This document shows, in pieces, positions 1-64,000 of a stretch of 64,000 nt of DNA. This stretch comes from Dethiobacter sp. (GTDB taxonomy: Bacteria; Bacillota; Dethiobacteria; Dethiobacterales; Dethiobacteraceae). The translations under genes were made by a program, and so were the position numbers. The stretch is from NCBI GenBank assembly GCA_018335875.1, contig JAGXRN010000067.1, forward strand, positions 20,688 through 84,687, written 5' to 3'. The notes below the pieces were generated by a model that searched no databases, was not told the origin of the DNA, and saw only the letters and a program-made list of their open reading frames with translations. The first letter of the stretch is position 1; every line of letters begins with the position of its first letter.

Positions 1-1147
1 GCAGTTAGAAGAGCTTGAGCGTCTTTCTGAGTTAACCACCGAAGAAGCAAAAGAAATTATTCTTTCACGTGTCAGAGATGAAATCAGGCATGAGATGGCT
101 ATGATGATTAAGGACGTAGAGAGCCAGGCTAAAGAAGAAGCTGAGAAAAAAGCCAGGCATATTATTACCTACGCTATCCAGAAATTTGCGGCGGACCACG
201 TTTCAGAATCCACTGTTTCAGTGGTTACACTGCCCAATGATGAAATGAAGGGCAGGATTATCGGACGGGAAGGACGAAATATCAGGACGCTGGAAACAAT
301 GACAGGTATCGACCTCATCATTGATGACACACCTGAAGCAGTTATTCTATCCGGTTTTGATCCCATACGCCGTGAAGTGGCGCGGATTGCTCTGGAAAAA
401 CTGGTAGCAGATGGGCGCATTCACCCTGCACGTATCGAAGAAATGGTTGAAAAAGCAAGACAGGAAGTGGACGTGCGTATCCGAGAGGAAGGTGAGCAGG
501 CCACTTTTGAATCAGGAGTGCATGGTATACACCCTGAATTGGTAAAGCTTTTGGGCCGTCTCCGTTTTCGCACCAGCTATGGCCAGAATGTGTTAAAGCA
601 TTCGATTGAAGTTGCTCATCTGGCAGGCGCCATGGCCGCTGAGCTTGGATTGGATATCCAGTTTGCAAAAAGGGCGGGACTTCTCCATGATATAGGAAAA
701 GCAGCGGACCACGAGGTTGAGGGGCCGCACGTAACCATCGGCGGAGATCTGGCAAGAAAGTACCGCGAATCTCGTGAAATTGTAAATGCAATCGCTGCCC
801 ACCACGGCGACGAGGAATTTATGACTTTAGAGGCTGTACTCATACAGGCCGCGGACGCAGTTTCAGCCGCCCGGCCAGGAGCACGCCGCGAGACACTGGA
901 AAACTATATTAAGAGGTTGGAAAAACTTGAAGAAATAGCCGACTCCTTCGAAGGCGTAGATAAAGCTTACGCCATTCAGGCAGGACGGGAAATAAGAATC
1001 ATGGTTAAACCCGAAAAAGTGGACGACCTGTCCAGTGTACAGATGGCACGTGAAATAGTGAAAAAAATCGAAGAAGACCTTGAATATCCCGGACAGATAA
1101 AAGTTACTGTAATCCGGGAAACACGCGCCGTAGATTACGCTAAATAA
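1..1147 (+). CDS. rny: Ribonuclease Y, 5'-truncated at window edge
   Basis: Frame is open from nt 2 ([24 protein letters not shown]...). It has a KH domain ([15 protein letters not shown]) and an HD domain (LLHDIGKA...AHHGD). The rny-ymdB-spoVS order matches Bacillus. Confidence 0.95.
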
Positions 1148-1150
1148 ATA

Positions 1151-1185
1151 ACAGGCGGAGGTATACCCTCCGCTTGTTTATTTTT
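1151..1185 (+). terminator. Rho-independent terminator after rny
   Basis: Stem GCGGAGG (1155-1161) / CCTCCGC (1167-1173), followed by a T-rich run. Confidence 0.7.
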
Positions 1186-1305
1186 GCAGTGGGTCTGTCT
1201 GCAGGCAAAAATTGCATTGTTTTTTTAGGAAGAGAAAGCAGGAATTCTTTTGTCTGCTATGGAATTAACAGTTGACTGTCAGCGATTAACGGAGGATGTT
1301 TAATT

Positions 1306-1824
1306 GTGGGAAAAATAAAACAAAATACAAAACAGGATGCTTTTGTAACAAATCTGCTCATTTCACTTTTAATGCGTTTTCCAGAGATAATGGCCATTAA
1401 TTTTGATATGCCCAAAGAAAAATGTAAGTTTACCTTTATACTGCAGGGTGCGGTGTCAAAAGAAGAATATGCTCTTTTTAAGAGTAAGTTGGATGAATCG
1501 TTGGATGCTTTTAACGAATTAACGGGTGATGAACTTTCTGTTTTGACAAAACTGGTCCGCTCAGGCAAAATGAGTCTGATCGAGATAACATGCAAAACCG
1601 ACGCGCTTTGCCTGGAAAATATCCAACTGCTGACATCTCTGATTGACGTTTCTTTTCCTTCAATAATTCTTAAGGATACTGATATTGATGACATTGTAAG
1701 GGACGAGGAGATGTTCCGCCAGGAAGAGATTATAGAGTATCTGCTGAGCCACACCGCAGGCGCCAAAAAAGAAAACCTGATTGCATTCAGGGAAGCGGGT
1801 AAAGTCTATGTATATGATAAATAG
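1306..1824 (+). CDS. Hypothetical protein (172 aa) inserted between rny and ymdB
   Basis: Long ORF with a GTG start and coding-like composition. I recognise no motif. Confidence 0.5.
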   Translation: MGKIKQNTKQDAFVTNLLISLLMRFPEIMAINFDMPKEKCKFTFILQGAVSKEEYALFKSKLDESLDAFNELTGDELSVLTKLVRSGKMSLIEITCKTDALCLENIQLLTSLIDVSFPSIILKDTDIDDIVRDEEMFRQEEIIEYLLSHTAGAKKENLIAFREAGKVYVYDK

Positions 1825-1898
1825 GACGTAAAATTCTCATAATATGCGTAAGCTTTCATTTGTGTTTCCGTTCTATACCCCATTAAGGAGGATTCCGA

Positions 1899-2684
1899 TT
1901 GCGCATTCTGATGATTGGAGATGTGGTGGGACGTCCAGGGCGCGAATGTGTCCGTGACATGCTGCCGCGAATCAAGGAAAACTATAAAATCGATTTTACC
2001 ATCGCCAACGGTGAAAACCTGGCAGGAGGCATTGGTTTTAACGAGAAGACAGCTGGTGAGTTGTTTACATATGGTGTTGACGTGCTGACCATGGGCAACC
2101 ATGTCTGGGATAAAAAAGAATCGCTGAAATATCTTGCCGGTGAAAAACGAATAGTACGACCGCTTAATTATCCTGAAGGCGCGCCTGGGAGTGGTTCTGC
2201 GGTTTATAAATGCCAGGGCAAAAGCATTGCTGTTCTTAATATTAGCGGAAGAGTTTTTTTGCCGCCGCTTGATTGTCCCTTTCGCCTTGCTGCCGCCGAA
2301 GTGGAGCGGCTGCGCCTCAATACCCCTGTCTTAGTAGTGGACTTTCACGCCGAAGCCACTTCAGAAAAAATAGCTATGGGGCGATACCTGGACGGAAGTG
2401 TTTCTGCTGTTTTTGGTACTCATACACATGTTCAGACAGCTGATGAAAGAATTCTGTCAGGGGGCACCGCCTATATTACCGATGTGGGCATGACAGGGCC
2501 ATATGAGTCCATCCTTGGTGTGCAGCCCGAAGCTGTAATTGAAAAGTTCCTGACACAACTTCCCGTGCGCTTTGAGGTGGCCAAGAGCCCTGTCAGCCAA
2601 TTTAACGGTGTGATTGTAGAAATTGACACTGAGACAGGATTGGCTCTCTCCATACAAAGGTTATACGATCTTCACACTATTTAA
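1899..2684 (+). CDS. ymdB: YmdB-family metallophosphoesterase (2',3'-cyclic-nucleotide phosphodiesterase-like)
   Basis: TTG start 7 nt after AAGGAGG. N-terminus is RILMIGDVVGRPGRE, with GNH and GTHTHVQTAD motifs. Position after rny is conserved. Confidence 0.9.
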   Translation: MRILMIGDVVGRPGRECVRDMLPRIKENYKIDFTIANGENLAGGIGFNEKTAGELFTYGVDVLTMGNHVWDKKESLKYLAGEKRIVRPLNYPEGAPGSGSAVYKCQGKSIAVLNISGRVFLPPLDCPFRLAAAEVERLRLNTPVLVVDFHAEATSEKIAMGRYLDGSVSAVFGTHTHVQTADERILSGGTAYITDVGMTGPYESILGVQPEAVIEKFLTQLPVRFEVAKSPVSQFNGVIVEIDTETGLALSIQRLYDLHTI

Positions 2685-2768
2685 AAAAGTTTAACTCAAT
2701 TAGCAGGAATTCGTTAACTTTTGCTGAATTTAATTGTCAGAAAAGTCAAAATATCAGGAGGTCCCGCA

Positions 2769-3029
2769 ATGGATGTATTAAAGGTTTCAGCAAAATCAAA
2801 TCCGAATTCTGTGGCAGGAGCACTGGCAGGGGTTTTAAGAGAACGAGGCAACGCTGAAATGCAAGCCATCGGCGCCGGTGCACTCAATCAGGCAGTAAAG
2901 GCGGTGGCCATTGCCAGAGGTTTTGTGGCACCAAGCGGTATGGATTTAATTTGTATTCCGGCCTTTACTGATATTATCATTGACGGGGAAGAACGAACAG
3001 CAATTAAGCTCATAGTGGAGCCCCGTTGA
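2769..3029 (+). CDS. spoVS: Stage V sporulation protein S
   Basis: MDVLKVSAKSNPNSVAGALAGVLRERG...IKLIVEPR is a near-canonical SpoVS sequence. The ATG at 2769 is preceded by AGGAGG; the ORF-track start at 2721 is an upstream extension. Confidence 0.95.
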   Translation: MDVLKVSAKSNPNSVAGALAGVLRERGNAEMQAIGAGALNQAVKAVAIARGFVAPSGMDLICIPAFTDIIIDGEERTAIKLIVEPR

Positions 3030-3099
3030 GTAAATTCCAGAGAATTCCACCCAGAGGATGCTTTGGGTGTTTTTTTTATTTTTTTAGAGCATATTCTGA

Positions 3100-4155
3100 T
3101 TGTATGTTACTATATTAATGCGAAAAACAGTGGAGGTGCTCGGATTGAACGATGGGAACCTGGAATGCGCGTCTGAAAATAACGCAAAAATACTGATTGC
3201 TGACGGACATTGTGACACAATTCATCTGTTTTGCAAGCCAAAAGGAGAATACAGCTTTCATGTTGAAAATAACACAGGCCACATCGATCTGCCAAGATTG
3301 CGCAGGGGGGGTGTAAACTTACAGTGCTTTGCTGTTTGTTGTGTTGAACCCCGCTATACGCCCTGTGGCGCCCTGCGGCGGACCCTTGTCCTCTTTGAGC
3401 ATTTTGCCCGCGAGATGGGAAACAATAGTAATAATGTGGCAGTAGTAAAGAACTTGGATGAATTGGAAAGAACACTAAATGGGGGGAAATTGGCGGCACT
3501 TCTTACTGTGGAAGGAGGAGAGGCACTTGAAGGCGAATTGGAAGTCTTACACTGCCTCTACCACCTGGGTATGCGGGGTATGGGCCTTACCTGGAACCAC
3601 AGGAACGAACTGGCGGATGGCGTGGGAGTAGGCAGTGCTGCGGGAGGATTGACAGCGTTTGGCAGGGAAGTGGTGTCAGAGATGAATAAACTGGGCATAA
3701 TGGTTGATGCGTCCCACCTTTCACCCCGCTCTTTTTATGATGTCCTTGAACACTCTTCATCCCCGGTGGTAGTAACCCATGCCAATGCGGCAGGAGTCTG
3801 CAACCACAGAAGGAATCTCGATGACAGCCAACTGCGGGCTCTGCGTGACCAGGGGGGTACCATTGGTATCTGCTTTTACCCTCCATTTACAACTTCTGCC
3901 CCCGGCGTAAACCTTGACCATTTGCTGGACCATTTTTGTTATATTGCTGAACGCTTTGGCACCGGGATGCTGGCACTTGGGTCTGATTTTGACGGTATAC
4001 AAGAAACAATTCCGGGGCTGGAAGATGTATCGCACCTGCCAGCACTTACCGCAGGTTTGATAAAACGTGGTTTCAATATGGAAGAAATCAGGATGATATT
4101 GGGTGGCAATTTTCTGCAAGTGCTGGGGAAAATCTTAAAAGAACAGGGGACATGA
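3100..4155 (+). CDS. Membrane dipeptidase (peptidase M19 family)
   Basis: DGHCDT metal-binding start, plus SHLS, VTHANA and GSDFDG motifs. The start is uncertain; TTG at 3145 has the best RBS (GGAGGTG). Confidence 0.85.
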   Translation: MYVTILMRKTVEVLGLNDGNLECASENNAKILIADGHCDTIHLFCKPKGEYSFHVENNTGHIDLPRLRRGGVNLQCFAVCCVEPRYTPCGALRRTLVLFEHFAREMGNNSNNVAVVKNLDELERTLNGGKLAALLTVEGGEALEGELEVLHCLYHLGMRGMGLTWNHRNELADGVGVGSAAGGLTAFGREVVSEMNKLGIMVDASHLSPRSFYDVLEHSSSPVVVTHANAAGVCNHRRNLDDSQLRALRDQGGTIGICFYPPFTTSAPGVNLDHLLDHFCYIAERFGTGMLALGSDFDGIQETIPGLEDVSHLPALTAGLIKRGFNMEEIRMILGGNFLQVLGKILKEQGT

Positions 4156-4156
4156 A

Positions 4157-4975
4157 ATGGCCGTAGCAGCTGATTTGCACATACATACCACCGCCAGTGA
4201 TGGCTTATTGACCCCCCAGGAGGTTGTTGCGAGCGCAGCACGATTGGGGCTGCACGCCATCTCAGTTACTGACCATGATACAGTTGACGGGCTTAAAGAG
4301 GCGGTGCAGGCTGCGGAAAAAACTTCGCTTGAAGTTATCCCGGGTATTGAACTCAGTACTGAGCACCGGGATAAAGAAATTCACATCCTTGGCTATTATA
4401 TAGATATTAATAATTACGAACTTTCTTTGCTTCTGGCTGCACTGCAGAAAAGCCGCGCGGGCAGGGCAGAAAAAATGGTAGAAAAACTGGAGTCTTTGGG
4501 TAAAAATATTGAAATGAAATCAGTCAGCCGCATTGCGGGGCGGGCAGCTCCGGGAAGGCCTCATATAGCCAGAGCATTGCTGGAAAGAGGTTATGTAAAG
4601 AATATGAAACAGGCTTTCGATGAATTAATCGGCCATCAGGGGCCGGCTTATGTGGAGCGGTTTAAACTGACACCTCAGGAGGCAATCAATATTATTAAAA
4701 AAGCCGGTGGAGTTGCTGTTTGGGCGCACCCCGGCCTTACAGGCGACAACAGCTTACTGAAAGAGTTTTTGTGCAGTGGGCTTCAGGGCCTTGAAGTATA
4801 CCACCCTGAACACAGTTGGCACGCTGTTAGCCGCTATCGCTCCCTGGCCCGTGAATGGGGCTTGCTGGTTACAGGAGGGTCTGACTATCATGGTTGTGGT
4901 GAAGGCATTGCAGGCACACTGGCAGCTTGCGGTGTATCACGGCAGGAACTGTCTGCCCTGCGGGCCTGCAGGTAA
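4157..4975 (+). CDS. PHP-domain phosphoesterase (TrpH/YciV-like)
   Basis: ADLHIHTTASDG, VTDHDT, WAHPG and GGSDYHG motifs. Confidence 0.85.
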   Translation: MAVAADLHIHTTASDGLLTPQEVVASAARLGLHAISVTDHDTVDGLKEAVQAAEKTSLEVIPGIELSTEHRDKEIHILGYYIDINNYELSLLLAALQKSRAGRAEKMVEKLESLGKNIEMKSVSRIAGRAAPGRPHIARALLERGYVKNMKQAFDELIGHQGPAYVERFKLTPQEAINIIKKAGGVAVWAHPGLTGDNSLLKEFLCSGLQGLEVYHPEHSWHAVSRYRSLAREWGLLVTGGSDYHGCGEGIAGTLAACGVSRQELSALRACR

Positions 4976-5023
4976 TCATGCAGAATCTGCTTAAATTTTA
5001 CTGCAGTGCAGAGAAGGATTATT

Positions 5024-5052
5024 TTGACCATACAGCGAATAAATGATATAAT
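5024..5052 (+). promoter_or_regulatory. Candidate sigma-A promoter for the decarboxylase genes
   Basis: TTGACC (5024-5029), 17 nt spacer, TATAAT (5047-5052). It would leave a 5' UTR of roughly 200 nt. Confidence 0.4.
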
Positions 5053-5248
5053 TACTGTCAGTACCTGTATGTAAAAGGTATTTTTTTTAGAAATACATGA
5101 TAATTGCGGGAAATATTAAAATCTACGACTTTATTTTCGGCCAGCCTCAAATTTATAAGGCATGTTTTGATGAAAGGCATTCATCTTGCCGAAAGCAGGC
5201 AAGTATTCTGCCGTGGTCGTAATAACAGCTGTACGGGAGGAGATATAG

Positions 5249-5683
5249 ATGCCCAGCAACATAATCTTTGGTTTGGAAACTATGGTTATTGGCTTTACTG
5301 TAGTTATGATTACGTTATATATGCTGTACCTGATTTTGATTGGGTTTAGCCGCTGTCTGGCAAAGCCCGTCAAAACCGAGCCAAAGCAGGAAAAAATCAA
5401 TGTGCTGCCGCCGGTTGCACTTGAAGAAACCGTGGCGGCGCCCGTTGCGGCAGCAGCGGCAGTTTGCAGGCAGTCCTACGGAACACCCCCGGAAGTTGTA
5501 GCAGCTATTGCCTCAGTTCTCGGAGTGTGTGTGGACTCACCTGCCATGGAGTTTTCTGTAGTCCCGGCGCAAACATCGGCCCCTGTGGCCAAACAGATGT
5601 CAACATGGTCGCTCCTGGGCAGAAAAACTTTGATGGAAAGGCGTCAGGATCTATTTCTTTTTCGAAGGGAGAGAAGAAAATGA
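5249..5683 (+). CDS. Sodium-pump decarboxylase gamma subunit (OadG-like)
   Basis: N-terminal TM helix (GLETMVIGFTVVMITLYMLYLILIGF), an Ala/Pro linker and PEVVAAIASVL. It overlaps the next gene by ATGA. Confidence 0.6.
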   Translation: MPSNIIFGLETMVIGFTVVMITLYMLYLILIGFSRCLAKPVKTEPKQEKINVLPPVALEETVAAPVAAAAAVCRQSYGTPPEVVAAIASVLGVCVDSPAMEFSVVPAQTSAPVAKQMSTWSLLGRKTLMERRQDLFLFRRERRK

Positions 5684-6123
5684 GAAAGTTCAGAGTTACT
5701 GTAAACGGACAACCCTATGATGTTCTCGTAGAGGAGTTTGGTGCGCCTGCAACAGCCACACCCACTTTTGTACCAACCGCCAGGCCTCCCGCGCCAATTC
5801 AGCCAGCTTCAGTCCCTAAATCCCCACCCCCGGCTCCTTTGGCAGCACCGCCAATGGCAGTAAAGCCGTCCCCGGCACCTCAGTCAAAACCGGTTCAGCC
5901 TGCGGGAGGGAGTACTGTCATTTCTGCGCCAATGCCCGGGGTTATTTTAAACGTACTTGTAAGCAGCGGGCAGTCGGTTAAAATAGGAGATGTTTTATTA
6001 ATTCTTGAAGCAATGAAAATGGAAAATGAGGTTACTGCGTCAACAGCAGGAGTGGTTAAAGAAGTTGCCGTCAGTAAAGGGAGCAACGTAAACACCGGTG
6101 ATTTGATGGTCGTCATAGAGTAA
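5680..6123 (+). CDS. Biotin carboxyl-carrier subunit (biotinyl domain with Pro/Ala linker)
   Basis: EAMKMENE biotinylation motif and a PA-rich linker. ATG at 5680 starts MRKFRVTVNG; the part of the ORF-track frame upstream of it is not coding. Confidence 0.85.
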   Translation: MRKFRVTVNGQPYDVLVEEFGAPATATPTFVPTARPPAPIQPASVPKSPPPAPLAAPPMAVKPSPAPQSKPVQPAGGSTVISAPMPGVILNVLVSSGQSVKIGDVLLILEAMKMENEVTASTAGVVKEVAVSKGSNVNTGDLMVVIE

Positions 6124-6138
6124 AGGAGGCGAGTCTAA

Positions 6139-7287
6139 ATGCTGGAGAAGCTGCTTATATTTTTACAGGGTACCGGGTTCGCCTCTATGACAATTCCCCA
6201 ACTAATCATGATTATTGCTGCCTGCATCCTGCTTTACCTTGGCGTGGAAAAAAAATACGAACCACTGCTGCTTGTACCGATAAGTTTTGGCATGCTGCTT
6301 GTAAACCTGCCCCTTGGCGGTATCATGACAGCCCCTGTCTTTGACGAAGCAGGAAAGCTTATTTCCTCCGGTGGGCTGGTGTACTATTTTTACCAGGGAA
6401 TAGGCCTGGGAATATTCCCTCCGCTGATATTCCTTGGCATTGGTGCAATGACGGATTTTGGGCCTCTAATCGCCAACCCCAGGACACTTTTGCTTGGGGC
6501 TGCTGCACAGTTCGGTATCTTCACCACTTTAATCGGCGCTATATTGCTGGGATTCACTCCCGCTGAAGCAGGCTCTATCGGTATAATCGGCGGCGCTGAC
6601 GGCCCAACGGCAATTTTTCTGACTTCCAAACTCGCCCCTCATCTGTTGGGATCAGTTGCTATCGCAGCATATTCATATATGGCGTTGGTGCCTATTATCC
6701 AGCCGCCTATAATGAAACTGCTGACTACCAAGGCGGAGAGACAAATTGTGATGGAGCAGTTGAGGCCTGTCTCACGCACAGAGCGGATTCTTTTCCCTGT
6801 AATTGTTGTCATACTTTGCGGCCTTCTCCTGCCGCCGGCCATACCTCTTCTTGGTATGCTCATGTTCGGCAATTTACTGCGTGAGTCCGGGGTAACCGAC
6901 AGGCTTAGCAAGACAGCACAAAACGACTTTAATAATATAATTGTGATTATGCTCGGGATAGCAGTCGGTGCATCAGCAAGTCACGATAAGTTTTTGACTG
7001 TGAGCACTATTTCAATTGTTGTCTTAGGTCTGGCTGCCTTTGCCGTGGGAACCGCCACCGGTGTACTGATGGGTAAAATAATGTGCAAAGCAAGCGGTGG
7101 GAAAGTTAACCCTTTAATCGGCTCAGCCGGTGTTTCTGCAGTGCCAATGGCTGCCCGTGTATCTCAGGTGGTGGGGAGGGAAGCAAACCCCAATAATTAT
7201 CTGCTCATGCACGCCATGGGGCCAAATGTGGCAGGTGTTATCGGCTCAGCCATTGCTGCCGGGATTTTACTCTCACTTCTTGGTTAA
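6139..7287 (+). CDS. Na+-translocating decarboxylase beta subunit (OadB/GcdB/MmdB family)
   Basis: 382-aa polytopic membrane protein. It has [20 protein letters not shown] and [14 protein letters not shown] motifs typical of the beta subunit. Confidence 0.9.
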
Positions 7288-7297
7288 AAAAATAAAA

Positions 7298-7381
7298 AAC
7301 GAACCTCACAGGAAGGCTTTTGTTTGGTGTAATGTAAATTGAGCCATTTACATTAGACTTTCGGCCGCTGTGAGGTTCGTT
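7298..7381. other. Nested perfect inverted repeats (14-bp outer stem, 10-bp inner stem)
   Basis: Outer arms are AACGAACCTCACAG (7298-7311) and CTGTGAGGTTCGTT (7368-7381). Inner arms are TAATGTAAAT (7330-7339) and ATTTACATTA (7346-7355). An A-run lies 5' on the plus strand, which is a T-run 3' on the minus strand. Confidence 0.6.
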
Positions 7382-7499
7382 CTTATTATGGCCTTTTTTA
7401 AAATTAATATACATTGCAAAAAAAAATATCGTAAACATAAACTTATCGGTTTTCCCATAAAATGAACGTAGCAGATTAAAAATAGAAGTAGGTGGTAGA

Positions 7500-8912
7500 A
7501 TGCCAAAAAAGGTCCACCTGCATACGTGTATGATTTTGACTGCCGCAATCATATCGCTTTTTTCACTTTTAATAGTCGCGGATTATCTTTATTTTGGGCA
7601 GCGTGTTTACCACGGTGTATATCTTGGCGATATGGCTGTTGGTGGGTTGACACCTGAGGAGGCAGGCAGACTTTTAGATTTAAAACTGGCTGAAGAGGGG
7701 TTTGCTGCCATGCCTCTCTTTTTCAGCTTGGGTGACAATAAATGGAATATCACCTGCGAAGAGCTGGGGGTGGAAGTTGATTACCAAAGCTGCTTTGATG
7801 CCTATCATACAGGCGGGAGAGAGAACCACCTGCTTTCTTATCCTGCACGTTTAACGCTGCTATTTAAGCCAGTTACTGTTCCACTTGTCTTTTCAGTTAA
7901 CAGAGAGGTCTTTTATGCTGCCGTAGAGCAAATTCGTCAGGATGTCAGCACACCGGCAAAAGATGCGGAGCTGAATCTGACTGAGGATAGAAAAAAAGCA
8001 GTCATCATTGGGGATATCCCCGGACGCGAATTGGATATAGAAGGGACCTTAGAACGCCTTAATTCAGCACTCTCTTATTATCCATCCCTACCCACCATTG
8101 AAATTGCGCTAGAGGAGACAGCAGCAGCGCAGACCGCTGCGCACCTTGAATCTTTGTTCATCAGGGAAGAAATTGCCACATATACAACTGTATTCTCAAA
8201 TGCCATACCAAATCGGGTACACAATATTCGTCTTTCCGCCGCTGCCCTGGATGGCGTCTTGGTTGAACCTGATGGAGTATTTTCCTTCAATGATAATGTT
8301 GGCAATGTCGGGGCGGCACAGGGGTACAAGCCGGCGCCGGTTATTGTCAACAGGCAACTGGTTGAAGGGATAGGGGGGGGGATCTGCCAGGTTTCATCCA
8401 CACTTTATAACGCCATTCTACTGGCTGACCTGAGTATAGTTGAACGCACCAACCACGGGCTTACAGTAGGGTATCTTCCACCGGGCCTTGACGCCACAGT
8501 CTCTTACGGTTGGCTTGACTTCAAGTTTCTTAATAACAGGAACCACGCTGTGTGGATCAGGACATTCTTATCTGGCAACAATATTACTATCAGTATTTAC
8601 GGCGACCCTATTCCGGGCCACGAAGTAAAAATATTGGTGACGGACCGCGAAATGATCGCTCAGGGGGCTGTGTATACCGAGACAGACGAACTGCCCGCCG
8701 GGGCGGTGGAGAAGATAAAGGACGGGCAGCCCGGCTGGAGAGTAACTGTCTGGCGTATTACCTATCTTTACGGAGAAGAAATTAGAAGGGAAAAATTGTC
8801 AAGGGATGTGTACTCACCTGTCCCGGCGCAGTACAGAACGGGCAAGCCTGAGCAGAATATACCTGCTGCCGGGGATGACAGGAAGGAAAAGGGCGAAGAG
8901 GCGGAGAATTAA
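7500..8912 (+). CDS. VanW-family protein with N-terminal TM helix and C-terminal G5-like domain
   Basis: GGGICQVSSTLYNA VanW core and a signal-anchor N-terminus. Confidence 0.85.
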   Translation: MPKKVHLHTCMILTAAIISLFSLLIVADYLYFGQRVYHGVYLGDMAVGGLTPEEAGRLLDLKLAEEGFAAMPLFFSLGDNKWNITCEELGVEVDYQSCFDAYHTGGRENHLLSYPARLTLLFKPVTVPLVFSVNREVFYAAVEQIRQDVSTPAKDAELNLTEDRKKAVIIGDIPGRELDIEGTLERLNSALSYYPSLPTIEIALEETAAAQTAAHLESLFIREEIATYTTVFSNAIPNRVHNIRLSAAALDGVLVEPDGVFSFNDNVGNVGAAQGYKPAPVIVNRQLVEGIGGGICQVSSTLYNAILLADLSIVERTNHGLTVGYLPPGLDATVSYGWLDFKFLNNRNHAVWIRTFLSGNNITISIYGDPIPGHEVKILVTDREMIAQGAVYTETDELPAGAVEKIKDGQPGWRVTVWRITYLYGEEIRREKLSRDVYSPVPAQYRTGKPEQNIPAAGDDRKEKGEEAEN

Positions 8913-8928
8913 AGTTTGGGTGATATAA

Positions 8929-9477
8929 GTGAAGCAGATTAACATCTTTGCCCTGGGAGATTCGATTACCTATGGCTTTCCTTACGGGCCACGTTATTCC
9001 TGGGTGGAAATGGCGTCTCAAAAACTTGAAATAAAAATAATTAACGGTGGCATCAATGGTGATACCACCGCTTTTATGCTGCAGAGGCTGCCTCAGGCTC
9101 TTTCCTGCCGCCCAAGCCACCTGCTTATATTAGGCGGAGCCAATGATGCTTACTGGGGCCAGCCTGTTTCCAGCGTAGGTTTAAACATAAAAGAAATATG
9201 CCAAAACTGCCGGCAGGAAGGGATTGAGGCCATTATCGGCCTGCCCACCCCGGTGGACGAGCCCGGGGTGGAAGTGCTCCTGTCGGAATATCGTTCATAT
9301 TTTCTTAACATTGCCGCTGCTTACAACAATGTTGTCATTCCCTTTCACCAGGCATTTTTTGACAGTGACGGCAGATTCAGGGCTGAACTGACCACCGATG
9401 GCTGCCATCCCAATATTGAAGGGTATGAGGCAATGGCAGAAGTTGCAGAGAAAGCTTTAATGGAAATACTGGCGTAA
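8929..9477 (+). CDS. SGNH/GDSL hydrolase
   Basis: FALGDSITYG (block I), GGANDA (block III) and DGCHPN (block V). Confidence 0.8.
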   Translation: MKQINIFALGDSITYGFPYGPRYSWVEMASQKLEIKIINGGINGDTTAFMLQRLPQALSCRPSHLLILGGANDAYWGQPVSSVGLNIKEICQNCRQEGIEAIIGLPTPVDEPGVEVLLSEYRSYFLNIAAAYNNVVIPFHQAFFDSDGRFRAELTTDGCHPNIEGYEAMAEVAEKALMEILA

Positions 9478-9547
9478 ACCAACACGGTGGCTGAATGAGA
9501 TTATTTATGTTATAATAAAAGAGAACATATATTCGGGGGGTGGTTTG

Positions 9548-10726
9548 ATGCGGCATATTATCCACGTGGACATGAATGCCTTTTTTGCATCGTGCCACCA
9601 GGCCGAAAACCCTGCATGGAAAGGCAAACAACTTCTGGTGGCAGGCGACCCCCAAAAGAGGCACGGTATTATACTCACCGCGTCTTATGAAGCCAGAAGG
9701 TGCGGTGTGAAAACAGCAATGGCTGTCTGGCAGGCCAGAAAGCTTTGCCCCCACGCAATCTTTGTCCCGCCTGACCACAGGCTTTACCTGGATTACTCAT
9801 TTAGGATACTGGAAATACTGCGCAGCTATACGCCCCTGGTGGAGCCTTTTTCTATTGATGAAGCATGGCTCGATGTATCAGGCTGTGAACGTTTATTGGG
9901 TACAGCTGCCGATATCGGCCGTGATTTACAGTTCCGTATTGAGCAGGAATTAAATATCCCCTCTTCAATCGGCATATCCTGTAACAAGTTTTTGGCCAAG
10001 ATGGCGTCGGAGCGCCGCAAACCCCGTGGCTTTACAGAAATTCGCCCGGAAGATGTGCCGGCGGTCCTCTGGCCCCTGCCGGTGGGAGAACTGGTGGGAG
10101 TGGGCAGGAAGATGGCTCCTAAGCTGGCGGAGATGGGAGTGGAGACTATCGGACAACTGGCGGCCATGCCTGTACGCTTGCTGGAGAGCCGCTTTGGTGT
10201 TATCGGCGAGGCACTGCATCGCCTGGCCCATGGCCGTGACGATTCCCCTGTGGATCCTGCAGCCCTCGATGATGTAAAGTCAGTAGGCCACTCAATAACG
10301 CTGCCTGCAGACATTAACAATCCTGAGGACGTGGCGGCGGTACTGCTTGATTTAAGTGAGCGTGTGGGCAGACGGCTGCGGCATGGCGATTATATGTCAA
10401 GAACAATTACTCTTACTGTTAAAGACCATAATTTTGTCACTACTACACGTTCCCGCACTCTAACTGAACCCACCAGTTTAACTGATGTAATTTATCAGAC
10501 AGCAAGGGAAATTTACCACAGAAGTTTTGAGCCCTGGAGAAAAGTAAGGCTGCTCGGCATCAGTGCTTCGAATCTGTCAAAGCCCGAAAACGGCCACCAA
10601 CTCCGCCTGTTTGACAGCGGAGGCGAGAGACTCAACCTCCTCACAAAGGCAGTGGACCGTGTCAGAGACCGCTTTGGTGAAGACGCCCTGATGCGGGCAA
10701 GGCTGTATGGAAAGGAAGAGGAATAA
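9548..10726 (+). CDS. dinB: DNA polymerase IV (Y-family)
   Basis: IIHVDMNAFFASC, SIDEAWLDV and the little-finger region. ATG at 9548 follows a G-rich RBS. Confidence 0.93.
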   Translation: MRHIIHVDMNAFFASCHQAENPAWKGKQLLVAGDPQKRHGIILTASYEARRCGVKTAMAVWQARKLCPHAIFVPPDHRLYLDYSFRILEILRSYTPLVEPFSIDEAWLDVSGCERLLGTAADIGRDLQFRIEQELNIPSSIGISCNKFLAKMASERRKPRGFTEIRPEDVPAVLWPLPVGELVGVGRKMAPKLAEMGVETIGQLAAMPVRLLESRFGVIGEALHRLAHGRDDSPVDPAALDDVKSVGHSITLPADINNPEDVAAVLLDLSERVGRRLRHGDYMSRTITLTVKDHNFVTTTRSRTLTEPTSLTDVIYQTAREIYHRSFEPWRKVRLLGISASNLSKPENGHQLRLFDSGGERLNLLTKAVDRVRDRFGEDALMRARLYGKEEE

Positions 10727-10731
10727 TAATT

Positions 10732-11145
10732 TCAGATAGCACGGTGGCCGAGCCCTATAGCCACCTCATTTAAGTGCAGTAGTCCGATGGCAAAGAAAAT
10801 GGCCACAGCTACATGGTCTCCTTTGCGGGCAATACCCACTTTGCCACCCACATTTAACCCCAGGGCTTTGGGCATGATCTGTGAAAGAGCTTCGCGCGTA
10901 GCGCCGGCCACTCCACCCTCACCAAGGTGAGTGGTTTCGATCACACCCTCTCTCTTGGCTGCTACCACAGCTCTTTCCACAACTTTCTGTACAGAGGAAA
11001 TAAATTCACCGCCGTAGTCGACGGCGGTTGCACGTATACCCTCCCTTGCCAGTTCGGATTTTAGTTCACGTTCATGTTCACGGTCAACTGTAAGGGCAAG
11101 ACGGATGGCAGCGCTTGCTATTACTTTACTTTCCAATTGGCTCAT
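10732..11145 (-). CDS. HutP-family RNA-binding antiterminator homolog
   Basis: The C-terminus DHVAVAIFFAIGLLHLNEVAIGLGHRAI resembles the B. subtilis HutP C-terminus (...IAVSLYGTIGAPIKGLEHETFGVGINHI). Length is 137 aa. It has its own TTGTCT-N17-TATAAT promoter upstream. Confidence 0.8.
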   Translation of the reverse strand: MSQLESKVIASAAIRLALTVDREHERELKSELAREGIRATAVDYGGEFISSVQKVVERAVVAAKREGVIETTHLGEGGVAGATREALSQIMPKALGLNVGGKVGIARKGDHVAVAIFFAIGLLHLNEVAIGLGHRAI

Positions 11146-11292
11146 TATTTCACCTTCCAGCGGTATAATCCGTTTATTATCGCTGGCTTCATTATACAGG
11201 AAGAATTAGTTAAAGACAATAAAAAGGCACGCTGTGCCACCTTTAAACTGAGCAAGGGAAATGCTCATATTTTTTTGTCCATCTGTTTGACT

Positions 11293-11544
11293 TCAGAAAA
11301 TATTAAGCTCAAGCGCCTCAGACAACATGTCCTTTTTAAAGCCTACTATAACAGAGTCATTAACTGTGGTCACCGGTGCTGCTTTTTGTCCTGATATAAG
11401 CCACATTTCCTCGAAGGCGTTTCGGTCTTCAATGATATTGTATTCTTTGAATTCAAAGTTATGCTGTGAAAGGAACTCTTTCACCTCAAGGCACGACATT
11501 CAGAACTTTCCCGCTGCATAAACCGTAATCACGGGTTGAGACAT
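11293..11544 (-). CDS. Glutaredoxin/NrdH-like selenoprotein candidate (UxxC), in-frame TGA at 11500-11502
   Basis: RBS GGAGAG is followed by an ATG at 11544. Translation reads MSQPVITVYAAGKF-TGA-MSCLEVKEFLSQHNFEFKEYNI...APVTTVNDSVIVGF. This is a thioredoxin fold with TGA exactly at the first position of the CxxC motif. The ORF track sees only the part 3' of the TGA. Confidence 0.7.
11466..11484 (-). promoter_or_regulatory. SECIS-like hairpin for the glutaredoxin-like gene
   Basis: On the mRNA the hairpin is GUGAAAG-AGUUC-CUUUCAC. It is a 7-bp perfect stem that begins 15 nt after UGA, with G at the second loop position. Confidence 0.45.
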
Positions 11545-11577
11545 TTTCTATCACTCTCCGTAGTCGATTCTGTAACG

Positions 11578-11799
11578 CTACTTTTTGCGGGTTGGCCAAC
11601 CCAGCAAGTCAAGTAAAATTCAATAACGCGACACACCTTCAATTATAAGGAAAACGCCCAAGAGAACGGCAACTGCAGCACCAATATAACTGCCGGGAAA
11701 AACACGCAGCGCCCCCAAAGCGACGAGTATGCTGCCTGCTATGATGCGGATGGCCATATCAAGACGGCCGATATTGCGTTTTAAACGGAATAAATACAT
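11578..11799 (-). CDS. DUF2892 (YgaP-like TM domain) selenoprotein candidate, in-frame TGA at 11620-11622
   Basis: RBS GGGAGG lies 8 nt before the ATG at 11799. Translation reads MYLFRLKRNIGRLDMAIRIIAG...IIEGVSRY-TGA-ILLDLLGWPTRKK-TAG. The TGA sits where the family has its conserved Cys (..G.CPLY.LLG..T). Confidence 0.7.
11587..11605 (-). promoter_or_regulatory. SECIS-like hairpin for the DUF2892 gene
   Basis: On the mRNA the hairpin is GC-U(bulge)-GGGUU-GGCC-AACCC-GC. It begins 14 nt after UGA, has a loop starting GG and carries a bulged U. Confidence 0.55.
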
Positions 11800-11856
11800 A
11801 AAAAAACCTCCCGCTTTAGTGTTTGGCTGCAGGAGGAAATTATGCGCCATTTAAAA

Positions 11857-12111
11857 CTATAGCATACTTAGAATGGCATACTTTACCGCCTGAAGCACCA
11901 CCCAGGCCAGCAGGGGGGAAAGATCGACCGGTAAAGAGGTTTTTGGCAATATCTTTCTGAAAGGTGCCAGCAGCGGCTCTGTGCCTTCGTAAAGCAGGCG
12001 TATCAGGGGACTTTTAGGATTGTGGGGAAGCCAAGATAATATAACGCGCGCTATTATCAGCCAAATGAGTAAATCAAAAAATAGTGCAATAATATTTGGC
12101 AGTTGTGACAC
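11857..12111 (-). CDS. YggT-family membrane protein
   Basis: 84 aa with two TM segments. The motifs ARVILSWLP and PLLAPFRKILP are typical of YggT/Ycf19. GTG start follows GGGAAGGAG, and an extended -10 (TGATACAAT) lies upstream. Confidence 0.85.
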   Translation of the reverse strand: MSQLPNIIALFFDLLIWLIIARVILSWLPHNPKSPLIRLLYEGTEPLLAPFRKILPKTSLPVDLSPLLAWVVLQAVKYAILSML

Positions 12112-12201
12112 AAAACCAGCTCCTTCCCAATACTAAGATTTATTGTATCATAAGCATCCCGGTTTGGGTAGGTGCATGCGCTTGTTTTGTATTTTTGTAT
12201 T

Positions 12202-12480
12202 TTATTGTGCGTCCCACGGCCCCGGGCAGGATACAGCGCTTAAGCTCCTGTGGTTAGAGGAGAAATGATAAATATTTTCCACCTCAGCCTGGCCTGAGGC
12301 TATAAGACGGGTGACTTTCTCAAGCCTGTCTAGGGGGAAACGGGCAGCGATGCCGCACGATGAAGAGATAATACGAGGCACAGGAATGAGTGTAACCGGC
12401 TCCTGTAGTGAATTCATCAGTTTTTCAAAGCGCAGGGCGTGGGAAACCGATGGAAATGAGGCAACGCAATATGTTTCCAA
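12202..12480 (-). CDS. DUF3343 protein (putative Se/S carrier, YedF C-terminal-like)
   Basis: FPSVSHALRFEKLM...LIPVPRIISSSCGIAARF matches the DUF3343 signature (PxPRxISSxCGxAxRF). Confidence 0.65.
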   Translation of the reverse strand: METYCVASFPSVSHALRFEKLMNSLQEPVTLIPVPRIISSSCGIAARFPLDRLEKVTRLIASGQAEVENIYHFSSNHRSLSAVSCPGPWDAQ

Positions 12481-12496
12481 GTCATTTGTCAGTCCT

Positions 12497-12721
12497 TTAT
12501 TTTTGTTTTATACTGATAATAAAATGAGTTTCCTTTTCCTCAACAGCAAAAGTATATCCGGAATTTTTCGCAAAGCGGCTGATATTCTCCACAGACACCT
12601 TGCTGTCGGATAAAATAGTCATACTGCCGGTGGATATTTTGCCCAGAAAGTCCTTTGTCCTGACAACGGGCTCAGGGCAGGATAGGCCGCGTACATCGAG
12701 GACTTCACTCTTAGACGTCAT
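12497..12721 (-). CDS. TusA/SirA-like sulfur(selenium)transferase (YedF N-terminal-like)
   Basis: LDVRGLSCPEPVVRTK carries the CPxP active-site motif. Length is 74 aa. It overlaps the yedE 3' end by 11 nt. Confidence 0.85.
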   Translation of the reverse strand: MTSKSEVLDVRGLSCPEPVVRTKDFLGKISTGSMTILSDSKVSVENISRFAKNSGYTFAVEEKETHFIISIKQK

Positions 12722-13802
12722 AGGAAACCTCTCCTTTTAAAGGAACTTTAATTTTGGGTAAAACAGCAGTGAAACCAATACTTAAAAGGAACATAAAACC
12801 AAGGACAACTCCCCATTTTCCATTGGGCGTGGCGCCTGCAGCACTCGAAGCCAGCCCGAAGTTGTGGGCGAATGCCGCACCCACGAGCATCCCCAGGAAA
12901 GACATGCCTGCATCGGCGTCACCCTCACCTGCCATCACTGTCTGACGCAGAGGGCACCCTCCAAGCAAGGTTGAACCCAGTCCCACCAAAGCCAGGCCCA
13001 GGAAATTCCAGATGCCGTCTGTGTGCGCCACGGGCTGTGAGCTAAAGCCAAGCCTGAAATAGCCAAAGCCAAGGTTAAAGATAAGGGCGGTGATAAAAAT
13101 AGCCAGTGAGCCGTAGAGAAGATGAGGGTCTTTTAAAAGAAACAGATCACGGAAGCAGCCTGCCTGGCAGAGCCTGCTGCGCTGAACAACTATTCCTATG
13201 AGCAGCCCTGCGGCAAGAGAGACAGCGAAAGGGGCTCGAAAAGAGCCGGGACCGCTTTCACTGAAAAATATAAATGCCGGTGCAACCACTGCCAGTAAAA
13301 CCAAGATAATTGCTACGGCAGGGATGGAGAGGCCGTTGGCACGGACCAGATTGACGGAGCGTCCAAGCGAAAATCCCCGCCGCAGGAAAAAGACGCCTGC
13401 AAAAATCCCGGCAATAAATCCAAAGAGTCCGACAAGAGCATTAAGGTCGCCTGCTGAGAGTCGAAGCAGCATGCGCAGCGGGCAGCCCAAAAAAACGAGT
13501 GCTCCAATCATGACAGTGAATCCCAGCAGGAAACGAAGCATAGGGGAGGAGCCGCCGCGGGCGCGAAACTCGCCTGTAAATAGAGATATCAGGAAGGAAC
13601 CAAGAATAAAGCCGGATATTTCAGGCCTCAAATATTGGACTGCTGCGGTACGGTGCAGTCCCAATCCACCCGCTATATCGCGGTAAAAGCATGCCACACA
13701 TACTCCCATGTTGGCAGGATTGCCAAATTTAACAAGCACTACGCCAAGCAATCCCAAAAAAACGCCGGAACAAACTATGAGCCGCCTTTCCAAACAGATC
13801 AC
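12711..13802 (-). CDS. yedE: YedE/YeeE-family membrane protein (selenium/thiosulfate-related transporter)
   Basis: 363-aa polytopic protein. It has GNPANMGVCVACFYRDIAG near the N-terminus and a second Cys motif (RLCQAGCFRD). Confidence 0.85.
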   Translation of the reverse strand: MICLERRLIVCSGVFLGLLGVVLVKFGNPANMGVCVACFYRDIAGGLGLHRTAAVQYLRPEISGFILGSFLISLFTGEFRARGGSSPMLRFLLGFTVMIGALVFLGCPLRMLLRLSAGDLNALVGLFGFIAGIFAGVFFLRRGFSLGRSVNLVRANGLSIPAVAIILVLLAVVAPAFIFFSESGPGSFRAPFAVSLAAGLLIGIVVQRSRLCQAGCFRDLFLLKDPHLLYGSLAIFITALIFNLGFGYFRLGFSSQPVAHTDGIWNFLGLALVGLGSTLLGGCPLRQTVMAGEGDADAGMSFLGMLVGAAFAHNFGLASSAAGATPNGKWGVVLGFMFLLSIGFTAVLPKIKVPLKGEVSYDV

Positions 13803-13869
13803 CTCTTGTAAATATTTTCACATTTACCCTAATTATATTGGCAAAACTTTGTCAGGACAAATAGCTTTC

Positions 13870-13896
13870 ATCTATAACATATTCTGACCTATAGAT
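13870..13896. promoter_or_regulatory. Inverted repeat in the divergent promoter region (candidate LysR-type operator)
   Basis: ATCTATA-N13-TATAGAT lies between yedE and the LysR gene. Confidence 0.3.
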
Positions 13897-13977
13897 AAGA
13901 TAAGGAACAAAGATTCAAAAATTCATGCAGGAATTCTACCCTGCCATGTGAAAATACTCGCACAGGAGAGTGAAAAA

Positions 13978-14889
13978 ATGGAGTTTTATCAGCTTGAAGC
14001 TTTTGTAATGGTGGTATCTCAGCGCTCATTTTCACGGGCTGCCGATATGCTCTATCTCAGCCAACCTACTGTGAGCGCTCATGTGAAGAGTCTGGAAAAC
14101 ACGCTGGGCACTGCTTTGTTCGACCGCGGCAAAGGGGAGATAATGCTTACGCCGGCAGGAGAAACACTTTACCGTTATGCCTGTGATATGCTTGATTTGA
14201 GAAAAAAAACTATCTGCGAGATCAGTGAGAAAAAAGTTAGCGCTGAAGTCCTGACAATGGCAGCCTCGTCAGTGCCCTGCCAGTATTTTTTACCAGGCGC
14301 CATAGCACGGTTTGAAAAAAAAATCCCCACTGCCACCGTGTGCCTTAAACAGGAAAACTCCCGCCGTGTTTGCGAAAGTGTGTTTAACTATCAGTACCCG
14401 CTTGGAGTAGTCGGAGAAAGACACAATCTGCCGCGGCTGGCCTATGTTCCTTTGATGGAAGATATTTTGGTGGCGGCAATCCCCAATCGTGAAGAATATA
14501 AAAGTGTTCTGGCACGAAAAGAATTGTCGGTTGAAGATCTGACAGAATTCAGGCTTCTCCTGCGGGAGCCCGGTTCAGGCACACGCTCTTTGCTGGAAAA
14601 AGAACTGCAGCGCGTGGGGGTGGGCTTGGGCCGCTTTCGTATCAGCATTTATGAAAGCCAGGAGACTATTAAGCAGGCTGTTAGACAGGGCCTTGGCGTT
14701 ACAGTAATTTCGCGCTTTGTGGTGGAAGACTATGAACAGTTCGGCTTATTGTCAACCCGTCCCTTAAGAGGGCTTGAGCTTGCGCGCCGGTTTTCTCTTG
14801 TCTACCATGACAAGCGTGTGCTATCCAATGCGGGCAGGGAACTGCGCCGGTTTTTGATATCTTTTTTTACAGCTGAGGAGGAGAAATAA
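13978..14889 (+). CDS. LysR-family transcriptional regulator
   Basis: MEFYQLEAFVMVVSQRSFSRAADMLYLSQPTVSAHVKSLE is an HTH. The ATG at 13978 follows GGAGAG. Confidence 0.9.
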   Translation: MEFYQLEAFVMVVSQRSFSRAADMLYLSQPTVSAHVKSLENTLGTALFDRGKGEIMLTPAGETLYRYACDMLDLRKKTICEISEKKVSAEVLTMAASSVPCQYFLPGAIARFEKKIPTATVCLKQENSRRVCESVFNYQYPLGVVGERHNLPRLAYVPLMEDILVAAIPNREEYKSVLARKELSVEDLTEFRLLLREPGSGTRSLLEKELQRVGVGLGRFRISIYESQETIKQAVRQGLGVTVISRFVVEDYEQFGLLSTRPLRGLELARRFSLVYHDKRVLSNAGRELRRFLISFFTAEEEK

Positions 14890-16046
14890 TGCGCGAAATC
14901 TATGCCGACCATGCAGCTACCACTTTCCCCCGCCCGCCTGCAGTGGCTGCTGCTATGACAGCTTACCTCAATAACATCGGCTGCAGTCCCGGGCGGGGAG
15001 GCTATAAAAGGTCTCTCGATGCCGCCAGGCTTGTCTATGAATCCAGGTCCCGCCTGGCGGAGTTGTTTAATGCCGCCCGCCCGGAGCAGGTGATATTTAC
15101 TCCCAGCGTTACCTACTCGCTAAACCTGTTGCTGAAAGGCCTGCTGCGCACTGGCGATCATGTGTTGGTTTCTTCTGTAGAACACAACTCAGTTGTCCGC
15201 CCCCTGTCACGCCTGGCGGGCGAACTTGAGCTCCAAGTTGAATTCCTCCAGTGCAACCCGGACTCATCCCTCGACCCGCTACAGGTGAAGAAAAAACTGC
15301 GGCCCAGTACAAGACTTGTGATTCTTACCCACGCCTCAAATGTCACCGGGGCGCTGCTGCCGGTCTATGAAACAGGGGAAATACTGGCTGGGACTGACAC
15401 TTTCTATGCCGTTGATGCGGCACAAACTGCCGGTAGTGAAGAAGTTGACTTTGCTGCTCTGCGCTGTGACTACCTGGCCTTTACCGGCCATAAAGGATTG
15501 CTTGGCCCGCCGGGAATCGGGGGCATGTGCATCAGTGAACGTGCAGCCGAGATTACAGAGCCTTTGGTAGAAGGGGGGACAGGCAGCCGCTCCGAACAGG
15601 AGCGCCAACCCGGCTTTCTGCCGGATAAATTTGAGAGCGGCACACAAAACGTGCCTGGAATTGCCGGTTTGAATGCCGGAGTTTTGACTGTACTTGATGC
15701 TGGAACAGAAGCTTTGGGCAGGCAAAAACGAGAGCTGACAGAGCGTTTCCGGCAGGGGCTTGCGCAAATCCCCGGCATCAAAGTTTACGGACCCACTGAC
15801 GCCGCCGCGACAACGGCTACAATATCTGTCAGCATAGAAGGTATGGACAGCGGAGATCTCAGCTTTATACTCGATCAGGCATACGGTATCATGACACGCT
15901 CCGGGCTCCACTGCGCTCCTTACGCCCACCGCACCTTGGGCACATTCCCCGCAGGTACGCTTCGTTTCTCATTCGGTTATGGCAGCACCCAGCTGGACGT
16001 GACAGAAATTCTTGCTGCACTAAAGGAAATAACAACCGCCAGGTAA
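14889..16046 (+). CDS. Class-V aminotransferase: cysteine desulfurase / selenocysteine lyase family
   Basis: THASNVTG, the PLP lysine in FTGHKGLLGPPGIG, and the active-site Cys in RSGLHCAP. It is translationally coupled to the LysR gene (TAATG). Confidence 0.85.
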   Translation: MREIYADHAATTFPRPPAVAAAMTAYLNNIGCSPGRGGYKRSLDAARLVYESRSRLAELFNAARPEQVIFTPSVTYSLNLLLKGLLRTGDHVLVSSVEHNSVVRPLSRLAGELELQVEFLQCNPDSSLDPLQVKKKLRPSTRLVILTHASNVTGALLPVYETGEILAGTDTFYAVDAAQTAGSEEVDFAALRCDYLAFTGHKGLLGPPGIGGMCISERAAEITEPLVEGGTGSRSEQERQPGFLPDKFESGTQNVPGIAGLNAGVLTVLDAGTEALGRQKRELTERFRQGLAQIPGIKVYGPTDAAATTATISVSIEGMDSGDLSFILDQAYGIMTRSGLHCAPYAHRTLGTFPAGTLRFSFGYGSTQLDVTEILAALKEITTAR

Positions 16047-16141
16047 GTGTCACTCAAAAATATTGCTTGGGAGATAATGTTTAAAGAAGAGGATTAATCT
16101 TTTTAAAATTATGCATACTATGGTGTGAAAGGGGTGGTTTG

Positions 16142-16327
16142 ATGCAAATTAAGAGGGCCCAGGAAATAATGGCTGCGCCGGAGAAAATTGAAGTGGTCTA
16201 CAGAGAAGAGCCGGTTTGGCTGGAAGATATTATGAATAACGGAAATGCGTATATAACAGTTGTAGGCAGCTGCCGGACAATGGAGGTGCCTGTTGCAGAA
16301 TTGGTGGAGACAGGAAAAATGGAGTAA
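16142..16327 (+). CDS. sspH: H-type small acid-soluble spore protein
   Basis: MQIKRAQEIMAAPEKIEVVYREEPVWLEDI... parallels B. subtilis SspH (MNIQRAKEIVESPDM..VTYNGVPIYIQHV). Confidence 0.8.
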   Translation: MQIKRAQEIMAAPEKIEVVYREEPVWLEDIMNNGNAYITVVGSCRTMEVPVAELVETGKME

Positions 16328-16332
16328 ATTAC

Positions 16333-16365
16333 AAGACGCAGCGTGCCAAACGGTGCGTCTTTTTG
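16333..16365 (+). terminator. Rho-independent terminator after sspH
   Basis: AGACGCA (16334-16340) / TGCGTCT (16354-16360), then TTTT. Confidence 0.7.
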
Positions 16366-16545
16366 TACAGTAAAGCAGTGTGATAATTTTAATTTCTGAG
16401 AAATAGTATGTAGGGAGACAGGATTTTATTTAAAGTATGAAAGCGAAAAACGGCAGGAGAAAGTAAAACTGTCGCGAAGAATTATAGTAATAGATCAACT
16501 GCCCGTATTTTACCGGTTGCACAAACTTCAGGGAGGGATATTGAG

Positions 16546-16863
16546 ATGTGTGAATACTATTTTGACGACGAGCGGGCCATTGCTTACAAAATCTATCCTG
16601 TTGTTTCCTCTACTCTCAAGGATGAAAAATCTGGTGTGGAAAAAGCCATTCTTGTACATACAAATGTTAAAGCAACTAATTTTAAAAAAGAAAAAGCACG
16701 CAGGCCACTGTCTGAAGTTTACCCCTTAAGCCACTATGACAAGGAGACTGCGGTCGCGGCCTTTTATGAAAAAATACTGGCCAGGGTTTTAGACGGAGCA
16801 CGAAAAATATCTGAACAGGAATATGATTTAATCAAGAACAGAGTAGAGGTAGGGACAGTTTAA
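16546..16863 (+). CDS. Hypothetical protein (105 aa)
   Basis: ATG lies 8 nt after GGGAGGG. I recognise no motif. Confidence 0.5.
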   Translation: MCEYYFDDERAIAYKIYPVVSSTLKDEKSGVEKAILVHTNVKATNFKKEKARRPLSEVYPLSHYDKETAVAAFYEKILARVLDGARKISEQEYDLIKNRVEVGTV

Positions 16864-16914
16864 ACCTATTCACTGCGCTCTGAAAAGGAAAATATTAATA
16901 GCAGGATATTAAGA

Positions 16915-17067
16915 ATTTGGGAGAGACCGTAATGATTAGCGGTCGCCGAAGGATAAATTCAGCTGTGCTGAAAAATCTCTCAGGTCTCAAGGGCAGGGCA
17001 GAATTTACCTCCATAGTACATTGTAAATAGTGTGCAATGGTGAACTCTGGAACTGTCTTTTGTTTTG
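16915..17067 (+). promoter_or_regulatory. Single glycine-riboswitch-like aptamer plus degenerate terminator (duplicate of aptamer 2 of the downstream tandem)
   Basis: GGGAGAGACC...CGCCGAAGGA...CTCTCAGGT...GGCAG core. By eye it is about 75-80% identical to 17394-17540, including the expression platform. Confidence 0.6.
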
Positions 17068-17284
17068 AAAAATTTTAGTAACAACAAAAATAGAACCTTT
17101 AACATAGTGATTTTGGTGCTGCAGTTGGGCCGCTTTTTGCCTGCCTGACAATTATGTTAAAGGTGCAACCTGGCCGATTTACTGTGGAAAACTAAATAAA
17201 AAATTCACACTAAAGCAGGAGATCATTAATTTATATAGAAATAAAATGATTATAAAAATTTAATGTTTTTAAAATTAATATTCT

Positions 17285-17536
17285 ACCGGATGAGGATTGT
17301 GGGAGAGACCTTTAAGTATACACTTAAGGGCACCGAAGGGGCAAAGTCGCTGACTGAAACTCTCAGGTAAAAGTACCGCATTCTGACGGAGCTCTGGAGA
17401 GACCGTGCTGCTTAGCGGTCACCGAAGGAGAAATTCAGCATGCTGAAGAATCTCTCAGGTCAAAGGACAGAGAAGAATTTACCGCTAAAGTACATATTAT
17501 TGGTGTGCAGAGGTAAATTCTGAGACTGTCTTTTTG
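17285..17536 (+). promoter_or_regulatory. Tandem glycine riboswitch with terminator expression platform
   Basis: Aptamer 1 reads GGGAGAGACC..CACCGAAGGGGCAA..CTCTCAGGTAAAAGTAC. Aptamer 2 reads CTGGAGAGACC..CACCGAAGGAG..CTCTCAGGTCAAAGGACAG. A long imperfect terminator follows (GACAGAGAAGAATTTACC / GGTAAATTCTGAGACTGTC + TTTTT), and its 5' arm overlaps the 3' end of aptamer 2. Confidence 0.85.
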
Positions 17537-17640
17537 TCTACAAAAACCTGTTTCATTTTTTTGACATTCTGTAGATAATAATAAAGTGCGCGGCACAATT
17601 AGAATTAAAGAAAGCGGGTGATTGCAGGCATTAAAGAAAG

Positions 17641-18399
17641 GTGTTCCGGTCGAGGAGAGTATTAAAAAAACGCGGAGGAGTGAATATATTGGCTGAAGAA
17701 ATTTTAAGAATTGCTAATGAGTTTGGAGTTTGGGTTATTGCTGCCATCCTGGTAAGCTTGGTTGCAGTACAATCAATAATGTATGTTAAGCTTGCTTATG
17801 CTGCAGCCGACAAGATTGGCATGAGCCAAGCAACCTGTAAGACTGCTTTCAGGACAGGTCTTATCACTGCCATCGGTCCTGTAATAGCAATCTTTATTAT
17901 CATGGTTGGCATGATGTCGGTTATTGGAGGCCCCATGAGTTGGATGAGATTATCAATTATCGGCGCCGCCCCGACAGAATTAACCGCAGCCCGGGTAGGC
18001 GCAGAAGCTTATGGCGTTGGGTTTGGCTCACCGGAATACGACATGATGGCGCTGGCAACTTCATGGTGGACAATGGCCATAAATGGCGTGGGCTGGCTGC
18101 TCCTGGTGGGGCTTTTCAGCCATAAACTGGAAACTCTCAGAGATGTTATCGGGGGCGGAAATGCAAAATGGCTGGCAATGCTAAGCGGCGCCGCCATGCT
18201 TGGAGTTTTTGGCTATCTCAATTCAGGCGATGTAGTAGCGGGAGGGGCAAGGCTTGTTGCTGTAATTGTGGGCGGAATTTCCATGGTCCTAATGGTTACA
18301 GTCGTTATAAAAAAAGTCCCTGCGCTTAAGGAGTATTCACTTGGTATAGCCATGCTGATCGGCATGTTTGGGGCTGTAATTGTCAGCTTAATGAGTTAA
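17641..18399 (+). CDS. Uncharacterised polytopic membrane protein A (about 6 TM)
   Basis: Hydrophobic and Gly/Ala-rich. It is the first gene after the glycine riboswitch. The start is uncertain; TTG at 17689 lies 8 nt after GGAGGAG. Confidence 0.75.
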   Translation: MFRSRRVLKKRGGVNILAEEILRIANEFGVWVIAAILVSLVAVQSIMYVKLAYAAADKIGMSQATCKTAFRTGLITAIGPVIAIFIIMVGMMSVIGGPMSWMRLSIIGAAPTELTAARVGAEAYGVGFGSPEYDMMALATSWWTMAINGVGWLLLVGLFSHKLETLRDVIGGGNAKWLAMLSGAAMLGVFGYLNSGDVVAGGARLVAVIVGGISMVLMVTVVIKKVPALKEYSLGIAMLIGMFGAVIVSLMS

Positions 18400-18421
18400 A
18401 TTATAACTTGGAGGTGAAGTT

Positions 18422-19099
18422 ATGTCAGATAAAAATTTTAACATGGATAAAGACTGGAGAGCGCCGGCGATAAAGCTTGGCATGATTACTCTGTTGCTTG
18501 CCTCAGTTTTGTCTTTTCTGCCCGTTATATATTTATACCTGGTTCATGGAGTGATTCCGCCGGTATCACTGATGTTAAAATCCTGGGGGATGATTGCACT
18601 ACTTTTTGGCGCTTTTTATATCGTTGAGCCTGTTTCATATTACGCAGTTCTGGGCCTTGCCGGAACATACATGTCATTTTTGTCAGGAAACATTTCCAAC
18701 CTTCGTTTACCCTGCGCTGCCATGGCCCTGGATGTCACAGAGACAGAGCCCGGGACCAAAGAGGCGGAGGTAGTATCTACACTTGGTATTGCCGGCTCAA
18801 TCATTACAAACCTGATAGGTGTGACATTGGCCGCGTTTATCGGCACTGCCTTAATCAGGGTTTTCCCGCCGGTAATTGCCAATGCTTTCAGGACATATAC
18901 AGTTCCTGCTATTTTCGGGGCCGTCTTTGGCCAGTTTGCCATTAAATATCCGAAGCTGGCAATTGTTGGTTTTGCCATACCGGTGGGCCTCAGGTTATTT
19001 ACCACCCTGCCTGTGTGGGTATTAATTGCCGCTTCCGTTCTTGGCACAATTGCCGTGGCAAAACTAATATTCAGCAGGGAAACTCCTGCTTCCGTCTAA
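18422..19099 (+). CDS. Uncharacterised polytopic membrane protein B (about 6 TM)
   Basis: ATG follows GGAGGTG. The protein is hydrophobic, and the gene is tightly linked to gene A. Confidence 0.75.
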   Translation: MSDKNFNMDKDWRAPAIKLGMITLLLASVLSFLPVIYLYLVHGVIPPVSLMLKSWGMIALLFGAFYIVEPVSYYAVLGLAGTYMSFLSGNISNLRLPCAAMALDVTETEPGTKEAEVVSTLGIAGSIITNLIGVTLAAFIGTALIRVFPPVIANAFRTYTVPAIFGAVFGQFAIKYPKLAIVGFAIPVGLRLFTTLPVWVLIAASVLGTIAVAKLIFSRETPASV

Positions 19100-19109
19100 T
19101 AACCAAAAA

Positions 19110-19140
19110 AAGACCTAGAGCCTTATTGGCTCTAGGTCTT
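19110..19140 (+). other. 13-bp perfect hairpin inside the operon
   Basis: AAGACCTAGAGCC-TTATT-GGCTCTAGGTCTT. An A-run precedes it and only TTT follows, so it may be a partial terminator or a stabiliser. Confidence 0.5.
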
Positions 19141-19185
19141 TAACCAAATCAAATAGCAGCCAATTTAATTATAAAGGAGGTAATA

Positions 19186-20379
19186 ATGTTGATTAATGTG
19201 GTGGAAGAGGCCAAAAAAATTCAGGCAGAGTTAATCAGTTGGCGCAGGGAACTTCATCAATTTCCGGAAGTAGGCCTTGAATTACCCGAGACAGCTGCTT
19301 ATGTATCTAAAAAACTAACAGAGCTTGGCATTGAGCACAAAACAGGGATTGGGGTTTCCGGTATTGTCGGCCTGATCAGGGGGAAAGAGGAAGGCAAAAC
19401 AATTGCAATCAGGGCGGACATGGACGGTCTGGCTATTAAAGAAGAAACAGGCCTGCCCTTTGCCTCCCAAAACGGAAATATGCATGCGTGCGGACACGAT
19501 GCCCACACATCGATGCTTCTTGGTGTAGCTAAAATTTTAAATGAAAATAAGGACAAGTTAAAAGGCAACATTAAGCTTCTTTTCCAGGCGGCAGAAGAAG
19601 GCCCTGGAGGAGCTAAGCCAATGATTGACGACGGCGCAATGGAAAATCCCCGGGTAGACGCTGTCATCGGCCTGCATATAGGGACAATCTTCAAAGAAAT
19701 TGGCCCTGGTGTTGTTGGTGTAGCTTACGGCAACCTGATGGCGTGTCTTGACAGGTTTGACATAAAAGTTATCGGCAAGGGATGTCACGGCGCCATGCCG
19801 GATACAGGAATAGACCCCATTGTTATGGCTGCCCAGGTAGTTAACGCCCTGCAAACTATTGTCAGCAGGGAAATTAAACCGACTGAACCTGCTGTGGTAA
19901 CTATCGGAGAAATCCATGGCGGCAGGTCATACAACATCATTCCCGACGCTGTTGATATAGTGGGGACGGCGCGGGCGACCAGCCAGGATGTCAGGGAGAA
20001 AATAGCTTCCCGGATGGAAGAGATAGTGGCCTCTGTTACCAAAGCAATGAGGGGAAGCTACGAGTTTAATTACACTTTCGGCTATCCTCCATTGGTAAAC
20101 GATGCAGGCTTTACTAAAGGCTTTGTTGAAACTGCCAAAAAAATTGTGGGGGAAGAAAAGATATTTGAGATCACCAAGCCTACCATGGGCGGTGAAGACA
20201 TGGCTTTCTTTTTGGAAAAAGTGCCGGGCACATTCTTCTTTCTTGGTGGAGGGAACGAAAGCAAAGGGATCGTTACCCCACATCACAATTCCAAATTTGA
20301 TGTTGACGAAGACGTATTTTGGATCGGAACTGCCCTCCTCGCACAGGGCGCAGTAGACTGGCTGGAAAAAAACTCCTAG
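19186..20379 (+). CDS. M20D amidohydrolase (N-acyl-amino-acid / hippurate hydrolase family)
   Basis: WRRELHQFPE, ACGHDAH, GGAKPMIDDG and GGEDMAFF motifs. Confidence 0.9.
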   Translation: MLINVVEEAKKIQAELISWRRELHQFPEVGLELPETAAYVSKKLTELGIEHKTGIGVSGIVGLIRGKEEGKTIAIRADMDGLAIKEETGLPFASQNGNMHACGHDAHTSMLLGVAKILNENKDKLKGNIKLLFQAAEEGPGGAKPMIDDGAMENPRVDAVIGLHIGTIFKEIGPGVVGVAYGNLMACLDRFDIKVIGKGCHGAMPDTGIDPIVMAAQVVNALQTIVSREIKPTEPAVVTIGEIHGGRSYNIIPDAVDIVGTARATSQDVREKIASRMEEIVASVTKAMRGSYEFNYTFGYPPLVNDAGFTKGFVETAKKIVGEEKIFEITKPTMGGEDMAFFLEKVPGTFFFLGGGNESKGIVTPHHNSKFDVDEDVFWIGTALLAQGAVDWLEKNS

Positions 20380-20402
20380 TAGTATAACAGGAGGGATGTA
20401 TA

Positions 20403-21647
20403 TTGAAAATCGCAGATAAAGTCAGCAAAAACAGGATCGAGAATCAGATTAAAACACTGGCACAAATAGGCGCCACCGGTGAAGGCGGCATTACACGTCT
20501 GCCATATACAAAAGACGAGCGAGCTGCTGTTGCTTTGGTTAAAAGCTATATGGAAGAAGCAGGCCTTCAAACATTCTTCGATCAGTTCGGTAACTTATTC
20601 GGTAAATTAGAAGGCAAAAGTACTGAAGCTCCTGTTGTCATGACAGGCTCCCATGTTGATACTGTAATAAACGGCGGCGCTTTTGACGGGGTTATAGGCA
20701 CCCTTGGCGCCATCGAAGCGTTGAGAGTTATCAGGGAAAACAATATACCTCATGTTCACACTCTGGAGGCGTGTGTCTTTGTTTCCGAAGAACCTGTAAG
20801 ATTTCGGGCGGGCACATTAGGCAGCAAAGCTGCCATCGGAGACTTTACACAAAGTGATTTGGACAGACTTAAGGATAAAGATAACATAAGCTTAGCGCAG
20901 GCAATTAAGGAGTGTGGCTTTAATCCTGAACAATTGGAAAGTGTAAGAAGGGATCCGGCAAAAATAAAGTGTTTTGTGGAACTGCATATTGAACAAAGCA
21001 TTATTCTTGAGACAAAGAAACTGCCAATTGGTGTGGTAGACCAAATAGCCGCCCCAACTAACTTCCGGTTGACATTAAAAGGGAAGGCCGGGCACGCCGG
21101 GGCCACCCCTATGAACATGCGCAATGATGCTTTTATGGCTGCGGCAGAAATCGCGCTCGAAATTGAAAGAATTGCAATCACCATAGGAAAGGAAGCAGTT
21201 GGCACTGTGGGGGAAGTTAAAGTTATACCAAACGCTATAAATGTTATCCCAGGCGAGGTGATACTGGGGATTGATGTAAGGGATGTTACCTCAAAAAGAA
21301 AAGATGAAGCAATCGCGGAAATAGAAAAGTCGATCAACAACATCGCCGCCAGAAGAAATATAGAAGCTGTGATTGAGATCATTCAAAAGCAGGAACCCGT
21401 TAAAACTTCTCCTCAGATTGTAGACATTATTTCATCCACCTGCAACGAACTTGGACTGCCCTGGTGCAACATAACAAGCGGTGCGTATCATGATGCCTTA
21501 AATATGGCTAAGATTACAGACATAGGTATGATTTTTATTCCCAGTGCCGGTGGCATAAGCCATGCAAAAGAGGAATTCAGCAGTATTGATGATATTTACC
21601 AGGGTGCACGGGTGCTGGCAGAAGTTTTGGTGAAACTGGCCTCCTGA
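20403..21647 (+). CDS. M20 Zn-hydrolase (N-carbamoyl-L-amino-acid / allantoate amidohydrolase family)
   Basis: GITRLPYT, GSHVDTVINGGAFDGVIG, GHAGATPM and SGAYHDA motifs. TTG start. Confidence 0.85.
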   Translation: MKIADKVSKNRIENQIKTLAQIGATGEGGITRLPYTKDERAAVALVKSYMEEAGLQTFFDQFGNLFGKLEGKSTEAPVVMTGSHVDTVINGGAFDGVIGTLGAIEALRVIRENNIPHVHTLEACVFVSEEPVRFRAGTLGSKAAIGDFTQSDLDRLKDKDNISLAQAIKECGFNPEQLESVRRDPAKIKCFVELHIEQSIILETKKLPIGVVDQIAAPTNFRLTLKGKAGHAGATPMNMRNDAFMAAAEIALEIERIAITIGKEAVGTVGEVKVIPNAINVIPGEVILGIDVRDVTSKRKDEAIAEIEKSINNIAARRNIEAVIEIIQKQEPVKTSPQIVDIISSTCNELGLPWCNITSGAYHDALNMAKITDIGMIFIPSAGGISHAKEEFSSIDDIYQGARVLAEVLVKLAS

Positions 21648-21744
21648 CTCAAGCCTCCATTTTAATCTAGTTAAACAGAAAAATTATATTTACTTTACTT
21701 TTTATAAAAGTTACAGCATATACTATAAAAATAAATAAAAGCGA

Positions 21745-21970
21745 ATGAATCTGGCGGGAGAGGCCCAATCTTGGGACACCGAAGGAGAAACCTTTATGGC
21801 ATGGCAGTCTGGAGGGAAACTCTCAGGTATAAGTACCGGCAGGGGACGCGTCCCTGGAGAGAGCCCGCTTAACGTGGGACACCAAAGGGGTAATGCCCGG
21901 ATATCCGGGTTAATCTCTCAGGTAAAAAGGACAGGGGAAACGGCCGGTTGGTTGTTTTCCCTGTTTTTTT
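21745..21970 (+). promoter_or_regulatory. Tandem glycine riboswitch upstream of gcvT
   Basis: Aptamer 1 reads GGCGGGAGAGGCC..CACCGAAGGAG..CTCTCAGGTATAAGTAC. Aptamer 2 reads CTGGAGAGAGCC..CACCAAAGGGGTAA..CTCTCAGGTAAAAAGGACAG. The terminator is ACAGGGGAAA / TTTTCCCTGT + T7. Confidence 0.85.
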
Positions 21971-21999
21971 ATATCTAAAGTTAAAAAAGAGGTGAGAAA

Positions 22000-23103
22000 A
22001 TGTCACTCAGGAGAACGCCTTTTTATGGGAAACATATCGAGTTGAAAGGAAAGATGGTGGATTTCCTCGGTTGGTCGCTGCCTGTGCAATATGAAGGGAT
22101 TATTGCAGAAGTGCAAAAAGTAAGGCAAAGCGCCGGTATTTTTGACGTTTCCCATATGGGAGAAATTCTGGTCGAAGGCAAAGGTGCGCTTCCTTTTCTA
22201 CAGAAAATTGCTACAAACGATATCTCCCGCCTGAAGGCACACGGGATCATGTACAGCCCTGTCTGCTATAGCAGTGGTGGTACAGTGGATGATATCTTAA
22301 TCTACTGCTATAATCCTGAAAAATACCTGCTTGTTGTCAACGCGAGCAACGCCCAGAAAGATTTGGCCTGGCTAAAAGAGCACTGCAGCGGGATTGTCAC
22401 TGTCCGTGACATCTCTGAAGACATAGCACAAATCGCGCTGCAGGGGCCAAACAGCCTGGAAATACTGCTTTCACTCACAGATAAGTCGCTGGCAGTGTTG
22501 AAGTATTATACTTTTGTCCCTGAGGCAAGGGTAGCCGGCATTAAATGCCTGATATCACGGACCGGCTATACAGGCGAGGATGGGTTTGAAGTCTACTGCC
22601 AGGCAAGTGAAGCACGGGAACTGTGGGGTGAAATATGGAGCGCAGGCGGGGAAGACGGATTAGGGCTTGCTGCTGCAGGCCTTGGCGCGCGGGATATACT
22701 GCGTCTGGAGGCCGCGCTGCCCCTCTACGGCCATGAACTCACGGCAGATATTACACCCCTCGACGCCGGTCTCGACAGGTTTGTATCCTTTACAAAAGGG
22801 ATAAACTTTATTGGAAGGGGTGCATTAGTTAAACAAAAAGAGGAAGGCACTCTGAAAAGACTGTGCGGTCTTGAGATGTTGGAAAGGGGCATCGCACGGG
22901 AAGGCTACAGTGTAAGAGCGCAGGAGGAGGAAGTAGGTTGGGTGAGCAGTGGTTCTTATTCACCCACGCTGGACAAAGCAGTGGCTCTGGCGTTTTTAAA
23001 TCCTGAGCATGCACCTCTTGGAAATCAGGTTCAGGTTGTTATCCGGGGCAGGGAATACAATGCACGGGTTGTTAAAATACCTTTTTACAGGAGGGAAAAA
23101 TAA
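22000..23103 (+). CDS. gcvT: Glycine cleavage system T protein (aminomethyltransferase)
   Basis: RRTPFY, FDVSHMGE and RTGYTGEDGFE motifs. Confidence 0.95.
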   Translation: MSLRRTPFYGKHIELKGKMVDFLGWSLPVQYEGIIAEVQKVRQSAGIFDVSHMGEILVEGKGALPFLQKIATNDISRLKAHGIMYSPVCYSSGGTVDDILIYCYNPEKYLLVVNASNAQKDLAWLKEHCSGIVTVRDISEDIAQIALQGPNSLEILLSLTDKSLAVLKYYTFVPEARVAGIKCLISRTGYTGEDGFEVYCQASEARELWGEIWSAGGEDGLGLAAAGLGARDILRLEAALPLYGHELTADITPLDAGLDRFVSFTKGINFIGRGALVKQKEEGTLKRLCGLEMLERGIAREGYSVRAQEEEVGWVSSGSYSPTLDKAVALAFLNPEHAPLGNQVQVVIRGREYNARVVKIPFYRREK

Positions 23104-23510
23104 TGAAGTGGCAGGTACCTGATGGCGTATTATTTACACGTAAGCACGAGTGGGTGAGACAGGAAGAGGGAAATACCGTAGCGGTAGGTATTTCCGACTA
23201 TGCCCAGGATAAACTGGGAAGTATTGTTTTTGTTGAACTGCCTGAGATAGGGCGGGAGCTGAAGGCCCTTGAAGCAATGGCCGTAATAGAGTCTGTGAAA
23301 GCAGTGGCTGACACCTACTCACCGGTCGACGGCACAGTCGTGGAAGTAAATGAAGAGGTTCTGGACCAACCGGAGCTGTTGAACCAGGATCCTTACGGTG
23401 CAGGTTGGATGGTGAAGATAGAGCTCAAAGCAGGATATGTGTTTAGCGGCCTTTTGAACTCTCAGGAATACAAAGATCTTCTCCTGCAGGAGGAGGATGG
23501 TGCAGAGTGA
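23103..23510 (+). CDS. gcvH: Glycine cleavage system H protein
   Basis: Lipoyl-lysine motif ESVKAV, plus GISDYAQ. Confidence 0.95.
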   Translation: MKWQVPDGVLFTRKHEWVRQEEGNTVAVGISDYAQDKLGSIVFVELPEIGRELKALEAMAVIESVKAVADTYSPVDGTVVEVNEEVLDQPELLNQDPYGAGWMVKIELKAGYVFSGLLNSQEYKDLLLQEEDGAE

Positions 23511-24856
23511 GCGGAAGGCACTATCTCCCACTAACTGATGCAGAGAGGAAGGAAATGCTGTCTGCCGCCGGCGCAGCCACTGTTGAGGACTTGTTTGCCG
23601 ATATTCCCGCCAATGTCCGGCTGCAGCGCGAAATGAATCTGCCCCCGGCTCTGGCGGAAAGGGAGGCACTCCTTCATCTGGCCGCGCTTGCCGGCAGAAA
23701 TAAAAACAGTATAGACTGCATCTCTTTTCTGGGCGCAGGCATCTACGACCATTTCACACCAAGCGCAGTCAAACATGTGACTGGAAGAAGTGAATTCTAT
23801 ACATCATACACGCCATACCAGGCTGAAATCAGCCAGGGCGTACTACAGGCAATCTTTGAATACCAGACAATGATCTGTGAACTGACAGGGATGGATGTTG
23901 CCAACGCTTCACTTTACGATGGCGCCACAGCGCTGGCGGAGGGAGCCATTATGGCCTGCGGTTCGACACGCCGGGAAAAGGTGCTTGTGTCTCGTACAGT
24001 CAATCCTTTTTACAGGCAGGTCCTTGGCACATACCTCTCCAGCAGAGGCCTGCAGCTGGAAGAAGTACCGATGCTGGACGGGGAAACCGACTTAATAAAA
24101 TTGGAGGGCCTAATCGGCAGCGATATAGCTGCCTTCATACTCCAACGGCCAAATTTCTTTGGCATACTTGAAAATGTTGATAAAGTAGCTGACATCCTTC
24201 ATGCAAAAGGTGCCCTCTTAATAATGAGTGTGGACCCCCTTTCGCTGCCGCTTGTGGGGGCGCCTGCAGAGTACGGCGCCGATATTGTAGCGGGAGAAGG
24301 CCAGGGACTGGGGAATTCGCCCTCTTTTGGCGGCCCTCTGCTTGGGTTTTTCGCCTCCACCGACAAGCTGATCAGGCGCATGCCAGGACGCATTGTGGGT
24401 GAAACAGTCGATAAAGAAGGAAACAGAGGTTTTGTTCTTACACTGCAAACACGCGAGCAGCATATCCGGCGTGAGCGGGCAACATCTAATATCTGTTCCA
24501 ACCAAGCGTTAAACGCGCTGGCCGCAGCAGTTTACATGGCATGTCTGGGACCGGAGGGTATGAAAGAAGTTGCTTTTCAGTGCCTGCAAAAATCAGCGTA
24601 TGCGCGTGAAAAAATATCTTCTCTGGGGAACTACAGCATTGCTTTTAACGGTACTCACTTTAAAGAATTTGCTGTCAAAGTGCCGGGGGGCGCCCGCGCA
24701 CTTAACGCTGAACTTTTGAAAAGCAATATTCTCGGAGGTTTTGACTTAACGCCATATTACCCTGAATTAAAAAACACGATTCTTTTTTGCGTGACAGAGA
24801 ACAGAACAAAAGAGGAAATTGATATGCTTGTCCGTGTATTGGAGGGATGGAGATGA
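23507..24856 (+). CDS. gcvPA: Glycine dehydrogenase (decarboxylating) subunit 1
   Basis: Typical P-protein N-terminal half ([17 protein letters not shown]). GTG start overlaps the gcvH stop. Confidence 0.95.
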
Positions 24857-26313
24857 GAAAGCACAAAGAGCTTCTTTTTGAAATGGGGAGAGCCGGACGG
24901 CGCGGCTATTCCTTACCAGCCTGTGACGTCCCTGTAAAACCTGTCTCTGAGCTGCTGCCCGCTTCCATGCAGCGCAAACTACCCCTTGATTTGCCCGAGC
25001 TGTCGGAGGGCGAGGTAATGCGGCATTATACAGCCCTTTCCACACGCAATCACGGGGTTGATTCCGGTTTTTACCCCCTTGGCTCCTGCACAATGAAATA
25101 CAATCCAAAGGTGAATGAAGAGGCTGCAGCGCTTGCGGGCTTTGCTTTTGCTCACCCCTGCCAGGATGAGTCAACAGTCCAGGGTGCGCTGGAACTACTC
25201 TTTAAGGCTGAAGAAAGCCTGAAAGAAATCACCGGCATGGACAGGATTACTTTCCAGCCTGTGGCCGGAGCTCACGGTGAGTTGACAGGGTTGATGATGA
25301 TTGGAGCCTACCACCGCTCGCGAAATGAAAACAGAAATAAAGTGCTGGTTCCCGACTCAGCCCATGGCACAAATCCCGCCACGGCAGCTATGGCAGGTTT
25401 CGAAGTGGTACAGATACCCTCCGATGACAGGGGCTTGGTCGATATTAGAGCGCTAAAAGAAGCATTGGGGAGCGACACTGCGGCGTTGATGCTGACAAAC
25501 CCAAATACGCTGGGCCTGTTTGAAGAGGAGATTCTGGAGATTGCAGCTGCAGTCCATGAAGCAGGAGGGCTGCTCTACTATGACGGAGCAAACCTCAATG
25601 CTGTCATGGGCTATGCCCGCCCAGGCGATATGGGGTTTGATGTTGTCCACTTAAACCTGCATAAAACATTTTCCACACCGCACGGCGGGGGCGGCCCCGG
25701 CAGCGGCACAGTGGGTGTCAAAGAAAAACTTGTGCCTTTCCTGCCGCTTCCCCTGGTGGGACGCAATGAAGAAAGGTATTACTTTGACTATGACCGCCCG
25801 GCCAGCATTGGGAAAATTCACAGTTTTCACGGTAATTTCGGCGTGGTTGTCAAAGCGTACACCTATATCTGTATGATGGGAAGCTCCGGGCTAAAACAGG
25901 TAAGCGCAGACGCCGTACTCAATGCCAATTACCTGATGAGCAGGCTTAAAAGTTCTTATAACCTTCCATACGACAGATTATGCAAGCATGAATTTGTGCT
26001 TTCCGCCCGTGAGCAGAAGAAAAATGGAGTCAGCGCCTCCGATATAGCCAAGGCTCTTTTGGACTTTGGCTATCATCCCCCCACGGTATATTTTCCCCTT
26101 GTGGTGGAGGAAGCACTGATGATTGAGCCCACCGAGACAGAAAGCAAGGAGACGCTGGACTCTTTCGCCGGGGTCATGGAAAAGATCGCATGCCTGGCCC
26201 GGGATAACCCGGCAAGGGTGAAAGAGGCGCCGCACACCACCGTGGTGGGCAGGCTGGATGAAGTTAGGGCGGCGCGCCAGCCCCGGGTCCGTTGGCGCCG
26301 CAGTGACTCCTGA
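24853..26313 (+). CDS. gcvPB: Glycine dehydrogenase (decarboxylating) subunit 2
   Basis: The PLP-lysine region is [21 protein letters not shown] at 24853 overlaps the gcvPA stop (ATGA). Confidence 0.95.
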
Positions 26314-27182
26314 TGCAGCAACAAGACATAGAAGAGCTGCTTGAAGAGACTTGGGCTTTGCGCAGAGCCTATTTCCCGCATCGCATTGAATTTGTATATC
26401 CCATCCAGACACTGCCAGTAAGTATAACAGGAAGTGACTGTGCCCTGAACTGTGCCCATTGCGGCCGGGAATATATTAAACGGATGTCTACCCTTAAGGA
26501 GGCTGTGCAGGGTAAAAGAGGAGACTGCAAAAGCTTCCTGCTCAGCGGAGGCTGCGACACACGCGGCGCTGTTCCTCACCTGCTGCACCGTCAGGAAATC
26601 AATGAACTCGCAAGGCGGGGCCGCCTTAACATCCATGCAGGTTTGGTTGGGGAAGATGAGACAAGTGAACTGGCTAAATTGTCCACTGTAATCTCCTTTG
26701 ATTTTGTAGTGGATGACGAGACTATCGAGGAAGTCTACGGATTGCCTGTCAGCAGCGCCAGTTATATAGAGTCCTACCGCCGCCTGCGCCGCCTGACCCA
26801 CGTTGTCCCACATATTTGCATCGGCCTCAAAGGCGGTGAAATCAAGGGGGAGTACAAAGCGCTGGAGGCTCTGAAGCGCGAGGGGGCGCAAGCTATAAGT
26901 TTTATTATATTTCGACCCACTCCCAACACTGCATTTGCAGACTGCACTCCCCCCCCCGCAGCTGAAGTAGTCAGGATACTGTCAACTGCCCGCATCATGT
27001 TTCCACGCGTGCCGATTTACCTTGGCTGCATGCGTCCCGGGGGCAACTACAGAAGTATGCTGGACTGCCTGGCTATCAGGGCAGGTGTCAATAAGCTTGT
27101 CCACCCAAGCCCTGCAGCCCGCAATCTGGCTCAGGTACTGGGCCTAAATATAGTACGTAAAGAGGAGTGCTGCTCACTGTGA
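26313..27182 (+). CDS. Radical SAM protein (BioB/LipS-like), member 1 of a pair
   Basis: CX3CX2C motif CALNCAHC near the N-terminus. It is translationally coupled to gcvPB (TGATG). Confidence 0.8.
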   Translation: MQQQDIEELLEETWALRRAYFPHRIEFVYPIQTLPVSITGSDCALNCAHCGREYIKRMSTLKEAVQGKRGDCKSFLLSGGCDTRGAVPHLLHRQEINELARRGRLNIHAGLVGEDETSELAKLSTVISFDFVVDDETIEEVYGLPVSSASYIESYRRLRRLTHVVPHICIGLKGGEIKGEYKALEALKREGAQAISFIIFRPTPNTAFADCTPPPAAEVVRILSTARIMFPRVPIYLGCMRPGGNYRSMLDCLAIRAGVNKLVHPSPAARNLAQVLGLNIVRKEECCSL

Positions 27183-28174
27183 TACGCATGTCAGCCGGAA
27201 CGGCAGCCTGCCTGGGCTTAAAAACTATAAAGATGGATGTTCATCCAACCACGGCTTACCTGCTTTTGGGAGACAGCTGTACCATGAAATGTTCTTTTTG
27301 TCCTCAGGGGAAAGAAAGCAGCGGAGCAGCAGGCCGGCTCGGCAGGGTCACGTGGCCGTCTTTTTCTTTGCCGGAGTTGGAACAGGGACTGGAAAAAGCA
27401 GAAGAGTCAGGGATAAAAAGAATATGCCTGCAGGGTGTAAGGAATGAATTGAGTACAGCTGCTTTCCCGGCACTGGTAAAAAAGCTCAAAGAAATCTCGT
27501 CGCTGCCTGTCTGCACTTCTGCCTGGATTAAAGATGAAAATGAAGCTGCCCACCTGTTTGAATCCGGCGCAGACCGTGTCAGTATTGCACTTGATGCTGC
27601 CAGTGAAGAGGCGTATAAACAGTTTAAGGGCGGCTCCCTTGCACAAAGAAAAGAACTTCTTATTTCCTGTGCCCGCCGCTGGCCCGGGCGTATCAGCACA
27701 CACCTTATTTGCGGTCTGGGTGAAACAGAGCAGGAACTGCTGGCACTGACAGCAGAGCTCCTAATGGAGCAGGTAGCTGTGGCACTTTTTGCTTTTACTC
27801 CCCTTAAGGGGACTGCCCTGGCCGGCCAGCCTCCTCCAGAGGCGGGGAAATACAGGCGCATACAGGCGGCATCTTATTTGTTGCGTAAGAAACACCTTTC
27901 ATTTTCTCAGCTTGTCTTTGGCGAAAATGGCAGTCTGGAATCACTTGGCGTTACACCTGAAATGCTGCTGAATTTACTAAAAGGGAAAGAAGCGTTTTGT
28001 ACCAGCGGCTGCCCCGACTGCAACCGTCCTTATTATAACGAAAGGCCGGGGGGCTTTATCTACAACTTTCCAAGGCTCTTAACAGAGCCTGAGGAAAGAG
28101 AAGCCCTGGGGCTTATCACAGCAAGCCTGCAGGAGGTGAAAAGGAATGCGGGAAGTATGGCGGCTAATCTGTGA
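27167..28174 (+). CDS. Radical SAM protein (BioB/LipS-like), member 2 of a pair
   Basis: CX3CX2C motif CTMKCSFC, plus C-terminal Cys motif CTSGCPDCNRPYYNE. The start is uncertain (GTG 27167 or 27179, or ATG 27188). Confidence 0.8.
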   Translation: MLLTVIRMSAGTAACLGLKTIKMDVHPTTAYLLLGDSCTMKCSFCPQGKESSGAAGRLGRVTWPSFSLPELEQGLEKAEESGIKRICLQGVRNELSTAAFPALVKKLKEISSLPVCTSAWIKDENEAAHLFESGADRVSIALDAASEEAYKQFKGGSLAQRKELLISCARRWPGRISTHLICGLGETEQELLALTAELLMEQVAVALFAFTPLKGTALAGQPPPEAGKYRRIQAASYLLRKKHLSFSQLVFGENGSLESLGVTPEMLLNLLKGKEAFCTSGCPDCNRPYYNERPGGFIYNFPRLLTEPEEREALGLITASLQEVKRNAGSMAANL

Positions 28175-28880
28175 CGAACAACTGCCGGGTGAAAAAAATA
28201 TGTCACGGGATTTAGCCATTCTTGACGAAGTGGCAAAGGCTGCAGCGCCGCCAACTCTCCGTTTCTATACCTGGAGCCCTCCAGCCTTATCGCTGGGCTA
28301 TTTTCAGCAAGCTGAGGACGTGGCTGATATAGAGGCTTGCAGGCGCCTTGGCATAGAAATTGTGAGGAGGCCAACCGGAGGCAGAGCGCTGCTTCACCAC
28401 CGCGAACTAACTTATAGCGTGGCTGTGCCAGAAGGCCACCCGCTTATACCCACTGCAGTACTGCCTGCCTATAAGTTTCTCAGCAGTGCAATCATTAACG
28501 GTCTTTCCCTGTTAGGCGTAGAGGCTGACCTCTCAGCGGGTGAGAACAGGGGGAGGGGAAAGGCGCCGGGTTCGTGTTTTGATACTCCTTCAGCCTATGA
28601 AATACAAATTGGGGGCAAGAAAGTGGTAGGAAGCGCTCAGCTTCGCCGCAATGGAGCTCTTCTGCAGCACGGCTCTATTCTGCTTGAACTCTCACTGGAC
28701 CTCTACCGCCATGTCCTGCGCCATGACTGCAGGGAGGATAATTATATTGATATTCTGGGCAAAAGGGCGGCAGGGCTTCATGATCTTGGTTACAATACAC
28801 CCATAGAGGATCTTACGGGGGCAATGGTCAGTGGTTTTTCAGAGCTGCTGTCGACCGACTTCTTAAGGGAGGATTTATGA
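28146..28880 (+). CDS. Lipoate-protein ligase / octanoyltransferase family protein (catalytic domain only)
   Basis: WRLI...NMSRDLAILDE, RRPTGGRALLH and KKVVGSAQLRR (lipoyl-AMP lysine region). Length is 244 aa. Confidence 0.85.
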   Translation: MREVWRLICDEQLPGEKNMSRDLAILDEVAKAAAPPTLRFYTWSPPALSLGYFQQAEDVADIEACRRLGIEIVRRPTGGRALLHHRELTYSVAVPEGHPLIPTAVLPAYKFLSSAIINGLSLLGVEADLSAGENRGRGKAPGSCFDTPSAYEIQIGGKKVVGSAQLRRNGALLQHGSILLELSLDLYRHVLRHDCREDNYIDILGKRAAGLHDLGYNTPIEDLTGAMVSGFSELLSTDFLREDL

Positions 28881-28881
28881 T

Positions 28882-30282
28882 ATGGAACACTACCAGCTGA
28901 CTGTAATAGGAGGGGGTCCAGGCGGTTATGCAGCTGCCCTGCGCGCCGCTGCCCTGGGGCAGAAAACCCTCTTGATTGAGAAAGAAACACTGGGTGGCAC
29001 ATGCCTCAATCACGGGTGCATCCCAACCAAAACTTTGTTTCACAGCGCACAGCTCTATAATAAAATAAAAAAAGCAGGTGAATTCGGTTTTAGTACCGGT
29101 GAAGTTACTTTTTCTTATGGAAAAATACAGGACAGAAAAATTGCCGTTGTGGACAAACTTGTCACCGGTCTTTCAGGCTTGCTCAAAAGAGCCGGTGTTG
29201 AAACTTGTTTTGGCACGGCACAGCTTATTTCAGCCAACTTGGTTGAGATAGAAAAGGCAGATGGGAACAGGCTTAGGGCAGGTACAGACAAAATTATACT
29301 GGCGCCGGGCAGCGAGGAAATAATTCCCTCCGTCACCGGGATAGAACTGCCAGGAATTCTTACTTCAAGAGAGGCACTGGCGCTGAGGGAAGTTCCATCC
29401 AGCCTGGCAGTAATCGGCGGTGGTGTCATCGCTGTTGAGATGGCTTCAATCTTTGCATCTTTTGGCTGCTCTGTGACCATTGTGCAGAGAAGTATAATAC
29501 TGCGCCGGGAAGACAGGGAAATGGTGCGCCGCCTGATTCCTTATCTGCGCAAACAAGGCATTAAGATCATGACAGACACTCAGCTGGAAAAAATCGAACA
29601 GTCTGCAAACGGCTATGCTCTCACTGTCAGTGCAAGGCAAAAAGAAGAAACCGTAAAGGCGGAAGCTGTGCTGGTGGCAGTTGGCCGCAAGGCTTCAAGC
29701 GGAGGCCTTGACCTTAACTCCCTGGGGATTAAGTGCAGTTCCAGGGGCATTGATGTAAGTGATACAATGGAAACAAGTGCTGCGGGAGTCTATGCCATCG
29801 GGGACGCAGCTGCCCCGGGTTACTTCCTGGCTCACGTAGCAACCCACCAGGGGATTGTGGCAGCAGAAAACGCCGCCGGCCTGCAATCTGTTTTTAAAGG
29901 AGAAGTTGTGCCTGTCTGCATCTTTACACAGCCGGAACTGGCGCGAGTCGGGCTCACTGAAGAAGAGGCCAGAGAAAAAGGTTATGACGTTAAAGTAGGC
30001 AAATTTCCTTTTTCCGCCAACGGCAAGGCCTTTTTGCAAGGAGAAGGGGAAGGCGCCGTTAAAATTGTCTGTGACGGCAAAGACGGCCCTGTGCTTGGCG
30101 TCCATATATTGGGTCCGCATGCTTCCGACCTGATACAGGAGGGAGCGCTGGCAGTTTCTGCCGGCATTAAAATAAGTGAACTGGCGGATTTAATCCATCC
30201 CCATCCAACATTAAGCGAAGCTGTCTGGGAGGCTGCCCTTACTGTGGGAAAATCGCCGCTGCATCTTGAACACTGGGGGTAA
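28882..30282 (+). CDS. lpdA: Dihydrolipoyl dehydrogenase (L protein / E3)
   Basis: GGGPGGY..GGTCLNHGCIPTK redox disulfide and the C-terminal HPHPTLSE motif. Confidence 0.93.
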   Translation: MEHYQLTVIGGGPGGYAAALRAAALGQKTLLIEKETLGGTCLNHGCIPTKTLFHSAQLYNKIKKAGEFGFSTGEVTFSYGKIQDRKIAVVDKLVTGLSGLLKRAGVETCFGTAQLISANLVEIEKADGNRLRAGTDKIILAPGSEEIIPSVTGIELPGILTSREALALREVPSSLAVIGGGVIAVEMASIFASFGCSVTIVQRSIILRREDREMVRRLIPYLRKQGIKIMTDTQLEKIEQSANGYALTVSARQKEETVKAEAVLVAVGRKASSGGLDLNSLGIKCSSRGIDVSDTMETSAAGVYAIGDAAAPGYFLAHVATHQGIVAAENAAGLQSVFKGEVVPVCIFTQPELARVGLTEEEAREKGYDVKVGKFPFSANGKAFLQGEGEGAVKIVCDGKDGPVLGVHILGPHASDLIQEGALAVSAGIKISELADLIHPHPTLSEAVWEAALTVGKSPLHLEHWG

Positions 30283-30328
30283 TGATGATACTATAGATAA
30301 AATACCTTTTAGCCTGAGGGGGAAAAAT

Positions 30329-31906
30329 ATGAGGGTACTTGTCAGCGAGGAAATATCAGAACAAGGTTTGGACAAGCTTAGGGAAAAAGCGCTTGTGGAC
30401 GTGTTAACAGGCCTTTCTCCCGACGAACTGATGGAAAAAATCCCTGCCTACGACGCTTTAATCGTACGCAGTTCTACCAAGGTAACACGCAGCGTGCTGG
30501 AAGCCGGGGTCAGGCTTAAAGTAGTGGGGCGTGCAGGCGTTGGTGTGGATAATATAGATGTGGAAGCAGCAACAGAGCGCGGCATAATCGTCATCAACGC
30601 CCCGGAAGGAAATATTATTTCTGCTGCTGAACATACCATCGCCATGATGACATCTCTGGCCAGGAATATCCCGTCGGCAGTTTCTTCTCTCAAAGCAGGA
30701 CTGTGGAAGCGGTCGGAACACATGGGTGTTGAGCTGTTTAAAAAAACCCTTGGTGTGATTGGAATAGGGCGGGTCGGCAGCGAGGTCAGTAAAAGGGCCA
30801 GAGCTATGGGTATGGAGATCATCGCCTACGACCCCTATATTTCAGTAGAGCATGCCGCAAAAATAGGCGCAACAATGGCCAGTGTGGAAGAAGTCTGCCG
30901 CAGGGCCGATTTTATTACGCTGCATGCCCCGTTGACTCCCAAAACACGTTATATTATAGGTAAGAGCGAGTTGGCAGTAATGAAAGACGGTGTAAGGCTG
31001 ATTAACTGCGCACGAGGTGGCCTCATTGACGAGCAGGCACTCTACGATGCACTCAAATCAGGTAAAGTTGCCGGCGCTGCTCTGGATGTTTTCGAGCAGG
31101 AGCCGGCCCTGAATAATCCGCTCTTTGAGTTTGACAATGTGCTCGCCACTCCGCATCTTGGCGCCTCCACTGCAGAGGCACAGGTGAATGTGGCCGTTCA
31201 GGTAGCGGAGCATGTGATAAGCGCCCTTTTGGGAGAACCGCTGCTGAGCGCAGTCAATGTGCCTGTCATTCCGCCTGAAACAATGGCCGGCGTGCTCCCG
31301 TTCATACCGCTCATGAAAACATTGGGCTCCTTTTATACCCAGGTCTTTAACGGCAAAGTGGAAGCAGTCGATATCATTTACAGCGGAGAGATAGCAGGTT
31401 ATCCTGTCACTCCCCTGACCAACTCACTGCTGATTGGCCTGCTTTCTTCAATCCTTCATGAAACCGTGAACTATGTGAACGTGGCCGTGGTAACCAAGCA
31501 ACGCGGCATCAGGGTGCGGGAAATAACCAGCAAAACAGTAGAAAATTTCGCAAACCTGATTACAGTCAACATTAAATCAAATGGAGGGACCAATACGATC
31601 GCGGGCACACTCTTCCACAAAAACGATCCCCGCATCGTGCAGATAGGAAAACACAGAATTGAAGTGTCCCCGTCGAGGTATATGCTTGTAACAACACATA
31701 TCGATTTGCCCGGTGTCATCGGCAGTGTGGGGACTCTCCTGGGTAAAAATAACGTCAACATCGCAGGAATGCAGGTCGGGCGGGAATCAATCGGCGGCGA
31801 AGCCGTGATGGTGCTTCAGGTTGACGGCCCCGTCCCCGAAGAGATACTAAGTCAGGTTGAACAGCTCACTCCCATATCTTCAGTCTTCTTTGTCAGACTG
31901 GACTAA
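30329..31906 (+). CDS. serA: D-3-phosphoglycerate dehydrogenase (long form with ACT domain)
   Basis: MRVLVSE start, GIGRVGSEV NAD-binding motif, CARGG and HLGAST. Length is about 525 aa. Confidence 0.93.
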   Translation: MRVLVSEEISEQGLDKLREKALVDVLTGLSPDELMEKIPAYDALIVRSSTKVTRSVLEAGVRLKVVGRAGVGVDNIDVEAATERGIIVINAPEGNIISAAEHTIAMMTSLARNIPSAVSSLKAGLWKRSEHMGVELFKKTLGVIGIGRVGSEVSKRARAMGMEIIAYDPYISVEHAAKIGATMASVEEVCRRADFITLHAPLTPKTRYIIGKSELAVMKDGVRLINCARGGLIDEQALYDALKSGKVAGAALDVFEQEPALNNPLFEFDNVLATPHLGASTAEAQVNVAVQVAEHVISALLGEPLLSAVNVPVIPPETMAGVLPFIPLMKTLGSFYTQVFNGKVEAVDIIYSGEIAGYPVTPLTNSLLIGLLSSILHETVNYVNVAVVTKQRGIRVREITSKTVENFANLITVNIKSNGGTNTIAGTLFHKNDPRIVQIGKHRIEVSPSRYMLVTTHIDLPGVIGSVGTLLGKNNVNIAGMQVGRESIGGEAVMVLQVDGPVPEEILSQVEQLTPISSVFFVRLD

Positions 31907-31947
31907 ATGCAGCACAGGTAAGCTCAGAAAAATATCTCTATAAAGCA

Positions 31948-31985
31948 AAAAGTCGGCATCAGTTATTCGGGTGCCGACTTTTGTG
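31948..31985 (+). terminator. Rho-independent terminator after serA
   Basis: AAGTCGGCA (31950-31958) / TGCCGACTT (31972-31980), then TTGT. Confidence 0.7.
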
Positions 31986-32055
31986 ACGATACCAGGATTT
32001 CCAGCCGGCATGATGTTGACTAAATTGGAAAGCCATGGTATTATTATGCAAATAG

Positions 32056-32093
32056 TAGACTCACGAGTCATAATATAGACCCATGAGTCATAA
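32056..32093. promoter_or_regulatory. Two direct 18-nt repeats, each with an internal palindrome (candidate TetR operators)
   Basis: TAGACTCACGAGTCATAA (32056-32073) and TAGACCCATGAGTCATAA (32076-32093). The cores are GACTC-AC-GAGTC, and the centres are 20 nt apart. Confidence 0.45.
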
Positions 32094-32109
32094 AGGAGAA
32101 CGAACAGTC

Positions 32110-32757
32110 ATGTCACGCAATGAAAAAGAGAGGTCTTTTCGCAGAAAACTGCTGGCAGAAACCGCAGCACGCCTTTTCAGGGAAAGGTCTTACCATACCA
32201 TTAAAGTTGAGGAAATTACAAATGATGCTGAATTCAGCAAGGGGAGTTTCTACAAATACTTTTACAATAAAGACGAACTTGTATGTGAAATAGTTTACAG
32301 TGAGACGCAAAAACTCAGTGCACAACTGGCTGTCATATTGAATAAATCAGAACCTATCTACGATATTCTGATGTTTATGGCACAAGCGCTTCTTACTTAT
32401 CACTGCAATACAATACATCTGACGTTTATATTGGATGAATTGCTGCCTGGGGACAATTCCAGACATAGCACGCCTGATCGTCAAAACTTTGTAGCGGAAA
32501 AATTAATGCAGTCCTGGAAATTGAAAATAGCCACAGCACTGGAGCAAAATTATTCTTTGCTGAATAAAATCTTTGCTGCTGCTGTGAGCAATAAACAATT
32601 AAGGGAAATTCCGGTTCCCTTACTCTCTTTGCTGTTAGATAATCTGGCAAAAGGAATGTCATACAGATGTCAGTCAGGCTCATCAAATAATTATAAAGAC
32701 AACATTTTACCCCTCGCTGAAACTGTCAGGCTTTTGCTTGAGGGTATAAAAGCTTAA
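32110..32757 (+). CDS. TetR/AcrR-family transcriptional regulator
   Basis: HTH region ITNDAEFSKGSFYKYFYNKDEL. ATG at 32110 lies after AAAGGAG; the ORF-track start at 32083 sits inside the operator repeat. Confidence 0.85.
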   Translation: MSRNEKERSFRRKLLAETAARLFRERSYHTIKVEEITNDAEFSKGSFYKYFYNKDELVCEIVYSETQKLSAQLAVILNKSEPIYDILMFMAQALLTYHCNTIHLTFILDELLPGDNSRHSTPDRQNFVAEKLMQSWKLKIATALEQNYSLLNKIFAAAVSNKQLREIPVPLLSLLLDNLAKGMSYRCQSGSSNNYKDNILPLAETVRLLLEGIKA

Positions 32758-32809
32758 ATAAAACGCAATCCCGGTAATTACTGTTTTCCGAGAATGCTGT
32801 ATTTGCAAC

Positions 32810-33409
32810 TTACCTGCGCACAACCAGCACTTCCTCCGGAGGCCCGCACACAAACTCGTTGCAGCCTATGATGAAAAGTGTGCCGCGTGTACCCGCCGGG
32901 ACATCCCAGGTGAAACGAACTGAACGCTGCCTTGGCACTACTTCTTCAATGGCTATCAGGTGAGCAGGGTGGAAAATCCTTGTTCCTGCCGGGGCGAGGA
33001 AGAAAAAAACCTGGGTGACAGGGCTGGAAAAGATGACCCTGATGAAGGTGCGGGCAGCCAGCACAACAGAACCATTCTGTACCTGTAAGGGCTCACCGGA
33101 TGGCCCCAGGAATTCAACAAACAGCACTTTGGGCGCAAAGGGTTGAAAAACCGGTAATACTCTGATCTCGGGTACGCAGATAATCTGCCTGACAAAGATA
33201 TTTCGCGATCTGCTGCTGATTTGAGGGTTTGCTTCCAGTAACTTTGGTACAGAGCAGCCGAATTTCTTAGCAATGGTATGAAGGCTGTCTTTTGAGTGTA
33301 CTGTGTGCAGGAAACCGTTACAGCTGGACGGGGGACCGGGAATTATATGAGAGTGTACCGCACGCGGGCTCCTATACACCCTCCTGCGTTTAGATTCCAT
33401 TATATCCAC
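32810..33409 (-). CDS. LysM-domain protein
   Basis: HTVHSKDSLHTIAKKFGCSVPKLLEANPQI...ICVP is a LysM domain. I do not recognise the C-terminal beta-rich domain. Confidence 0.7.
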   Translation of the reverse strand: MDIMESKRRRVYRSPRAVHSHIIPGPPSSCNGFLHTVHSKDSLHTIAKKFGCSVPKLLEANPQISSRSRNIFVRQIICVPEIRVLPVFQPFAPKVLFVEFLGPSGEPLQVQNGSVVLAARTFIRVIFSSPVTQVFFFLAPAGTRIFHPAHLIAIEEVVPRQRSVRFTWDVPAGTRGTLFIIGCNEFVCGPPEEVLVVRR

Positions 33410-33642
33410 CTCGCATTAATAACTTATATAGTTCAGTATATGGCGATATGGCAAGTTTGGTGAAATACAGTTGTGCCTATAAAATAGCACACCGTCTGCG
33501 GGATAAGCTGCAGAAAATAGTACATAAGTCCCAGAATAACCAGGAAAAATTTCCCGGGCAATATCCCATAATTATTATAGTTGTGATACTTTTTGTAAAT
33601 TTCGGCAAGCAAAGCCAACGAATTATTGCGTTAACACTATCA

Positions 33643-33671
33643 GGCGGGTGCAAGCGCCCGCTTTGCTTTTT
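33643..33671 (+). terminator. Orphan terminator-like hairpin about 85 nt upstream of miaB
   Basis: GCGGGTG-CAAG-CGCCCGC followed by TTTGCTTTTT. No plus-strand gene lies upstream of it. Confidence 0.45.
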
Positions 33672-33755
33672 GGGAAAATTATATTACAATGGTAACAATA
33701 CATAAAACCTGTGGGACAAACAGCTTGTCCTTTGTCTCTTGGAGGAAAATAAGAC

Positions 33756-35081
33756 ATGGAAAAAAATAAATATATTATGACTGTTTTTGGCTGTCAGATG
33801 AACGAGCGTGACGCGGAGACTTTGCGCGGCTTTTTGGATGAATTGGGATATGAAGAGGTAGAGAAAGTTAAGGATGCCGGCCTGGTGATAATGAATACCT
33901 GCGCTGTGCGGCAGAAGGCGGAAGAGAAGGTTTTCGGCCATATCGGCAGGCTGGGTAAGCTGAAACAGGAGAACCCCGACCTGACTATAGCTATTTGTGG
34001 CTGCATGGTGCAGCAGGAAGAAGTGGCCAAGAAAATAAAAAAGAGTTACCCCTACGTAGACCTCATTTTCGGTACTCATAATATAGCAACTTTTCCTGAG
34101 CTTTTGCAGAGAGCACAGGAGAGTGAAGAGACAATACTGGACCTCTGGGATGATGCCGGCCAGGTTGTGGAGGGCCTGCCGGTTACCCGCAAGGACGGTA
34201 TTAAGGCTTGGGTGAATATCACCTATGGGTGCAATAATTTTTGTTCTTACTGTGTTGTACCTTATGTGCGCGGCAGGGAAAGAAGCCGCTTGCCCGGAGA
34301 TATTGTTGCCGAGGTCAGCTCGCTTGCCGCTAAAGGTTTCAGGGAAGTGACACTGCTTGGCCAGAATGTAAATTCATACGGCAAGGATCTGGACGAGCTT
34401 GTGGATTTTGCCTCCCTGCTGCATCGGGTTGATACTGAAACGGAGATTGACCGTGTACGCTTTATGACCTCTCATCCCCGTGATTTTAACGAGAAGCTGG
34501 CAAAAGTGATAGCTGAGGGCAGGAGCGTCTGCGAACACGTGCACCTGCCTATACAGTCGGGCAGCAACAGGATACTTGAACTGATGAACAGGGGTTACAC
34601 GCGCGAGCATTACCTGGCGCTTGCAGAGATGCTGAGGGGTTATGTACCGTCATGCGCTCTGACTACAGATATAATTGTGGGCTTCCCCGGAGAAACTGAA
34701 GAAGATTTTGCCATGACGCTTGAGATTGTGGAAATAGTGGGCTTTGACTCTGCATTTACTTTTCTTTACTCCCCCCGCAAAGGCACCCCTGCGGCAAAGA
34801 TGCCGGGACAGGTGGACAACGGTGTTAAAAAAGAGCGCTTTTCCAGACTGTTGGAGGCGCAGAACCGCTGGAGCCTGGAGCGCAGCAAAGCACTTGTCGG
34901 CAGCGTGCACGAGTTGCTGGTGGAAGGCCCCAGCAAGACGGAAAAACATGTGCTCACAGGAAGGACGCGTCAGAACAAAACTGTTAACTTTACAGGAGAA
35001 AATGTGATGCCAGGCGAATTGGTTATGGTGGAGATTATTGAAGCCAGGACCTGGAGCCTGGCCGGGAGGCTGAAGACTTGA
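33756..35081 (+). CDS. miaB: tRNA-2-methylthio-N6-dimethylallyladenosine synthase
   Basis: FGCQMNERD, a radical SAM CNNFCSYC motif and a TRAM domain. Confidence 0.93.
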   Translation: MEKNKYIMTVFGCQMNERDAETLRGFLDELGYEEVEKVKDAGLVIMNTCAVRQKAEEKVFGHIGRLGKLKQENPDLTIAICGCMVQQEEVAKKIKKSYPYVDLIFGTHNIATFPELLQRAQESEETILDLWDDAGQVVEGLPVTRKDGIKAWVNITYGCNNFCSYCVVPYVRGRERSRLPGDIVAEVSSLAAKGFREVTLLGQNVNSYGKDLDELVDFASLLHRVDTETEIDRVRFMTSHPRDFNEKLAKVIAEGRSVCEHVHLPIQSGSNRILELMNRGYTREHYLALAEMLRGYVPSCALTTDIIVGFPGETEEDFAMTLEIVEIVGFDSAFTFLYSPRKGTPAAKMPGQVDNGVKKERFSRLLEAQNRWSLERSKALVGSVHELLVEGPSKTEKHVLTGRTRQNKTVNFTGENVMPGELVMVEIIEARTWSLAGRLKT

Positions 35082-37696
35082 GCAGGGAAACACCGATGAT
35101 TCGCCAGTACAGAGAGATAAAGGACCAAAACAGGGACAAAATACTTTTTTTCCGCGTCGGAGATTTCTACGAAATGTTCTATGAAGATGCCAAAATTGGC
35201 GCCAGGGAACTGGAAATTACCCTGACTTCCCGTGAGACCGGTAAAGACCACCATGTACCTTTGGCCGGATTTCCGTATCACGCCCTTGATTCATACCTGG
35301 GACGTTTGATTGAGCGTGGTTATAAGGTAGCTATCTGCGACCAGGTTGAAGATCCAAAACTGGCTAAAGGGCTGGTTAAAAGAGAAATCGTCCGTGTGAT
35401 TACGCCGGGGACAGTGATAGAATCAGCCCTGCTCGATGAAAAGACAAATAATTACCTGGTTGCCGTCTATGGCAGCCACGGCAGTTTTGGCCTGGCTACT
35501 GTGGATGTATCTACCGGTGACTTTTTTCTGGCAGATATTAGGGGAAAAAGGGCGGGGCAGATGCTGTCCGACGAGTTGTTCCGTCTGTGCCCGGCAGAAA
35601 TCATAGTGAATGAATCGGCTGCAGCCGGAAGTGCGCTGGCGGATGCCCTGAGCCGCCTCCCTGAAAGAGTTTCTGTCAATCCGATGGGGGAGAAGAATTT
35701 TGCTGCAGCGAAAGCTAAGGCAGTTACCCTGGCACAGTTTGGTGTGCAGAGCCTGGAGAGCCTTGGCTGCGCAGGGATGCCGGCGGCTGTGGCCGCGGCC
35801 GGCGCTGCACTCTGTTACCTGCAGGAAAACCAGCAGAGCAGCCTGAGCCACCTGCGCCGGCCCACTATTTACGCTGCGCAAGGATTTATGGCCCTTGACT
35901 CTGCCACAAGGCGCAACCTTGAACTGACCAGGACGATTCGCGGCGAAAGTAAGCAGGGTTCACTGCTGTGGGTGCTGGACAAGACACGCACAGCCATGGG
36001 GGGGAGGCTGCTGCGGCGCTGGCTTGAGCAGCCGCTGCTTAACATGGATGCTGTCAACCGGCGACTGGATGCTGTGGAAGAACTGGCAGGCACTGTTCAG
36101 CTGCTTGAAGATTTAAATTCTTTGTTGGAGCGTGCCTATGACCTGGAGCGCCTGATGGGCAGGATAAATTGCGGCAGTGCCAATGCCAGGGACCTGGTGG
36201 CTTTGCGCGGGACTCTTGATGTGCTGCCGGCCGTACGCCACATGCTTGAAGCCGGGGGAGGCGAACAGTTGAAATCCCTTGCCGGGCGGCTGCCGCAGCT
36301 TGAGAGCCTGGCATCTTTTCTGAAAGCTGCCATAGTGGATGAGCCTCCCTTGGGTATAAAAGAGGGGGGAGTTATAAACGCAGGCTTCCACCCTGAAGTC
36401 GACAGGCTGCGCCGGGATTGTGGCGACGGCAGAGAATATATCCTCGGCCTTGAGCAGCGCGAGAGGGAACGCACAGGCATTAAGTCGCTTAAAGTTGGCT
36501 ACAACAGAGTATTTGGCTATTATATTGAAATTACAAGAGCCAATGATCACCTGGCGCCTGATGATTACCTGCGAAAACAGACACTGGCAAATGCCGAGCG
36601 CTACCTGACGCCGGAACTTAAGGAATACGAGGCTCTGGTGCTGGGAGCGGAAGAAAAGATATGCGCCCTGGAATATGACATATTTCTTGAAGTGAGGGGG
36701 AAAGCAGCAGCATACACACATGCTATTCAGGAAGCCGCCGATGTGATTGCCAACATAGACGTTTTTGCTTCACTGGCAAGGGTGGCCAGGGATAACCGTT
36801 ATATAAGGCCCTTGGTAGATGACAGCGATGTGATTGAAATCAGGGACGGTCGGCACCCTGTGGTGGAAAAGGTTTTAAAAGAGCAGCTGTTTGTGGCGAA
36901 CGACACCAATCTTGACGGAAGCAAGCGGCGGATACTGATCATTACCGGCCCCAATATGGCGGGAAAGTCTACTTACATGCGGCAGGTTGCCCTTATCGTC
37001 CTGCTTGCCCAAATCGGCAGTTTTGTGCCGGCCAAAAAAGCACGCATCGGCCTGGTGGACCGCATTTTTACACGCATCGGTGCTGCTGATGACCTTGTAG
37101 GAGGGCAGAGCACTTTTATGCTGGAGATGAGTGAAGTGGCCAATATTCTCCATGGCGCCACTTCAAGGAGCCTGGTACTGCTGGACGAGGTGGGGAGAGG
37201 TACAAGTACTTTCGACGGTATAAGCATTGCAAGGTCGGTGGTGGAATATTTGCAGCGCAGAGTAAAGGCTCGTACTCTTTTTGCCACCCATTACCACGAA
37301 CTGACTTCGCTGGCTGACGAGCTGGACGGCGTCATCAACCTTGCCACAGCAGTGAAGGAAAGGGGAGAAGATATACTTTTCCTGCACAAAGTGGTGGCAG
37401 GCAGTGTCGACAGGAGTTATGGCATACAGGTGGCGCGCCTGGCAGGCCTGCCGCCACAGGTCATAGACAGGGCCCGGGAACTGCTGGCGGTCCTTGAGTG
37501 CACTCAGGCAGGGGTGATGGCGGAAACGGCTGCTGCCGCAGAACCGGGGCAGCTCCAGCTTTTTGTGCCTGACCCGGAACTGGCCTCAGTTCTTGATGTG
37601 CTGGAGAATACGGACATAATGACTACAACACCTCTGGAAGCCATGCAGTTCCTCTACAGGCTCCAGCAGGCCCTGAAAAAAGGAGAACGGCCTTAA
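35078..37696 (+). CDS. mutS: DNA mismatch repair protein MutS
   Basis: TPMIRQY, GPNMAGKST Walker A and DEVGRGTST. Confidence 0.97.
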   Translation: MSRETPMIRQYREIKDQNRDKILFFRVGDFYEMFYEDAKIGARELEITLTSRETGKDHHVPLAGFPYHALDSYLGRLIERGYKVAICDQVEDPKLAKGLVKREIVRVITPGTVIESALLDEKTNNYLVAVYGSHGSFGLATVDVSTGDFFLADIRGKRAGQMLSDELFRLCPAEIIVNESAAAGSALADALSRLPERVSVNPMGEKNFAAAKAKAVTLAQFGVQSLESLGCAGMPAAVAAAGAALCYLQENQQSSLSHLRRPTIYAAQGFMALDSATRRNLELTRTIRGESKQGSLLWVLDKTRTAMGGRLLRRWLEQPLLNMDAVNRRLDAVEELAGTVQLLEDLNSLLERAYDLERLMGRINCGSANARDLVALRGTLDVLPAVRHMLEAGGGEQLKSLAGRLPQLESLASFLKAAIVDEPPLGIKEGGVINAGFHPEVDRLRRDCGDGREYILGLEQRERERTGIKSLKVGYNRVFGYYIEITRANDHLAPDDYLRKQTLANAERYLTPELKEYEALVLGAEEKICALEYDIFLEVRGKAAAYTHAIQEAADVIANIDVFASLARVARDNRYIRPLVDDSDVIEIRDGRHPVVEKVLKEQLFVANDTNLDGSKRRILIITGPNMAGKSTYMRQVALIVLLAQIGSFVPAKKARIGLVDRIFTRIGAADDLVGGQSTFMLEMSEVANILHGATSRSLVLLDEVGRGTSTFDGISIARSVVEYLQRRVKARTLFATHYHELTSLADELDGVINLATAVKERGEDILFLHKVVAGSVDRSYGIQVARLAGLPPQVIDRARELLAVLECTQAGVMAETAAAAEPGQLQLFVPDPELASVLDVLENTDIMTTTPLEAMQFLYRLQQALKKGERP

Positions 37697-37697
37697 A

Positions 37698-39452
37698 ATG
37701 GGGAAAATTGTATTGCTTGACGATTCCACAGTGAATAAAATTGCGGCTGGCGAAGTGGTGGAAAGGCCGGCAGCAGTGGTGAAGGAACTGATAGAGAACG
37801 CCATAGATGCAGGTGCTGCAAAGATTGATATCGCAGTGGCAGGCGGCGGCCTGGCAAGCATCCGTGTGGCCGATGACGGCACCGGAATAGCTCCAGAAGA
37901 TGTTCTCCTTGCATTGCAGCGGCACGCCACCAGTAAAATAAGCGAGGCCAGTGACCTTGCAACAGTACTGACTCTGGGGTTTCGCGGGGAGGCGCTGCCA
38001 AGTATTGCGTCGGTTTCGCGCCTGATACTTTCAACAAGGCAGGAGAGCGCCCTGGCTGGTACATTGGTAGAAATACACGGCGGCACCATTGTGCGGCACG
38101 GTGAGCACGGTTGCGCGGCGGGTACTGAAGTGCGTGTTGAGGACCTATTCTATAACACACCGGCACGCTTGAAATTTACTAAGAGCGAGGGAGCGGAGAC
38201 AGCTCGCATCACCGATACAGTGCAGCGCCTGGCGTTGGCTTCGCCGCAGATTTCTTTTTCACTGTCGGTAAATGACAGAAATGTCCTGACAACAGCGGGC
38301 AACACACAGCTCTTTGATGTCATCCACCAGGTATACGGGCGGGCGAACAGCCGCCTCTTTTTGCCGCTGAAGTGGCAGGGCCCGCTTCTTAGTGTAAGCG
38401 GCTATATTTCCCAACCGGCGCTGGCCAGGGCCAACAGGAATATGCAGTCTTTTTTCATTAACCGCAGGCATATACGTTCACCATTGTTAAGTGACGCGCT
38501 CCAGACAGCTTACCAGACACTCCTTCCCCGCAACCGTTTCCCGGCTGCTGTGCTTTTTATTGAGATTGATACAACTGAAGTAGACATCAACGTACACCCG
38601 TCTAAACGGGAAGTCCGCTTTTCCCGGGAGCGCGACGTCTACCGCCAGGTTCTGGCTGCAGCAAAGCAGTCGCTGCAGGCATCTTCGCTTGTAACTGAAC
38701 TGTCTCCGGTGTACAGCGCATACCCTGCCCGGCGCCAAAGTGAAGCAGCACAATTTTTCCCCGCAAAACTTTTTGAGCACGAGCAGAAACAGCATGCTTA
38801 CCATCCGGTTGGCGGACTGTCAGCAAGTCAGGAACAGCCAACACCTGAGCTCGAAAATTTTGATTTAAAGGAAAAGGATGCGTTTCCGCTCCTGCAGCCG
38901 GTGGGTCGTCTGAGTGATGGATATATCCTTGCCCAGTCTGAAAACAAGGATTTTTATATTATTGACCAGCATGCCGCCCACGAGCGAATACTGTTCGAAA
39001 TGTTCAGGCAGGACGTGGAGGGGGGCAATCTTCCGGTGCAGTCGATAATCCCACTGAAGTTGGAGCTTGATGCGATTACTGCCGGCGCGTTGACTGCAAA
39101 ACAAAAAATATTTGCCGACCTTGGATTAAATTTTGAAGTATTTGGCAATAATACCTTCATCCTGCGTACAGTACCATTATTTTACCGCGACTTCCTGAGC
39201 CAGGACAGTATCATGGAGCTTGTCAGTGCTGCCGGGAAAGAGCATGACAGGGCGTCAGTATTTGAAGAGACTCTTAAGATGATGGCCTGCAAGTCTGCGG
39301 CAAAGGCCAACGATACCCTGAGCGGGGAAGAGATGGCAAACCTGCTAAAAAACCTGCGCTCCACCCACCGTCCTTATACCTGCCCTCACGGGCGCCCCAC
39401 GGTACTTGTCTTTACAAGAGCGGCAGTGGACAGCCACTTTCGGAGACGTTAA
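37698..39452 (+). CDS. mutL: DNA mismatch repair protein MutL
   Basis: NKIAAGEVVERPAAVVKELIENAIDAG and FRGEAL; the C-terminus carries the DQHAAHERI endonuclease motif. Confidence 0.97.
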   Translation: MGKIVLLDDSTVNKIAAGEVVERPAAVVKELIENAIDAGAAKIDIAVAGGGLASIRVADDGTGIAPEDVLLALQRHATSKISEASDLATVLTLGFRGEALPSIASVSRLILSTRQESALAGTLVEIHGGTIVRHGEHGCAAGTEVRVEDLFYNTPARLKFTKSEGAETARITDTVQRLALASPQISFSLSVNDRNVLTTAGNTQLFDVIHQVYGRANSRLFLPLKWQGPLLSVSGYISQPALARANRNMQSFFINRRHIRSPLLSDALQTAYQTLLPRNRFPAAVLFIEIDTTEVDINVHPSKREVRFSRERDVYRQVLAAAKQSLQASSLVTELSPVYSAYPARRQSEAAQFFPAKLFEHEQKQHAYHPVGGLSASQEQPTPELENFDLKEKDAFPLLQPVGRLSDGYILAQSENKDFYIIDQHAAHERILFEMFRQDVEGGNLPVQSIIPLKLELDAITAGALTAKQKIFADLGLNFEVFGNNTFILRTVPLFYRDFLSQDSIMELVSAAGKEHDRASVFEETLKMMACKSAAKANDTLSGEEMANLLKNLRSTHRPYTCPHGRPTVLVFTRAAVDSHFRRR

Positions 39453-39453
39453 T

Positions 39454-40395
39454 ATGGGCGAGTTAGTTGTGATTGTCGGCCCTACCGCCGTGGGGAAATC
39501 AGATGCTGCAATACACGTGGCACAAAAGATGGGTGGGGAAATTGTATCCGCCGACTCTGTCCAGGTATTTCGCGGACTTGATATCGGCACGGCTAAGCCA
39601 TCTTTGGCAGAACAGATGTCAGTGCCGCACCATATGATTGATGTTGCAGAACCGAATCAGGATTACACAGTAGCTGACTTTCAGCGTGACGCGCGTGCTG
39701 TCATTGCTGATATTCATAAGCGAAAACGCCTGCCCATTCTGGTAGGTGGTTCCGGACTTTATGTGAGGTCGGTTGTGCAGAACTACTCTTTTACTGCAAG
39801 CGGGCAGAATAATGATATCAGACGTAGTTTAAGCGAGTCGGCAAAGCAGTACGGCCTCTTGTGCCTCTATCAGAAACTGCAGGAAGTTGACCCGCTGACC
39901 GCAACTAAAGTCCACCCGCGTGACCAGCGCCGTATCATCAGAGCGCTTGAAGTGTATGAGCAAAACAGGCGGCCGCTGTCAGAGCAGATTGAGAAGACAA
40001 GAAGCAGCGCCTCCCGTTACAGGCTGTTTATGTATGGGCTCACGATGCCGCGTCAGCTTCTTTACCAAAAGATTGAGGAACGCACAGACAAAATGATTGC
40101 TGCAGGGCTTGTGGACGAGGTGAAGCGATTGTTGGCAGAGGGCTGTTCGCCGTCTGACAAGGCGCTGACAAGCATTGGTTACAGGCATATAGTTTCATTC
40201 CTGAGAGGAGAAAGCACTTTTGAGCAGGCAGTGCAACTCCTGAAGCGTGATACACGCCGCTTTGCCAAGAGACAGCTGACCTGGTTTGCCCGTGACAGTG
40301 AGATAACATGGTTTGACGTAAGCGCGGCAGGCGGCGCCGGGGCGGCAGCGGAAAATATTTGCAATTTATTGGCAGGATATTACCAATTAAAATAG
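39454..40395 (+). CDS. miaA: tRNA dimethylallyltransferase
   Basis: VVIVGPTAVGKS P-loop, plus VGGSGLY. Confidence 0.95.
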   Translation: MGELVVIVGPTAVGKSDAAIHVAQKMGGEIVSADSVQVFRGLDIGTAKPSLAEQMSVPHHMIDVAEPNQDYTVADFQRDARAVIADIHKRKRLPILVGGSGLYVRSVVQNYSFTASGQNNDIRRSLSESAKQYGLLCLYQKLQEVDPLTATKVHPRDQRRIIRALEVYEQNRRPLSEQIEKTRSSASRYRLFMYGLTMPRQLLYQKIEERTDKMIAAGLVDEVKRLLAEGCSPSDKALTSIGYRHIVSFLRGESTFEQAVQLLKRDTRRFAKRQLTWFARDSEITWFDVSAAGGAGAAAENICNLLAGYYQLK

Positions 40396-40432
40396 AATAA
40401 ATAAATAGTTAAACAATTCTGGAGGGATCGGC

Positions 40433-40666
40433 ATGAACAAAGTAACTGTCAACTTACAGGACAACTTCTTAAACATTGCACGGAAAGAGGATATGATGTT
40501 AACCGTTTTTCTTGTCAACGGTTATCAGATTAAAGGGACCGTGCGCAGCTTCGACAACTTTACAATTTTACTTAACGTCGATAATAAACAGCAGTTGGTA
40601 TATAAGCATGCCGTTTCGACGATTATCCCTTTTCGTAATTTCAATTTAAATCAGACAACTGAATAA
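40433..40666 (+). CDS. hfq: RNA chaperone Hfq
   Basis: [42 protein letters not shown] covers Sm1 and Sm2. Confidence 0.95.
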
Positions 40667-40813
40667 CAATTCCACGAATAAGTATACGGATAAATAGTCT
40701 AAAGAATAAAAAGGCAGCACGGGACTGAAGCTTTTGCTTCTGCCTCGTAACTGTCTTTTTTTTGTTCACTTTTTAGCGCAGAGCATATAATGGTCTTATG
40801 GGGGAGGGGAATC

Positions 40814-41818
40814 ATGAAAAAGTCAGTACGGCAGAGCTTCATCTACAGTCCGGGAGATTTGGAGATGAAGCGCAGGCTCGAGGAAGGAAGCCTTTCAGTA
40901 AACGGCGCTATCTCGCTCCTTAGCAGGGTGGAGAGTGAAGCACAGCTGCCGGACACTCACAGCATCAGTGAACAGAACATACAGTCTATTATGCGTGAAG
41001 TGGACGGCCTTGTGGGTTTAAGTAAAGTCAAAGGGCTGATTAAGGAAATCAGGGCCTTCGTGGAAATTTCACAGCGCCGGCGTCAGCACCAGTTAAAGAG
41101 TGACGGACTAGTCCTGCACATGGTTTTTAAAGGGAACCCTGGCACGGGTAAGACAACCATGGCGAGAATATTGGGCAAACTGCTGTGCGAGCTTCATGTC
41201 CTCCCCAAGGGCCACCTGGTAGAAGTGGAAAGGGCGGACCTTGTCGGGGAGTATATCGGGCACACTGCGCAAAAAACCAGGGAACAAGTTAAGAAAGCTA
41301 TGGGGGGCATTCTTTTTATTGATGAGGCATATTCATTAGCACGGGGGGGAGAAAAAGATTTCGGCAAAGAAGCCATAGACACACTGGTCAAAGCCATGGA
41401 AGATTACAAAAACCAGTTTATACTTATCCTTGCGGGATACCGCCTGGAGATGGAAATTTTTATGCGTTCAAACCCCGGCCTGCGCTCCCGCTTTCCTATC
41501 CAGATAAGTTTTCCTGATTACAGCAGTGAAGAACTGCTGGAAATAGCATTTTTAATGTTGCGTGAACGCCAGTACCGCCTATCCGGGCAGGCACGCGAGT
41601 ACTTAGCAATTTATCTGCAGGAGAAGGCAGGAGAAAAGGGAGTAAATTTCAGCAACGCGAGACTTGTGAGAAACCTTTTAGAGCTAGCCATCAGGCGGCA
41701 GGCGTTGCGCCTTGTGGAAAACAAAGCCTGCAGCCGTGAGGAATTAATGCTGATTGACAGGGACGATCTGACACCTGAGGAAGGTGACGGTGGTGAAGAA
41801 TGGATTAGTGCTTGGTAA
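40814..41818 (+). CDS. spoVK: Stage V sporulation protein K-like AAA+ ATPase
   Basis: GNPGTGKTT Walker A, ILFIDEAY Walker B, and the SpoVK/CbbX-type layout. Confidence 0.85.
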   Translation: MKKSVRQSFIYSPGDLEMKRRLEEGSLSVNGAISLLSRVESEAQLPDTHSISEQNIQSIMREVDGLVGLSKVKGLIKEIRAFVEISQRRRQHQLKSDGLVLHMVFKGNPGTGKTTMARILGKLLCELHVLPKGHLVEVERADLVGEYIGHTAQKTREQVKKAMGGILFIDEAYSLARGGEKDFGKEAIDTLVKAMEDYKNQFILILAGYRLEMEIFMRSNPGLRSRFPIQISFPDYSSEELLEIAFLMLRERQYRLSGQAREYLAIYLQEKAGEKGVNFSNARLVRNLLELAIRRQALRLVENKACSREELMLIDRDDLTPEEGDGGEEWISAW

Positions 41819-42401
41819 ACCCAATGCAGGCAAAACACTATTTATTATAAATTTTGCCGGCTTTCTTGGCTTGCGCGGCCTCCGGGCCGATGTGACAGGG
41901 GTTGACGGCTATACCCGCCGGGTAACCCTTTCACTGGAACAGGCAAAAAGAGAGTGGGTGTCGCAGCGGCCGCACAAAACACGACAGCTATACAGGGTAC
42001 ACCTGCTGCTGCCTAAAGGAAAAGGGAAAAAGCAGCTCACTCTGACGGACAGCACAGGTCTTTTGGAAGGAATACCTGGGGATCCGGAACTGCGCAGAGC
42101 AATCGGCCAGACTCTGCTCACAGTGCGCCAGGCAGACTTTATAATACATATAGTAGACGCTTCTCAAGCAGTGACAAATGACTGGGTGCTATCGCCGGGT
42201 GAGGTTGATATGCAACTGGCCCGGTATGGACGCTTCAGGCGTAATTATCTGATGTTGGCCAACAAAATGGACCTTCCCGCGGCTGCGCATGGTTTGGAGA
42301 CGCTGCAAAAAACTTTTGCCGGGACTGCTATCCTTCCTGTAAGCGCTCTGCAAAAAACAGGATTTATCGAGGTGAGGGATTATATACGCAGCTATTTTTA
42401 A
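41784..42401 (+). CDS. Small P-loop GTPase-like protein
   Basis: GKPNAGKT (G1), DSTG (G3), NKMD (G4) and SAL (G5). GTG start overlaps the spoVK 3' end. Confidence 0.7.
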   Translation: MTVVKNGLVLGKPNAGKTLFIINFAGFLGLRGLRADVTGVDGYTRRVTLSLEQAKREWVSQRPHKTRQLYRVHLLLPKGKGKKQLTLTDSTGLLEGIPGDPELRRAIGQTLLTVRQADFIIHIVDASQAVTNDWVLSPGEVDMQLARYGRFRRNYLMLANKMDLPAAAHGLETLQKTFAGTAILPVSALQKTGFIEVRDYIRSYF

Positions 42402-42405
42402 AGAT

Positions 42406-42939
42406 GTGTGCGGTATCATTCTCTCCGGCTCGGCAATAAAACTGCTAGACAACCTGCTGGACGGCGACACTCTCTTGCCGCCGGAAAAAAGGCTGAATTT
42501 GACAGCTTATACCATCTTATTTCTGGCAATGGGCACAGCGCTTTCTCCTTCTTATGCCGCAGCCCTTTTTCTGGCAGCATACGCGGTAGGGATGGTGAAA
42601 GCCGGAGATGATATTTTCCCACTGGGTTTCGGCAGCATGGAGTCTGCTGCAATTTTATTGTTTTCCTTGTTGTTTATAGGCGGCAGGACTTTTCTTTTCT
42701 CTTTGGCTGTAATGATGGCAGTGCAGCTTGCCGATGACCTGGCAGATGTAAGGCGGGATAAATTGCATGGACAGGATAACCTGGCGGTGAGATTTGGCAC
42801 GGTTGAAGCAGTGCTGGCGCTTTTGATAACATCCTTGTCGGCGCTGACACTTGATGCGGTGGGCACAGTACTTGTAATTGCGTCTGTGCCGGTTTCGCTT
42901 TGCATAGCCACTATGTTTGAAAGGAAAATGTTATGCTGA
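42406..42939 (+). CDS. Hypothetical membrane protein with two Asp-rich motifs
   Basis: About 5 TM segments. LDNLLDGD and LADDLADVRRD are reminiscent of UbiA-type prenyltransferase motifs, but 177 aa is far too short for a standard UbiA enzyme. Confidence 0.5.
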   Translation: MCGIILSGSAIKLLDNLLDGDTLLPPEKRLNLTAYTILFLAMGTALSPSYAAALFLAAYAVGMVKAGDDIFPLGFGSMESAAILLFSLLFIGGRTFLFSLAVMMAVQLADDLADVRRDKLHGQDNLAVRFGTVEAVLALLITSLSALTLDAVGTVLVIASVPVSLCIATMFERKMLC

Positions 42940-43178
42940 CAAAACTTATATTCCTGTTATGCCTGCTGCTTGCAGGTTACTTCGCGGGAAGAAGGACAGG
43001 ACTGGTTGAAGGCGCCAGGCATGGCCTTAAAGTCGCCCGCCTTGAACTGCTTGGAGAGTCGCTTGACTTGGGCGAGTGCCTTCTTTGCAGGCGTAAATTC
43101 AGCAGAGAAGAGGAGTACAGCATCAATACGCAGCAGGCAGCAGTGACAGACAGCAGTGGCAGTGACAATAATTGCTAA
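42933..43178 (+). CDS. Hypothetical small membrane-anchored protein (81 aa)
   Basis: N-terminal TM helix, and the start overlaps the preceding gene. No motif recognised. Confidence 0.35.
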   Translation: MLTKLIFLLCLLLAGYFAGRRTGLVEGARHGLKVARLELLGESLDLGECLLCRRKFSREEEYSINTQQAAVTDSSGSDNNC

Positions 43179-43223
43179 GCCTCCCGCTTTTTGATACAAT
43201 AGAAGTGAGAGGCAGGGTCAACG

Positions 43224-44492
43224 ATGGAAAAAGCAATCCTGGCAGGACTTGAAACACCCAAAATGGAATGGGATATCGACGAGACAATGCGTGAGTTGGT
43301 AAAGCTTGCGGAAACGGCAGGGGCACAGTCCGTGGCGGAAACGGTGCAGAAAAGGCCGTTATCGGACCGGGCTTTTTATATGGGCAGGGGAAAAGTCGAT
43401 GAAATTAAAATATTAGTCTCGGAGCTGGAGGCAGACCTCGTCATATTCAACGACGAGCTTTCGCCCACACAGACTAGAAACCTGGAAAAGATGATTGGTG
43501 TCCGTGTCATTGACCGTACGGCACTGATTCTTGACATTTTTGCTCAGAGGGCACGCACCAGGGAAGGAAAACTGCAGGTGGAACTTGCGCAGCTCAGTTA
43601 TATGCTGCCGAGATTGGCAGGTCGGGGAGAAGAGCTCTCACGGCTCGGTGGCGGCATAGGAACCCGGGGCCCCGGTGAAACAAAGCTGGAGACAGACAGA
43701 AGGACCATTCGCAAACGCATTGCCGACCTGAAAAAAGAAATTGAGGAAATCAGAAGACACAGAAGCCTTCACCGTAAGGCCAGGAAAGCCATACCTCTGC
43801 AGGTGGTAACACTTGTAGGCTATACCAACTCAGGCAAATCAACATTACTGAATGCGCTGACTGAGGCCGGTGTGTTTACAGAGGACAAGCTGTTTGCCAC
43901 CCTTGACCCTACTACAAGAAAAGTTAAGCTGCCGGGCGGCAGAACCTTTCTGCTGACTGATACGGTGGGTTTTATTCAGAAGCTGCCTCATCACCTGGTG
44001 GCCGCTTTCAGAGCAACGCTGGAGGAAGTGCTGGAAGCAGATTTGCTTCTGCATGTGGTGGATGCTTCCCACCCTCTGACAGGGGAACAAATGGCGGTTG
44101 TGAGCACTATCTTAAATGACCTGGAGGCCTCATCTCGTCCAGTGCTCATGGTGTTTAATAAAATGGACCTTCCCGAAAGCAACAAAGCACTGCAGTTGCT
44201 TTCATCAGGGTGCAGGGGCATGGCCGCTGTATCAGCTCAAAACCGGCAGGGGCTTGATAAACTGTTGGCTCAGATAGACGCGATTCTGCGTGAGAACTAC
44301 ATTCACCTGGAACTGACCATTCCTTACGGCAGTGAATCGCTTCTGGCAACCATACGCAGGTATGGCAAAATTGAAAAAATTGAATACCTGCCCGAGGCGA
44401 CGCAGGTTTTGGCTGTACTGCCCGCAGTCCGGGCCCATAGTATAAAGAAGATGCTGGCAAAAGAAATGGATGGTGTGGTTGGTGAATTATAG
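43224..44492 (+). CDS. hflX: GTPase HflX
   Basis: HflX N-terminal domain ([20 protein letters not shown]), then [14 protein letters not shown] and NKMD. Confidence 0.95.
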
Positions 44493-45729
44493 AGAATTGC
44501 TTAAACAGTGCAGTAAATTCAGAGCTGTGGAAAACAGCATTTCTCCGCAGCTGCGCCGGATTGAAAATATTGTACTAACAAACCAGGCCAGGGTTCTCAC
44601 TGCATTTCAGGAGCAGCGCGTTGATGAAACATGCTTCTATGATTCCACGGGCTATGGTTATAACGACCTTGGCAGAGAGAAGCTCGATTCACTTTTTGCC
44701 CTTGTCTTTGGAGGTGAAGCGGGACTTGTAAGGCCTCAGTTCGTTTCAGGCACACATGCCATTGCATCCTGCCTGTTCGGGATTTTACGCCCGGGAGACA
44801 GGATTGTTTCAATGACCGGCAAACCTTATGATACACTGCAAAAAACTATCGGTCTCGCAGGGTCATCACCGGACAGCCTGCTTGGCCAGGGTATCCTTTA
44901 CAGTGAGGCTGACTTGTGCGGCGGCATAAATGATGAAGTATTGGACAGGGTGTTGGATAAAAAAACAGGTGTTGTGTTTATCCAGCGTTCACGCGGTTAT
45001 AGCGAACGCCGCTCACTGACAGTAGAAGACATTGCTGCCATGGTAAAAGCAGTAAAAAGCCGCATCCCCGAAACAGTGGTTCTTGTGGACAACTGTTATG
45101 GCGAGTTTGTACAAGAACTTGAACCATGCCATGTCGGCGCCGATTTGGTAGCTGGGTCGCTGATAAAAAATCCGGGAGCGGGGCTGGCACCCGGCGGCGG
45201 GTATGTAGTGGGACGTGCCGACCTGGTGGAGAGGGCTGCATGGCGATTAACAGCGCCCGGACTTGGCGCAGGTATTGGCTGCATGACAGGAGTGAAAAGG
45301 CAGCTCTTCCAGGGACTGTTTCTCGCGCCGCACCAGGTGGGCGAATCACTCAAAGGCATGACACTGGCCGCCGCTCTTTTTGCCCGCCTTGGCTTTACTG
45401 TAAGCCCCCACTGGCACGAAAAGAGAGGCGATACTGTGCAGTCTGTGCGCCTTGGGGACCCGCAGCTGCTTAAGAAGTTTTGCCAGGCTATCCAGGCTGC
45501 TTCACCTGTTGACAGCTATGTTGCCCCGCAGGCTGCGCCCATGGTGGGGTACAGCGACAATATAATCATGGCTGCCGGCACATTCGTGCAGGGCTCCAGC
45601 AGCGAATTCTCTGCCGATGCCCCGCTGCGCCCTCCTTTTACTGTCTTTATACAGGGAGGACTCACCTTTGAACACGTCAAACTGGCGCTTTCTGCAGTGA
45701 TGGTTGAACTGGGGCTTGAAATCAGTTAG
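44470..45729 (+). CDS. YnbB-like PLP-dependent enzyme (Cys/Met metabolism / aluminium-resistance family)
   Basis: [18 protein letters not shown] and [16 protein letters not shown]. Its position between hflX and glnA matches B. subtilis ynbB. Confidence 0.8.
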
Positions 45730-45735
45730 TGTTTC

Positions 45736-45765
45736 TTGACAGTATTCCTTATATAAGGATATAAT
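45736..45765 (+). promoter_or_regulatory. Candidate glnA promoter with embedded 12-nt palindrome
   Basis: TTGACA (45736-45741), 18 nt spacer, TATAAT (45760-45765). The perfect palindrome CCTTATATAAGG (45747-45758) sits in the spacer. Confidence 0.5.
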
Positions 45766-45808
45766 TTTATTTGTTACATCTTAATCGGGATAAAAAGGGG
45801 AATATAGT

Positions 45809-47137
45809 ATGGGTAATAACAGGGAGGACATAATTAATTTTGTCAGGGAGTTGAAAATTAAATTTATCAGGCTCCAATTCTCTGATGTGTTGGGAATCAG
45901 TAAGAATGTGGCTATCCCCGTACAGCAGCTGGAAAAAGCTTTAGACGGCGAGCTCATGTTTGACGGCTCAGCAATTGAAGGATTTGTGCGCATCGAAGAA
46001 TCAGACATGTACCTGCGGCCTGACCCAAATACATTTGCAGTATTCCCCTGGAATAGCATGGAAGGCGCCACAGCACGCCTGATCTGTGACATCTATAACC
46101 CTGACGGCTCTCCGTTTGGAGGCTGCCCGCGCTACGCGCTGCGCAGGGCCATTGCTGATGCCGCGTCCATGGGTTATGAAATGAACGCCGGGCCGGAAGC
46201 AGAGTTTTTCCTGTTTCTAAAGGATGAAAACGGCGTGGCCACCACAGACACGCATGACCAGGGCAGCTATTTTGATTTAATGCCCGTGGACATGGGTGAA
46301 AACGCCAGGCGCGATATGGTCCTTACCCTGCAGGAGATGGGCTTTGAAGTAGAAGCATCTCATCACGAAGTTGCGCCCGGCCAGCATGAAATTGCCTTCA
46401 AATACGCCGATGCCCTTACCACGGCGGACAATATAGCTACCTTCAAACTGGTGGTACGCACAGTTGCCATGCAGCACAATCTCCATGCCACCTTCATGCC
46501 AAAGCCGATTTTTGGCATTGCCGGTTCAGGGATGCATACCCACCAATCTTTGTTCAAAGATGGAAAGAACGCATTCTACGATCCTCAGAACCCCACAGGG
46601 GTCTCAAATGTGGCCCGACATTACATTGCCGGGCTGATAGAACATGTCAAGGGATTTACAGCTGTGACCAACCCGCTTGTCAACTCTTACAAGCGCCTTG
46701 TACCCGGCTACGAGGCTCCTGTCTATATCGCCTGGAGTGAGCGCAATCGCAGCCCTCTTATCCGCATCCCCGCCCGGCGTGGGGTGGGCACACGCATCGA
46801 ACTACGCAGCCCTGACCCATCCTGTAACCCTTATCTGGCGCTGGCAGTGACTCTGGCATGCGGCCTGGACGGCATACGCAGGAAGCTTGACCCCCCGGCT
46901 CCTGTCAATCCAAATATTTATGACATGACCGAGGCAGAAAGGCTGGCTCACGGCATTGATACACTGCCGCTTACATTGGGTGATGCCATAAAGGAAATGA
47001 TAAATGACGATGTGGTGCGTAGAGCACTTGGCGAGCATATATTTGACCGTTTTCTGGCAGCAAAAAGAATTGAGTGGAGCCGCTACCGCACCCAGGTTCA
47101 TAAATGGGAGCTTGATCAATACCTGACAGTATTTTAA
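45809..47137 (+). CDS. glnA: Glutamine synthetase type I
   Basis: [17 protein letters not shown] and NPYLA motifs. Length is 442 aa. Confidence 0.97.
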
Positions 47138-47141
47138 CCGG

Positions 47142-47170
47142 CAGCCCGCATTGTGCGGGCTGTGTTTCTG
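47142..47170 (+). terminator. Terminator after glnA
   Basis: CAGCCCGCA (47142-47150) / TGCGGGCTG (47154-47162), then TGTTTCT. Confidence 0.6.
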
Positions 47171-47231
47171 CGTACATATTGACAACGCCAGTAATAAGAA
47201 GGAAATTTATAAGCTTAAACAGGAGTAATAT

Positions 47232-47900
47232 ATGACAAAACGCAGCGAAAAGGCAGGGCGAATCCTGGCTTCCCTTGCCAAAGATAATCCTGACCCTCTT
47301 ACTGAGTTGAAGTTTAAAACACCGTGGCAGCTGCTGGTGGCCACAATCCTATCTGCTCAATCCACCGACAGGCAGGTTAACAGGGTGACAGAACATCTCT
47401 TTAAAAAGTATCCCGGTCCGGCTGATATGGCTTTCCTGACGCCGGAGGAACTGGCCCTTGATATACAGGGTGTGGGGTTATTCAGAAATAAAAGCAGGCA
47501 CCTGGTGGCTACGGCCAGGGATGTAATGGAAAAATACAGCGGTGAAGTACCAGGCACGCTGGATGAGCTGCTAACACTGCCTGGCGTAGGGCGCAAGACT
47601 GCCAATGTTGTTTTAAGCAATGCTTTCGGCATTCCCGCCCTGGGTGTAGATACCCATGTTTTTCGTGTAGCCAACAGGATAGGCCTGGCCAGGGCTAAAA
47701 CGCCGGAGGAAACAGAAAAGCAACTGACAAGGGCCATACCGGTAAAATCATGGTCTCGTGCCCACCACTGGCTGATCCTGCACGGCCGCTATGTCTGCAT
47801 TGCCCGCAAGCCAAAGTGCCACACCTGTATCATAAGCGGCGACTGCGCCTATTACATGAAGTTCCAGAAACAAAACGCTGATTCGGAGGCATATACATGA
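47232..47900 (+). CDS. nth: Endonuclease III
   Basis: HhH-GPD motif LPGVGRKTANVVL, and Fe-S cluster motif CIARKPKCHTCIISGDC. Confidence 0.95.
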   Translation: MTKRSEKAGRILASLAKDNPDPLTELKFKTPWQLLVATILSAQSTDRQVNRVTEHLFKKYPGPADMAFLTPEELALDIQGVGLFRNKSRHLVATARDVMEKYSGEVPGTLDELLTLPGVGRKTANVVLSNAFGIPALGVDTHVFRVANRIGLARAKTPEETEKQLTRAIPVKSWSRAHHWLILHGRYVCIARKPKCHTCIISGDCAYYMKFQKQNADSEAYT

Positions 47901-48526
47901 GAACAATTCGCAGAATTTTTATTACAGGACTGGTAATCTCGCTGCCGGCCCTGATTACCATTTACATACTTGGTTTTACTTTTAATACGGTGGATTCGCT
48001 GTTTGGCAATTATATTGAACTCTACTTCGGGCGTACACTGCCCGGCCTCGGGTTTCTGGTCACTGTGACGGCAATCTTCTTGGTTGGCCTGGTGGCCACC
48101 AATGTCTTTGGGCACAGACTGATAAGAATGCTGGAGACATCATTTGCCAGGCTGCCGGTAATCAAGCCGGTGTATTCCGCCGCCCGGCAGATCATAGAAG
48201 CATTTTCCGCGCAGCGCCGCAGTTTGTTTCAATCAGTTGTAATGCTGGAATACCCGAAAAAAGGAATTTATGCCCTGGCTTTTATCACTGTGGAGGGGTC
48301 TGCAGAAATTCAAAGCAAAACAAAAGCTGATGTTGTCACAGTCTTTTTACCTACCACTCCAAACCCTACCTCCGGGTTCCTTTTGATGGTGCCGCGCAGT
48401 GACCTGATATTCATGGACATGTCGGTTGAAGAGGCGTTAAAACTTATTATCTCAGGTGGGGTTGTTGCTCCCCACTGGCCTCCGCAAAAAAACAACTGCA
48501 ATTCTTCTGATGCTGCCCCAAATTAA
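47897..48526 (+). CDS. DUF502-family membrane protein
   Basis: GLVISLPALITIY and PTTPNPTSGFL motifs. Confidence 0.8.
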   Translation: MRTIRRIFITGLVISLPALITIYILGFTFNTVDSLFGNYIELYFGRTLPGLGFLVTVTAIFLVGLVATNVFGHRLIRMLETSFARLPVIKPVYSAARQIIEAFSAQRRSLFQSVVMLEYPKKGIYALAFITVEGSAEIQSKTKADVVTVFLPTTPNPTSGFLLMVPRSDLIFMDMSVEEALKLIISGGVVAPHWPPQKNNCNSSDAAPN

Positions 48527-48532
48527 AAAGTT

Positions 48533-48559
48533 AAAAAACCGCATATGCGGGTTTTTTTT
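48533..48559 (+). terminator. Rho-independent terminator
   Basis: CCGCA-TA-TGCGG flanked by an A-run and T8, so it could act in both directions. Confidence 0.8.
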
Positions 48560-48609
48560 GATTCAGATAAGGAAATATTTTAAAGTGTGTTATTTTGCGG
48601 AGGATCCAT

Positions 48610-49791
<1,182 letters not shown>

Positions 49792-50697
49792 TATCTTTCT
49801 TTTTACTGAAGCTGATTCCTCTGAATTCCGACAACAACATACCTGCCACAATTAAAGCTCCACCCAAGTAAACATTGGAAGTTAAAGTTTCCTGTAGCAG
49901 CCAGACTGCAAAAAATGCCGCAAAAACAGGCTCGGTGGTAAAGATTATTGCTGTATGGCTGGGCGAGGTGAAACGCTGCATGTAGTTTTGTGTAAAAAAA
50001 GCCAGGCATGTGGCCAGCAGCGCAGTAATAATAAGGGCAGGCCAAATACCTGGTACAAATTTACCGCTCCCTGGTTCAAAAATCAGCGAGGAAACGCCGC
50101 TCAGCACTGCCACCGCAGCGATTTGCAGTGTAACAAGCCAAACAGTGGAATGATGAGTGCAGTATTTTCCGACAAAGATTATATGCAAGGCAAAGGAGAC
50201 TGCACAACATAAAACGAGTATATCTCCAAAATTGAATTGATATAACTCGCCTGCTGAAATAAAAACAAGCCCTGCAGTGGCGCATAATACACCCAGAATT
50301 ACGCCTGCGCCGGGACGCTTTCCGGTTAAAAAAGTACTTATCAACGGTACGAAAACTACAGAAAGCCCGGTTATAAAGCCGGCATTGGAGGCGGTCGTGT
50401 AAAGCAGTCCGGCTGTCTGAAAAGAATAACCGGCAAAAAGAAAAACACCGAGCATTAAGCCGGCCCTCACTGTAACTCTATTCACCTTCCTCCAGCGTGG
50501 AACGGAGAAGAGAAACATGATGAGGGCCGCCAGGCTAAAGCGGTAAAAATTAAAACTAAAGGGGGGCAGCAAAATGATGGCATTTTTCACTGTAACAAAA
50601 GTAAGGCCCCAAACAGCCGCCACGCTAATAAGTGATCCGTCGGCAAGCAGTACTTTGCGCAATTCCCTGGACAATTGGCGTATCTCCTTTGTGCCTG

Positions 50698-51321
50698 TCA
50701 GTGCAAGTTGCGGAATACTCCGATAACTTTACCTATAACAGATACATCAGGCGAGCGCAGAGGTTCGTAGAAGTCATTTTCCGGCTGCAGCCTGATGTGG
50801 TCGCTTTCCCTGAAAATGCGCTTTACTGTAGCCTCTCCGTCGAGCATGGCCACAACTATTTCCCCGTTGTTAGCGGATGACTGCTGGCGGACAATTACAT
50901 AATCTCCGTCGATGATGCCTGCGTTAACCATGCTGTCGCCCCTCACTCTGAGCATAAAGACTGTGTCCTGATGGACAATCTGCTTAGGCAGAGGGAAGTA
51001 GTCCTCAATATTCTGCTCTGCCAGGATAGGCTCGCCGGCTGTTACATGACCTACAACCGGCACACTTACTATGTCGTTGATAAAAGCCAAAGAAAGGTTA
51101 TCATCCAATAATTCAAGTGCCCTTGGCTTTGACGGGTCTCTTCGTATGTAACCTTTACTTTCGAGTTTACTAAGGTGGGCATGCACAGTGGAGCTGGAAG
51201 AGAGGCCTACTGCTTCCCCGATTTCACGCACCGAGGGAGGATAGTTCTTTTCTCTCACTTCACGGCGTATAAATTCTAATATCTGTATTTGCCTTGGGGT
51301 TAAGTCATCCATTGTCAGCAC
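50698..51321 (-). CDS. lexA: LexA repressor
   Basis: [35 protein letters not shown], an AG cleavage site, and the S..K dyad (GDSM...VKR). Confidence 0.97.
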
Positions 51322-51361
51322 CTCGCTTTGCCTTATTATAACAATTCAGAATTCAAAAGTC

Positions 51362-51373
51362 AAACACTTGTTC
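51362..51373. promoter_or_regulatory. SOS (Cheo) box 1, lexA-proximal
   Basis: The reverse complement is GAACAAGTGTTT, one mismatch from GAAC-N4-GTTC. Confidence 0.65.
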
Positions 51374-51398
51374 GTTTTTTTAAAATGGGCATTGACAG

Positions 51399-51410
51399 GA
51401 ACATGTGTTC
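51399..51410. promoter_or_regulatory. SOS (Cheo) box 2, perfect
   Basis: GAACATGTGTTC lies in the spacer between TTGACA (51392-51397) and TAAATT (51415-51420) of the yneA-like promoter. Confidence 0.8.
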
Positions 51411-51427
51411 GTGTTAAATTAAAAGCA

Positions 51428-51439
51428 AACAAATGTTTG
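51428..51439. promoter_or_regulatory. SOS-box-like site 3 (degenerate)
   Basis: AAACAAATGTTT has both half-sites weakened. Confidence 0.35.
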
Positions 51440-51450
51440 GGGGATTGTGT

Positions 51451-51765
51451 ATGAGAACACGGCAGCCAACTAATAAAAAAAGATATAAATCAGGTAAGAA
51501 CAGGATGGTATACCTGAAATTGCTCATTCCCGTACTGTTTTTTATATTCTTGATAAGCATGTCATTTCTCCATGTCCTGGCATCCGGTCAGGGCAGGGAA
51601 CCGATGGAGGCAGTGGTTGCCTCCGGAGACACTCTCTGGTCGCTGGCCAAGACTTATTCTCCGGCAGGTGTCGACCTGCGGGCATATGTGGACAAAGTTA
51701 TCACAGTTAACAGCCTGTCGGGTGCAGTCATTTACCCGGGCCAGGTTTTGCTCATGCCCCAGTAA
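51451..51765 (+). CDS. YneA-like SOS cell-division inhibitor (TM + LysM)
   Basis: Basic N-terminus, one TM helix, and a LysM domain (VASGDTLWSLAKTY...VNSLSGAVIYPGQVLLMP). It is divergent from lexA and has SOS boxes in its promoter. The ATG follows GGGGGA. Confidence 0.7.
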   Translation: MRTRQPTNKKRYKSGKNRMVYLKLLIPVLFFIFLISMSFLHVLASGQGREPMEAVVASGDTLWSLAKTYSPAGVDLRAYVDKVITVNSLSGAVIYPGQVLLMPQ

Positions 51766-51826
51766 ATTTCCCGGTAATAAAAAATAAACCTCCGGCAATG
51801 CTAATAAGCAATCGGAGGTGTATAAC

Positions 51827-52000
51827 ATGACCAATGATGTGCCATGGCAGGTGTCTGATATCTATCATGACGATCCCGAATCATTCCCGCTGGAAGACTA
51901 TTTTCCACTCCTGGCAGAATACAGTGATGCCGCTGACAGCAAAGCTGCAAGGTGGCAGGATGAGGCAGCAGACTATTATTTCAACGATGGCCAACACTAA
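51827..52000 (+). CDS. Hypothetical small acidic protein (57 aa)
   Basis: ATG lies 7 nt after GGAGGTG. The protein is strongly acidic with Asp/Tyr repeats, and I recognise no family. Confidence 0.4.
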   Translation: MTNDVPWQVSDIYHDDPESFPLEDYFPLLAEYSDAADSKAARWQDEAADYYFNDGQH

Positions 52001-53563
52001 CTAGGGTTGGCCTTTTACTATATCTTTTTTGTAGTCTCCGTTTCCGTTTAAAGCTGAAATCATAATATATTTGTTTATCCCATGCAGGTAAGCTTTGACT
52101 GAAGCTTCGATGATGTCAGTGGAAGTACCGCGGCCTGTAATTGTTTTTTCACCGAAAGTGAGCTTGATGGATACCTCGCCCAGAGCTTTTCTGCCTTCAG
52201 TTACGCCGCGCAGGTTATAATTGTCCAGGCGCGGGTTAATACCGGTAATCTTATCAATGGCGTTGTAGGCAGCATCGATGGGACCTGCCCCACAGTCAGT
52301 GGAGATAAAAGTGCTGTCTTCTTTTTTAAGTTTTACCACAGCCGAGGGAATGCTTTTTGTGCCGCTTACAGTCTGCAGGTAATCCAGTGTATAAGTTGGC
52401 GCTGCATAAGCGAGGCGGTCCGCCATCAAAGCTTCCAGGTCTTCGCGGAAAACCTCTTTTTTCTTGTCGGCAAGATCGATGAAATCGTGGTAAAATTGCT
52501 CAAGCTCCTCATCGCCAAGTGTAAATCCCATCTCCTGCAGTTCATTCTTCACAGCATGGCGGCCTGAACGCGCTGTAAGCACCATGACGGCAGCCCGGCC
52601 CCCGATTAGCTCAGCGTCGATAATTTCGTACGTGGATTTATCTTTCAGTACGCCATCCTGGTGGATACCCGATGAATGAGCGAAGGCATTGATCCCAATC
52701 ACAGCTTTGTTGACAGGAATCGGTATCCCTGTCAGGCTGCTTACAAGACGGCTGGTTTTGTAAATCTCACGCAGGTTTATATCAGTTCTATAATTGGCAA
52801 AATAGTCCTGCCTGATGAGAAGAGCAACCACTATCTCCTCCAGCGACGCATTGCCGGCGCGTTCCCCAATCCCATTGATATTGCACTCAACCTGACGGGC
52901 GCCGTTTTGGACTGCTATCAGCGAATTGGCCACGGCCATACCCAGGTCATTATGGCAGTGTACGCTCAGTGTAACTTTATCAATAAGTGGGACACGGTTA
53001 ACAATATTTTTAATCAGCTGCCCGTACTGTTCCGGGACGGCGTATCCTACAGTATCAGGGATATTAACCACCGTAGCGCCGGCTTTGATAACAGCTTCGA
53101 TTACACGACACATATAATCTTCGTCGCTGCGTGTAGCATCTTCAAGGGAGTACTGAATGTCTGAAGTTAATCTCTTGCCGTATTTAACAGCTTCCACAGC
53201 TAAGTCAAGAATGGTATCCCTGTCTTTGCCGAATTTCTTCTGGATGTGTATGTCCGAAGAACCGGCAAAGATATGGATACGGGGGCGTTCGGAATACTTT
53301 ACAGCTTCCCAGGCATCATCTATATCCCCTTGGACGATACGCGCCAGGCCGGTAATAATCGGGCCTTTTACTTCTTTGGCTATATTCTGTACCGCCTTTA
53401 ATTCCCCGGGTGATGAAACAGGAAACCCGGCTTCAATTATATCTACATTCAGCCTTGCCAGTTGTTTGGCTATTTTAAGCTTTTCTTCCTGGTTAAGCTT
53501 TGCACCAGGAGTTTGCTCCCCGTCACGCAGCGTAGAATCAAAAATCATCACCTTTTCAGTCAT
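52001..53563 (-). CDS. leuA: 2-isopropylmalate synthase (long form with C-terminal regulatory domain)
   Basis: IFDSTLRDGEQ, HCHNDLGMAVANS and the LeuA dimerisation/regulatory C-terminus. ATG at 53563 follows GAGGAGGT. A Leu-specific T-box lies upstream. Confidence 0.9.
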   Translation of the reverse strand: MTEKVMIFDSTLRDGEQTPGAKLNQEEKLKIAKQLARLNVDIIEAGFPVSSPGELKAVQNIAKEVKGPIITGLARIVQGDIDDAWEAVKYSERPRIHIFAGSSDIHIQKKFGKDRDTILDLAVEAVKYGKRLTSDIQYSLEDATRSDEDYMCRVIEAVIKAGATVVNIPDTVGYAVPEQYGQLIKNIVNRVPLIDKVTLSVHCHNDLGMAVANSLIAVQNGARQVECNINGIGERAGNASLEEIVVALLIRQDYFANYRTDINLREIYKTSRLVSSLTGIPIPVNKAVIGINAFAHSSGIHQDGVLKDKSTYEIIDAELIGGRAAVMVLTARSGRHAVKNELQEMGFTLGDEELEQFYHDFIDLADKKKEVFREDLEALMADRLAYAAPTYTLDYLQTVSGTKSIPSAVVKLKKEDSTFISTDCGAGPIDAAYNAIDKITGINPRLDNYNLRGVTEGRKALGEVSIKLTFGEKTITGRGTSTDIIEASVKAYLHGINKYIMISALNGNGDYKKDIVKGQP

Positions 53564-53585
53564 TGCAATAACCTCCTCGTTGTTT

Positions 53586-53833
53586 TTTAAAAACAAAAAA
53601 CCCTTTTCACTCCATAGAGACGAAAAGGGTAATCCGCGGTACCACTCTAATTGGCATAGTATGCCCACTTAAGCCCGTAACGAGGGAATGCGGCCAGGTC
53701 TACTCGTTTCCTTTCGGCTGGCACTCCGGGGTGAGTTTCAGTCAGGATCTAGGGCCGCCTCACACCTACCCGGCGGCTCTCTGTTTCCTAATGCCGGACT
53801 TACTGTCCCCGTCATCGTTTTAAATATTAATTA
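53586..53833 (-). promoter_or_regulatory. T-box riboswitch leader, CUC (Leu) specifier
   Basis: All elements are on the minus strand. There is an AGAGAG box. The specifier loop reads GAAA-CUC-A, with CUC at 53733-53735. The T-box sequence is AATTAGAGTGGTACCGCGG (53634-53652). The terminator is ACCCTTTTC / GAAAAGGGT + T6 (53595-53630). Confidence 0.85.
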
Positions 53834-53839
53834 CTGTCT

Positions 53840-53867
53840 ATCATACCAAATTTCAGGCAAATGTCAA
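53840..53867 (-). promoter_or_regulatory. Candidate promoter for the T-box/leuA transcript
   Basis: TTGACA, 16 nt spacer, TATGAT on the minus strand. Confidence 0.5.
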
Positions 53868-53958
53868 ATACTTTTTTCAGGATTTTTTTGCAACATTTGC
53901 CAACGAAGTCAATTATGGGTTAATATAGGGTAATAAGACCCAAAAGAGAGGCTGTATT

Positions 53959-54918
53959 GTGAAAAACAAACTCTACGCCGCAATAGATTTGGGAGGCACT
54001 AAAATTTATACTGTCCTCGCTGACAGCCAGGGCGCCATTTTAGCCGCCGCCAGACTGCCAAGCGCCGCTGCTCTGGGACCAGATGCTGTTATGCAGCAGA
54101 TGGCAGTGTCAGTTGGCACGGTGCTTGACGAAGCTCAACTTAACAGAGAAGACGTCTTGGCTGTGGGTGTTTGTGCCGCCGGCTTTTTTGACTGGCAGGA
54201 AAAGGTGATGGTTAGTTCACCGAATCTGCCCGGATTTTCCGGAGTGGCCCTGGAGAAGCGCCTCAGCAGCCTTCTGGGGCTTAAAGTGCTGGCTGAGAAT
54301 GACGCAAACGCTGCGGCTCTGGGCGAGGCGCGACTGGGCGCCGGCCGGGGTTGCAGTGAGGTGGTGTATGTTACAGTTAGTACCGGTATTGGTGCAGGAC
54401 TGATCATTAATGGCCGCATTTATCGCGGCGGCAGAGGATTTGCCGGCGAATTGGGGCACATGGTTGTTAAACCGGATGGACCTGTGTGTGGCTGCGGCCG
54501 CCGCGGTTGCCTGGAGGCGGTCTCCTCCGGTACGGCCATTGCCAGGGCGGCAAAGGAAGCGGTGAACCAGGGAGCAGCAACAATATTAAAAACTGCAGCT
54601 GACGGCCAACTGACGGCGCCCGCTGTGTTTGCAGCGGCTTCACAGGGGGACGCGGTCGCCCTGTCTGTGTTGCAACACGCCGTCCATTACCTTGGTATGG
54701 GCCTGGTTAATGTCGTCAACATGTTTAATCCTGAAGTTATAGTAATCGGCGGGGGTGTGGCGGAGGCGGGCGAAACTTTTCTGTCGCCGCTCTCGGAAAT
54801 TATTGCTGCCCGGGCTGTCCCACCGGCAGCTTCATCGGTTGCGCTGAAGAAAGCGCAACTTGGTGTAAAAGCAGGCGTTGCAGGTATGATATGCCTGTTG
54901 GCCGAGACGGATGGTTAA
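53959..54918 (+). CDS. glk: ROK-family glucokinase
   Basis: IDLGGTK, ENDANAAALGE and the Zn motif GHM..CGCGRRGCLE. Confidence 0.88.
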   Translation: MKNKLYAAIDLGGTKIYTVLADSQGAILAAARLPSAAALGPDAVMQQMAVSVGTVLDEAQLNREDVLAVGVCAAGFFDWQEKVMVSSPNLPGFSGVALEKRLSSLLGLKVLAENDANAAALGEARLGAGRGCSEVVYVTVSTGIGAGLIINGRIYRGGRGFAGELGHMVVKPDGPVCGCGRRGCLEAVSSGTAIARAAKEAVNQGAATILKTAADGQLTAPAVFAAASQGDAVALSVLQHAVHYLGMGLVNVVNMFNPEVIVIGGGVAEAGETFLSPLSEIIAARAVPPAASSVALKKAQLGVKAGVAGMICLLAETDG

Positions 54919-54996
54919 TCTAAGATTAAAGCAAGAAAAAAGGGAAACTTCTGAGCTTCCCCCTGTATTTACAGCTATACAGCTGCTGTTGAATCT

Positions 54997-55749
54997 TCAC
55001 GATAGTTTTGGGCCAAAAGCTTTATCCGCAAAAGACGGGTAGATATTGGCCACTTCCTGGCGCACAGCGCCCCGCAGGAGTTTCAATTCATCCTCAGTCG
55101 GCGCCTTTGTCTCAAAACATTGGCCGCGGTGGAATGACAGCTCAAAGCCGGTATTAGCCTGAACCTCTTCTGGTGTGTAGCCGGGGTGGACGGAGAGGAG
55201 TTCAAGGAAGCCTGTTTCACTGTTTCTTACCATCACAGCAAGGGGCGTAATCACAATATGCAGTCCTCCTGGGCGGTAGACGGAGGGAGGCGGGGAGGCG
55301 CTGCTGGTGATGAAATCAACTTTTTCCACAAAAGTCCTCACTGTATGATCGGTCTTAAAAAGGATAACTTTTTTTACCATGTAATACAGCATCGATGATC
55401 CGGCGCCGCCGGGCAGTCTGACACTGGGTTTTTTATAGTCTCCAATGGCATGCAGGTTGATGTTGCCGAGGCGGTCAATTTGAGCGCCGCTTAGAAAAAA
55501 GTAATCAAAACGGCCCCTCTGGGCAGCGTGAAAAAATTCGAAGCTCCCTTCTGAGAAAGGCCACCAGTCTTTGCTGCCAAGGATATAAACGTCGCTTTGT
55601 GGCGCGTGACTTGCTTTTGCCAGAATACCAGCGGTGGCGGGGATGGGTGAGAAGGTGCCTACGGCCACAACCTCACCGTTTTTTATTTCCCTGGAGATAA
55701 TAGTTGCCATTAATTCTTCTGTTGTATAAGTACGCCCGGCGTCTGTCAA
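54997..55749 (-). CDS. CoA-transferase subunit B (glutaconate/3-oxoacid CoA-transferase family)
   Basis: FLSGAQIDRLGNINL and RLPGGAGS motifs. It overlaps the A-subunit stop. Confidence 0.85.
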   Translation of the reverse strand: MTDAGRTYTTEELMATIISREIKNGEVVAVGTFSPIPATAGILAKASHAPQSDVYILGSKDWWPFSEGSFEFFHAAQRGRFDYFFLSGAQIDRLGNINLHAIGDYKKPSVRLPGGAGSSMLYYMVKKVILFKTDHTVRTFVEKVDFITSSASPPPSVYRPGGLHIVITPLAVMVRNSETGFLELLSVHPGYTPEEVQANTGFELSFHRGQCFETKAPTEDELKLLRGAVRQEVANIYPSFADKAFGPKLS

Positions 55750-56576
55750 GAAAAGTCACCTCCGTTTTGCAAGCGGCGGCAGAATTCTTCCAGATAAGTG
55801 GAAAATGCTGAAGCATCCTTAGCCGCGCGCAGGTATGCCTGCATCTCTGCCATATTGAGCGGGTATATACTGCCGCAGGCGGTGGGGTAGGCGCCACCGG
55901 GCAAATGTACTACTGCATCCACATGGACGCGGCTGACAAAGTTGCCGCGCTGAGTGGCCTTTAGTTCTTTTGAGTCCACTATTTCTTCGGCTGACACTAT
56001 TACTTTTTGTGAAGACTTTGCTAATAGTGCATCGTCGGTGCCGCTGTTTAGAATACAGTTGCCGAACTTATCCGCTCTGAACGCATGTATTATGGTAAAA
56101 TCAGGGCTTAGCGCAGGCACTACCAAAATGTCATCGTCGCCAAAGGGATTGCGGATTATTTTAAAATCCGGCCTGACACGCGGGTAGTCGGTACCTATCA
56201 CCCCGCGAACCGGCATAAAGGGAATTCCCATCGCTCCAGCCTGGAGCGCAGAAAGTAAGCCGGGTCAGGTATGGTCCAGTGTGGCAATACTGCCGTCCTG
56301 CGCCCTGCGCCTGAAATTAGGGGCCATACCAAGTTCCTCAAAACCGACCTGGGCAAATTCTATGATACGTGCAGCGCCGGCACCAATCAGCATGTCAGCC
56401 ACAAATCCACCTGTGGGAGATACCACCAGGTGAAAATCTTTCTTCCCAAGTAAAATCAGATTGGCTGCCAGGGAAACCGCGTTCATGGACATGGGGTCTC
56501 CACCCAAGCCCAGTATCGATCCGTCCCGGACAAGGGAAATAGCTTCTTGTGGAGACATAATTTTTTCAGCAGGCAA
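55746..56576 (-). CDS. CoA-transferase subunit A interrupted by one in-frame TGA (56265-56267): selenocysteine candidate or pseudogene
   Basis: ORFs 56265..56576 and 55746..56231 are in the same frame, separated only by TGA plus 11 sense codons. The joined sequence reads ...SIATLDHT-TGA-PGLLSALQAGAMGIPFMPVRGVIGTDY..., colinear with family-I CoA-transferase alpha subunits. The hairpin CGCUCCA-GGC-UGGAGCG (56232-56248) starts 16 nt after the UGA. Confidence 0.6.
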
Positions 56577-56738
56577 TCAGTACACCCCCTTGTTTTCATA
56601 CTATTTTGACATAAAATTAAGAAGTCCTGCAAGTTAAAAAAAATAGCAATGTTGTATACATTGTCAAAATTTGCTGTAGTAAACAGGAATTGGGCTTAGT
56701 TCTGTAGAAAAGCTATTTGATTAGAATAATAGAAGCAG

Positions 56739-57479
56739 GTGAAAACTTTGATTAAAGCAATCCTGTTTGACCTGGACGGAACACTGCTTGCTGTCGATAT
56801 GGATGAATTCCTGAGAAAATACTTTGTCAGTCTGTCGGCGCATTTTGCACACCTGGTGGAACCTCATGATTTTATCTCCACACTGCTGGCTTCCACGCAG
56901 GCAATGATGGTAAATGACGACCCGCATCTGACAAACCGCGAAGTTTTTATGGACGATTTTTTCAGGCGTCTTTCTCAACCACCTGAGGTGATAATGCCTA
57001 TGATTGACAGCTTTTATGAAAATGTTTTCCCGGAACTGCGGCAATTTGTGTCTGTTTTTCCTGAGGCGCCCGAAATTGTGTCCGCGGCAAAAAGCCTGGA
57101 TTGCAGGGTTGTGATTGCCACCAATCCGCTCTTTCCGTCTAGGGCTATCAGGCACCGCATGAACTGGGCCGGCATCTCCGGTTTCGATTTTGACCTTGTC
57201 ACTACTTACGAAAACATGCACTATTGTAAACCAAACCCCAATTACTACCTGGAAATCTGCAGCCAGATCGGTCTTGATCCCAATCAGTGCCTTATGGTTG
57301 GCAACGATGTGGAAGATGATATAGCCGCTGCTGCCAATGTGGGGATGAAAACAGTTTTTGTAAATACCATGGCAGTTAACAAATCCGGCATTGAACCACT
57401 GGCGGACTATACAGTCTCAGTAGGAGAGCTAAAAGATCTTCTCGTGCAGATTGTACAGTCAGGCAACGGGAGGGTTTAA
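56739..57479 (+). CDS. HAD-superfamily hydrolase
   Basis: ILFDLDGTLL (motif I), ATN (motif II) and VGNDVEDDI (motif IV). Confidence 0.85.
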   Translation: MKTLIKAILFDLDGTLLAVDMDEFLRKYFVSLSAHFAHLVEPHDFISTLLASTQAMMVNDDPHLTNREVFMDDFFRRLSQPPEVIMPMIDSFYENVFPELRQFVSVFPEAPEIVSAAKSLDCRVVIATNPLFPSRAIRHRMNWAGISGFDFDLVTTYENMHYCKPNPNYYLEICSQIGLDPNQCLMVGNDVEDDIAAAANVGMKTVFVNTMAVNKSGIEPLADYTVSVGELKDLLVQIVQSGNGRV

Positions 57480-57480
57480 A

Positions 57481-59313
57481 GTGAGTGCCGTCTACTCAAA
57501 TAAACTTTATGATGTTTCTGGGCGCCTGGTTGATGTGGCTATGGGAAGGGCCCCGGCAGACCTTGTTATACAGGGAGGAGCGCTGGTTAATGTTAACACC
57601 GCCGAAGTTCTTCAGGGGGTGGATGTGGCAATTGTCAGCGGCAGGATTGTCATTGTGGGCGATGCCTCTCATACCGTGGGTCCCTCCACAGAAATAATAG
57701 ATGCAGCAGGCTGCTTTATGGCCCCTGGGTTTTTAGACGGGCATATACACGTGGAAAGCAGTATGGTTACTGTATCCGGCTTCGCCCGTGCAGTACTGCC
57801 TCACGGCACCACCGGCATTTTTATGGATCCTCACGAAATTGCAAATGTACTGGGACTTGAAGGGGTCCGCATGATGCACGAGGAGGGCAAAACCCTGCCG
57901 CTTCGTGTTTTTACCACAGTACCATCCTGTGTTCCTGCCGCTCCCGGCATGGAGGATGCAGGCGCCGTTATCGGCCCGGACGAGGTCAGGGAAGCCTTAT
58001 CGTGGGACGGCGTAGTCGGATTGGGTGAGATGATGAACTTCCCCGGAGTACTGGCCAATGATTCGCAAATCCTGTCTTTGCTGAGAGAGGCTCTGGCGGC
58101 CGGCAAGGTGGCAACAGGGCATTATGCCATGCCCGAAAACGGCAATGGCCTGCAGGCATATACAGCCGCCGGCATTTCGTCGTGCCACGAGTCGGTGCGG
58201 AAGGAAGATGCACTGGCTAAAATGCGACTCGGCATGTACGCCATGCTGCGCGAGGGCTCAGCCTGGCACGATGTCAGAGAGACTATACGTGCCGTTACTG
58301 AGCATAGAATCGACAGCAGCCTTTGTTTACTCGTTTCAGATGACACTCATCCTGACACTTTACTCGCCAAAGGGCATCTCAACCATGTGATAAAAAGGGC
58401 CATCGAGGAGGGTGTTAACCCTGTGCGTGCTATCCAGATGGCAACAATAAACGTGGCGCGCTACTTTAACCAGGCACATGAACTGGGCAGCATTTCACCC
58501 GGCAAATATGCTGACATTGTCCTCTTGTCAAGTCTTGCCGGAGTGAGAGTTGAGCAGGTGCTCGTTGCCGGTAAAACGGTGGCGCAAAACGGCCGCCTGC
58601 TTGCCGACCTGCCGCAGGTCAAATACCCTGTTTCAGCTTACCACTCAATACGTATGGCAAAACTGCTGGAAGAAGATGATTTTACCGTTAAGGCGCCACA
58701 GCAAACAGGCACTGTAACCCTGAGGGCAATCAGGATAGAAGAGGCTCAGGTGGGCACAAAACAGGAGCTGGTGAGCGTTGCTGTAAAAGACGGGAAAGTC
58801 AGTGCAGACACTGAAATCGACCTGGCTAAAGCCGCAGTATTTGAACGTCACAGCGGTAACGGTAGTTACTCGCTGGGTTTTGTGCGAGGCTTCGGCTTCA
58901 GGCACGGCGCAGTCGCCTCCACAGTGGCACATGACAGCCACAATCTCCTTATTCTCGGCACCAATGATGCAGACATGGCTGTGGCCGGGAATATTCTGGC
59001 CGAGCACGGAGGAGGGATGGTGGCGGTTGCTGACGGCGAAGTGCTGGCTCTTGTTGAACTTCCCATAGCGGGCTTGCTCTCTGACAGGCCTGTGGCAGAA
59101 GTAGCCCGTGCAGTTTCAGAGCTTAGCTTTGCCTGGCGCAGGCTGGGGTGTCAGTTGGTTTCGCCTTTTATGACCATGGCCCTCTTATCACTCCCCGTAA
59201 TCCCTGAACTGCGCCTGACCAATCGTGGCCTTGTTGACGTCACCAGTTTCTCCCTTGTAAGCCTTTTTGCCTCACAGAACAGTATAGAGTCAGCATCATT
59301 CGGTAATAACTAA
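57481..59313 (+). CDS. ade: Adenine deaminase
   Basis: DLVIQGG..VDVAIVSGRI, PGFLDGHIHVESS, and the VAHDSHNL and VADG regions. GTG at 57481 follows GGGAGGG. Confidence 0.92.
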   Translation: MSAVYSNKLYDVSGRLVDVAMGRAPADLVIQGGALVNVNTAEVLQGVDVAIVSGRIVIVGDASHTVGPSTEIIDAAGCFMAPGFLDGHIHVESSMVTVSGFARAVLPHGTTGIFMDPHEIANVLGLEGVRMMHEEGKTLPLRVFTTVPSCVPAAPGMEDAGAVIGPDEVREALSWDGVVGLGEMMNFPGVLANDSQILSLLREALAAGKVATGHYAMPENGNGLQAYTAAGISSCHESVRKEDALAKMRLGMYAMLREGSAWHDVRETIRAVTEHRIDSSLCLLVSDDTHPDTLLAKGHLNHVIKRAIEEGVNPVRAIQMATINVARYFNQAHELGSISPGKYADIVLLSSLAGVRVEQVLVAGKTVAQNGRLLADLPQVKYPVSAYHSIRMAKLLEEDDFTVKAPQQTGTVTLRAIRIEEAQVGTKQELVSVAVKDGKVSADTEIDLAKAAVFERHSGNGSYSLGFVRGFGFRHGAVASTVAHDSHNLLILGTNDADMAVAGNILAEHGGGMVAVADGEVLALVELPIAGLLSDRPVAEVARAVSELSFAWRRLGCQLVSPFMTMALLSLPVIPELRLTNRGLVDVTSFSLVSLFASQNSIESASFGNN

Positions 59314-59344
59314 AGAACAAATTTCTGCAGCAGGGGCGGCGACA

Positions 59345-59743
59345 ATGAAGCAAAGGGTGGTAATAGGAAAATTCCGTTCACAGGATAATGCCAGGCTGGC
59401 AATTTGGGAATTGGGTGAACAGGGTTACTGCCAGGTCTTTTTCTATCAGATAGGAAAAGAGCCGGTGCAGGGGGTGGATCCAATGAACAACCCATACTCC
59501 GGCGAACTTCCGGCTTATGCCCGCGGTGTAATGGGCAGCGACATTGCTGTGGAGGGGCGCTCCAGCGCCAATCTCTACAGCGCTGAAGACGCAAAACGGA
59601 TTATGGGCGGGCAGACGGGCGAACCGCCCGCTTATGCCGTGGCGGTCAATGTCACTGACAGCGAGAAACCCCACTTCGCTGAGGATATACTCAACAAACA
59701 CGGTGCGGACTCCGAAACGCACGAGATTGAAACAGACAACTAA
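59345..59743 (+). CDS. Hypothetical protein (132 aa)
   Basis: Coding-like ORF followed by a terminator. No motif recognised. Confidence 0.5.
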   Translation: MKQRVVIGKFRSQDNARLAIWELGEQGYCQVFFYQIGKEPVQGVDPMNNPYSGELPAYARGVMGSDIAVEGRSSANLYSAEDAKRIMGGQTGEPPAYAVAVNVTDSEKPHFAEDILNKHGADSETHEIETDN

Positions 59744-59748
59744 ATACT

Positions 59749-59769
59749 GCGCCAAACGGCGCTTTTTTT
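59749..59769 (+). terminator. Rho-independent terminator
   Basis: GCGCC-AAAC-GGCGC + T7. Confidence 0.75.
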
Positions 59770-59772
59770 ATT

Positions 59773-59801
59773 GCATAGGAAATCATAAAGATTTCCTATG
59801 C
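59773..59801. repeat. Perfect 12-bp inverted repeat
   Basis: GCATAGGAAATC-ATAAA-GATTTCCTATGC. Confidence 0.6.
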
Positions 59802-59891
59802 AAGGGGGTTTGTAAGGGGGATTCCCCTTTACTCTTTGCGGGGTGCTCAGGGCCTCAGGCCCGCCGAAGGGGCGGCAGCCCCTAGCGGAAT

Positions 59892-59931
59892 AAAAAAGAC
59901 GTTCCTCTGAAAAACGCGAAGCGTCTTTTTT
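59892..59931. terminator. Bidirectional terminator-like hairpin
   Basis: AAAAAAGACG ... CGTCTTTTTT, flanked by an A-run and a T-run. Confidence 0.55.
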
Positions 59932-59995
59932 ATTTAGCAGCAGGGTTTTCCCCCAAAAAGTAGAAATTTAATATTAAAGAGAGAGGGGGAGGCAG

Positions 59996-60847
59996 ATGAC
60001 TAAAATATTGGCCCTTGTGGCATCACGACGCAAATACGGCAACAGCCATGTCCTGGCTCTGGAAGCCATGGCAGGTGCAAAAAGTGCGGGGTCAGACGTA
60101 GAATTGCTCAATATATCAGACCTGCAAATAGATTTCTGCGAAGGATGCCTGCGTTGTGTTTTTACGGGGAAATGCTCAGGCAAAGATGATATGGGCCTGC
60201 TGCTCGCTAAAATCCTTGAGGCGGACGGGTTGATAGTAAGCGCCCCTGTCTATCTGCTCAGTCCGGCCTCAGTTATAAAAAAACTTTTAGACAGAGCTTT
60301 GGTTATTGCACTATATGCCGATGAATTAAGTGAGAGGCTTCGTGGTGCACTGACTATAAGTGTGGCAGGCAAAGAGGATTGGAGCCCCCTGGGCCCGGAA
60401 ATACTAAACCAATTTGCCCTGGCTTACGGCTTCACCGTTTACAACTATCTTGAAGCCTTCGCGCCCGGACCCGGTGAAATCCTGCTGCAGGATGAGGTTG
60501 TCACACAGGCAAATACATTGGGCCATGGTTTAGTTGAATATGTTCTGGGGAAAGCGCAGCCTCGCACCCCTGATCCAGGCCAGTGTCCGGTCTGCTACAG
60601 CCGTTCTTTTCGTTTTCTGGGCGGCCGAAATGTCCAGTGCCCTATCTGCCTGATAAAAGGTGAGTTGGAGGAGTCCGGCATTATCAGGATAACTTCCGAT
60701 CTAAAAAAAGACTCTTTCTGGGAGCCGGGACACCGCAAACGTCATTTGGAAGAATGGATTAAAGTGACCCGTGTAACTTATCTTAAAAACCGCGCTCTGA
60801 TCAAAGATAAACAAAAAAAATATTTACCTGAAAATAACATTTATTAA
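59996..60847 (+). CDS. Flavodoxin-like NAD(P)H-dependent FMN reductase family protein with C-terminal Cys4 ribbon
   Basis: The N-terminus ILALVASRRKYGNSHVLA is typical of the FMN_red fold. The C-terminus carries CPVC..x17..CPIC. Confidence 0.7.
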   Translation: MTKILALVASRRKYGNSHVLALEAMAGAKSAGSDVELLNISDLQIDFCEGCLRCVFTGKCSGKDDMGLLLAKILEADGLIVSAPVYLLSPASVIKKLLDRALVIALYADELSERLRGALTISVAGKEDWSPLGPEILNQFALAYGFTVYNYLEAFAPGPGEILLQDEVVTQANTLGHGLVEYVLGKAQPRTPDPGQCPVCYSRSFRFLGGRNVQCPICLIKGELEESGIIRITSDLKKDSFWEPGHRKRHLEEWIKVTRVTYLKNRALIKDKQKKYLPENNIY

Positions 60848-60914
60848 TAATGACACGAATTAATGCTTCCATGAAGAACTATTTCCATTGACAATATTTA
60901 AATGGAGGCTGCCA

Positions 60915-62669
60915 ATGGCCCGCAACAAATCTTCTAATCTGCAGCAGAATAGAATAGAAAATCAGAAGTGGGAACAAAAACTCCGTGAAAGTGAGGAGAA
61001 GTTTCGCTCTCTTTTTGAGAATGCCCAGGAAGGAATCTACCAGAGCACTCCGGACGGGCGCATAATTCTTGCCAACCCGGCTTTTGTCATTCTGCTTGGC
61101 TATTCGTCACTCGATGAGGTAATGAAACTTAACATGAACAAAGATGTGTATCAGAGTGAAAAAATGCGCGAGTGGGTGATTGCAGAATTCGGTAAGCGCG
61201 ACACGTTTGAGAATGTGGAACTTGGCTGGAAGAAAAAAGACGGCGGTCCCATTATCGTACGCGCCAATGGCAGGGTGATTGCCTGGAACAGGGCGATGGA
61301 ACTCATCACCAAAGTTAAGTCGACTGAAATTCTCGGCAAAGGTGATTATGAGTACGCACTGCCCCTCTACGGAGTCAGAAGGCCGATTTTAATCGATTAC
61401 GCTCTTACCAAAAACCCGCTGCCCACTGATCAGTACTCATATGTGCGCTGGGAAGGGGAGAGCCTGGTAGCAGAGAAGTTTGCTCCACTACTGCGTGGAG
61501 GCAAGGGTGCATTCATTTGGGGTTCAGCTACACAGCTTTGCGACTCCGACGGAGAAGTTATCGGTGCCATTAACACCATAAAAGACTTTACCGAATACAA
61601 AGAGGCCCAAAGACAACTTGAATACCTCACTATGCACGACACACTGACCGGTCTCTACAACCGTATTTATTTCGATGAAGAAATGAAGCGCCTCGATAAT
61701 ACGCGTTTTTTCCCGGTGACAGTGATTATCTGTGACGTGGACTGCCTGAAACTTATTAATGACACCATGGGCCACTTTAAAGGAGACCAGCTTCTCAAAG
61801 CAGCAGCTTCAGTAATAAAGGAACCATTCCGCGCCTCCGACGTGGTGGCCAGAATCGGCGGTGATGAATTTGCATTACTTATGCCCAATACAGACGACGA
61901 CGCTGCACAGAATGCCTGCCGACGCATCAGGGAATCAATAAAAAAGTATAATCTCGGCAACCCCGAGTTCCCCCTCAGCCTTTCAGTCGGTTGGGCCTGT
62001 GGGAGCGGGCCGGTCCATGATGTTTTCATAGAAGCCGACAATAAAATGAACAAAGAAAAATTAAGGCAAAGTGCACTTACTAAAAAGCATTTCCTAGACA
62101 CACTTACCGCGGTACTTTCTGATCGCGACTTTTTTAACCAGGGCCACCCGGAACGTATGAAGGTAATGGCAGAGCTCATGGCTAAAAAAGCCTATCTCTC
62201 ACCAAGGGATACATCCGATCTTGTTTTGCTTGCCAGATATCATGATATTGGTAAAGTAGCAATTCCCACTAAAATATTATTCAAAAAGGGCAGTCTAAAT
62301 GAAGAAGAAGCGGATGAAATAAAGAGGCACTGCGAGATTGGCTTTCGCATTGCGCAAGCATCACCAGACCTCACTCATATTGCAAAGTATATCCTTCATC
62401 ATCACGAGTGGTGGAACGGAGAGGGCTACCCTCTAAAACTCAAGGGCGATGAAATTCCTTATCTTTCCCGCCTTATTTCAATTCTCGATACTTTTGACTC
62501 CATGATCAGCGACAGGCCTTACAGACAAGCACACAGCTGCTCCCAGACCATAGAAGAGATTATCGAAGGCAGTGGCACTAAATTTCAACCCGAGCTTGTA
62601 CAGGTGTTTATAGAGCTATATAGGGAAAGCGATTACATGAAGGAACTATGCTCAACAGAGCAGGCATAA
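60915..62669 (+). CDS. PAS - GGDEF - HD-GYP signalling protein
   Basis: PAS segment (FRSLFENAQEGIYQSTPDGRI), GGDEF (RIGGDEFALL) and HD-GYP (HDIGKV...HHEWWNGEGYP). ATG at 60915 follows GGAGG. Confidence 0.9.
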   Translation: MARNKSSNLQQNRIENQKWEQKLRESEEKFRSLFENAQEGIYQSTPDGRIILANPAFVILLGYSSLDEVMKLNMNKDVYQSEKMREWVIAEFGKRDTFENVELGWKKKDGGPIIVRANGRVIAWNRAMELITKVKSTEILGKGDYEYALPLYGVRRPILIDYALTKNPLPTDQYSYVRWEGESLVAEKFAPLLRGGKGAFIWGSATQLCDSDGEVIGAINTIKDFTEYKEAQRQLEYLTMHDTLTGLYNRIYFDEEMKRLDNTRFFPVTVIICDVDCLKLINDTMGHFKGDQLLKAAASVIKEPFRASDVVARIGGDEFALLMPNTDDDAAQNACRRIRESIKKYNLGNPEFPLSLSVGWACGSGPVHDVFIEADNKMNKEKLRQSALTKKHFLDTLTAVLSDRDFFNQGHPERMKVMAELMAKKAYLSPRDTSDLVLLARYHDIGKVAIPTKILFKKGSLNEEEADEIKRHCEIGFRIAQASPDLTHIAKYILHHHEWWNGEGYPLKLKGDEIPYLSRLISILDTFDSMISDRPYRQAHSCSQTIEEIIEGSGTKFQPELVQVFIELYRESDYMKELCSTEQA

Positions 62670-62692
62670 TGTTGTCGGGCAACAGCCTGCCG

Positions 62693-63943
62693 TTAAAAGA
62701 TACCAGAAAAGTCAAAAGTGGCAAAGTAATCAGACGGTGTTTCCGCGCGGCGTATCAGCTCGGTTGTGCCGTCTTCTTTTAACAGGACTTCGGCGGAGCG
62801 CAGTTTTCCATTGTAATTATAGCCCATGGCAAAACCGTGTGCACCGGTATCATGTATTACAACCAGATCACCCATATCAATTTTAGGCAGCATACGGTCA
62901 ATAGCAAATTTGTCGTTATTCTCACACAATCCCCCTGTAATATCGTACTTATGATCACAGGGCTCATTTTCCCTGCCCATAACAGTAATATGATGATATG
63001 CGCGATACATTGCAGGGCGCATGAGGTTTGCCGCACAAGCGTCCAGCCCTATATACTCCTTATATATATGCTTTTCCTGAATGGCGGTTGTTACAAGGCA
63101 GCCATAAGGCCCTAACATATATCTGCCAAGCTCGGCATATATGTCGACATCACCCATACCGGCAGGTATAAGAACTTCTTTAAAAGCCTTGTGAACCCCC
63201 TGGCCGATTGTATAGATATCAGCAGCCTGTTCCCCGGGGCGATAAGGGATGCCAATACCCCCGGAAAGATTTATAAAAGCGATATGTGAGCCGGTTTCAC
63301 GGTTCAACTCTACCACAGTCTCAAAAAGAATTTGGGCCAGTAGAGGGTAGTATTCATTATCAGTTGTGTTGCTCACCAGGAATGCGTGCAGGCCAAAGTG
63401 TTTTACTCCCTTTTCTTGCAGTATTTGAAAACCTTCTTTTAACTGTGCCATCGTAAAACCATATTTTGCCTCAGCAGGTGTATCCATGATTGCATTATTA
63501 ATTATAAAAGTACCTCCCGGATTATAACGACAGCTCACAGTTTCGGGAAGGCCGGCGATATTTTGCAAATAATCGATTTGAGTAATATCGTCAAGATTAA
63601 TGGTGGCATCCAATTCTCTGGCAAGAAGGAAATCCTCTTTTGGAGTCATATTTGATGAGAACATTATCTCATTTCCTCTAAAGCCCACGGCATCAGCCAT
63701 CATCAATTCGGTCAGTGACGAACAGTCCACGCCACAACCCTCTTCCATGAGAATTCTCAGTATTGTCGGGTTCGGCGTGGCTTTGACTGCAAAATATTCT
63801 TTAAAGCCTTTATTCCAAGAGAATGCTTCTTTTAGACGGCGCGCGTTTTCTCTGATACCTTTTTCATCGTAGAGGTGAAAGGGGGTAGGGTATTTCTTAG
63901 TAATCTCCCTTAACTGCTCCGATTCGACAAACAGCTTTTTCAT
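62693..63943 (-). CDS. lysA: Diaminopimelate decarboxylase-family PLP enzyme (group IV decarboxylase)
   Basis: YPTPFHLYDE, FAVKATPN (PLP lysine), GGGIGIPY and CENNDKF motifs. Confidence 0.85.
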   Translation of the reverse strand: MKKLFVESEQLREITKKYPTPFHLYDEKGIRENARRLKEAFSWNKGFKEYFAVKATPNPTILRILMEEGCGVDCSSLTELMMADAVGFRGNEIMFSSNMTPKEDFLLARELDATINLDDITQIDYLQNIAGLPETVSCRYNPGGTFIINNAIMDTPAEAKYGFTMAQLKEGFQILQEKGVKHFGLHAFLVSNTTDNEYYPLLAQILFETVVELNRETGSHIAFINLSGGIGIPYRPGEQAADIYTIGQGVHKAFKEVLIPAGMGDVDIYAELGRYMLGPYGCLVTTAIQEKHIYKEYIGLDACAANLMRPAMYRAYHHITVMGRENEPCDHKYDITGGLCENNDKFAIDRMLPKIDMGDLVVIHDTGAHGFAMGYNYNGKLRSAEVLLKEDGTTELIRRAETPSDYFATFDFSGIF

Positions 63944-64000
63944 TACCACAGCACCTTTCTTTTATCATCTGTATTTTTCTAGTACGAAAACGGCACGGCA

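What the first reader, a model, noticed from the sequence alone, without database searches (positions are those of the whole stretch)
11293..16046. Selenium-handling island: YedE, split YedF (TusA + DUF3343), YggT, two UGA-recoded small proteins, divergent LysR + class-V aminotransferase
The minus strand encodes yedE, a 74-aa TusA/SirA-like protein, a DUF3343 protein, yggT, a DUF2892 ORF and a glutaredoxin-like ORF. The last two are complete only if an in-frame TGA is decoded. A LysR regulator translationally coupled to a cysteine-desulfurase/selenocysteine-lyase-type enzyme is transcribed divergently. YedE, YedF and DUF3343 have been linked to selenium utilisation by comparative genomics, and YedF is normally a SirA-like domain fused to a DUF3343-like domain; here the two halves are separate genes. 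As far as I know, this membrane protein, carriers, PLP enzyme and regulator have not been described packed together with two Sec-encoding genes. A coherent reading is a module for selenium uptake, trafficking and redox handling. An extended -10 (TGATACAAT, 12142-12150) suggests yggT-DUF2892-grx may form a separate sub-operon.
Basis: partly seen in the sequence, partly recalled or inferred. Interest (0 to 1): 0.8.

Follow-up and report, generated by a model that had tools for sequence, protein, structure and literature searches.

The report
Known selenium gene module plus two selenoproteins
This Dethiobacter locus is an ordinary example of an already described selenium-associated gene module (YedE, a TusA-like protein, DUF3343, a cysteine-desulfurase-like enzyme and a LysR regulator), and next to it lies a separately promoted unit encoding two genuine but mis-annotated selenoproteins, one from a widespread small membrane-protein family missing from the catalogues I could check.

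Summary
The core is yedE, tusA-like and DUF3343, facing a divergent lysR and a class-V PLP enzyme. It passes curated selenium-linked models (TIGR04112, NF040786, TIGR01977) and matches the module described by Lin et al. 2015. In 80 other genomes, yedE is followed by tusA-like in 78 and by DUF3343 in 55.

"Split YedF" is wrong. YedF's second domain is DsrE-like, and TusA-like and DUF3343 are separate genes in 58 of 58 loci.

Both TGAs are best read as selenocysteine. The codon, the downstream coding sequence and a hairpin are conserved in orthologues, including the cultured D. alkaliphilus AHT1.

The Sec-DUF2892 form is widespread: 82 of 82 metagenome pattern matches. Synonymous-site constraint and covariation support a GGUC-loop hairpin. 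It is absent from NCBIfam and from a 2026 selenoproteome review.

Neither Sec gene accompanies yedE outside the Dethiobacter clade. A conserved extended -10 before yggT points to a separate unit.

New detail: a conserved ATAG-N7-CTAT box abuts the yedE -35.

Not testable here: selABCD. Overall, a new member of a known kind, of moderate interest.

The parts
14889..16046 (+). Class-V PLP enzyme of the cysteine-desulfurase / selenocysteine-lyase type (SclA-like, TIGR01977 family).
   Evidence: TIGR01977 428.8 bits (cut-off 377); NF040779 SclA 387 bits (cut-off 525, not reached). PF00266 272 bits. The PLP lysine (HK) and the active-site Cys (SGLHCAP) are visible in the translation. Nearest solved structures are SufS/CsdB-type enzymes. 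A homologue lies divergently upstream of yedE in 43 of 80 loci and within 4 kb in 50 of 80.
13978..14889 (+). LysR_Se-type transcriptional regulator. Its stop overlaps the start of the PLP-enzyme gene by 1 nt. An alternative GTG start lies at 13948.
   Evidence: NF040786 'selenium metabolism-associated LysR' 278.7 bits (cut-off 250), with the match starting at residue 11 of the long ORF. Gene callers use the 303-aa form.
13861..13875 (.). Candidate LysR operator, the dyad ATAG-N7-CTAT (of T-N11-A type), directly abutting the yedE -35.
   Evidence: The box is invariant in an alignment of five divergent intergenic regions. It is also present in L093, in the same register: box, then TTGnnn, then 17 nt, then TATAAT. 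It occurs in 12 of 79 yedE upstream windows against about 1 expected from shuffles or random windows, maximum 4-5. Binding by LysR is inferred, not shown.
13832..13860 (-). Promoter-like site for the yedE operon (TTGTCC, 17 nt, TATAAT).
   Evidence: 10 of 12 matches. The register relative to the LysR box is conserved in L084, L088 and L093.
12711..13793 (-). yedE, a polytopic membrane protein and putative selenium transporter (360 aa from the TTG start).
   Evidence: TIGR04112 490 bits, against thiosulfate TsuA/YeeE models at only 31-40 bits (cut-offs 400-645); invariant Cys35, Cys38, Cys107, Cys212 and Cys283, including two GCPLR motifs; at least 8 hydrophobic segments; distant match to the YeeE structures 6LEO and 8K1R.
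12497..12721 (-). Stand-alone TusA/SirA-like protein with a CPEP motif. It overlaps the yedE end by 11 nt and is the likely cytoplasmic partner of YedE, by analogy with YeeD.
   Evidence: PF01206 63 bits; matches only the N-terminal third of YedF TIGR03527, below cut-off. It lies directly downstream of yedE in 78 of 80 loci.
12202..12480 (-). DUF3343 ('putative Se/S carrier'), a small soluble protein with a conserved Cys (SSSCG).
   Evidence: PF11823 72 bits. It follows tusA-like in 55 of 80 loci, always as a separate ORF. No solved relative was found.
12142..12150 (-). Extended -10 (TGATACAAT), the candidate internal promoter for yggT-DUF2892-grx.
   Evidence: Present in the sequence. TRTGnTAsAAT is conserved at the same place upstream of yggT in L084, L086, L088, L093 and L008. 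No terminator-like site was found between DUF3343 and yggT.
11857..12111 (-). yggT-family small membrane protein with two hydrophobic segments.
   Evidence: PF02325 76.9 bits; hydrophobic segments. It keeps this position in all Dethiobacter-clade loci, including L008, which lacks the two Sec genes.
11578..11799 (-). Sec-containing DUF2892/YgaP-like protein with two TM segments (73 aa). Sec60 is encoded by the TGA at 11620-11622 and the true stop is the TAG at 11578-11580.
   Evidence: 53.3 bits with read-through against 36.9 truncated. The UGA and the downstream U-[ILMV]-x-x-D-x-x-G-W-[SP]-T are conserved in 9 loci. A Cys-form homologue has Cys at that position. All 82 metagenome pattern matches have a DUF2892-like N-terminus. 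Public annotation truncates the protein to 59 aa.
11585..11607 (-). SECIS-like hairpin of Sec-DUF2892: upper stem GGGUU/AACCC with a GGCC loop (GGUC in nearly all relatives), plus a lower stem. The loop starts 22 nt after the UGA.
   Evidence: Fold. In 73 distinct sequences the Gly codon is GGU in 63 and GGG in 10 (GGU is 30% of upstream Gly codons). The Ser codon is UCA in 66 of 72 (25% upstream). The closing pair covaries: G-C 44, A-U 11, G-U 11, with 92% paired. Nine sequences alone gave no covariation.
11293..11544 (-). Sec-containing glutaredoxin-like protein (83 aa). Sec15 is encoded by the TGA at 11500-11502 and the active site is U-M-S-C.
   Evidence: read-through completes PF00462 positions 1-60. 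The UGA and the upstream ITVY(S/A)AGK strand are conserved in L084, L086, L088 and L093. All database homologues are annotated N-terminally truncated at 60-68 aa.
11466..11484 (-). SECIS-like hairpin of Sec-grx: GUGAAAG, AGUUC loop, CUUUCAC.
   Evidence: Fold. Conserved in 5 loci. L088 carries one compensatory change, A-U to G-C, through AAA>AGA and the synonymous CUU>CUC.
11216..11238 (-). Intrinsic-terminator-like site after grx (GGCACAGCGTGCC followed by a T-run).

Best explanation
The locus holds two adjacent units rather than one integrated island.

Unit A is a typical member of the selenium-associated module already predicted by comparative genomics. It is a divergon: lysR_Se plus an sclA-like gene on one strand, and yedE, tusA-like and DUF3343 on the other.

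Inferred mechanism for unit A:
- YedE is a YeeE/TsuA-like membrane channel with conserved pore cysteines. It moves a selenium species across the membrane.
- YedE hands the selenium to the Cys of the stand-alone TusA-like partner, as YeeD does for YeeE.
- DUF3343 acts as a further Cys-based carrier.
- The SclA-like PLP enzyme mobilises selenium from selenocysteine for SelD.
- LysR_Se controls yedE through an ATAG-N7-CTAT box that abuts the -35.

Unit B is yggT, Sec-DUF2892 and Sec-grx. It has its own conserved extended -10 promoter and ends at a terminator. It encodes two real selenoproteins:
- a two-TM membrane protein whose Sec sits at the predicted cytoplasmic face, before an amphipathic basic tail;
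- a cytoplasmic UxxC glutaredoxin-like protein.

The position of unit B next to unit A is specific to the Dethiobacter clade and is probably not an obligate functional coupling.

Shown here: gene identities, the conserved UGAs and hairpins, the conserved box and promoter, and the neighbourhood statistics. Inferred: every biochemical step and the regulation.
For: - Curated models are passed: TIGR04112 490/200, NF040786 278.7/250, TIGR01977 428.8/377, plus PF01206 and PF11823.
- In 80 genome loci, tusA-like follows yedE in 78, DUF3343 follows in 55, an SclA-like gene lies within 4 kb in 50, and a LysR within 4 kb in 19.
- Lin et al. 2015 describe the same associations and model.
- The YeeE-YeeD complex structures are the nearest solved relatives of YedE. 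The YeeD partner paradigm is in PMC11073785.
- The LysR box is conserved in six loci and enriched 12 against about 1.
- The extended -10 before yggT is conserved in six loci, and a terminator follows grx.
- The Sec codons are conserved and a Cys homologue aligns at the Sec position.
- Synonymous-site and covariation support exists for the DUF2892 hairpin, with one compensatory pair in the grx hairpin.
- The pieces are modular: L086 lacks yedE-tusA, L008 lacks DUF2892-grx and L092 lacks grx.
- Sec-DUF2892 has no conserved neighbours in 71 distinct metagenome loci.
Against: - No member of the YedE, TusA-like, DUF3343 or LysR_Se set has a demonstrated biochemical function. A yedE deletion in Methanococcus maripaludis gave no clear transport phenotype, although yedE was induced by selenium starvation.
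- DUF3343 and TusA families also occur in organisms that do not use selenium.
- The PLP enzyme misses the strict SclA model (387 against 525).
- No terminator separates DUF3343 from yggT, so read-through co-transcription of all six genes is possible.
- selABCD and tRNA-Sec could not be checked for this genome.
- The LysR box is found in only 15% of yedE upstream regions with the strict pattern.
Confidence: 0.72

Rival explanations
1. All six minus-strand genes form one functional selenium uptake, trafficking and redox module. Sec-DUF2892 and Sec-Grx act as membrane-face redox partners that process the selenium delivered by YedE, TusA and DUF3343.
For: - The genes share a strand and have short gaps (-11, 16, 90, 57 and 36 nt), with no terminator before yggT.
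- The order DUF3343-yggT-DUF2892-grx is kept in the window, L084, L088, L093 and L086, although DUF2892 identity falls to about 50%.
- In L086 these genes stay behind the LysR box even without yedE-tusA.
- The predicted topology puts the Sec of DUF2892 at the cytoplasmic face, where a soluble Sec-Grx could reach it (plus the positive-inside rule, an inference).
Against: - None of 80 other yedE loci has DUF2892 or Grx nearby.
- None of 82 Sec-DUF2892 metagenome loci has yedE, tusA, DUF3343, yggT, grx, lysR or sclA nearby, and their neighbours are heterogeneous.
- The whole region (OAD, VanW, DinB, HutP and others) is syntenic in the clade, so conserved order may reflect only vertical inheritance.
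- L008 keeps yedE through yggT but lacks both Sec genes.
- A conserved own promoter precedes yggT.
Confidence: 0.18
2. The module handles sulfur (thiosulfate, polysulfide or persulfide) rather than selenium, in a sulfur-respiring organism. On this reading the Sec residues are only catalytic upgrades of thiol proteins.
For: - YedE belongs to the Sulf_transp superfamily (PF04143) and is distantly related to the thiosulfate importer YeeE/TsuA, which works with a TusA-like partner.
- TusA and DUF3343 have no selenium-specific subfamilies, and Lin et al. do not exclude sulfur roles.
- Dethiobacter is described as part of the reductive sulfur cycle (title of Sorokin et al. 2008, cited).
Against: - The protein scores 490 bits on the YedE selenium equivalog but only 31-40 bits on the TsuA models, whose cut-offs are 400-645.
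- The regulator passes the selenium-associated LysR model.
- Lin et al. report that YedE and LysR_Se occur almost only in SelD-containing organisms.
- yedE is induced by selenium starvation in M. maripaludis.
Confidence: 0.08
3. The two TGAs are ordinary stop codons. The products would then be a 59-aa truncated DUF2892 protein and a 68-aa Grx fragment starting at the ATG after the TGA, as public annotation has it.
For: - Gene callers and NCBI annotate the genes this way.
- An ATG happens to follow the TGA in the window's grx.
- The genome's Sec machinery was not verified.
- Rfam finds no SECIS.
Against: - Orthologues have no ATG after the grx TGA (UGAC, UGSC and UKPC contexts), yet they conserve the upstream strand and its RBS.
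- The 12-17 codons after the DUF2892 TGA are conserved as protein in 9 loci and in 73 distinct metagenome sequences, and they complete the Pfam domain.
- Cys occupies the position in a Cys-form homologue.
- The hairpins are under synonymous-site constraint.
- A Grx lacking its active site would be non-functional.
Confidence: 0.02

Closest known systems
Selenium-associated YedE / SirA-like / DUF3343 / Sec-lyase-like / LysR_Se gene set (Lin et al. 2015, PMC5322559; TIGR04112, NF040786, PF11823)
   Same: The families are the same and pass the curated cut-offs. The adjacency is also the same: yedE next to SirA-like and DUF3343, as in Slackia Shel_25130, Shel_25120 and Shel_25110, with a Sec-lyase-family gene and a LysR_Se nearby. 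The proposed roles match too: transporter, carriers, selenium mobilisation and regulator.
   Different: Here lysR and the PLP-enzyme gene overlap by 1 nt and face yedE directly. A conserved ATAG-N7-CTAT box abutting the -35 can be pointed to. I did not find this box described, but I did not search the literature for it specifically. A yggT / Sec-DUF2892 / Sec-grx unit is appended in the Dethiobacter clade only.
YeeE(TsuA)-YeeD(TsuB) thiosulfate uptake system (PDB 6LEO, 8K1R, 8J4C; PMC11073785)
   Same: A Sulf_transp-fold membrane protein with conserved pore cysteines is encoded immediately upstream of a small TusA-like protein carrying the CPxP cysteine. This gives a mechanistic template for YedE with its TusA-like partner.
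   Different: The sequence relationship is only distant (38 bits to 6LEO; TsuA models 31-40 bits against cut-offs of 400-645). The protein belongs to the selenium-linked YedE equivalog instead. The substrate is unknown.
YedF (TIGR03527), SirA-like plus DsrE-like two-domain protein
   Same: The 74-aa protein resembles YedF's N-terminal SirA/TusA domain (positions 1-66).
   Different: There is no DsrE-like or CGXC domain. The score of 61.8 is below the cut-off of 110. DUF3343 is not the missing half, because it matches nothing in NCBIfam. So this is not a split YedF.
Selenoprotein glutaredoxins (PF00462, UxxC; e.g. Clostridium/Alkaliphilus oremlandii Grx, Kim et al. 2011, cited in PMC13188914)
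   Same: A thioredoxin-fold Grx-like protein with Sec as the first residue of the U-x-x-C motif, and a hairpin shortly downstream of the UGA.
   Different: It falls below the cut-offs of the specific NCBIfam models (YruB family 60.6 against 88.55; Uxx-star 35.5 against 66). It is unannotated as a selenoprotein in Dethiobacter. Its redox partner is unknown.
DUF2892 / YgaP-like transmembrane domain (PF11127), Cys-containing forms
   Same: The same two-TM domain. The conserved Cys of the C-terminal motif (GFC-ILY..LG..T in P0137) aligns with the Sec.
   Different: Sec replaces Cys, the motif becomes Y-U-x-x-x-D-x-x-G-W-S-T, and the GWST codons double as a GGUC-loop hairpin. This Sec form is absent from NCBIfam release 20 and from the family table of the 2026 selenoproteome review.
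SclA selenocysteine lyase of Enterococcus faecalis (NF040779; bioRxiv 10.1101/2020.02.07.939272)
   Same: The same TIGR01977 subfamily of class-V PLP enzymes, encoded in a selenium-metabolism context.
   Different: The score of 387 is below the SclA cut-off of 525. Its preference for selenium over sulfur is untested here.

Membership tests
YedE selenium-associated transporter (TIGR04112) | Score above the equivalog cut-off over the full model length | tested here: met
   490.2 bits against 200, model positions 2-337 of 337.
YedE selenium-associated transporter (TIGR04112) | Polytopic membrane protein (about ten TM) with conserved cysteines | tested here: met
   At least 8 segments on a crude hydropathy scan. 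Cys35, Cys38, Cys107, Cys212 and Cys283 are invariant in 16 sequences.
YedE selenium-associated transporter (TIGR04112) | Occurs in SelD-containing, selenium-utilising genomes | not testable with these tools
Indirect support: two conserved Sec-UGA genes in the same locus.
YedF (TIGR03527) | Two-domain protein of about 200 aa: SirA-like N-terminus plus DsrE-like C-terminus with CGXC | tested here: not met
   The 74-aa protein scores 61.8 against 110 and matches model positions 1-66 of 194 only. DUF3343 has no NCBIfam hit. The definition is from Lin et al.. The two are separate ORFs in 58 of 58 loci.
LysR_Se (NF040786) | Score above the equivalog cut-off | tested here: met
   278.7 against 250. 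The next best LysR model is far below its own cut-off.
LysR_Se (NF040786) | Genomic association with selenium-metabolism genes | tested here: met
   It is divergent from yedE and overlaps the sclA-like gene. A LysR lies within 4 kb of yedE in 19 of 80 loci.
LysR_Se (NF040786) | Binds an operator and responds to selenium status | not testable with these tools
   Only a conserved candidate box.
SclA selenocysteine lyase (NF040779) | Score above the model cut-off | tested here: not met
   387 against 525. The protein does pass the broader TIGR01977 model (428.8 against 377).
DUF3343 / Se_S_carrier (PF11823) | Pfam gathering score and a conserved Cys | tested here: met
   72.2 against 25, model positions 1-68 of 69. 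The SSSCG Cys is present.
Bacterial selenoprotein gene (Sec-DUF2892) | In-frame UGA conserved in orthologues, with conserved coding sequence downstream | tested here: met
   9 loci plus 73 distinct metagenome sequences.
Bacterial selenoprotein gene (Sec-DUF2892) | Cys-containing homologues aligned at the UGA position | tested here: met
   P0137 has Cys53 opposite the Sec position. Read-through adds 16 bits to PF11127.
Bacterial selenoprotein gene (Sec-DUF2892) | SECIS-like stem-loop shortly downstream of the UGA | tested here: met
   A hairpin 22 nt after the UGA with a GGUC loop in 72 of 73 sequences. GGU and UCA codon bias, and G-C/A-U covariation of the closing pair. No Rfam model matches.
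Bacterial selenoprotein gene (Sec-DUF2892 and Sec-Grx) | Host has selA, selB, selC and selD, and the protein incorporates selenium | not testable with these tools
   Needs a whole-genome search or 75Se labelling.
Selenoprotein glutaredoxin (PF00462, UxxC) | Grx fold with Sec in the U-x-x-C active site, a conserved UGA and a hairpin | tested here: met
   PF00462 39.6 against 22.9, model positions 1-60 of 60 with read-through. The UGA is conserved in 5 loci, and there is one compensatory pair in the hairpin.
YeeE/TsuA thiosulfate transporter | Score above the TsuA model cut-offs | tested here: not met
   NF052577 39.8 against 400; NF041049 31.2 against 645.

The most novel reading that the evidence does not exclude
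Sec-DUF2892 is an uncatalogued, widespread family of membrane-anchored selenoproteins whose GWST codons double as the SECIS hairpin. In the Dethiobacter clade it works with the adjacent UxxC Sec-glutaredoxin and YggT as a membrane-face chalcogen redox relay. That relay would be functionally coupled to YedE / TusA-like / DUF3343 selenium import under LysR_Se control. I rate the first half (a genuine new selenoprotein family) at about 0.85 on its own. The probability given here is for the whole statement, including the functional coupling.
Probability: 0.17. Interest if true: 0.6.

Novelty: new member of a known kind. Interest (0 to 1): 0.4.

Why it matters
The core module is already in the literature and in annotation models, so finding it in Dethiobacter adds little. 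Three by-products are useful.

1. Two selenoproteins are systematically mis-annotated as truncated proteins, including in the cultured type strain D. alkaliphilus AHT1. One of them belongs to a widespread small membrane selenoprotein family that current catalogues and NCBIfam lack. That affects selenoproteome counts in anaerobic metagenomes.

2. The conserved ATAG-N7-CTAT box abutting the yedE -35 gives a concrete, testable operator for the so far uncharacterised bacterial LysR_Se regulator. It also offers a way to predict the regulator's regulon.

3. The universal pairing of yedE with a stand-alone tusA-like gene, read against the solved YeeE-YeeD complex, gives a specific structural hypothesis for how the still unproven selenium transporter hands over its cargo.

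Tried and rejected
- Rfam at gathering threshold on the whole window, and at E<=10 on 11200-11900, found no SECIS family. This is uninformative, because these bacterial hairpins are not modelled.
- Single-sequence folding of both hairpins was not significant against shuffles (z -1.5 and -1.3).
- Pair counting on only nine DUF2892 sequences gave no covariation. The signal appeared only with 73 distinct sequences.
It was rerun with the 59-aa truncated form.
- The genome-level check for selABCD failed.
- The search for a conserved partner of Sec-DUF2892 found none. tblastn of all module proteins against 82 metagenome loci gave only one HutP hit. A Pfam scan of 92 flanking ORFs gave 77 different families, none in more than 4 loci.
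- I considered stop-codon read-through or a Sec-linked TusA-DUF3343 fusion in the eight loci where the two ORFs share a frame. I rejected it because all the stops are TAA or TAG.
- A PDB sequence search for DUF3343 found nothing.
- The relaxed LysR pattern TAG-N7-CTA was not enriched (15 against 9.7 expected). Only the 4+4 dyad is.

Full report
**What is in the sequence**

On the minus strand between 11293 and 13802 lie six co-directional genes:
- yedE (12711-13793; TIGR04112 'YedE family putative selenium transporter', 490 bits against a cut-off of 200).
- A 74-aa TusA/SirA-like gene that overlaps the yedE end by 11 nt (12497-12721; PF01206).
- DUF3343/'Se_S_carrier' (12202-12480; PF11823).
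- yggT (11857-12111).
- A DUF2892/YgaP-like two-TM gene (11578-11799), interrupted by TGA at 11620-11622.
- A glutaredoxin-like gene (11293-11544), interrupted by TGA at 11500-11502, giving U-M-S-C.

Two genes are transcribed divergently. One is a LysR regulator (13978-14889) that passes NCBI's 'selenium metabolism-associated LysR' model (NF040786, 278.7 against 250). The other is a class-V PLP enzyme (14889-16046) whose start overlaps the lysR stop by one base. It passes TIGR01977 (428.8 against 377) but not the strict SclA selenocysteine-lyase model (387 against 525).

The window comes from a Dethiobacter sp. MAG, since its YedE is 100% identical to P0001.

**The core is a known module, not a novelty**

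I fetched 80 yedE loci from other genomes and located homologues of every cluster protein:

| Feature relative to yedE | Loci (of 80) |
|---|---|
| tusA-like directly downstream | 78 |
| DUF3343 after tusA-like | 55 |
| SclA-like gene divergent, immediately upstream | 43 |
| SclA-like gene within 4 kb | 50 |
| LysR within 4 kb | 19 |
| All four | 12 |

This is the association published by Lin et al. 2015 (PMC5322559). [quoted passage not shown] Their Slackia example has YedE, SirA-like and DUF3343 as neighbours. They also describe a LysR_Se subfamily and DUF3343 as a candidate selenium chaperone, and they draw a selenium homeostasis model. Pfam and NCBIfam already encode these ideas.

**'Split YedF' is wrong**

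- Lin et al. define YedF (TIGR03527) as SirA-like plus a DsrE-like domain with CGXC.
- Here the TusA-like protein matches only positions 1-66 of 194 of that model, below cut-off.
- The DUF3343 protein matches no NCBIfam model.
- In 58 of 58 loci where both are detected, they are separate ORFs.
- In the eight cases where they share a frame, the intervening stop is TAA or TAG.

The better analogy is YeeD, the stand-alone TusA-like partner of the thiosulfate channel YeeE. The YeeE-YeeD complex structures (8K1R, 8J4C) and YeeE alone (6LEO) are the nearest solved relatives of this YedE. The relationship is distant, and the TsuA models are far from met (31-40 bits against 400-645).

**Regulation of the core**

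An alignment of the lysR-yedE intergenic regions of five divergent loci shows an invariant dyad ATAG-N7-CTAT (window 13861-13875). It directly abuts a -35-like TTGTCC, followed by 17 nt and TATAAT (13832-13860). The same register recurs in L084, L088 and L093. It also recurs in L086, where the box precedes DUF3343 because yedE and tusA are absent.

With the strict pattern, 12 of 79 independent yedE upstream windows carry the dyad. About 1 is expected from shuffles or random windows of the same loci, with a maximum of 4-5 in 200 trials. The dyad fits the T-N11-A form of LysR-type operators (established knowledge). That LysR_Se binds it is an inference.

**The two TGAs are selenocysteine codons**

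*DUF2892*
- Every database homologue is annotated as 58-59 aa, ending at the same residue.
- In nine loci the codon is TGA. It is followed by conserved U-[ILMV]-x-x-D-x-x-G-W-[SP]-T and a basic tail before a real stop.
- Read-through raises the PF11127 score from 36.9 to 53.3 bits and completes the domain.
- A Cys-form homologue (P0137) has Cys at the aligned position.
- A degenerate DNA pattern for Y-U-...-GW(S)T found 82 metagenome stretches. All 82 have a DUF2892-like N-terminus upstream. Three appear frameshifted upstream and match only through the pattern-enforced C-terminal part (17 bits).
- In 73 distinct sequences, the hairpin formed by the GWST codons is under constraint that protein coding cannot explain:
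  - Gly is GGU in 63 and GGG in 10, never GGC or GGA. GGU is 30% of upstream Gly codons.
  - Ser is UCA in 66 of 72, against 25% upstream.
  - The closing pair covaries: G-C 44, A-U 11, G-U 11, with 92% paired.
  - The loop is GGUC in 72 of 73.
- From memory, unchecked: the loop resembles the E. coli fdhF SECIS loop.

*Grx*
- The UGA, the upstream beta-strand (ITVY[AS]AGK) with its own RBS, and the hairpin GUGAAAG-AGUUC-CUUUCAC are conserved in five loci.
- Orthologues have no ATG after the UGA.
- L088 has a compensatory A-U to G-C change in the stem.
- All database entries, including that of D. alkaliphilus, are N-terminally truncated.

Sec-containing UxxC glutaredoxins are a known selenoprotein family. 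By contrast, PF11127, DUF2892 and YgaP do not appear in the family table of the 2026 selenoproteome review. No paper in the library contains both 'DUF2892' and 'selenocysteine'. No NCBIfam model matches.

**Are the Sec genes part of the selenium module? Probably not obligately**

1. None of the 80 other yedE loci has DUF2892 or Grx nearby, and only one has yggT.
2. None of the 82 metagenomic Sec-DUF2892 loci has any module gene nearby. Their flanking ORFs fall into 77 different Pfam families, with no family in more than four loci.
3. Inside the Dethiobacter clade the full arrangement is present in the window, L084, L088 and D. alkaliphilus AHT1 (L093). In all of these the whole surrounding region (OAD, VanW, GDSL, DinB, HutP) is syntenic too, so the conserved order may reflect only vertical inheritance.
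4. The pieces vary independently. L086 lacks yedE-tusA, L008 lacks DUF2892-grx but keeps yggT, and L092 lacks grx.
5. That supports a separate yggT-DUF2892-grx transcription unit, ending at the terminator-like site 11226-11238.

No terminator-like site lies between DUF3343 and yggT, so read-through from the yedE promoter remains possible.

**Most likely mechanism (inferred)**

- YedE conducts a selenium species through a cysteine-lined pathway (Cys35, Cys38, Cys107, Cys212 and Cys283 are invariant).
- It passes the selenium to the CPEP cysteine of the TusA-like partner, and DUF3343 carries it further.
- The PLP enzyme recycles selenium from selenocysteine.
- LysR_Se, bound next to the -35, tunes yedE to selenium status.

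Supporting evidence from elsewhere: yedE mRNA rises about 5 log2-fold on selenium starvation in Methanococcus maripaludis, although its deletion gave no clear transport phenotype (PMC11097638).

For unit B, hydropathy and the positive-inside rule place both termini of Sec-DUF2892 in the cytoplasm. Its Sec would then sit at the membrane face, next to a soluble UxxC Sec-Grx. A redox pair is plausible but untested.

**What could not be tested**

The presence of selA, selB, selC and selD in this genome could not be checked. The window has no tRNA-Sec, and none of the 20 additional large ORFs scanned is a sel gene. Other routes to the genome were exhausted. The conserved, structurally constrained UGA codons are indirect evidence for Sec decoding.

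**Verdict**

It over-reaches in fusing the two Sec genes into that core.

Useful new items:
- an uncatalogued, widespread Sec-DUF2892 family with a well-supported hairpin;
- systematic mis-annotation of both selenoproteins, including in a cultured strain;
- a candidate LysR_Se operator.

Interest is moderate (0.4). Novelty: a new member of a known kind.

Noticed in passing
L119, L126, L145, L170 (metagenome loci): Some Sec-DUF2892 relatives are much shorter upstream of the UGA (for example IMIISFKRNLGNTDRTVRIILGSLLLVEGILGY-U-IILDMLGWST). They seem to keep only one hydrophobic segment while retaining the Y-U...GWST end and hairpin. This may be a mini-variant of the family.
   Followed up: no
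L086 7092-7600 (ENA bin.20 contig): A Dethiobacter-clade relative lacks yedE and tusA-like entirely. It keeps lysR-sclA, the ATAG-N7-CTAT box (now in front of DUF3343), and yggT, Sec-DUF2892 and Sec-grx. DUF3343 is therefore retained under the LysR box without the transporter.
   Followed up: partly
window 13927-13935 (minus-strand AATTCCTGC): A second block, with TCCTGC invariant, is conserved in all five aligned lysR-yedE intergenic regions. It lies about 45 nt upstream of the lysR ATG. Its function is unknown; it could be the lysR promoter or an autoregulatory site.
   Followed up: no
window 16908-16999 and 17290-17388 (+): Two glycine riboswitch aptamers are separated by about 290 nt rather than being adjacent. 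They lie upstream of a DUF5058 membrane protein (17641-18399), an unassigned 225-aa membrane ORF and two M20 peptidase genes. The first aptamer is barely above threshold (33.1 against 32). A normal tandem pair sits at 21745-21936 before the gcvT-H-PA-PB operon.
   Followed up: no
window 26313-30282 (+): Directly after the glycine-cleavage genes come LipS1 and LipS2 (the two-protein lipoyl synthase), an LplA-like ligase fragment and dihydrolipoyl dehydrogenase. Together with the gcv operon this forms a compact glycine-cleavage and lipoylation block.
   Followed up: no
window 53613-53824 (-): A T-box leader (118.9 bits) lies upstream of leuA (52001-53668). The long GTG-started leuA ORF overlaps the leader, so the true start is probably further downstream; the model match begins at residue 36-39.
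   Followed up: no
L093 9981-10484 (D. alkaliphilus AHT1, ACJM01000002.1): In the cultured type strain both selenoprotein genes are annotated as truncated proteins: DUF2892 at 59 aa and 'glutaredoxin family protein' at 62 aa. There the DUF2892 gene also ends at a second UGA, which acts as the stop 18 codons after the Sec-UGA.
   Followed up: partly
L116 about 12150-12990, and L092 130-664: hutP lies just downstream of Sec-DUF2892 in an unrelated activated-sludge contig (71% HutP identity). It also does so in L092, without grx in between. The DUF2892-hutP adjacency therefore recurs outside the full cluster.
   Followed up: no
window 44470-45729 (+): A methionine gamma-lyase-family PLP enzyme (PF06838, 547 bits) lies between hflX and glnA. 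It is another sulfur/selenium amino-acid enzyme in the window, with no evident link to the locus.
   Followed up: no

What the first reader, a model, noticed from the sequence alone, without database searches (positions are those of the whole stretch)
11293..11544. Glutaredoxin/NrdH-like protein with a UxxC redox motif, hidden by ORF calling
The ORF track starts this gene at MSCLEVKEF..., but 45 nt upstream there is an RBS (GGAGAG) and an ATG. That ATG opens MSQPVITVYAAGKF, followed by TGA in frame with MSC. Together they form the beta1-loop-alpha1 of a thioredoxin fold, with TGA at the first redox position (U-M-S-C). A perfect 7-bp hairpin (GUGAAAG-AGUUC-CUUUCAC) starts 15 nt after the UGA. 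Glutaredoxin-like UxxC selenoproteins are known in anaerobes. The new point is that this one lies directly downstream of the DUF2892 Sec gene and inside the YedE island.
Basis: partly seen in the sequence, partly recalled or inferred. Interest (0 to 1): 0.65.

Follow-up and report, generated by a model that had tools for sequence, protein, structure and literature searches.

The report
Miscalled selenocysteine glutaredoxin in selenium operon
This is a real but mis-annotated gene for a small glutaredoxin-type redox protein whose active-site residue is selenocysteine encoded by UGA; that kind of protein is already known, and the only new point is that it sits at the end of a selenium-uptake operon next to a second selenoprotein gene.

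Summary
An SD-like GGAGAG and an ATG (11544) open 14 codons. They run in frame into TGA (11502-11500), then Met-Ser-Cys and the called 68-aa ORF.

Read through, the 83-aa product matches Pfam Glutaredoxin from profile position 1. It has U15-x-x-C18 where homologues have CxxC.

- All 8 distinct orthologues keep the TGA, the upstream peptide (PxITV[YF]SAG[KR][YF]) and the hairpin.
- Upstream codons vary mainly at third positions.
- Hairpin stem codons are frozen: 5 of 6 hairpin codons, against 2 of 28 elsewhere.
- The same UxxC-plus-hairpin arrangement occurs in at least 120 species genomes of many phyla, always in a Grx-like gene. Its two outer stem pairs covary.
- The best solved relative (44% identity) is Clostridium oremlandii Grx1, a native selenoprotein.

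So this is a new member of a known, experimentally verified family, hidden by ORF calling. It is not NrdH or YruB by curated cut-offs.

The link to the DUF2892-Sec gene and the YedE/TusA/DUF3343 operon under a selenium-type LysR is real, but restricted to one Dethiobacter-like clade. Its functional meaning is inferred. Sec machinery in the same genome could not be checked.

The parts
11554..11559 (-). Shine-Dalgarno-like GGAGAG, 9 nt before the true start codon
   Evidence: Read directly from the sequence. All orthologues have a GGAGG/GGGGG-type motif about 5-10 nt before their start codon.
11293..11544 (-). Full coding sequence of the 83-aa glutaredoxin-fold selenoprotein (MSQPVITVYAAGKF-U-MSC...NIF), including the terminal TGA stop at 11295-11293
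   Evidence: Translation. Pfam PF00462 scores 39.6 bits over profile positions 1-60. Full-length conservation in 8 orthologues. PDB 7c10 E = 9.7e-12.
11503..11544 (-). N-terminal 14 codons missed by ORF calling (beta1 strand and the loop before the active site)
   Evidence: The peptide is conserved in 8 orthologues. Variable columns by codon position are 4, 5 and 11 of 11. It aligns to beta1 of Cys homologues.
11500..11502 (-). In-frame UGA read as selenocysteine (U15), the first residue of the U-M-S-C redox motif
   Evidence: TGA in 8 of 8 orthologues and in all 120 wider family loci. It aligns with the first Cys of CxxC.
11491..11493 (-). TGC codon for the resolving cysteine C18 of the UxxC motif
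   Evidence: Invariant Cys, with TGC/TGT synonymous variation.
11466..11484 (-). SECIS hairpin: 7-bp stem GUGAAAG/CUUUCAC with apical loop AGUUC; it also encodes V-K-E-F-L-S-(Q)
   Evidence: MFE is -8.7 kcal/mol. Stem codons are invariant in 8 orthologues. The same core occurs in at least 120 genomes, and the outer pairs covary.
11226..11238 (-). Terminator-like hairpin GGCAC-AGC-GUGCC followed by UUUUUAUU; probable end of the operon
   Evidence: Consensus scan. A consensus match only.
11578..11799 (-). Upstream neighbour: 73-aa YgaP-like/DUF2892 membrane protein with its own Sec codon (TGA 11622-11620) and its own hairpin GGGUUGGCCAACCC (11602-11589)
   Evidence: Translation and Pfam PF11127 at 53.3 bits. 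TGA and hairpin are conserved in 7 of 8 orthologous loci and in about 60 other Bacillota genomes.
11857..12111 (-). YGGT-family small membrane protein
   Evidence: Pfam PF02325, 76.9 bits.
12202..12480 (-). DUF3343 / putative Se/S carrier protein
   Evidence: Pfam PF11823, 72.2 bits.
12497..12721 (-). TusA/SirA-like (short YedF-like) sulfur/selenium carrier
   Evidence: Pfam PF01206, 63.3 bits. TIGR03527 YedF scores 61.8 bits, below its cut-off of 110.
12711..13802 (-). YedE-family putative selenium transporter, first gene of the operon
   Evidence: TIGR04112 seleno_YedE scores 490 bits against a cut-off of 200. A promoter-like site lies at 13860-13832.
13948..14889 (+). Divergently transcribed selenium-metabolism-associated LysR regulator
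   Evidence: NF040786 LysR_Sec_metab scores 278.7 bits against a cut-off of 250.
14889..16046 (+). Cysteine desulfurase / selenocysteine-lyase-like PLP enzyme
   Evidence: TIGR01977 scores 428.8 bits (cut-off 377). SclA NF040779 scores 387 bits, below its cut-off of 525.

Best explanation
The gene at 11544-11293 (minus strand) encodes an 83-residue thioredoxin-fold, glutaredoxin-family oxidoreductase. Its catalytic residue is selenocysteine.

Shown:
- Translation must start at the ATG at 11544 and pass the UGA at 11502-11500, because the 14 upstream codons evolve as coding sequence.
- The UGA is invariant in orthologues and sits where homologues have the first Cys of CxxC.
- A 7-bp hairpin 15 nt downstream is held constant at synonymous sites and covaries across a very large family.

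Inferred from the established bacterial mechanism: SelB carrying Sec-tRNA(Sec) binds that hairpin (the SECIS) while the ribosome is at the UGA, and inserts Sec instead of terminating.

Inferred from the fold and from characterised C. oremlandii Grx1: U15 attacks a disulfide or selenosulfide in a partner. C18 then resolves the mixed bond into an internal selenenylsulfide, which a reductase system re-reduces.

Inferred from context only: the gene is the last cistron of a LysR(Se)-controlled operon, YedE-TusA-DUF3343-YGGT-DUF2892(Sec)-Grx(Sec). Its most likely clients are therefore the selenium- or sulfur-carrying proteins of that operon, first of all the adjacent membrane DUF2892 selenoprotein.

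I put the selenoprotein identity at about 0.9 and the operon-specific role at about 0.4.
For: Sequence and product:
- Anatomy is as described.
- Pfam Glutaredoxin covers profile positions 1-60 only when the extension is included (39.6 against 33.6 bits).
- All 8 distinct orthologues have TGA in the same column. The flanks are conserved while the two middle residues vary freely: MS, GP, GG, GQ, KQ, GS, GA.
- In the 11 codons before the TGA, 4, 5 and 11 of 11 columns vary at codon positions 1, 2 and 3.

Hairpin:
- The V-K-E-L-S codons use one codon in all 8 sequences. That is 5 of 6 hairpin codons, against 2 of 28 elsewhere (Fisher p = 4e-4). Only the loop Phe codon varies.
- It meets the published bSECIS constraints (PMC13188914): a 5-nt loop with G at position 2 followed by U, a 7-bp stem, 22 nt from the UGA to the loop, and -8.7 kcal/mol.
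- The pattern TGA-N6-TGY-N9-AAAGAGTTYCTTTC occurs in at least 120 species genomes, every time in a Grx-like gene with beta1...U-xx-C...KEFLS.
- In 126 sequences the outer pairs are CG 60, UA 40, AU 7, GC 2 and GC 71, GU 11, AU 9, UA 2. None of 500 shuffles reaches the observed covariation.

Known relatives and genetic code:
- The best solved relative is 7c10, C. oremlandii Grx1 Sec-to-Cys (E = 9.7e-12; 44% identity). It is a native selenoprotein with a U/CPHC motif.
- TGA is an ordinary stop for 10 of 37 long open frames in the window, and for this gene itself, so the recoding is local.

Context:
- YedE TIGR04112 scores 490 bits, LysR_Sec_metab 278.7 bits, plus a SclA-like enzyme.
- Gene order is conserved in orthologous loci.
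- Promoter-like and terminator-like sites bracket the operon.
Against: - No selA, selB, selC or selD was found in the 64-kb window. I could not search the rest of the source genome, so Sec-decoding capacity is inferred, not shown.
- There are no transcript, peptide or 75Se data.
- The five inner stem pairs never vary, so they say nothing about structure. In the wide alignment four of them were fixed by my own search pattern.
- On the operon-specific role: none of the 120 other Grx-Sec loci has YedE, TusA, DUF3343, YGGT or DUF2892 nearby.
- Two orthologous loci lack YedE and TusA at the site, and one has lost DUF2892, yet all keep the Grx gene.
- The 8 loci are so closely related that unrelated flanking genes (HutP, a Y-family polymerase, a GDSL lipase) are syntenic too.
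Confidence: 0.85

Rival explanations
1. Co-regulation rather than co-function. The protein is a general thiol/selenol-disulfide reductase like other Grx selenoproteins, for example a reductant of MsrA-type enzymes. It lies in the selenium-uptake operon only so that a selenium-requiring gene is expressed when selenium is being imported and sensed by the LysR(Se) regulator.
For: The wider Grx-Sec family shows no link to selenium-handling genes: 0 of 120 loci. DUF2892-Sec genes elsewhere in Bacillota have no recurrent neighbour. The Grx gene is kept where YedE/TusA or DUF2892 are missing. Characterised cGrx1 serves MsrA (PMC7642778). LysR_Se-type regulators are proposed to control selenoprotein and Cys-isoform expression (PMC5322559).
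Against: In all 8 loci the gene stays at the 3' end of the DUF3343-YGGT(-DUF2892) unit, 33 nt after DUF2892-Sec in the window, with no internal terminator of note. No MsrA or other obvious client gene is nearby.
Confidence: 0.4
2. The called 68-aa ORF is the real product. The UGA terminates a 14-codon leader peptide, and ribosomes re-initiate at the abutting AUG (UGA-AUG). No selenocysteine is inserted.
For: In the window the stop and the next ATG are directly adjacent (TTC TGA ATG), as in translational coupling. Gene callers produce this model, and it is what public databases hold.
Against: Only the window sequence has ATG after the TGA. The 7 other orthologues have GGA, GGT, GGG, AAA or GGC there, so the arrangement is not conserved. 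The 68-aa product would lack beta1 and the catalytic residue of the fold. The leader evolves under protein-level constraint and is homologous to beta1 of Grx.
Confidence: 0.03
3. A decaying gene: a nonsense mutation in a former Cys codon (TGC/TGT to TGA) has made a pseudogene.
For: TGA is one step from TGC or TGT. Nothing else supports this.
Against: The same TGA is present in 8 of 8 orthologues at 59-76% protein identity and in at least 120 family members of many phyla, never TAA or TAG. There are no frameshifts, and purifying selection acts on both sides.
Confidence: 0.01
4. The hairpin is a by-product of a conserved peptide (VKEFLSQ) plus codon preference, not an RNA element. UGA read-through, if any, is SECIS-independent, through near-cognate tRNA giving Cys or Trp.
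For: KEFL is also common in Cys-containing homologues. The single-sequence fold is not significantly stable.
Against: Elsewhere in the gene, synonymous sites vary in 26 of 28 invariant-residue codons, but they are frozen in the stem. In the wide family the wobble base of the Ser codon covaries with the second base of the codon before Lys, which peptide conservation cannot explain: Ala GCG with TCG, Val GTG with TCA, Glu GAG with TCT, Gly GGG with TCC. Ser-Gln/His after KEFL is typical of the TGA forms, not of the Cys forms.
Confidence: 0.04

Closest known systems
Selenoprotein glutaredoxin 1 (cGrx1) of Clostridium (Alkaliphilus) oremlandii OhILAs. It represents the 'Glutaredoxin (Grx), PF00462, UxxC' family listed as experimentally verified in PMC13188914 and PMC9312934; structure 7c10 is the Sec-to-Cys form.
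   Same: Same fold and size. Sec is at the first position of UxxC, directly after beta1. Identity is 44% over 66 residues (E = 9.7e-12 against the PDB). VKEFLS is identical after the motif, and close relatives of cGrx1 (e.g. L091) carry the same hairpin core AAAGAGUUUCUUUC at the same distance from the UGA.
   Different: The motif is U-M-S-C rather than U-P-H-C. The beta1-to-active-site loop is one residue longer (AGKF against SNT). The genomic partner is a selenium-uptake operon, whereas cGrx1's functional partner is the selenoprotein MsrA. The reductant is unknown here.
YruB-family and NrdH-type glutaredoxin-like proteins (TIGR02196, TIGR02194), Cys forms; for example the Clostridium neonatale gene in L003
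   Same: About 75-85 aa, CxxC after beta1, an APV/VPV cis-Pro region and a V/I-G-F motif. YruB is the best-scoring NCBIfam model (60.6 bits). Identity to Clostridium homologues is 30-40%.
   Different: Scores are below both curated cut-offs (88.55 and 85.75). The CVQC and WSGFRP signatures of NrdH are absent and there is no nrd operon. These proteins use Cys, not Sec. By my reading of the upstream ORF, the Clostridium gene follows a thioredoxin-reductase-like gene rather than selenium genes.
UXX-star glutaredoxin-like selenoproteins (NF041212, NF041114, NF041211)
   Same: Small Grx-like selenoproteins that NCBI models recognise; there is weak similarity (35.5 bits).
   Different: In those families Sec sits three residues from the C terminus. 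Here it is at the N-terminal active site. All scores are far below the cut-offs.
Consensus bacterial SECIS model (bSECISearch; PMC13188914 Fig. 2 legend)
   Same: All four constraints are met: a 3-9 nt apical loop and a 4-16 bp stem, G in the first two loop positions followed by U, 16-37 nt between UGA and loop (22 here), and MFE of -7.5 kcal/mol or lower (-8.7 here).
   Different: In the window the loop-closing A and C cannot pair, so the loop is 5 nt. In 115 of 126 family members an A-U pair closes a GUU triloop.
YedE / YedF / DUF3343 / LysR_Se selenium-metabolism gene set (Lin et al. 2015, PMC5322559)
   Same: YedE, a TusA/SirA-like carrier, DUF3343, a LysR_Se regulator and a Sec-lyase-like enzyme are clustered as that paper describes.
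   Different: That paper mentions neither a glutaredoxin nor a thioredoxin, and no paper in the library holds both 'DUF2892' and 'selenocysteine'. Two selenoprotein genes and a YGGT gene appended to the cluster are not part of the described set.

Membership tests
Bacterial selenoprotein gene (UGA recoded as Sec) | In-frame UGA aligned with a Cys in homologues | tested here: met
   The TGA column aligns with the first Cys of CPDC (Clostridium neonatale) and of CPHC (7c10).
Bacterial selenoprotein gene (UGA recoded as Sec) | Protein-coding conservation on both sides of the UGA, and conservation of the UGA itself | tested here: met
   TGA in 8 of 8 orthologues and in 120 of 120 wider loci. Upstream variable columns by codon position are 4, 5 and 11 of 11.
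Bacterial selenoprotein gene (UGA recoded as Sec) | [quoted passage not shown] | tested here: met
   Loop AGUUC, 7-bp stem, 22 nt, -8.7 kcal/mol. Stem codons are frozen. The outer pairs covary.
Bacterial selenoprotein gene (UGA recoded as Sec) | selA, selB, selC (tRNA-Sec) and selD present in the same genome | not testable with these tools
   None lie in the 64-kb window: no tRNA and no SelA/B/D-like ORF among those scanned. Indirect support comes from LysR_Sec_metab, seleno_YedE and a second UGA+hairpin gene in the same operon.
Bacterial selenoprotein gene (UGA recoded as Sec) | Selenium actually incorporated (75Se labelling or mass spectrometry) | not testable with these tools
   Needs an experiment.
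Glutaredoxin family (Pfam PF00462) | Score above the Pfam gathering threshold over the whole domain | tested here: met
   39.6 bits against 22.9, profile positions 1-60 of 60, with U replaced by C.
Glutaredoxin family (Pfam PF00462) | C/UxxC at the start of helix 1 after beta1, plus the cis-Pro loop | tested here: met
   The residue-by-residue alignment with the solved 7c10 covers query residues 7-80. U15/C18 align with CPHC, and A-A-P-V with A-V-P-V. No model of this protein itself could be built.
Glutaredoxin family (Pfam PF00462) | Glutathione-dependent reduction | not testable with these tools
   Biochemical. The CPYC motif and the GG-type glutathione-binding motif are absent (VGF instead), so the reductant is open.
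YruB-family glutaredoxin-like protein (TIGR02196) | Score at or above the curated cut-off (88.55 bits) | tested here: not met
   60.6 bits. Best-scoring model, but below the cut-off.
NrdH-redoxin (TIGR02194 / NF007657) | Score at or above the cut-off | tested here: not met
   44.9 bits against 85.75 (TIGR02194) and 18.8 bits against 131 (NF007657).
NrdH-redoxin (TIGR02194 / NF007657) | CVQC and WSGFRP motifs | tested here: not met
   The motifs here are UMSC and VGFKKD; the family signatures themselves are quoted from memory.
NrdH-redoxin (TIGR02194 / NF007657) | nrdIEF genes nearby | tested here: not met
   No nrd genes are among the neighbours.
UXX-star Grx-like selenoproteins (NF041212, NF041114, NF041211) | Sec three residues before the C terminus; score at or above the cut-off | tested here: not met
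   Sec is residue 15 of 83. Scores are 35.5, 19 and 23.4 bits against cut-offs of 66, 72 and 100.
YedE-type selenium-uptake/trafficking cluster | seleno_YedE transporter and the selenium-associated LysR above their curated cut-offs, with a TusA/SirA-like carrier and DUF3343 | tested here: met
   TIGR04112 at 490 bits (cut-off 200); NF040786 at 278.7 (cut-off 250); PF01206 and PF11823 above their thresholds. The long YedF model TIGR03527 is not met, at 61.8 against 110.
YedE-type selenium-uptake/trafficking cluster | The Grx gene is a functional component of the cluster | tested here: inconclusive
   It is co-oriented, closely spaced and conserved in 8 loci, but these come from one clade with general synteny. 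There is no such link in 120 other Grx-Sec loci.

The most novel reading that the evidence does not exclude
In this Dethiobacter-like clade, two selenoproteins have been recruited to the end of the LysR(Se)-controlled YedE-TusA-DUF3343 operon: a two-helix membrane DUF2892 protein with Sec near its C terminus, and this soluble UxxC glutaredoxin. On this reading they form a selenol-based relay that reduces or hands on imported selenium. Selenium acquisition would then itself depend on selenoproteins, a feed-forward loop. In addition, DUF2892-Sec, found here in about 60 Bacillota species, is absent from the 2026 review's table of prokaryotic selenoprotein families and may be undescribed.
Probability: 0.25. 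Interest if true: 0.6.

Novelty: new member of a known kind. Interest (0 to 1): 0.35.

Why it matters
For annotation, this is a clear case of a general error. All eight protein clusters of this subfamily in a 5.8-billion-protein collection are stored as truncated products of 60-68 aa, including a RefSeq-style 'glutaredoxin family protein' of Dethiobacter alkaliphilus. Many other database entries of 60-69 aa that begin at (M/V)(A)KEFLS look like the same artefact.

The shared hairpin core AAAGAGUUYCUUUC, at a fixed distance from a UxxC motif, is a simple and very specific signature for repairing these genes.

For biology, the Grx itself adds little, because Sec-glutaredoxins are known and one has been characterised. 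What is worth a follow-up is the operon: two selenoprotein genes appended to a putative selenium importer/carrier set under a selenium-type LysR regulator. This gives a concrete, testable candidate for the missing redox step between YedE-mediated uptake and selenophosphate synthesis.

Tried and rejected
- Rfam: no family matches the region, either at gathering thresholds or at E up to 10. Rfam has no model for this element.
- ARAGORN: no tRNA or tRNA-Sec in the window.
- Sec machinery in the window: ten large ORFs of SelA/SelB/SelD-like size turned out to be MiaB, MutL, MiaA, an AAA ATPase, HflX, a Met gamma-lyase-like enzyme, GlnA, adenine deaminase, a GGDEF-HD protein and a decarboxylase.
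- Glycine reductase as evidence of Sec use: the glycine riboswitches precede glycine-cleavage and transporter/peptidase genes, not grd genes.
The translation contains a stop. The U-to-C sequence and alignment A1 are not exact window sequences. I used the alignment to solved structure 7c10 instead.
- The exhaustive representative search could only be run with the truncated 68-aa product.
- Kim et al. 2011 (PMC3062254), the primary paper on selenoprotein Grx1, is not held. I relied on PMC7642778 and two reviews.
- A literature search for Dethiobacter plus selenocysteine gave nothing useful.
- Recurrent neighbours of DUF2892-Sec in other Bacillota: none found.
- NrdH and YruB membership was considered and rejected on curated cut-offs.
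- Alternative genetic code: rejected, because TGA ends 10 of 37 long frames in the window and this gene itself.
- Both GTDB scans for the subfamily returned only two species genomes. The D. alkaliphilus assembly carrying it (GCA_025989135.1) came only through the protein look-up.
Full report
**1. What is in the sequence**

On the minus strand the region reads GGAGAG (11559-11554), 9 nt, then ATG (11544-11542). Thirteen more codons follow (SQPVITVYAAGKF), then TGA (11502-11500), ATG TCG TGC (M-S-C), and the remainder of the ORF that the ORF list calls as 68 aa (11499-11293).

The new ATG is 45 nt upstream of the called one. The hairpin GUGAAAG-AGUUC-CUUUCAC occupies 11484-11466 and begins 15 nt after the UGA.

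On its own the hairpin is not statistically unusual. Its z-score is -1.3 in a 66-nt context and -1.98 for the 27-nt core, and 6 of 200 shuffles fold as well. The case therefore has to rest on comparative evidence.

**2. The read-through product is a complete glutaredoxin fold**

With U replaced by C, the 83-aa product matches Pfam Glutaredoxin (PF00462) over profile positions 1-60 of 60 at 39.6 bits. The called 68-aa product matches only from profile position 12, at 33.6 bits.

The best NCBIfam models are the YruB-family Grx-like protein (60.6 bits) and NrdH (44.9 bits). Both are below their curated cut-offs of 88.55 and 85.75. The UXX-star selenoprotein models are far below theirs.

Against solved structures the best hit is 7c10, 'Glutaredoxin', 84 aa, E = 9.7e-12. 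The alignment runs from the beta1 strand (query residue 7) through the CxxC and an identical VKEFLS stretch to residue 80. Identity is 44% over 66 residues.

The paper describing these structures says that C. oremlandii Grx1 is a native selenoprotein with a U(or C)PXC active site. Its catalytic Sec was replaced by Cys for crystallography, and it is the proposed reductant of the selenoprotein MsrA (PMC7642778). The deposited sequences match that paper's dithiol CPHC form and its C16S variant.

Two reviews list 'Glutaredoxin (Grx), PF00462, UxxC' among the experimentally verified prokaryotic selenoprotein families (PMC13188914 and PMC9312934). Grx with UXXC was already reported in the Sargasso Sea selenoproteome (PMC1088965).

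**3. Orthologues**

A search of 5.8 billion proteins returned only eight clusters, all 60-68 aa. All but the window's own begin at (M/V)KEFLSQ, that is, after the UxxC motif. One is annotated 'glutaredoxin family protein [Dethiobacter alkaliphilus]'.

I fetched the DNA of all of them and extended each frame upstream. Every one of the 8 distinct sequences has an in-frame TGA in the same column. Each TGA is preceded by a start codon with an SD-like motif and the peptide (P)xITV[YF]SAG[KR][YF], and followed by x-x-C.

The two residues between U and C vary freely (MS, GP, GG, GQ, KQ, GS, GA), while U and C never change.

In the 11 codons before the TGA, 4, 5 and 11 of 11 columns vary at codon positions 1, 2 and 3. 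This is the signature of a translated sequence under purifying selection.

A Cys homologue from Clostridium neonatale (MIKIYSTSWCPDC..., 33% identity) aligns its first Cys with the TGA.

**4. The hairpin is under RNA-level selection**

Within the 8 orthologues, 34 codon columns hold an invariant amino acid with a degenerate codon.

- Outside the hairpin, 26 of 28 such columns use two or more synonymous codons.
- Inside the hairpin, Val, Lys, Glu, Leu and Ser use one codon each in all eight sequences (GTG AAA GAG ... CTT TCA).
- Only the Phe codon, which lies in the apical loop, varies (TTC/TTT).
- This is 5 of 6 against 2 of 28, Fisher p = 4e-4.

The element fulfils all four constraints of the published bacterial SECIS model (PMC13188914 Fig. 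2 legend):

| Constraint | Model | Window hairpin |
|---|---|---|
| Apical loop | 3-9 nt | 5 nt (AGUUC) |
| Upper stem | 4-16 bp | 7 bp |
| G in the first two loop positions, usually followed by G or U | required | A-G-U-U-C |
| UGA to apical loop | 16-37 nt | 22 nt |
| MFE | -7.5 kcal/mol or lower | -8.7 kcal/mol |

**5. The same device in a very large family**

An exhaustive profile-free search with the 68-aa product showed many other 60-69 aa proteins that begin at (M/V)(A)KEFLS. One of them, read at the DNA level, is M-A-A-E-E-I-K-V-Y-S-T-P-T-U-P-Y-C-K-M-A-K-E-F-L-S-Q with the same hairpin core.

I then scanned one genome per species (GTDB) for TGA-N6-TGY-N9-AAAGAGTTYCTTTC. My estimate of the chance expectation is a handful of hits.

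All 120 encode a Grx-like protein with beta1, U-x-x-C and KEFLS. They come from Burkholderiales, Acidobacteriota, Rokubacteria/Methylomirabilota, Chloroflexota, Binatia, Deltaproteobacteria, Nitrospinaceae, Verrucomicrobia, Alphaproteobacteria, Clostridia and Bacilli.

The pattern fixed four of the five inner stem pairs, and the fifth (G21-C35) never varies, so those five say nothing. The two outer pairs were free:

- In 126 distinct sequences, pair 20-36 is CG 60, UA 40, AU 7, GC 2 (87% paired, 49 double changes).
- Pair 19-37 is GC 71, GU 11, AU 9, UA 2.
- None of 500 column shuffles reaches the observed covariation score or the observed percentage of cells paired, and sliding the 3' partner destroys the signal.

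The covarying bases are the second base of the codon before Lys (an amino-acid-changing position: Ala GCG, Val GTG, Glu GAG, Gly GGG) and the wobble base of the Ser codon (TCG, TCA, TCT, TCC). Peptide conservation cannot produce that pattern.

The window's hairpin is therefore a member of a phylogenetically broad SECIS class whose outer stem pairs are supported by covariation.

**6. Local recoding, not a changed code**

TGA terminates 10 of the 37 open frames of at least 250 codons in the window. It also terminates this gene itself (CTT AAT ATT TTC TGA).

No tRNA gene and no SelA/B/D-like ORF lies in the 64 kb. I could not examine the rest of the source genome. This is the main untested link.

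**7. Context**

The gene is the last of six co-oriented genes:

- YedE (12711-13802; TIGR04112, 490 bits against a cut-off of 200), which overlaps TusA by 11 nt
- a TusA/SirA-like carrier (12497-12721)
- DUF3343, 'Se/S carrier' (12202-12480)
- YGGT (11857-12111)
- DUF2892 (11578-11799)
- the Grx gene

Gaps between the genes are 16, 90, 57 and 33 nt. A promoter-like site precedes YedE (13860-13832), and a terminator-like hairpin with a U-run follows the Grx gene (11238-11226). Both are consensus matches only.

Divergently transcribed are a LysR regulator that passes the curated model 'selenium metabolism-associated LysR' (278.7 bits against 250) and a cysteine-desulfurase-family enzyme close to selenocysteine lyase SclA (387 bits, below its cut-off of 525).

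The DUF2892 gene has its own in-frame TGA (11622-11620), at ...SRY-U-ILLDLLGWPT. A hairpin GGGUUGGCCAACCC (11602-11589) follows 17 nt downstream. Both are conserved in 7 of the 8 orthologous loci.

The gene order LysR | (YedE-TusA)-DUF3343-YGGT-DUF2892-Grx recurs in all orthologous loci, with these exceptions:

- Two loci lack YedE and TusA at the site (L002/L014 and L011).
- One (L011) has lost DUF2892 except for a remnant of its hairpin.
- The Grx gene is retained in each.

**8. How much the context means**

The eight loci belong to one clade: Dethiobacter alkaliphilus, serpentinite-site Clostridiales/Bacillota MAGs, and JGI metagenomes. Unrelated flanking genes (HutP, a Y-family polymerase, a GDSL lipase, a VanW protein) are syntenic too. 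Conserved order is therefore largely inherited, and it is not independent evidence of functional coupling.

Outside the clade the two selenoprotein genes go their own ways.

- None of the 120 other Grx-Sec loci has YedE, TusA, DUF3343, YGGT or DUF2892 within the fetched flanks.
- The roughly 60 other DUF2892-Sec loci are mostly from Desulfosporosinus, Sporomusa, Syntrophomonadaceae and Peptococcaceae. They have neither those genes nor any recurrent neighbour.
- Lin et al. 2015, who defined the YedE/YedF/DUF3343/LysR_Se set, mention no glutaredoxin or thioredoxin.

The operon is thus a clade-specific assembly of two widespread selenoprotein genes onto a known selenium-handling cluster.

**9. 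Mechanism**

Shown: the gene must be translated from 11544 through the UGA, and a conserved SECIS-type hairpin whose outer pairs covary sits at the canonical distance.

Inferred from the established bacterial pathway: SelB with Sec-tRNA(Sec) binds the hairpin and decodes the UGA as Sec.

Inferred from the fold and from cGrx1: U15 is the attacking nucleophile, C18 resolves the mixed bond to an internal selenenylsulfide, and an external reductase regenerates the protein. Which reductase is open. The protein lacks the CPYC and GG-type glutathione-binding signatures and resembles thioredoxin-reductase-dependent YruB/NrdH-type proteins. That resemblance is recalled from general knowledge and was not tested.

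Inferred from context: its clients are the Se/S carriers of its own operon, most plausibly the adjacent DUF2892 selenoprotein.

The main functional rival is that the gene is merely co-regulated with selenium supply. I rate the two readings about equal.

**10. Verdict**

The gene is a new member, a distinct AGK[YF]-U-x-x-C subfamily, of a known and experimentally verified selenoprotein family, and it is systematically truncated in public annotation.

It is not an NrdH or a YruB equivalog by curated thresholds. The novelty lies only in the operon association, which is real but narrow and of unproven functional meaning.

Noticed in passing
window 11578-11799 (-); TGA 11622-11620; hairpin 11602-11589; loci L169-L233: The DUF2892/YgaP-like membrane protein upstream is itself a UGA-containing gene (...[GA]Y-U-hhYDLMGWSTR). 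Its conserved hairpin GGGUUGG(U/C)CAACCC encodes G-W-S-T. The same TGA-plus-hairpin occurs in 65 GTDB species genomes, about 60 of them clear DUF2892 genes, mostly anaerobic Bacillota. PF11127/DUF2892/YgaP does not appear in the 2026 review's table of prokaryotic selenoprotein families. No NCBIfam model matched, and no paper in the library pairs DUF2892 with selenocysteine. It may be an undescribed family.
   Followed up: partly
proteins P0009, P0014, P0018, P0024, P0030-P0033, P0037, P0038, P0041, P0045, P0047, P0056; locus L048 175-222: Many database 'glutaredoxins' of 60-69 aa (P0014 and P0037 are longer) begin at (M/V)(A)KEFLS or, like the window's, right after the UGA (MFC..., MAC...). 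They look like N-terminally truncated UxxC selenoproteins. The one checked at the DNA level (L048) has an upstream ATG...YSTPT-TGA-CCC-TAT-TGC and the same hairpin core.
   Followed up: partly
alignment A2, columns 19-37 (window 11484-11466): The SECIS constrains the protein. The 3' arm CUUUC-N-C imposes Leu-Ser-(Gln/His/Arg...) after KEF. The Ser wobble base also covaries with the residue before Lys: Ala with TCG, Val with TCA, Glu with TCT, Gly with TCC. Cys-containing relatives have KEFL followed by D, K, Q or R instead of S.
   Followed up: partly
L011 about 5835-5990 (and L012): In one orthologous locus the DUF2892 gene is deleted, and only its 3' end with the hairpin (CTGGGTTGGTCAACCCGGAAAG) survives upstream of an intact Grx-Sec gene. 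The same locus also lacks YedE and TusA.
   Followed up: partly
window 16908-16999, 17290-17388, 21745-21848, 21852-21936 (+): There are four glycine riboswitch aptamers. Two single ones precede membrane-protein and amidohydrolase/peptidase-like ORFs (17641-21647). A tandem pair precedes ORFs that I read by eye as the glycine-cleavage genes gcvT, gcvH, gcvPA and gcvPB (22000-26313).
   Followed up: no
window 53613-53824 (-): A T-box leader (118.9 bits) lies upstream of the long minus-strand ORF that ends at 52001, presumably an aminoacyl-tRNA synthetase or amino-acid gene. It was not examined.
   Followed up: no
GTDB scans: Only two species-representative genomes carry this Grx subfamily. The Dethiobacter alkaliphilus assembly that has it (GCA_025989135.1, L009) did not appear in either scan, so the species representative may lack the locus or the region.
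   Followed up: no

What the first reader, a model, noticed from the sequence alone, without database searches (positions are those of the whole stretch)
11578..11799. DUF2892 membrane protein with selenocysteine at the family's conserved Cys
The annotated frame stops at TGA (11620-11622) directly after ...IIEGVSRY. Reading through gives ILLDLLGWPTRKK and then TAG. The DUF2892/YgaP-TM family ends in a conserved G..CPLY.LLG..T motif, and the alignment RY-U-ILLDLLGWPT puts the TGA exactly on that Cys and restores the LLG..T tail. Fourteen nt after the UGA, the mRNA folds into GC-U(bulge)-GGGUU-[GGCC]-AACCC-GC. That matches the bacterial SECIS features of a G-starting apical loop about 22 nt from UGA and a bulged U. 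I do not know of DUF2892 being a recognised selenoprotein family.
Basis: partly seen in the sequence, partly recalled or inferred. Interest (0 to 1): 0.8.

Follow-up and report, generated by a model that had tools for sequence, protein, structure and literature searches.

The report
Unrecognised membrane selenoprotein (DUF2892/YgaP-like)
A tiny two-helix membrane protein that databases cut off at 59 residues almost certainly reads its UGA "stop" as selenocysteine, which adds a widespread family to the known bacterial selenoproteins; here it sits in a selenium-uptake operon.

Summary
The minus-strand gene 11799..11578 has TGA at 11622-11620, reads on as ILLDLLGWPTRKK to TAG, and has the described hairpin 14 nt after the UGA.

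The selenocysteine interpretation is strongly supported:
- TGA sits at this codon in all 50 distinct relatives from look-ups and genomes, and in all 72 from metagenomes.
- The peptide after it (x-x-Y-D-x-x-G-W-S-T) is conserved, with synonymous codon changes.
- The column holds Cys in Cys-type homologues, including E. coli YgaP Cys159 and two orthologues that keep the same GWST tail.
- The extension completes the Pfam PF11127 domain (36.9 to 53.3 bits).
- The hairpin meets every criterion of the published bacterial SECIS model. Its closing pair covaries (G-C, A-U, G-U, C-G), and the Gly, Ser and Thr codons inside it are frozen.

TGA is an ordinary stop elsewhere in the window. The gene lies in a yedE / tusA-like / DUF3343 / yggT operon beside a selenium-type LysR regulator. 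A glutaredoxin-like gene that also carries a conserved in-frame TGA (UxxC) follows it.

Neither selenoprotein catalogue (2022, 2026) lists this family, NCBIfam has no model for it, and RefSeq calls members truncated.

Not shown: Sec machinery in this genome, selenium in the protein, or the function. The window's SECIS loop is GGCC; all relatives have GGUC.

The parts
11578..11799 (-). Full-length gene for a 73-residue DUF2892/YgaP-like two-helix membrane selenoprotein (M1...Y59-U60-ILLDLLGWPTRKK73, then TAG)
   Evidence: Translation. Pfam PF11127 scores 53.3 bits over residues 7-72 when U is written as C. Hydropathy shows two hydrophobic segments at about residues 15-33 and 38-56.
11620..11622 (-). 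In-frame TGA, proposed selenocysteine codon 60
   Evidence: TGA in 50 of 50 distinct relatives and 72 of 72 metagenome stretches. It aligns with Cys in the Cys-type homologues and with E. coli YgaP Cys159.
11585..11607 (-). SECIS-type hairpin: lower stem UUGC/GCAA, U11603 bulged, core stem GGGUU/AACCC (11602-11589), tetraloop GGCC (11597-11594). It doubles as codons Leu65 to Lys72.
   Evidence: Minimum-energy fold. The core stem is conserved and its closing pair covaries: G-C 33, A-U 11, G-U 4, C-G 1. Codons GGT, TCA and ACC are frozen.
11578..11580 (-). True stop codon TAG
   Evidence: Terminal stops across relatives are TAA 29, TAG 11, TGA 10, which is ordinary usage and unlike the invariant internal TGA.
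11807..11812 (-). Ribosome-binding site GGGAGG, 7 nt before the ATG at 11799
   Evidence: Read directly from the sequence.
11293..11544 (-). Downstream glutaredoxin-like gene with its own in-frame TGA (11502-11500) in a U-M-S-C redox motif, followed by hairpin GUGAAAG-AGUUC-CUUUCAC (11484-11466)
   Evidence: Pfam Glutaredoxin 39.6 bits. TGA and hairpin are conserved in 7 sequences, the window included.
11857..12111 (-). YGGT-family small membrane protein gene, immediately upstream in the same operon
   Evidence: PF02325, 76.9 bits. Adjacent to the DUF2892 gene in all nine Dethiobacter-like loci that match the window's operon proteins.
12202..12480 (-). DUF3343 'putative Se/S carrier' gene
   Evidence: PF11823, 72.2 bits.
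12497..12721 (-). TusA/SirA-like (YedF N-terminal-type) sulfur/selenium carrier gene
   Evidence: PF01206, 63.3 bits. TIGR03527 YedF scores 61.8 bits, below its cut-off of 110.
12711..13802 (-). YedE-family putative selenium transporter gene, first gene of the operon. A promoter-like site lies at 13860-13832.
   Evidence: TIGR04112, 490.2 bits against a cut-off of 200. Promoter scan.
11226..11238 (-). Terminator-like hairpin plus T-run after the Grx-like gene; likely end of the yedE..grxU transcription unit
   Evidence: consensus scan only.
13948..14889 (+). Divergent LysR_Se regulator gene (selenium-metabolism-associated LysR)
   Evidence: NF040786, 278.7 bits against a cut-off of 250.
14889..16046 (+). 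Cysteine desulfurase / selenocysteine-lyase-like gene
   Evidence: TIGR01977, 428.8 bits (cut-off 377). SclA model NF040779 scores 387 bits, below its cut-off of 525.

Best explanation
The gene encodes a 73-residue inner-membrane protein of the DUF2892/YgaP-like family.

Decoding. Codon 60 (UGA) is read as selenocysteine rather than stop. A small hairpin starts 14 nt downstream and carries a G-G-N-C tetraloop 22 nt from the UGA. It acts as a bacterial SECIS that recruits SelB-GTP-Sec-tRNA(Sec) to the ribosome. The same nucleotides encode the invariant G-W-S/P-T motif.

Product. The protein has two transmembrane helices with both ends in the cytoplasm. Sec sits at the cytoplasmic end of helix 2, where ordinary family members have their one conserved Cys (Cys159 in E. 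coli YgaP).

What is shown: the conserved TGA, the frame, the Cys/Sec correspondence, the RNA covariation and the operon make-up.

What is inferred (about 0.3 confidence): in Dethiobacter the protein is a membrane-bound chalcogen-transfer or redox site working with the co-transcribed YedE channel, the TusA-like and DUF3343 carriers, and the Sec-glutaredoxin. The glutaredoxin would reduce a Se-S or Se-Se adduct on it.
For: - TGA at the same codon in 50 of 50 distinct sequences, always after Tyr, and in 72 of 72 metagenome sequences; the same pattern written with TGY found none.
- The thirteen loci fetched only through the truncated protein, so not selected on anything downstream, all show TGA plus the tail.
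- The tail after the TGA is open for at least 11 codons in every sequence. It is conserved at the amino-acid level with synonymous variation: TAT/TAC, GAT/GAC, CTG/TTG/TTA/CTT.
- Cys orthologues carry the same tail: P0047 ...GY-C-IVMDMLGWSTY and P0048 ...QY-C-IIFDLAGWSTY.
- More distant Cys forms and E. coli YgaP Cys159 align on the same column.
- Pfam score rises by 16 to 23 bits with the extension.
- The SECIS criteria are met in the window: 4-nt loop starting GG, 5-bp upper stem, 22-nt spacing, -9.9 to -13.0 kcal/mol.
- The stem-closing pair covaries, and the structure beats all 500 column shuffles and all slid registers.
- Synonymous sites inside the stem are frozen: GGT 48/50, TCA 46/50, ACC 50/50.
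- Internal TGA is 50/50, whereas terminal stops are TAA 29, TAG 11, TGA 10.
- TGA ends 13 of 44 long ORFs in the window, so the code is not reassigned.
- Context: YedE TIGR04112, LysR_Se NF040786, DUF3343, a Sec-lyase-like gene, and a neighbouring Grx-like gene with a conserved UxxC TGA and hairpin. YedE is reported as exclusive to Se-utilising organisms, and LysR_Se occurs only in SelD-containing organisms (PMC5322559).
Against: - No selA, selB, selC or selD was found. The window has no tRNA gene, and none of the 21 large window ORFs scanned is a sel gene.
- The window's loop is GGCC. All 49 other genome or look-up sequences and all 72 metagenome sequences have GGUC. From memory, the U of GGUC is a SelB contact in the E. 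coli and Moorella SECIS structures, so this copy may decode less efficiently.
- The core stem is short (5 bp). Nine of 50 relatives fall short of the -7.5 kcal/mol model threshold.
- The genome and metagenome scans were ascertained on part of the downstream peptide.
- No experimental evidence exists for Se incorporation.
- The functional link to YedE holds only in the Dethiobacter-like clade. The other 40 loci share no recurrent neighbour.
Confidence: 0.88

Rival explanations
1. The TGA is a genuine stop. The organism makes a 59-residue truncated DUF2892 protein, and the conserved downstream hairpin is a regulatory or terminator element in a 3' UTR.
For: All gene callers and RefSeq annotate 57-59-residue products. 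The truncated form still passes the Pfam threshold at 36.9 bits. When selenium is scarce, termination at this UGA would indeed give that product.
Against: - A UTR would not keep an open frame of 11-21 codons in every sequence, with amino-acid conservation and synonymous codon change.
- An ordinary stop would not be TGA in 50 of 50 sequences when the true stops are 58% TAA.
- No T-run follows the hairpin, and the terminator scan did not flag it.
- The tail is homologous to the C-terminus of the Cys forms.
Confidence: 0.04
2. The UGA is read through, but with a standard amino acid (Trp or Cys via near-cognate or suppressor decoding) rather than selenocysteine. The hairpin merely stimulates readthrough.
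For: One short variant in the protein database has Trp (TGG) at this position (P0052). No Sec machinery has been demonstrated for this genome.
Against: - The hairpin has the loop, spacing and stem of the bSECIS model. Its GGUC loop is invariant in 121 of the 122 sequences across the two sets.
- The column is Cys, the residue Sec replaces, and Trp scores 10 bits worse in the family profile.
- From background knowledge (not tested here), the carrier taxa are anaerobes known to use Sec.
- The operon is a selenium-utilisation cluster.
Confidence: 0.05
3. The gene is a pseudogene, or a sequencing or assembly error turned TGC/TGT into TGA in this MAG.
For: The window comes from a metagenome-assembled genome, and its SECIS loop carries a unique substitution (GGCC).
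Against: An independent assembly (Logan SRR6231011) is identical over the gene and 99.97% identical over 3.2 kb. The TGA is shared by isolates with complete genomes and by many genera.
Confidence: 0.01

Closest known systems
Bacterial selenoprotein genes decoded through an in-frame UGA and an immediately downstream bSECIS hairpin (archetype: E. coli fdhF; consensus model of Zhang and Gladyshev as summarised in PMC13188914)
   Same: In-frame UGA at a Cys position. Hairpin with a 4-nt loop starting GG, 22 nt after the UGA. Cys-containing homologues with conserved flanks. GGUC loop as in the fdhF and Moorella SECIS (the last point is from memory).
   Different: The protein family (PF11127) is absent from the 87-family list of 2022 and the 119-family list of 2026, and no NCBIfam model covers it. 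The SECIS core is only 5-6 bp and coincides exactly with an invariant G-W-S-T peptide motif.
E. coli YgaP, a membrane-anchored rhodanese whose C-terminal two-helix domain defines Pfam PF11127
   Same: Two-helix transmembrane domain. The single conserved Cys at the cytoplasmic end of helix 2 (Cys159) aligns with the Sec. The region around Cys159 moves on SCN- binding (PMC4730233).
   Different: There is no rhodanese domain; this is a stand-alone 73-residue protein. Sec replaces Cys. The Sec subfamily has its own signature: E-[GA]-x3-Y-U-x3-D-x2-G-W-S-T.
Sec-containing glutaredoxin (PF00462, UxxC), a catalogued selenoprotein family
   Same: The gene immediately downstream (11544-11293) is of this type: UxxC with a conserved TGA and hairpin.
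   Different: That is the neighbour, not the finding. The neighbour scores below the cut-offs of the curated Grx-like selenoprotein models: NF041212 35.5 against 66, TIGR02196 60.6 against 88.55.
YedE / YedF / DUF3343 / LysR_Se selenium-utilisation gene set (Lin et al. 2015, PMC5322559)
   Same: All four are present around the gene and co-oriented or divergent as in that paper.
   Different: That study, as far as I searched its text, does not mention a DUF2892 or glutaredoxin component. YedF is represented here only by its TusA-like domain.

Membership tests
Bacterial selenoprotein gene (UGA-Sec with bSECIS) | In-frame UGA conserved among orthologues | tested here: met
   TGA in 50 of 50 and 72 of 72 distinct sequences. 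This includes 13 loci not selected on downstream sequence.
Bacterial selenoprotein gene (UGA-Sec with bSECIS) | Cys-containing homologues align Cys with the UGA, with conserved flanks on both sides | tested here: met
   P0047 and P0048 (same GWST tail) and ten further Cys forms, plus E. coli YgaP Cys159.
Bacterial selenoprotein gene (UGA-Sec with bSECIS) | Coding potential continues after the UGA | tested here: met
   11-21 further codons in all sequences, with synonymous variation at conserved residues. Pfam score rises by 16-23 bits.
Bacterial selenoprotein gene (UGA-Sec with bSECIS) | bSECIS model: 3-9 nt loop, 4-16 bp upper stem, G in the first two loop positions, 16-37 nt from UGA to loop, MFE <= -7.5 kcal/mol (PMC13188914 Fig. 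2A) | tested here: met
   Window: loop GGCC, 5-bp upper stem plus 4-bp lower stem, 22 nt spacing, -9.9 kcal/mol (30 nt) and -13.0 kcal/mol (UGA+45). 41 of 50 relatives meet the energy criterion.
Bacterial selenoprotein gene (UGA-Sec with bSECIS) | RNA structure under selection (covariation) | tested here: met
   Closing pair G-C 33, A-U 11, G-U 4, C-G 1, with 1 unpaired. Covariation score is 0.224 against 0.151 in shuffles (0 of 500 reach it) and at most 0.143 in slid registers. The same pattern appears in metagenomes.
Bacterial selenoprotein gene (UGA-Sec with bSECIS) | selA, selB, selC (tRNA-Sec) and selD in the same genome | not testable with these tools
   None found in the 64-kb window: no tRNA gene and no sel gene among the 21 large window ORFs scanned. 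The rest of the genome could not be fetched. Indirect support comes from YedE TIGR04112, LysR_Se NF040786 and a second TGA gene.
Bacterial selenoprotein gene (UGA-Sec with bSECIS) | Selenium demonstrated in the polypeptide | not testable with these tools
   Needs 75Se labelling or mass spectrometry.
Pfam PF11127 YgaP-like transmembrane domain (DUF2892) | Profile match above the gathering threshold over the whole domain | tested here: met
   53.3 bits against a cut-off of 25.3, profile positions 2-64 of 66.
Pfam PF11127 YgaP-like transmembrane domain (DUF2892) | Two transmembrane helices | tested here: met
   Hydropathy maxima around residues 20-30 and 42-52. An AF2 model of Cys orthologue P0047 gives helices 5-34 and 39-64, but at a low pLDDT of 63.
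Pfam PF11127 YgaP-like transmembrane domain (DUF2892) | Conserved Cys after helix 2 | tested here: met
   The position is occupied by the UGA codon (Sec as the Cys analogue). Cys contributes 7.2 bits relative to Ala.
E. coli YgaP proper (membrane rhodanese) | N-terminal catalytic rhodanese domain | tested here: not met
   The protein has 73 residues and matches only PF11127. The YgaP rhodanese part has no counterpart.
Catalogued prokaryotic selenoprotein families | Listed in the 2022 or 2026 catalogue, or covered by an NCBIfam selenoprotein model | tested here: not met
   No PF11127, DUF2892 or YgaP entry appears in either table. No NCBIfam hit at E <= 0.1. No papers combine DUF2892 with selenoprotein, and none mention PF11127.

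The most novel reading that the evidence does not exclude
The Sec-DUF2892 protein is the missing membrane-side acceptor in bacterial selenium uptake. Selenium entering through YedE would be captured as a Se-Se or Se-S adduct on Sec60 at the cytoplasmic face of a DUF2892 dimer. It would then pass to the TusA-like and DUF3343 carriers, with the co-encoded Sec-glutaredoxin resetting the site. This would also assign a chalcogen-relay role to the conserved Cys of the whole DUF2892/YgaP family.
Probability: 0.2. Interest if true: 0.75.

Novelty: new member of a known kind. Interest (0 to 1): 0.58.

Why it matters
- It adds a family to the bacterial selenoproteome that neither recent catalogue lists (119 families in the 2026 one). 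It is an integral membrane protein of about 75 residues, whereas the 2026 review notes that most characterised selenoproteins have a thioredoxin-like fold.
- It exposes a systematic annotation error. RefSeq and GenBank entries such as MBS4023443.1, WP_353892935.1, WP_084711038.1 and WP_227766960.1 are cut at 57-59 residues and lose the family's key residue.
- It marks the conserved Cys of DUF2892/YgaP (function unknown) as a reactive, probably redox or chalcogen-transfer, site.
- In Dethiobacter the gene sits between the YedE selenium channel genes and a Sec-glutaredoxin. That gives a concrete, testable candidate for how imported selenium is handled at the membrane.
- The element is a clean case of one short sequence under dual constraint: the G-W-S-T peptide and the SECIS stem-loop.

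Tried and rejected
I therefore could not test directly whether a U-containing record exists. No full-length record appeared among homologues of the Sec forms.
- NCBIfam gave no hit for the protein.
- Rfam gave nothing relevant in 11200-11900.
- A PDB sequence search found only chance membrane-protein matches.
- A tRNA scan of the window and of 40 loci found no tRNA-Sec.
- No sel gene turned up among the 21 large window ORFs scanned.
- Clustering the neighbours of the 40 non-Dethiobacter loci gave no family present in more than 4 loci, so there is no conserved partner outside the Dethiobacter-like clade.
- The AF2 model of a Cys orthologue had a pLDDT of only 63. I used it only for helix limits and did not take it to fold search.
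- A metagenome scan for Cys versions of the subfamily motif found none. I could therefore not test whether Cys forms relax the hairpin codons.
- Genome-wide TGA reassignment was considered and rejected.
- The terminator reading of the hairpin was considered and rejected.

Full report
**1. The observation**

On the minus strand, the ATG at 11799 is preceded by GGGAGG at 11812-11807. It opens a frame that reads MYLFRLKRNIGRLDMAIRIIAGSILVALGALRVFPGSYIGAAVAVLLGVFLIIEGVSRY. The frame then meets TGA at 11622-11620, continues as ILLDLLGWPTRKK, and ends at TAG 11580-11578.

The hairpin is UUGC, a bulged U, GGGUU, loop GGCC, AACCC, GCAA, at 11607-11585. There are 14 nt between the UGA and the G-C pair and 22 nt between the UGA and the loop.

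Alone, this fold is unremarkable (z = -1.87; 12 of 200 shuffles fold as well). The case rests on comparison with relatives.

**2. Relatives keep the TGA, the frame and the hairpin**

The Cys-substituted protein found eleven close relatives (71-100% identity). All were called at exactly 59 residues, and the closest is from a Dethiobacter sp. MAG.

I fetched their DNA by exact look-up of the truncated product, which puts no condition on what follows. All nine loci have TGA, then [VIF]-x-[LY]-x-x-L-G-W-S-T-[RH]-K in frame, then tails of varying length.

A profile search with the 59-residue forms found more distant 57-59-residue "truncated" proteins. The four I could fetch, at roughly 40-50% identity, show the same thing. 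One of them is from the complete genome of Proteinivorax hydrogeniformans.

A scan of one genome per species gave 37 further loci. They come from Syntrophomonas, Desulfosporosinus, Sporomusa, Desulfallas, Desulfotruncus, Formimonas, Frackibacter and Phosphitispora, plus Desulfobacterota and Acidobacteriota MAGs. All 37 have TGA seven codons before GWST. That scan was seeded on the peptide after the TGA, so amino-acid conservation there is partly ascertained. The TGA itself, the upstream domain and the codon choice were not.

A metagenome scan for E-[GA]-x3-Y-(TGH)-x3-D-x2-G-W-S-T returned 91 stretches, 72 of them distinct with full flanks, and all have TGA. The same pattern written with TGY returned none.

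**3. The region after the TGA is coding**

Across 50 distinct sequences:
- The codon before the TGA is always Tyr.
- The frame stays open for 11-21 codons.
- Conserved residues are written with alternating synonymous codons: Tyr TAT 32 / TAC 9, Asp GAT 28 / GAC 20, Leu CTG/TTG/TTA/CTT.
- The real stops that end the extension are TAA 29, TAG 11, TGA 10. That is ordinary usage and contrasts with 50 of 50 TGA at the internal site.

In the window itself TGA terminates 13 of 44 long ORFs, including gcvPA, whose profile match runs to its end. The genetic code is therefore standard.

**4. The TGA falls on the family's Cys**

The Pfam PF11127 match stops at profile position 50 of 66 for the 59-residue product (36.9 bits). 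With the extension and Cys it reaches position 64 of 66 at 53.3 bits. Ala at the site gives 46.1 bits and Trp 43.2 bits. The gain is 20.7 bits for Proteinivorax and 23.1 bits for Desulfallas.

In alignments, the Sec column is Cys in every Cys-type homologue. It is also Cys159 in E. coli YgaP. Cys159 lies at the C-terminal end of transmembrane helix 2, the region reported to move on SCN- binding (PMC4730233).

Two proteins, P0047 and P0048, are Cys versions of the Sec subfamily itself...EGILGY-C-IVMDMLGWSTY and ...QY-C-IIFDLAGWSTY. These are the classical Sec/Cys orthologue pairs.

**5. The hairpin behaves as a SECIS**

The published bacterial model asks for four things (PMC13188914 Fig. 2A):
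- a 3-9 nt loop;
- a 4-16 bp upper stem;
- G in the first two loop positions;
- 16-37 nt from the UGA to the loop, and at most -7.5 kcal/mol.

The window meets all four: loop GGCC, a 5-bp upper stem plus a 4-bp lower stem, 22 nt, and -9.9 or -13.0 kcal/mol.

In the 50-sequence alignment the core GGUU/AACC is essentially invariant. The pair that closes it covaries: G-C 33, A-U 11, G-U 4, C-G 1, with 1 unpaired. The whole structure exceeds all 500 column shuffles and every slid register.

The closing pair is formed by the third base of the codon before Gly and the first base of the codon after Thr. So Leu/Met/Ala on one side changes together with Arg/His/Tyr/Val on the other.

Inside the stem the synonymous sites are frozen: GGT 48/50, TCA 46/50, ACC 50/50. 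A few sequences that change GGT to GGG also change TCA to TCT or TCC and refold in a shifted register.

The loop is GGUC in 49 of 50 and 72 of 72 sequences. From memory, GGUC is also the loop of the fdhF and Moorella SECIS elements that SelB contacts. I did not verify this here.

That U can pair with the base opposite in all but one sequence.

**6. Context**

The gene is fifth in a co-oriented cluster:
- yedE (TIGR04112, 490 bits);
- a tusA-like gene;
- DUF3343 "Se/S carrier";
- yggT;
- the DUF2892 gene;
- a glutaredoxin-like gene.

A promoter-like site lies before yedE, and a terminator-like site lies after the glutaredoxin gene.

Transcribed divergently are a LysR regulator that passes the curated "selenium metabolism-associated" model (NF040786, 278.7 bits against a cut-off of 250) and a cysteine desulfurase / Sec-lyase-like gene.

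Lin et al. 2015 report YedE as exclusive to Se-utilising organisms. They report LysR_Se only in SelD-containing, almost always Sec-decoding, organisms (PMC5322559).

The glutaredoxin-like gene (11544-11293) has its own in-frame TGA at 11502-11500, giving U-M-S-C. The TGA and a GUGAAAG-AGUUY-CUUUCAC hairpin 18 nt downstream are conserved in seven sequences, the window included.

This cluster is confined to the Dethiobacter-like clade. In the other 40 loci no neighbour recurs in more than four.

**7. What is not shown**

- No sel gene or tRNA-Sec lies in the window or in the fetched flanks. I could not read the rest of the genome.
- The window's own loop is GGCC (Ser to Pro), unique among 122 sequences. 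It is confirmed in an independent assembly. It still fits the model but may lower decoding efficiency.
- No experiment shows selenium in the product.
- Topology (N-in, C-in, Sec at the cytoplasmic end of helix 2) is inferred from hydropathy, from charge distribution, and from YgaP's cytoplasmic rhodanese domain. The AF2 model is low-confidence.

**8. Comparison with what is known**

The mechanism is the ordinary bacterial one. The family is not in the 2022 list of 87 selenoprotein families or the May 2026 list of 119. It has no NCBIfam model, and no paper in the library links DUF2892 or PF11127 with selenoproteins.

RefSeq and GenBank name members "DUF2892 domain-containing protein" or "YgaP family membrane protein" at 57-59 residues.

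I therefore rate it a new member of a known kind: a new selenoprotein family, not a new mechanism.

**9. Verdict**

- Observation: confirmed.
- Interpretation: supported.
- Probability that UGA60 encodes Sec in this family: about 0.9.
- The proposed role as a membrane chalcogen-relay or redox site working with YedE and the Sec-glutaredoxin is inference, at about 0.2-0.3.

Noticed in passing
window 11293-11544 (-); TGA at 11500-11502; hairpin 11466-11484: The next gene is a glutaredoxin-like protein with an in-frame TGA in a U-x-x-C motif. The TGA and a downstream hairpin are conserved in seven sequences, the window included. Gene callers start it at the ATG just after the TGA (68 aa), so a second selenoprotein gene is mis-called in the same operon.
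   Followed up: partly
window 11594-11597 (-): The SECIS tetraloop is GGCC in the window (codon CCA, Pro69). It is GGUC (TCA, Ser) in all 49 other genome or look-up sequences and in all 72 metagenome sequences. The variant is reproduced in an independent assembly (L051). Its effect on SelB binding is unknown.
   Followed up: partly
window 10732-16046: A complete selenium-utilisation neighbourhood. On the minus strand: YedE (TIGR04112), a TusA-like gene, DUF3343 and YGGT. Divergent on the plus strand: LysR_Se (NF040786) and a cysteine desulfurase / SclA-like gene. hutP follows under its own promoter-like site.
   Followed up: partly
P0052 (48 aa) and a metagenome relative among L053-L132 (sixth translation printed): One-helix mini-variants of the Sec subfamily exist (MIISFKRNLG...LLEGIIGY-x-IFLDMLGWSTYK). 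The metagenome copy has TGA at the site; the database protein P0052 has Trp (TGG).
   Followed up: no
L005 4001-4738 versus L006 4001-5020: Two contigs encode the identical DUF2892 product, but only L006 has the Grx-like TGA gene after it. Both carry a rubrerythrin gene inserted before hutP. The cluster is being remodelled within the clade.
   Followed up: no
L005-L008: In some Dethiobacter-like genomes yedE and the tusA-like gene are missing from the cluster, while LysR_Se, the SclA-like gene, DUF3343, YGGT, DUF2892-U and Grx-U remain. The most persistent partners of the selenoprotein are therefore YGGT and DUF3343, not YedE.
   Followed up: no
alignments A2, A3 and A6: Sec forms have an invariant Glu inside helix 2 (I-E-G, residue 54), five residues before Tyr-Sec, and an Asp four residues after Sec. 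The distant Cys forms have Thr or Ser at the Glu position and C-P-L-Y after it. The Sec subfamily thus has its own signature beyond the Sec itself.
   Followed up: no
L009 520-3508: A beta-propeller gene and a Uma2-family endonuclease gene are inserted between DUF3343 and yggT in one relative, splitting the cluster.
   Followed up: no
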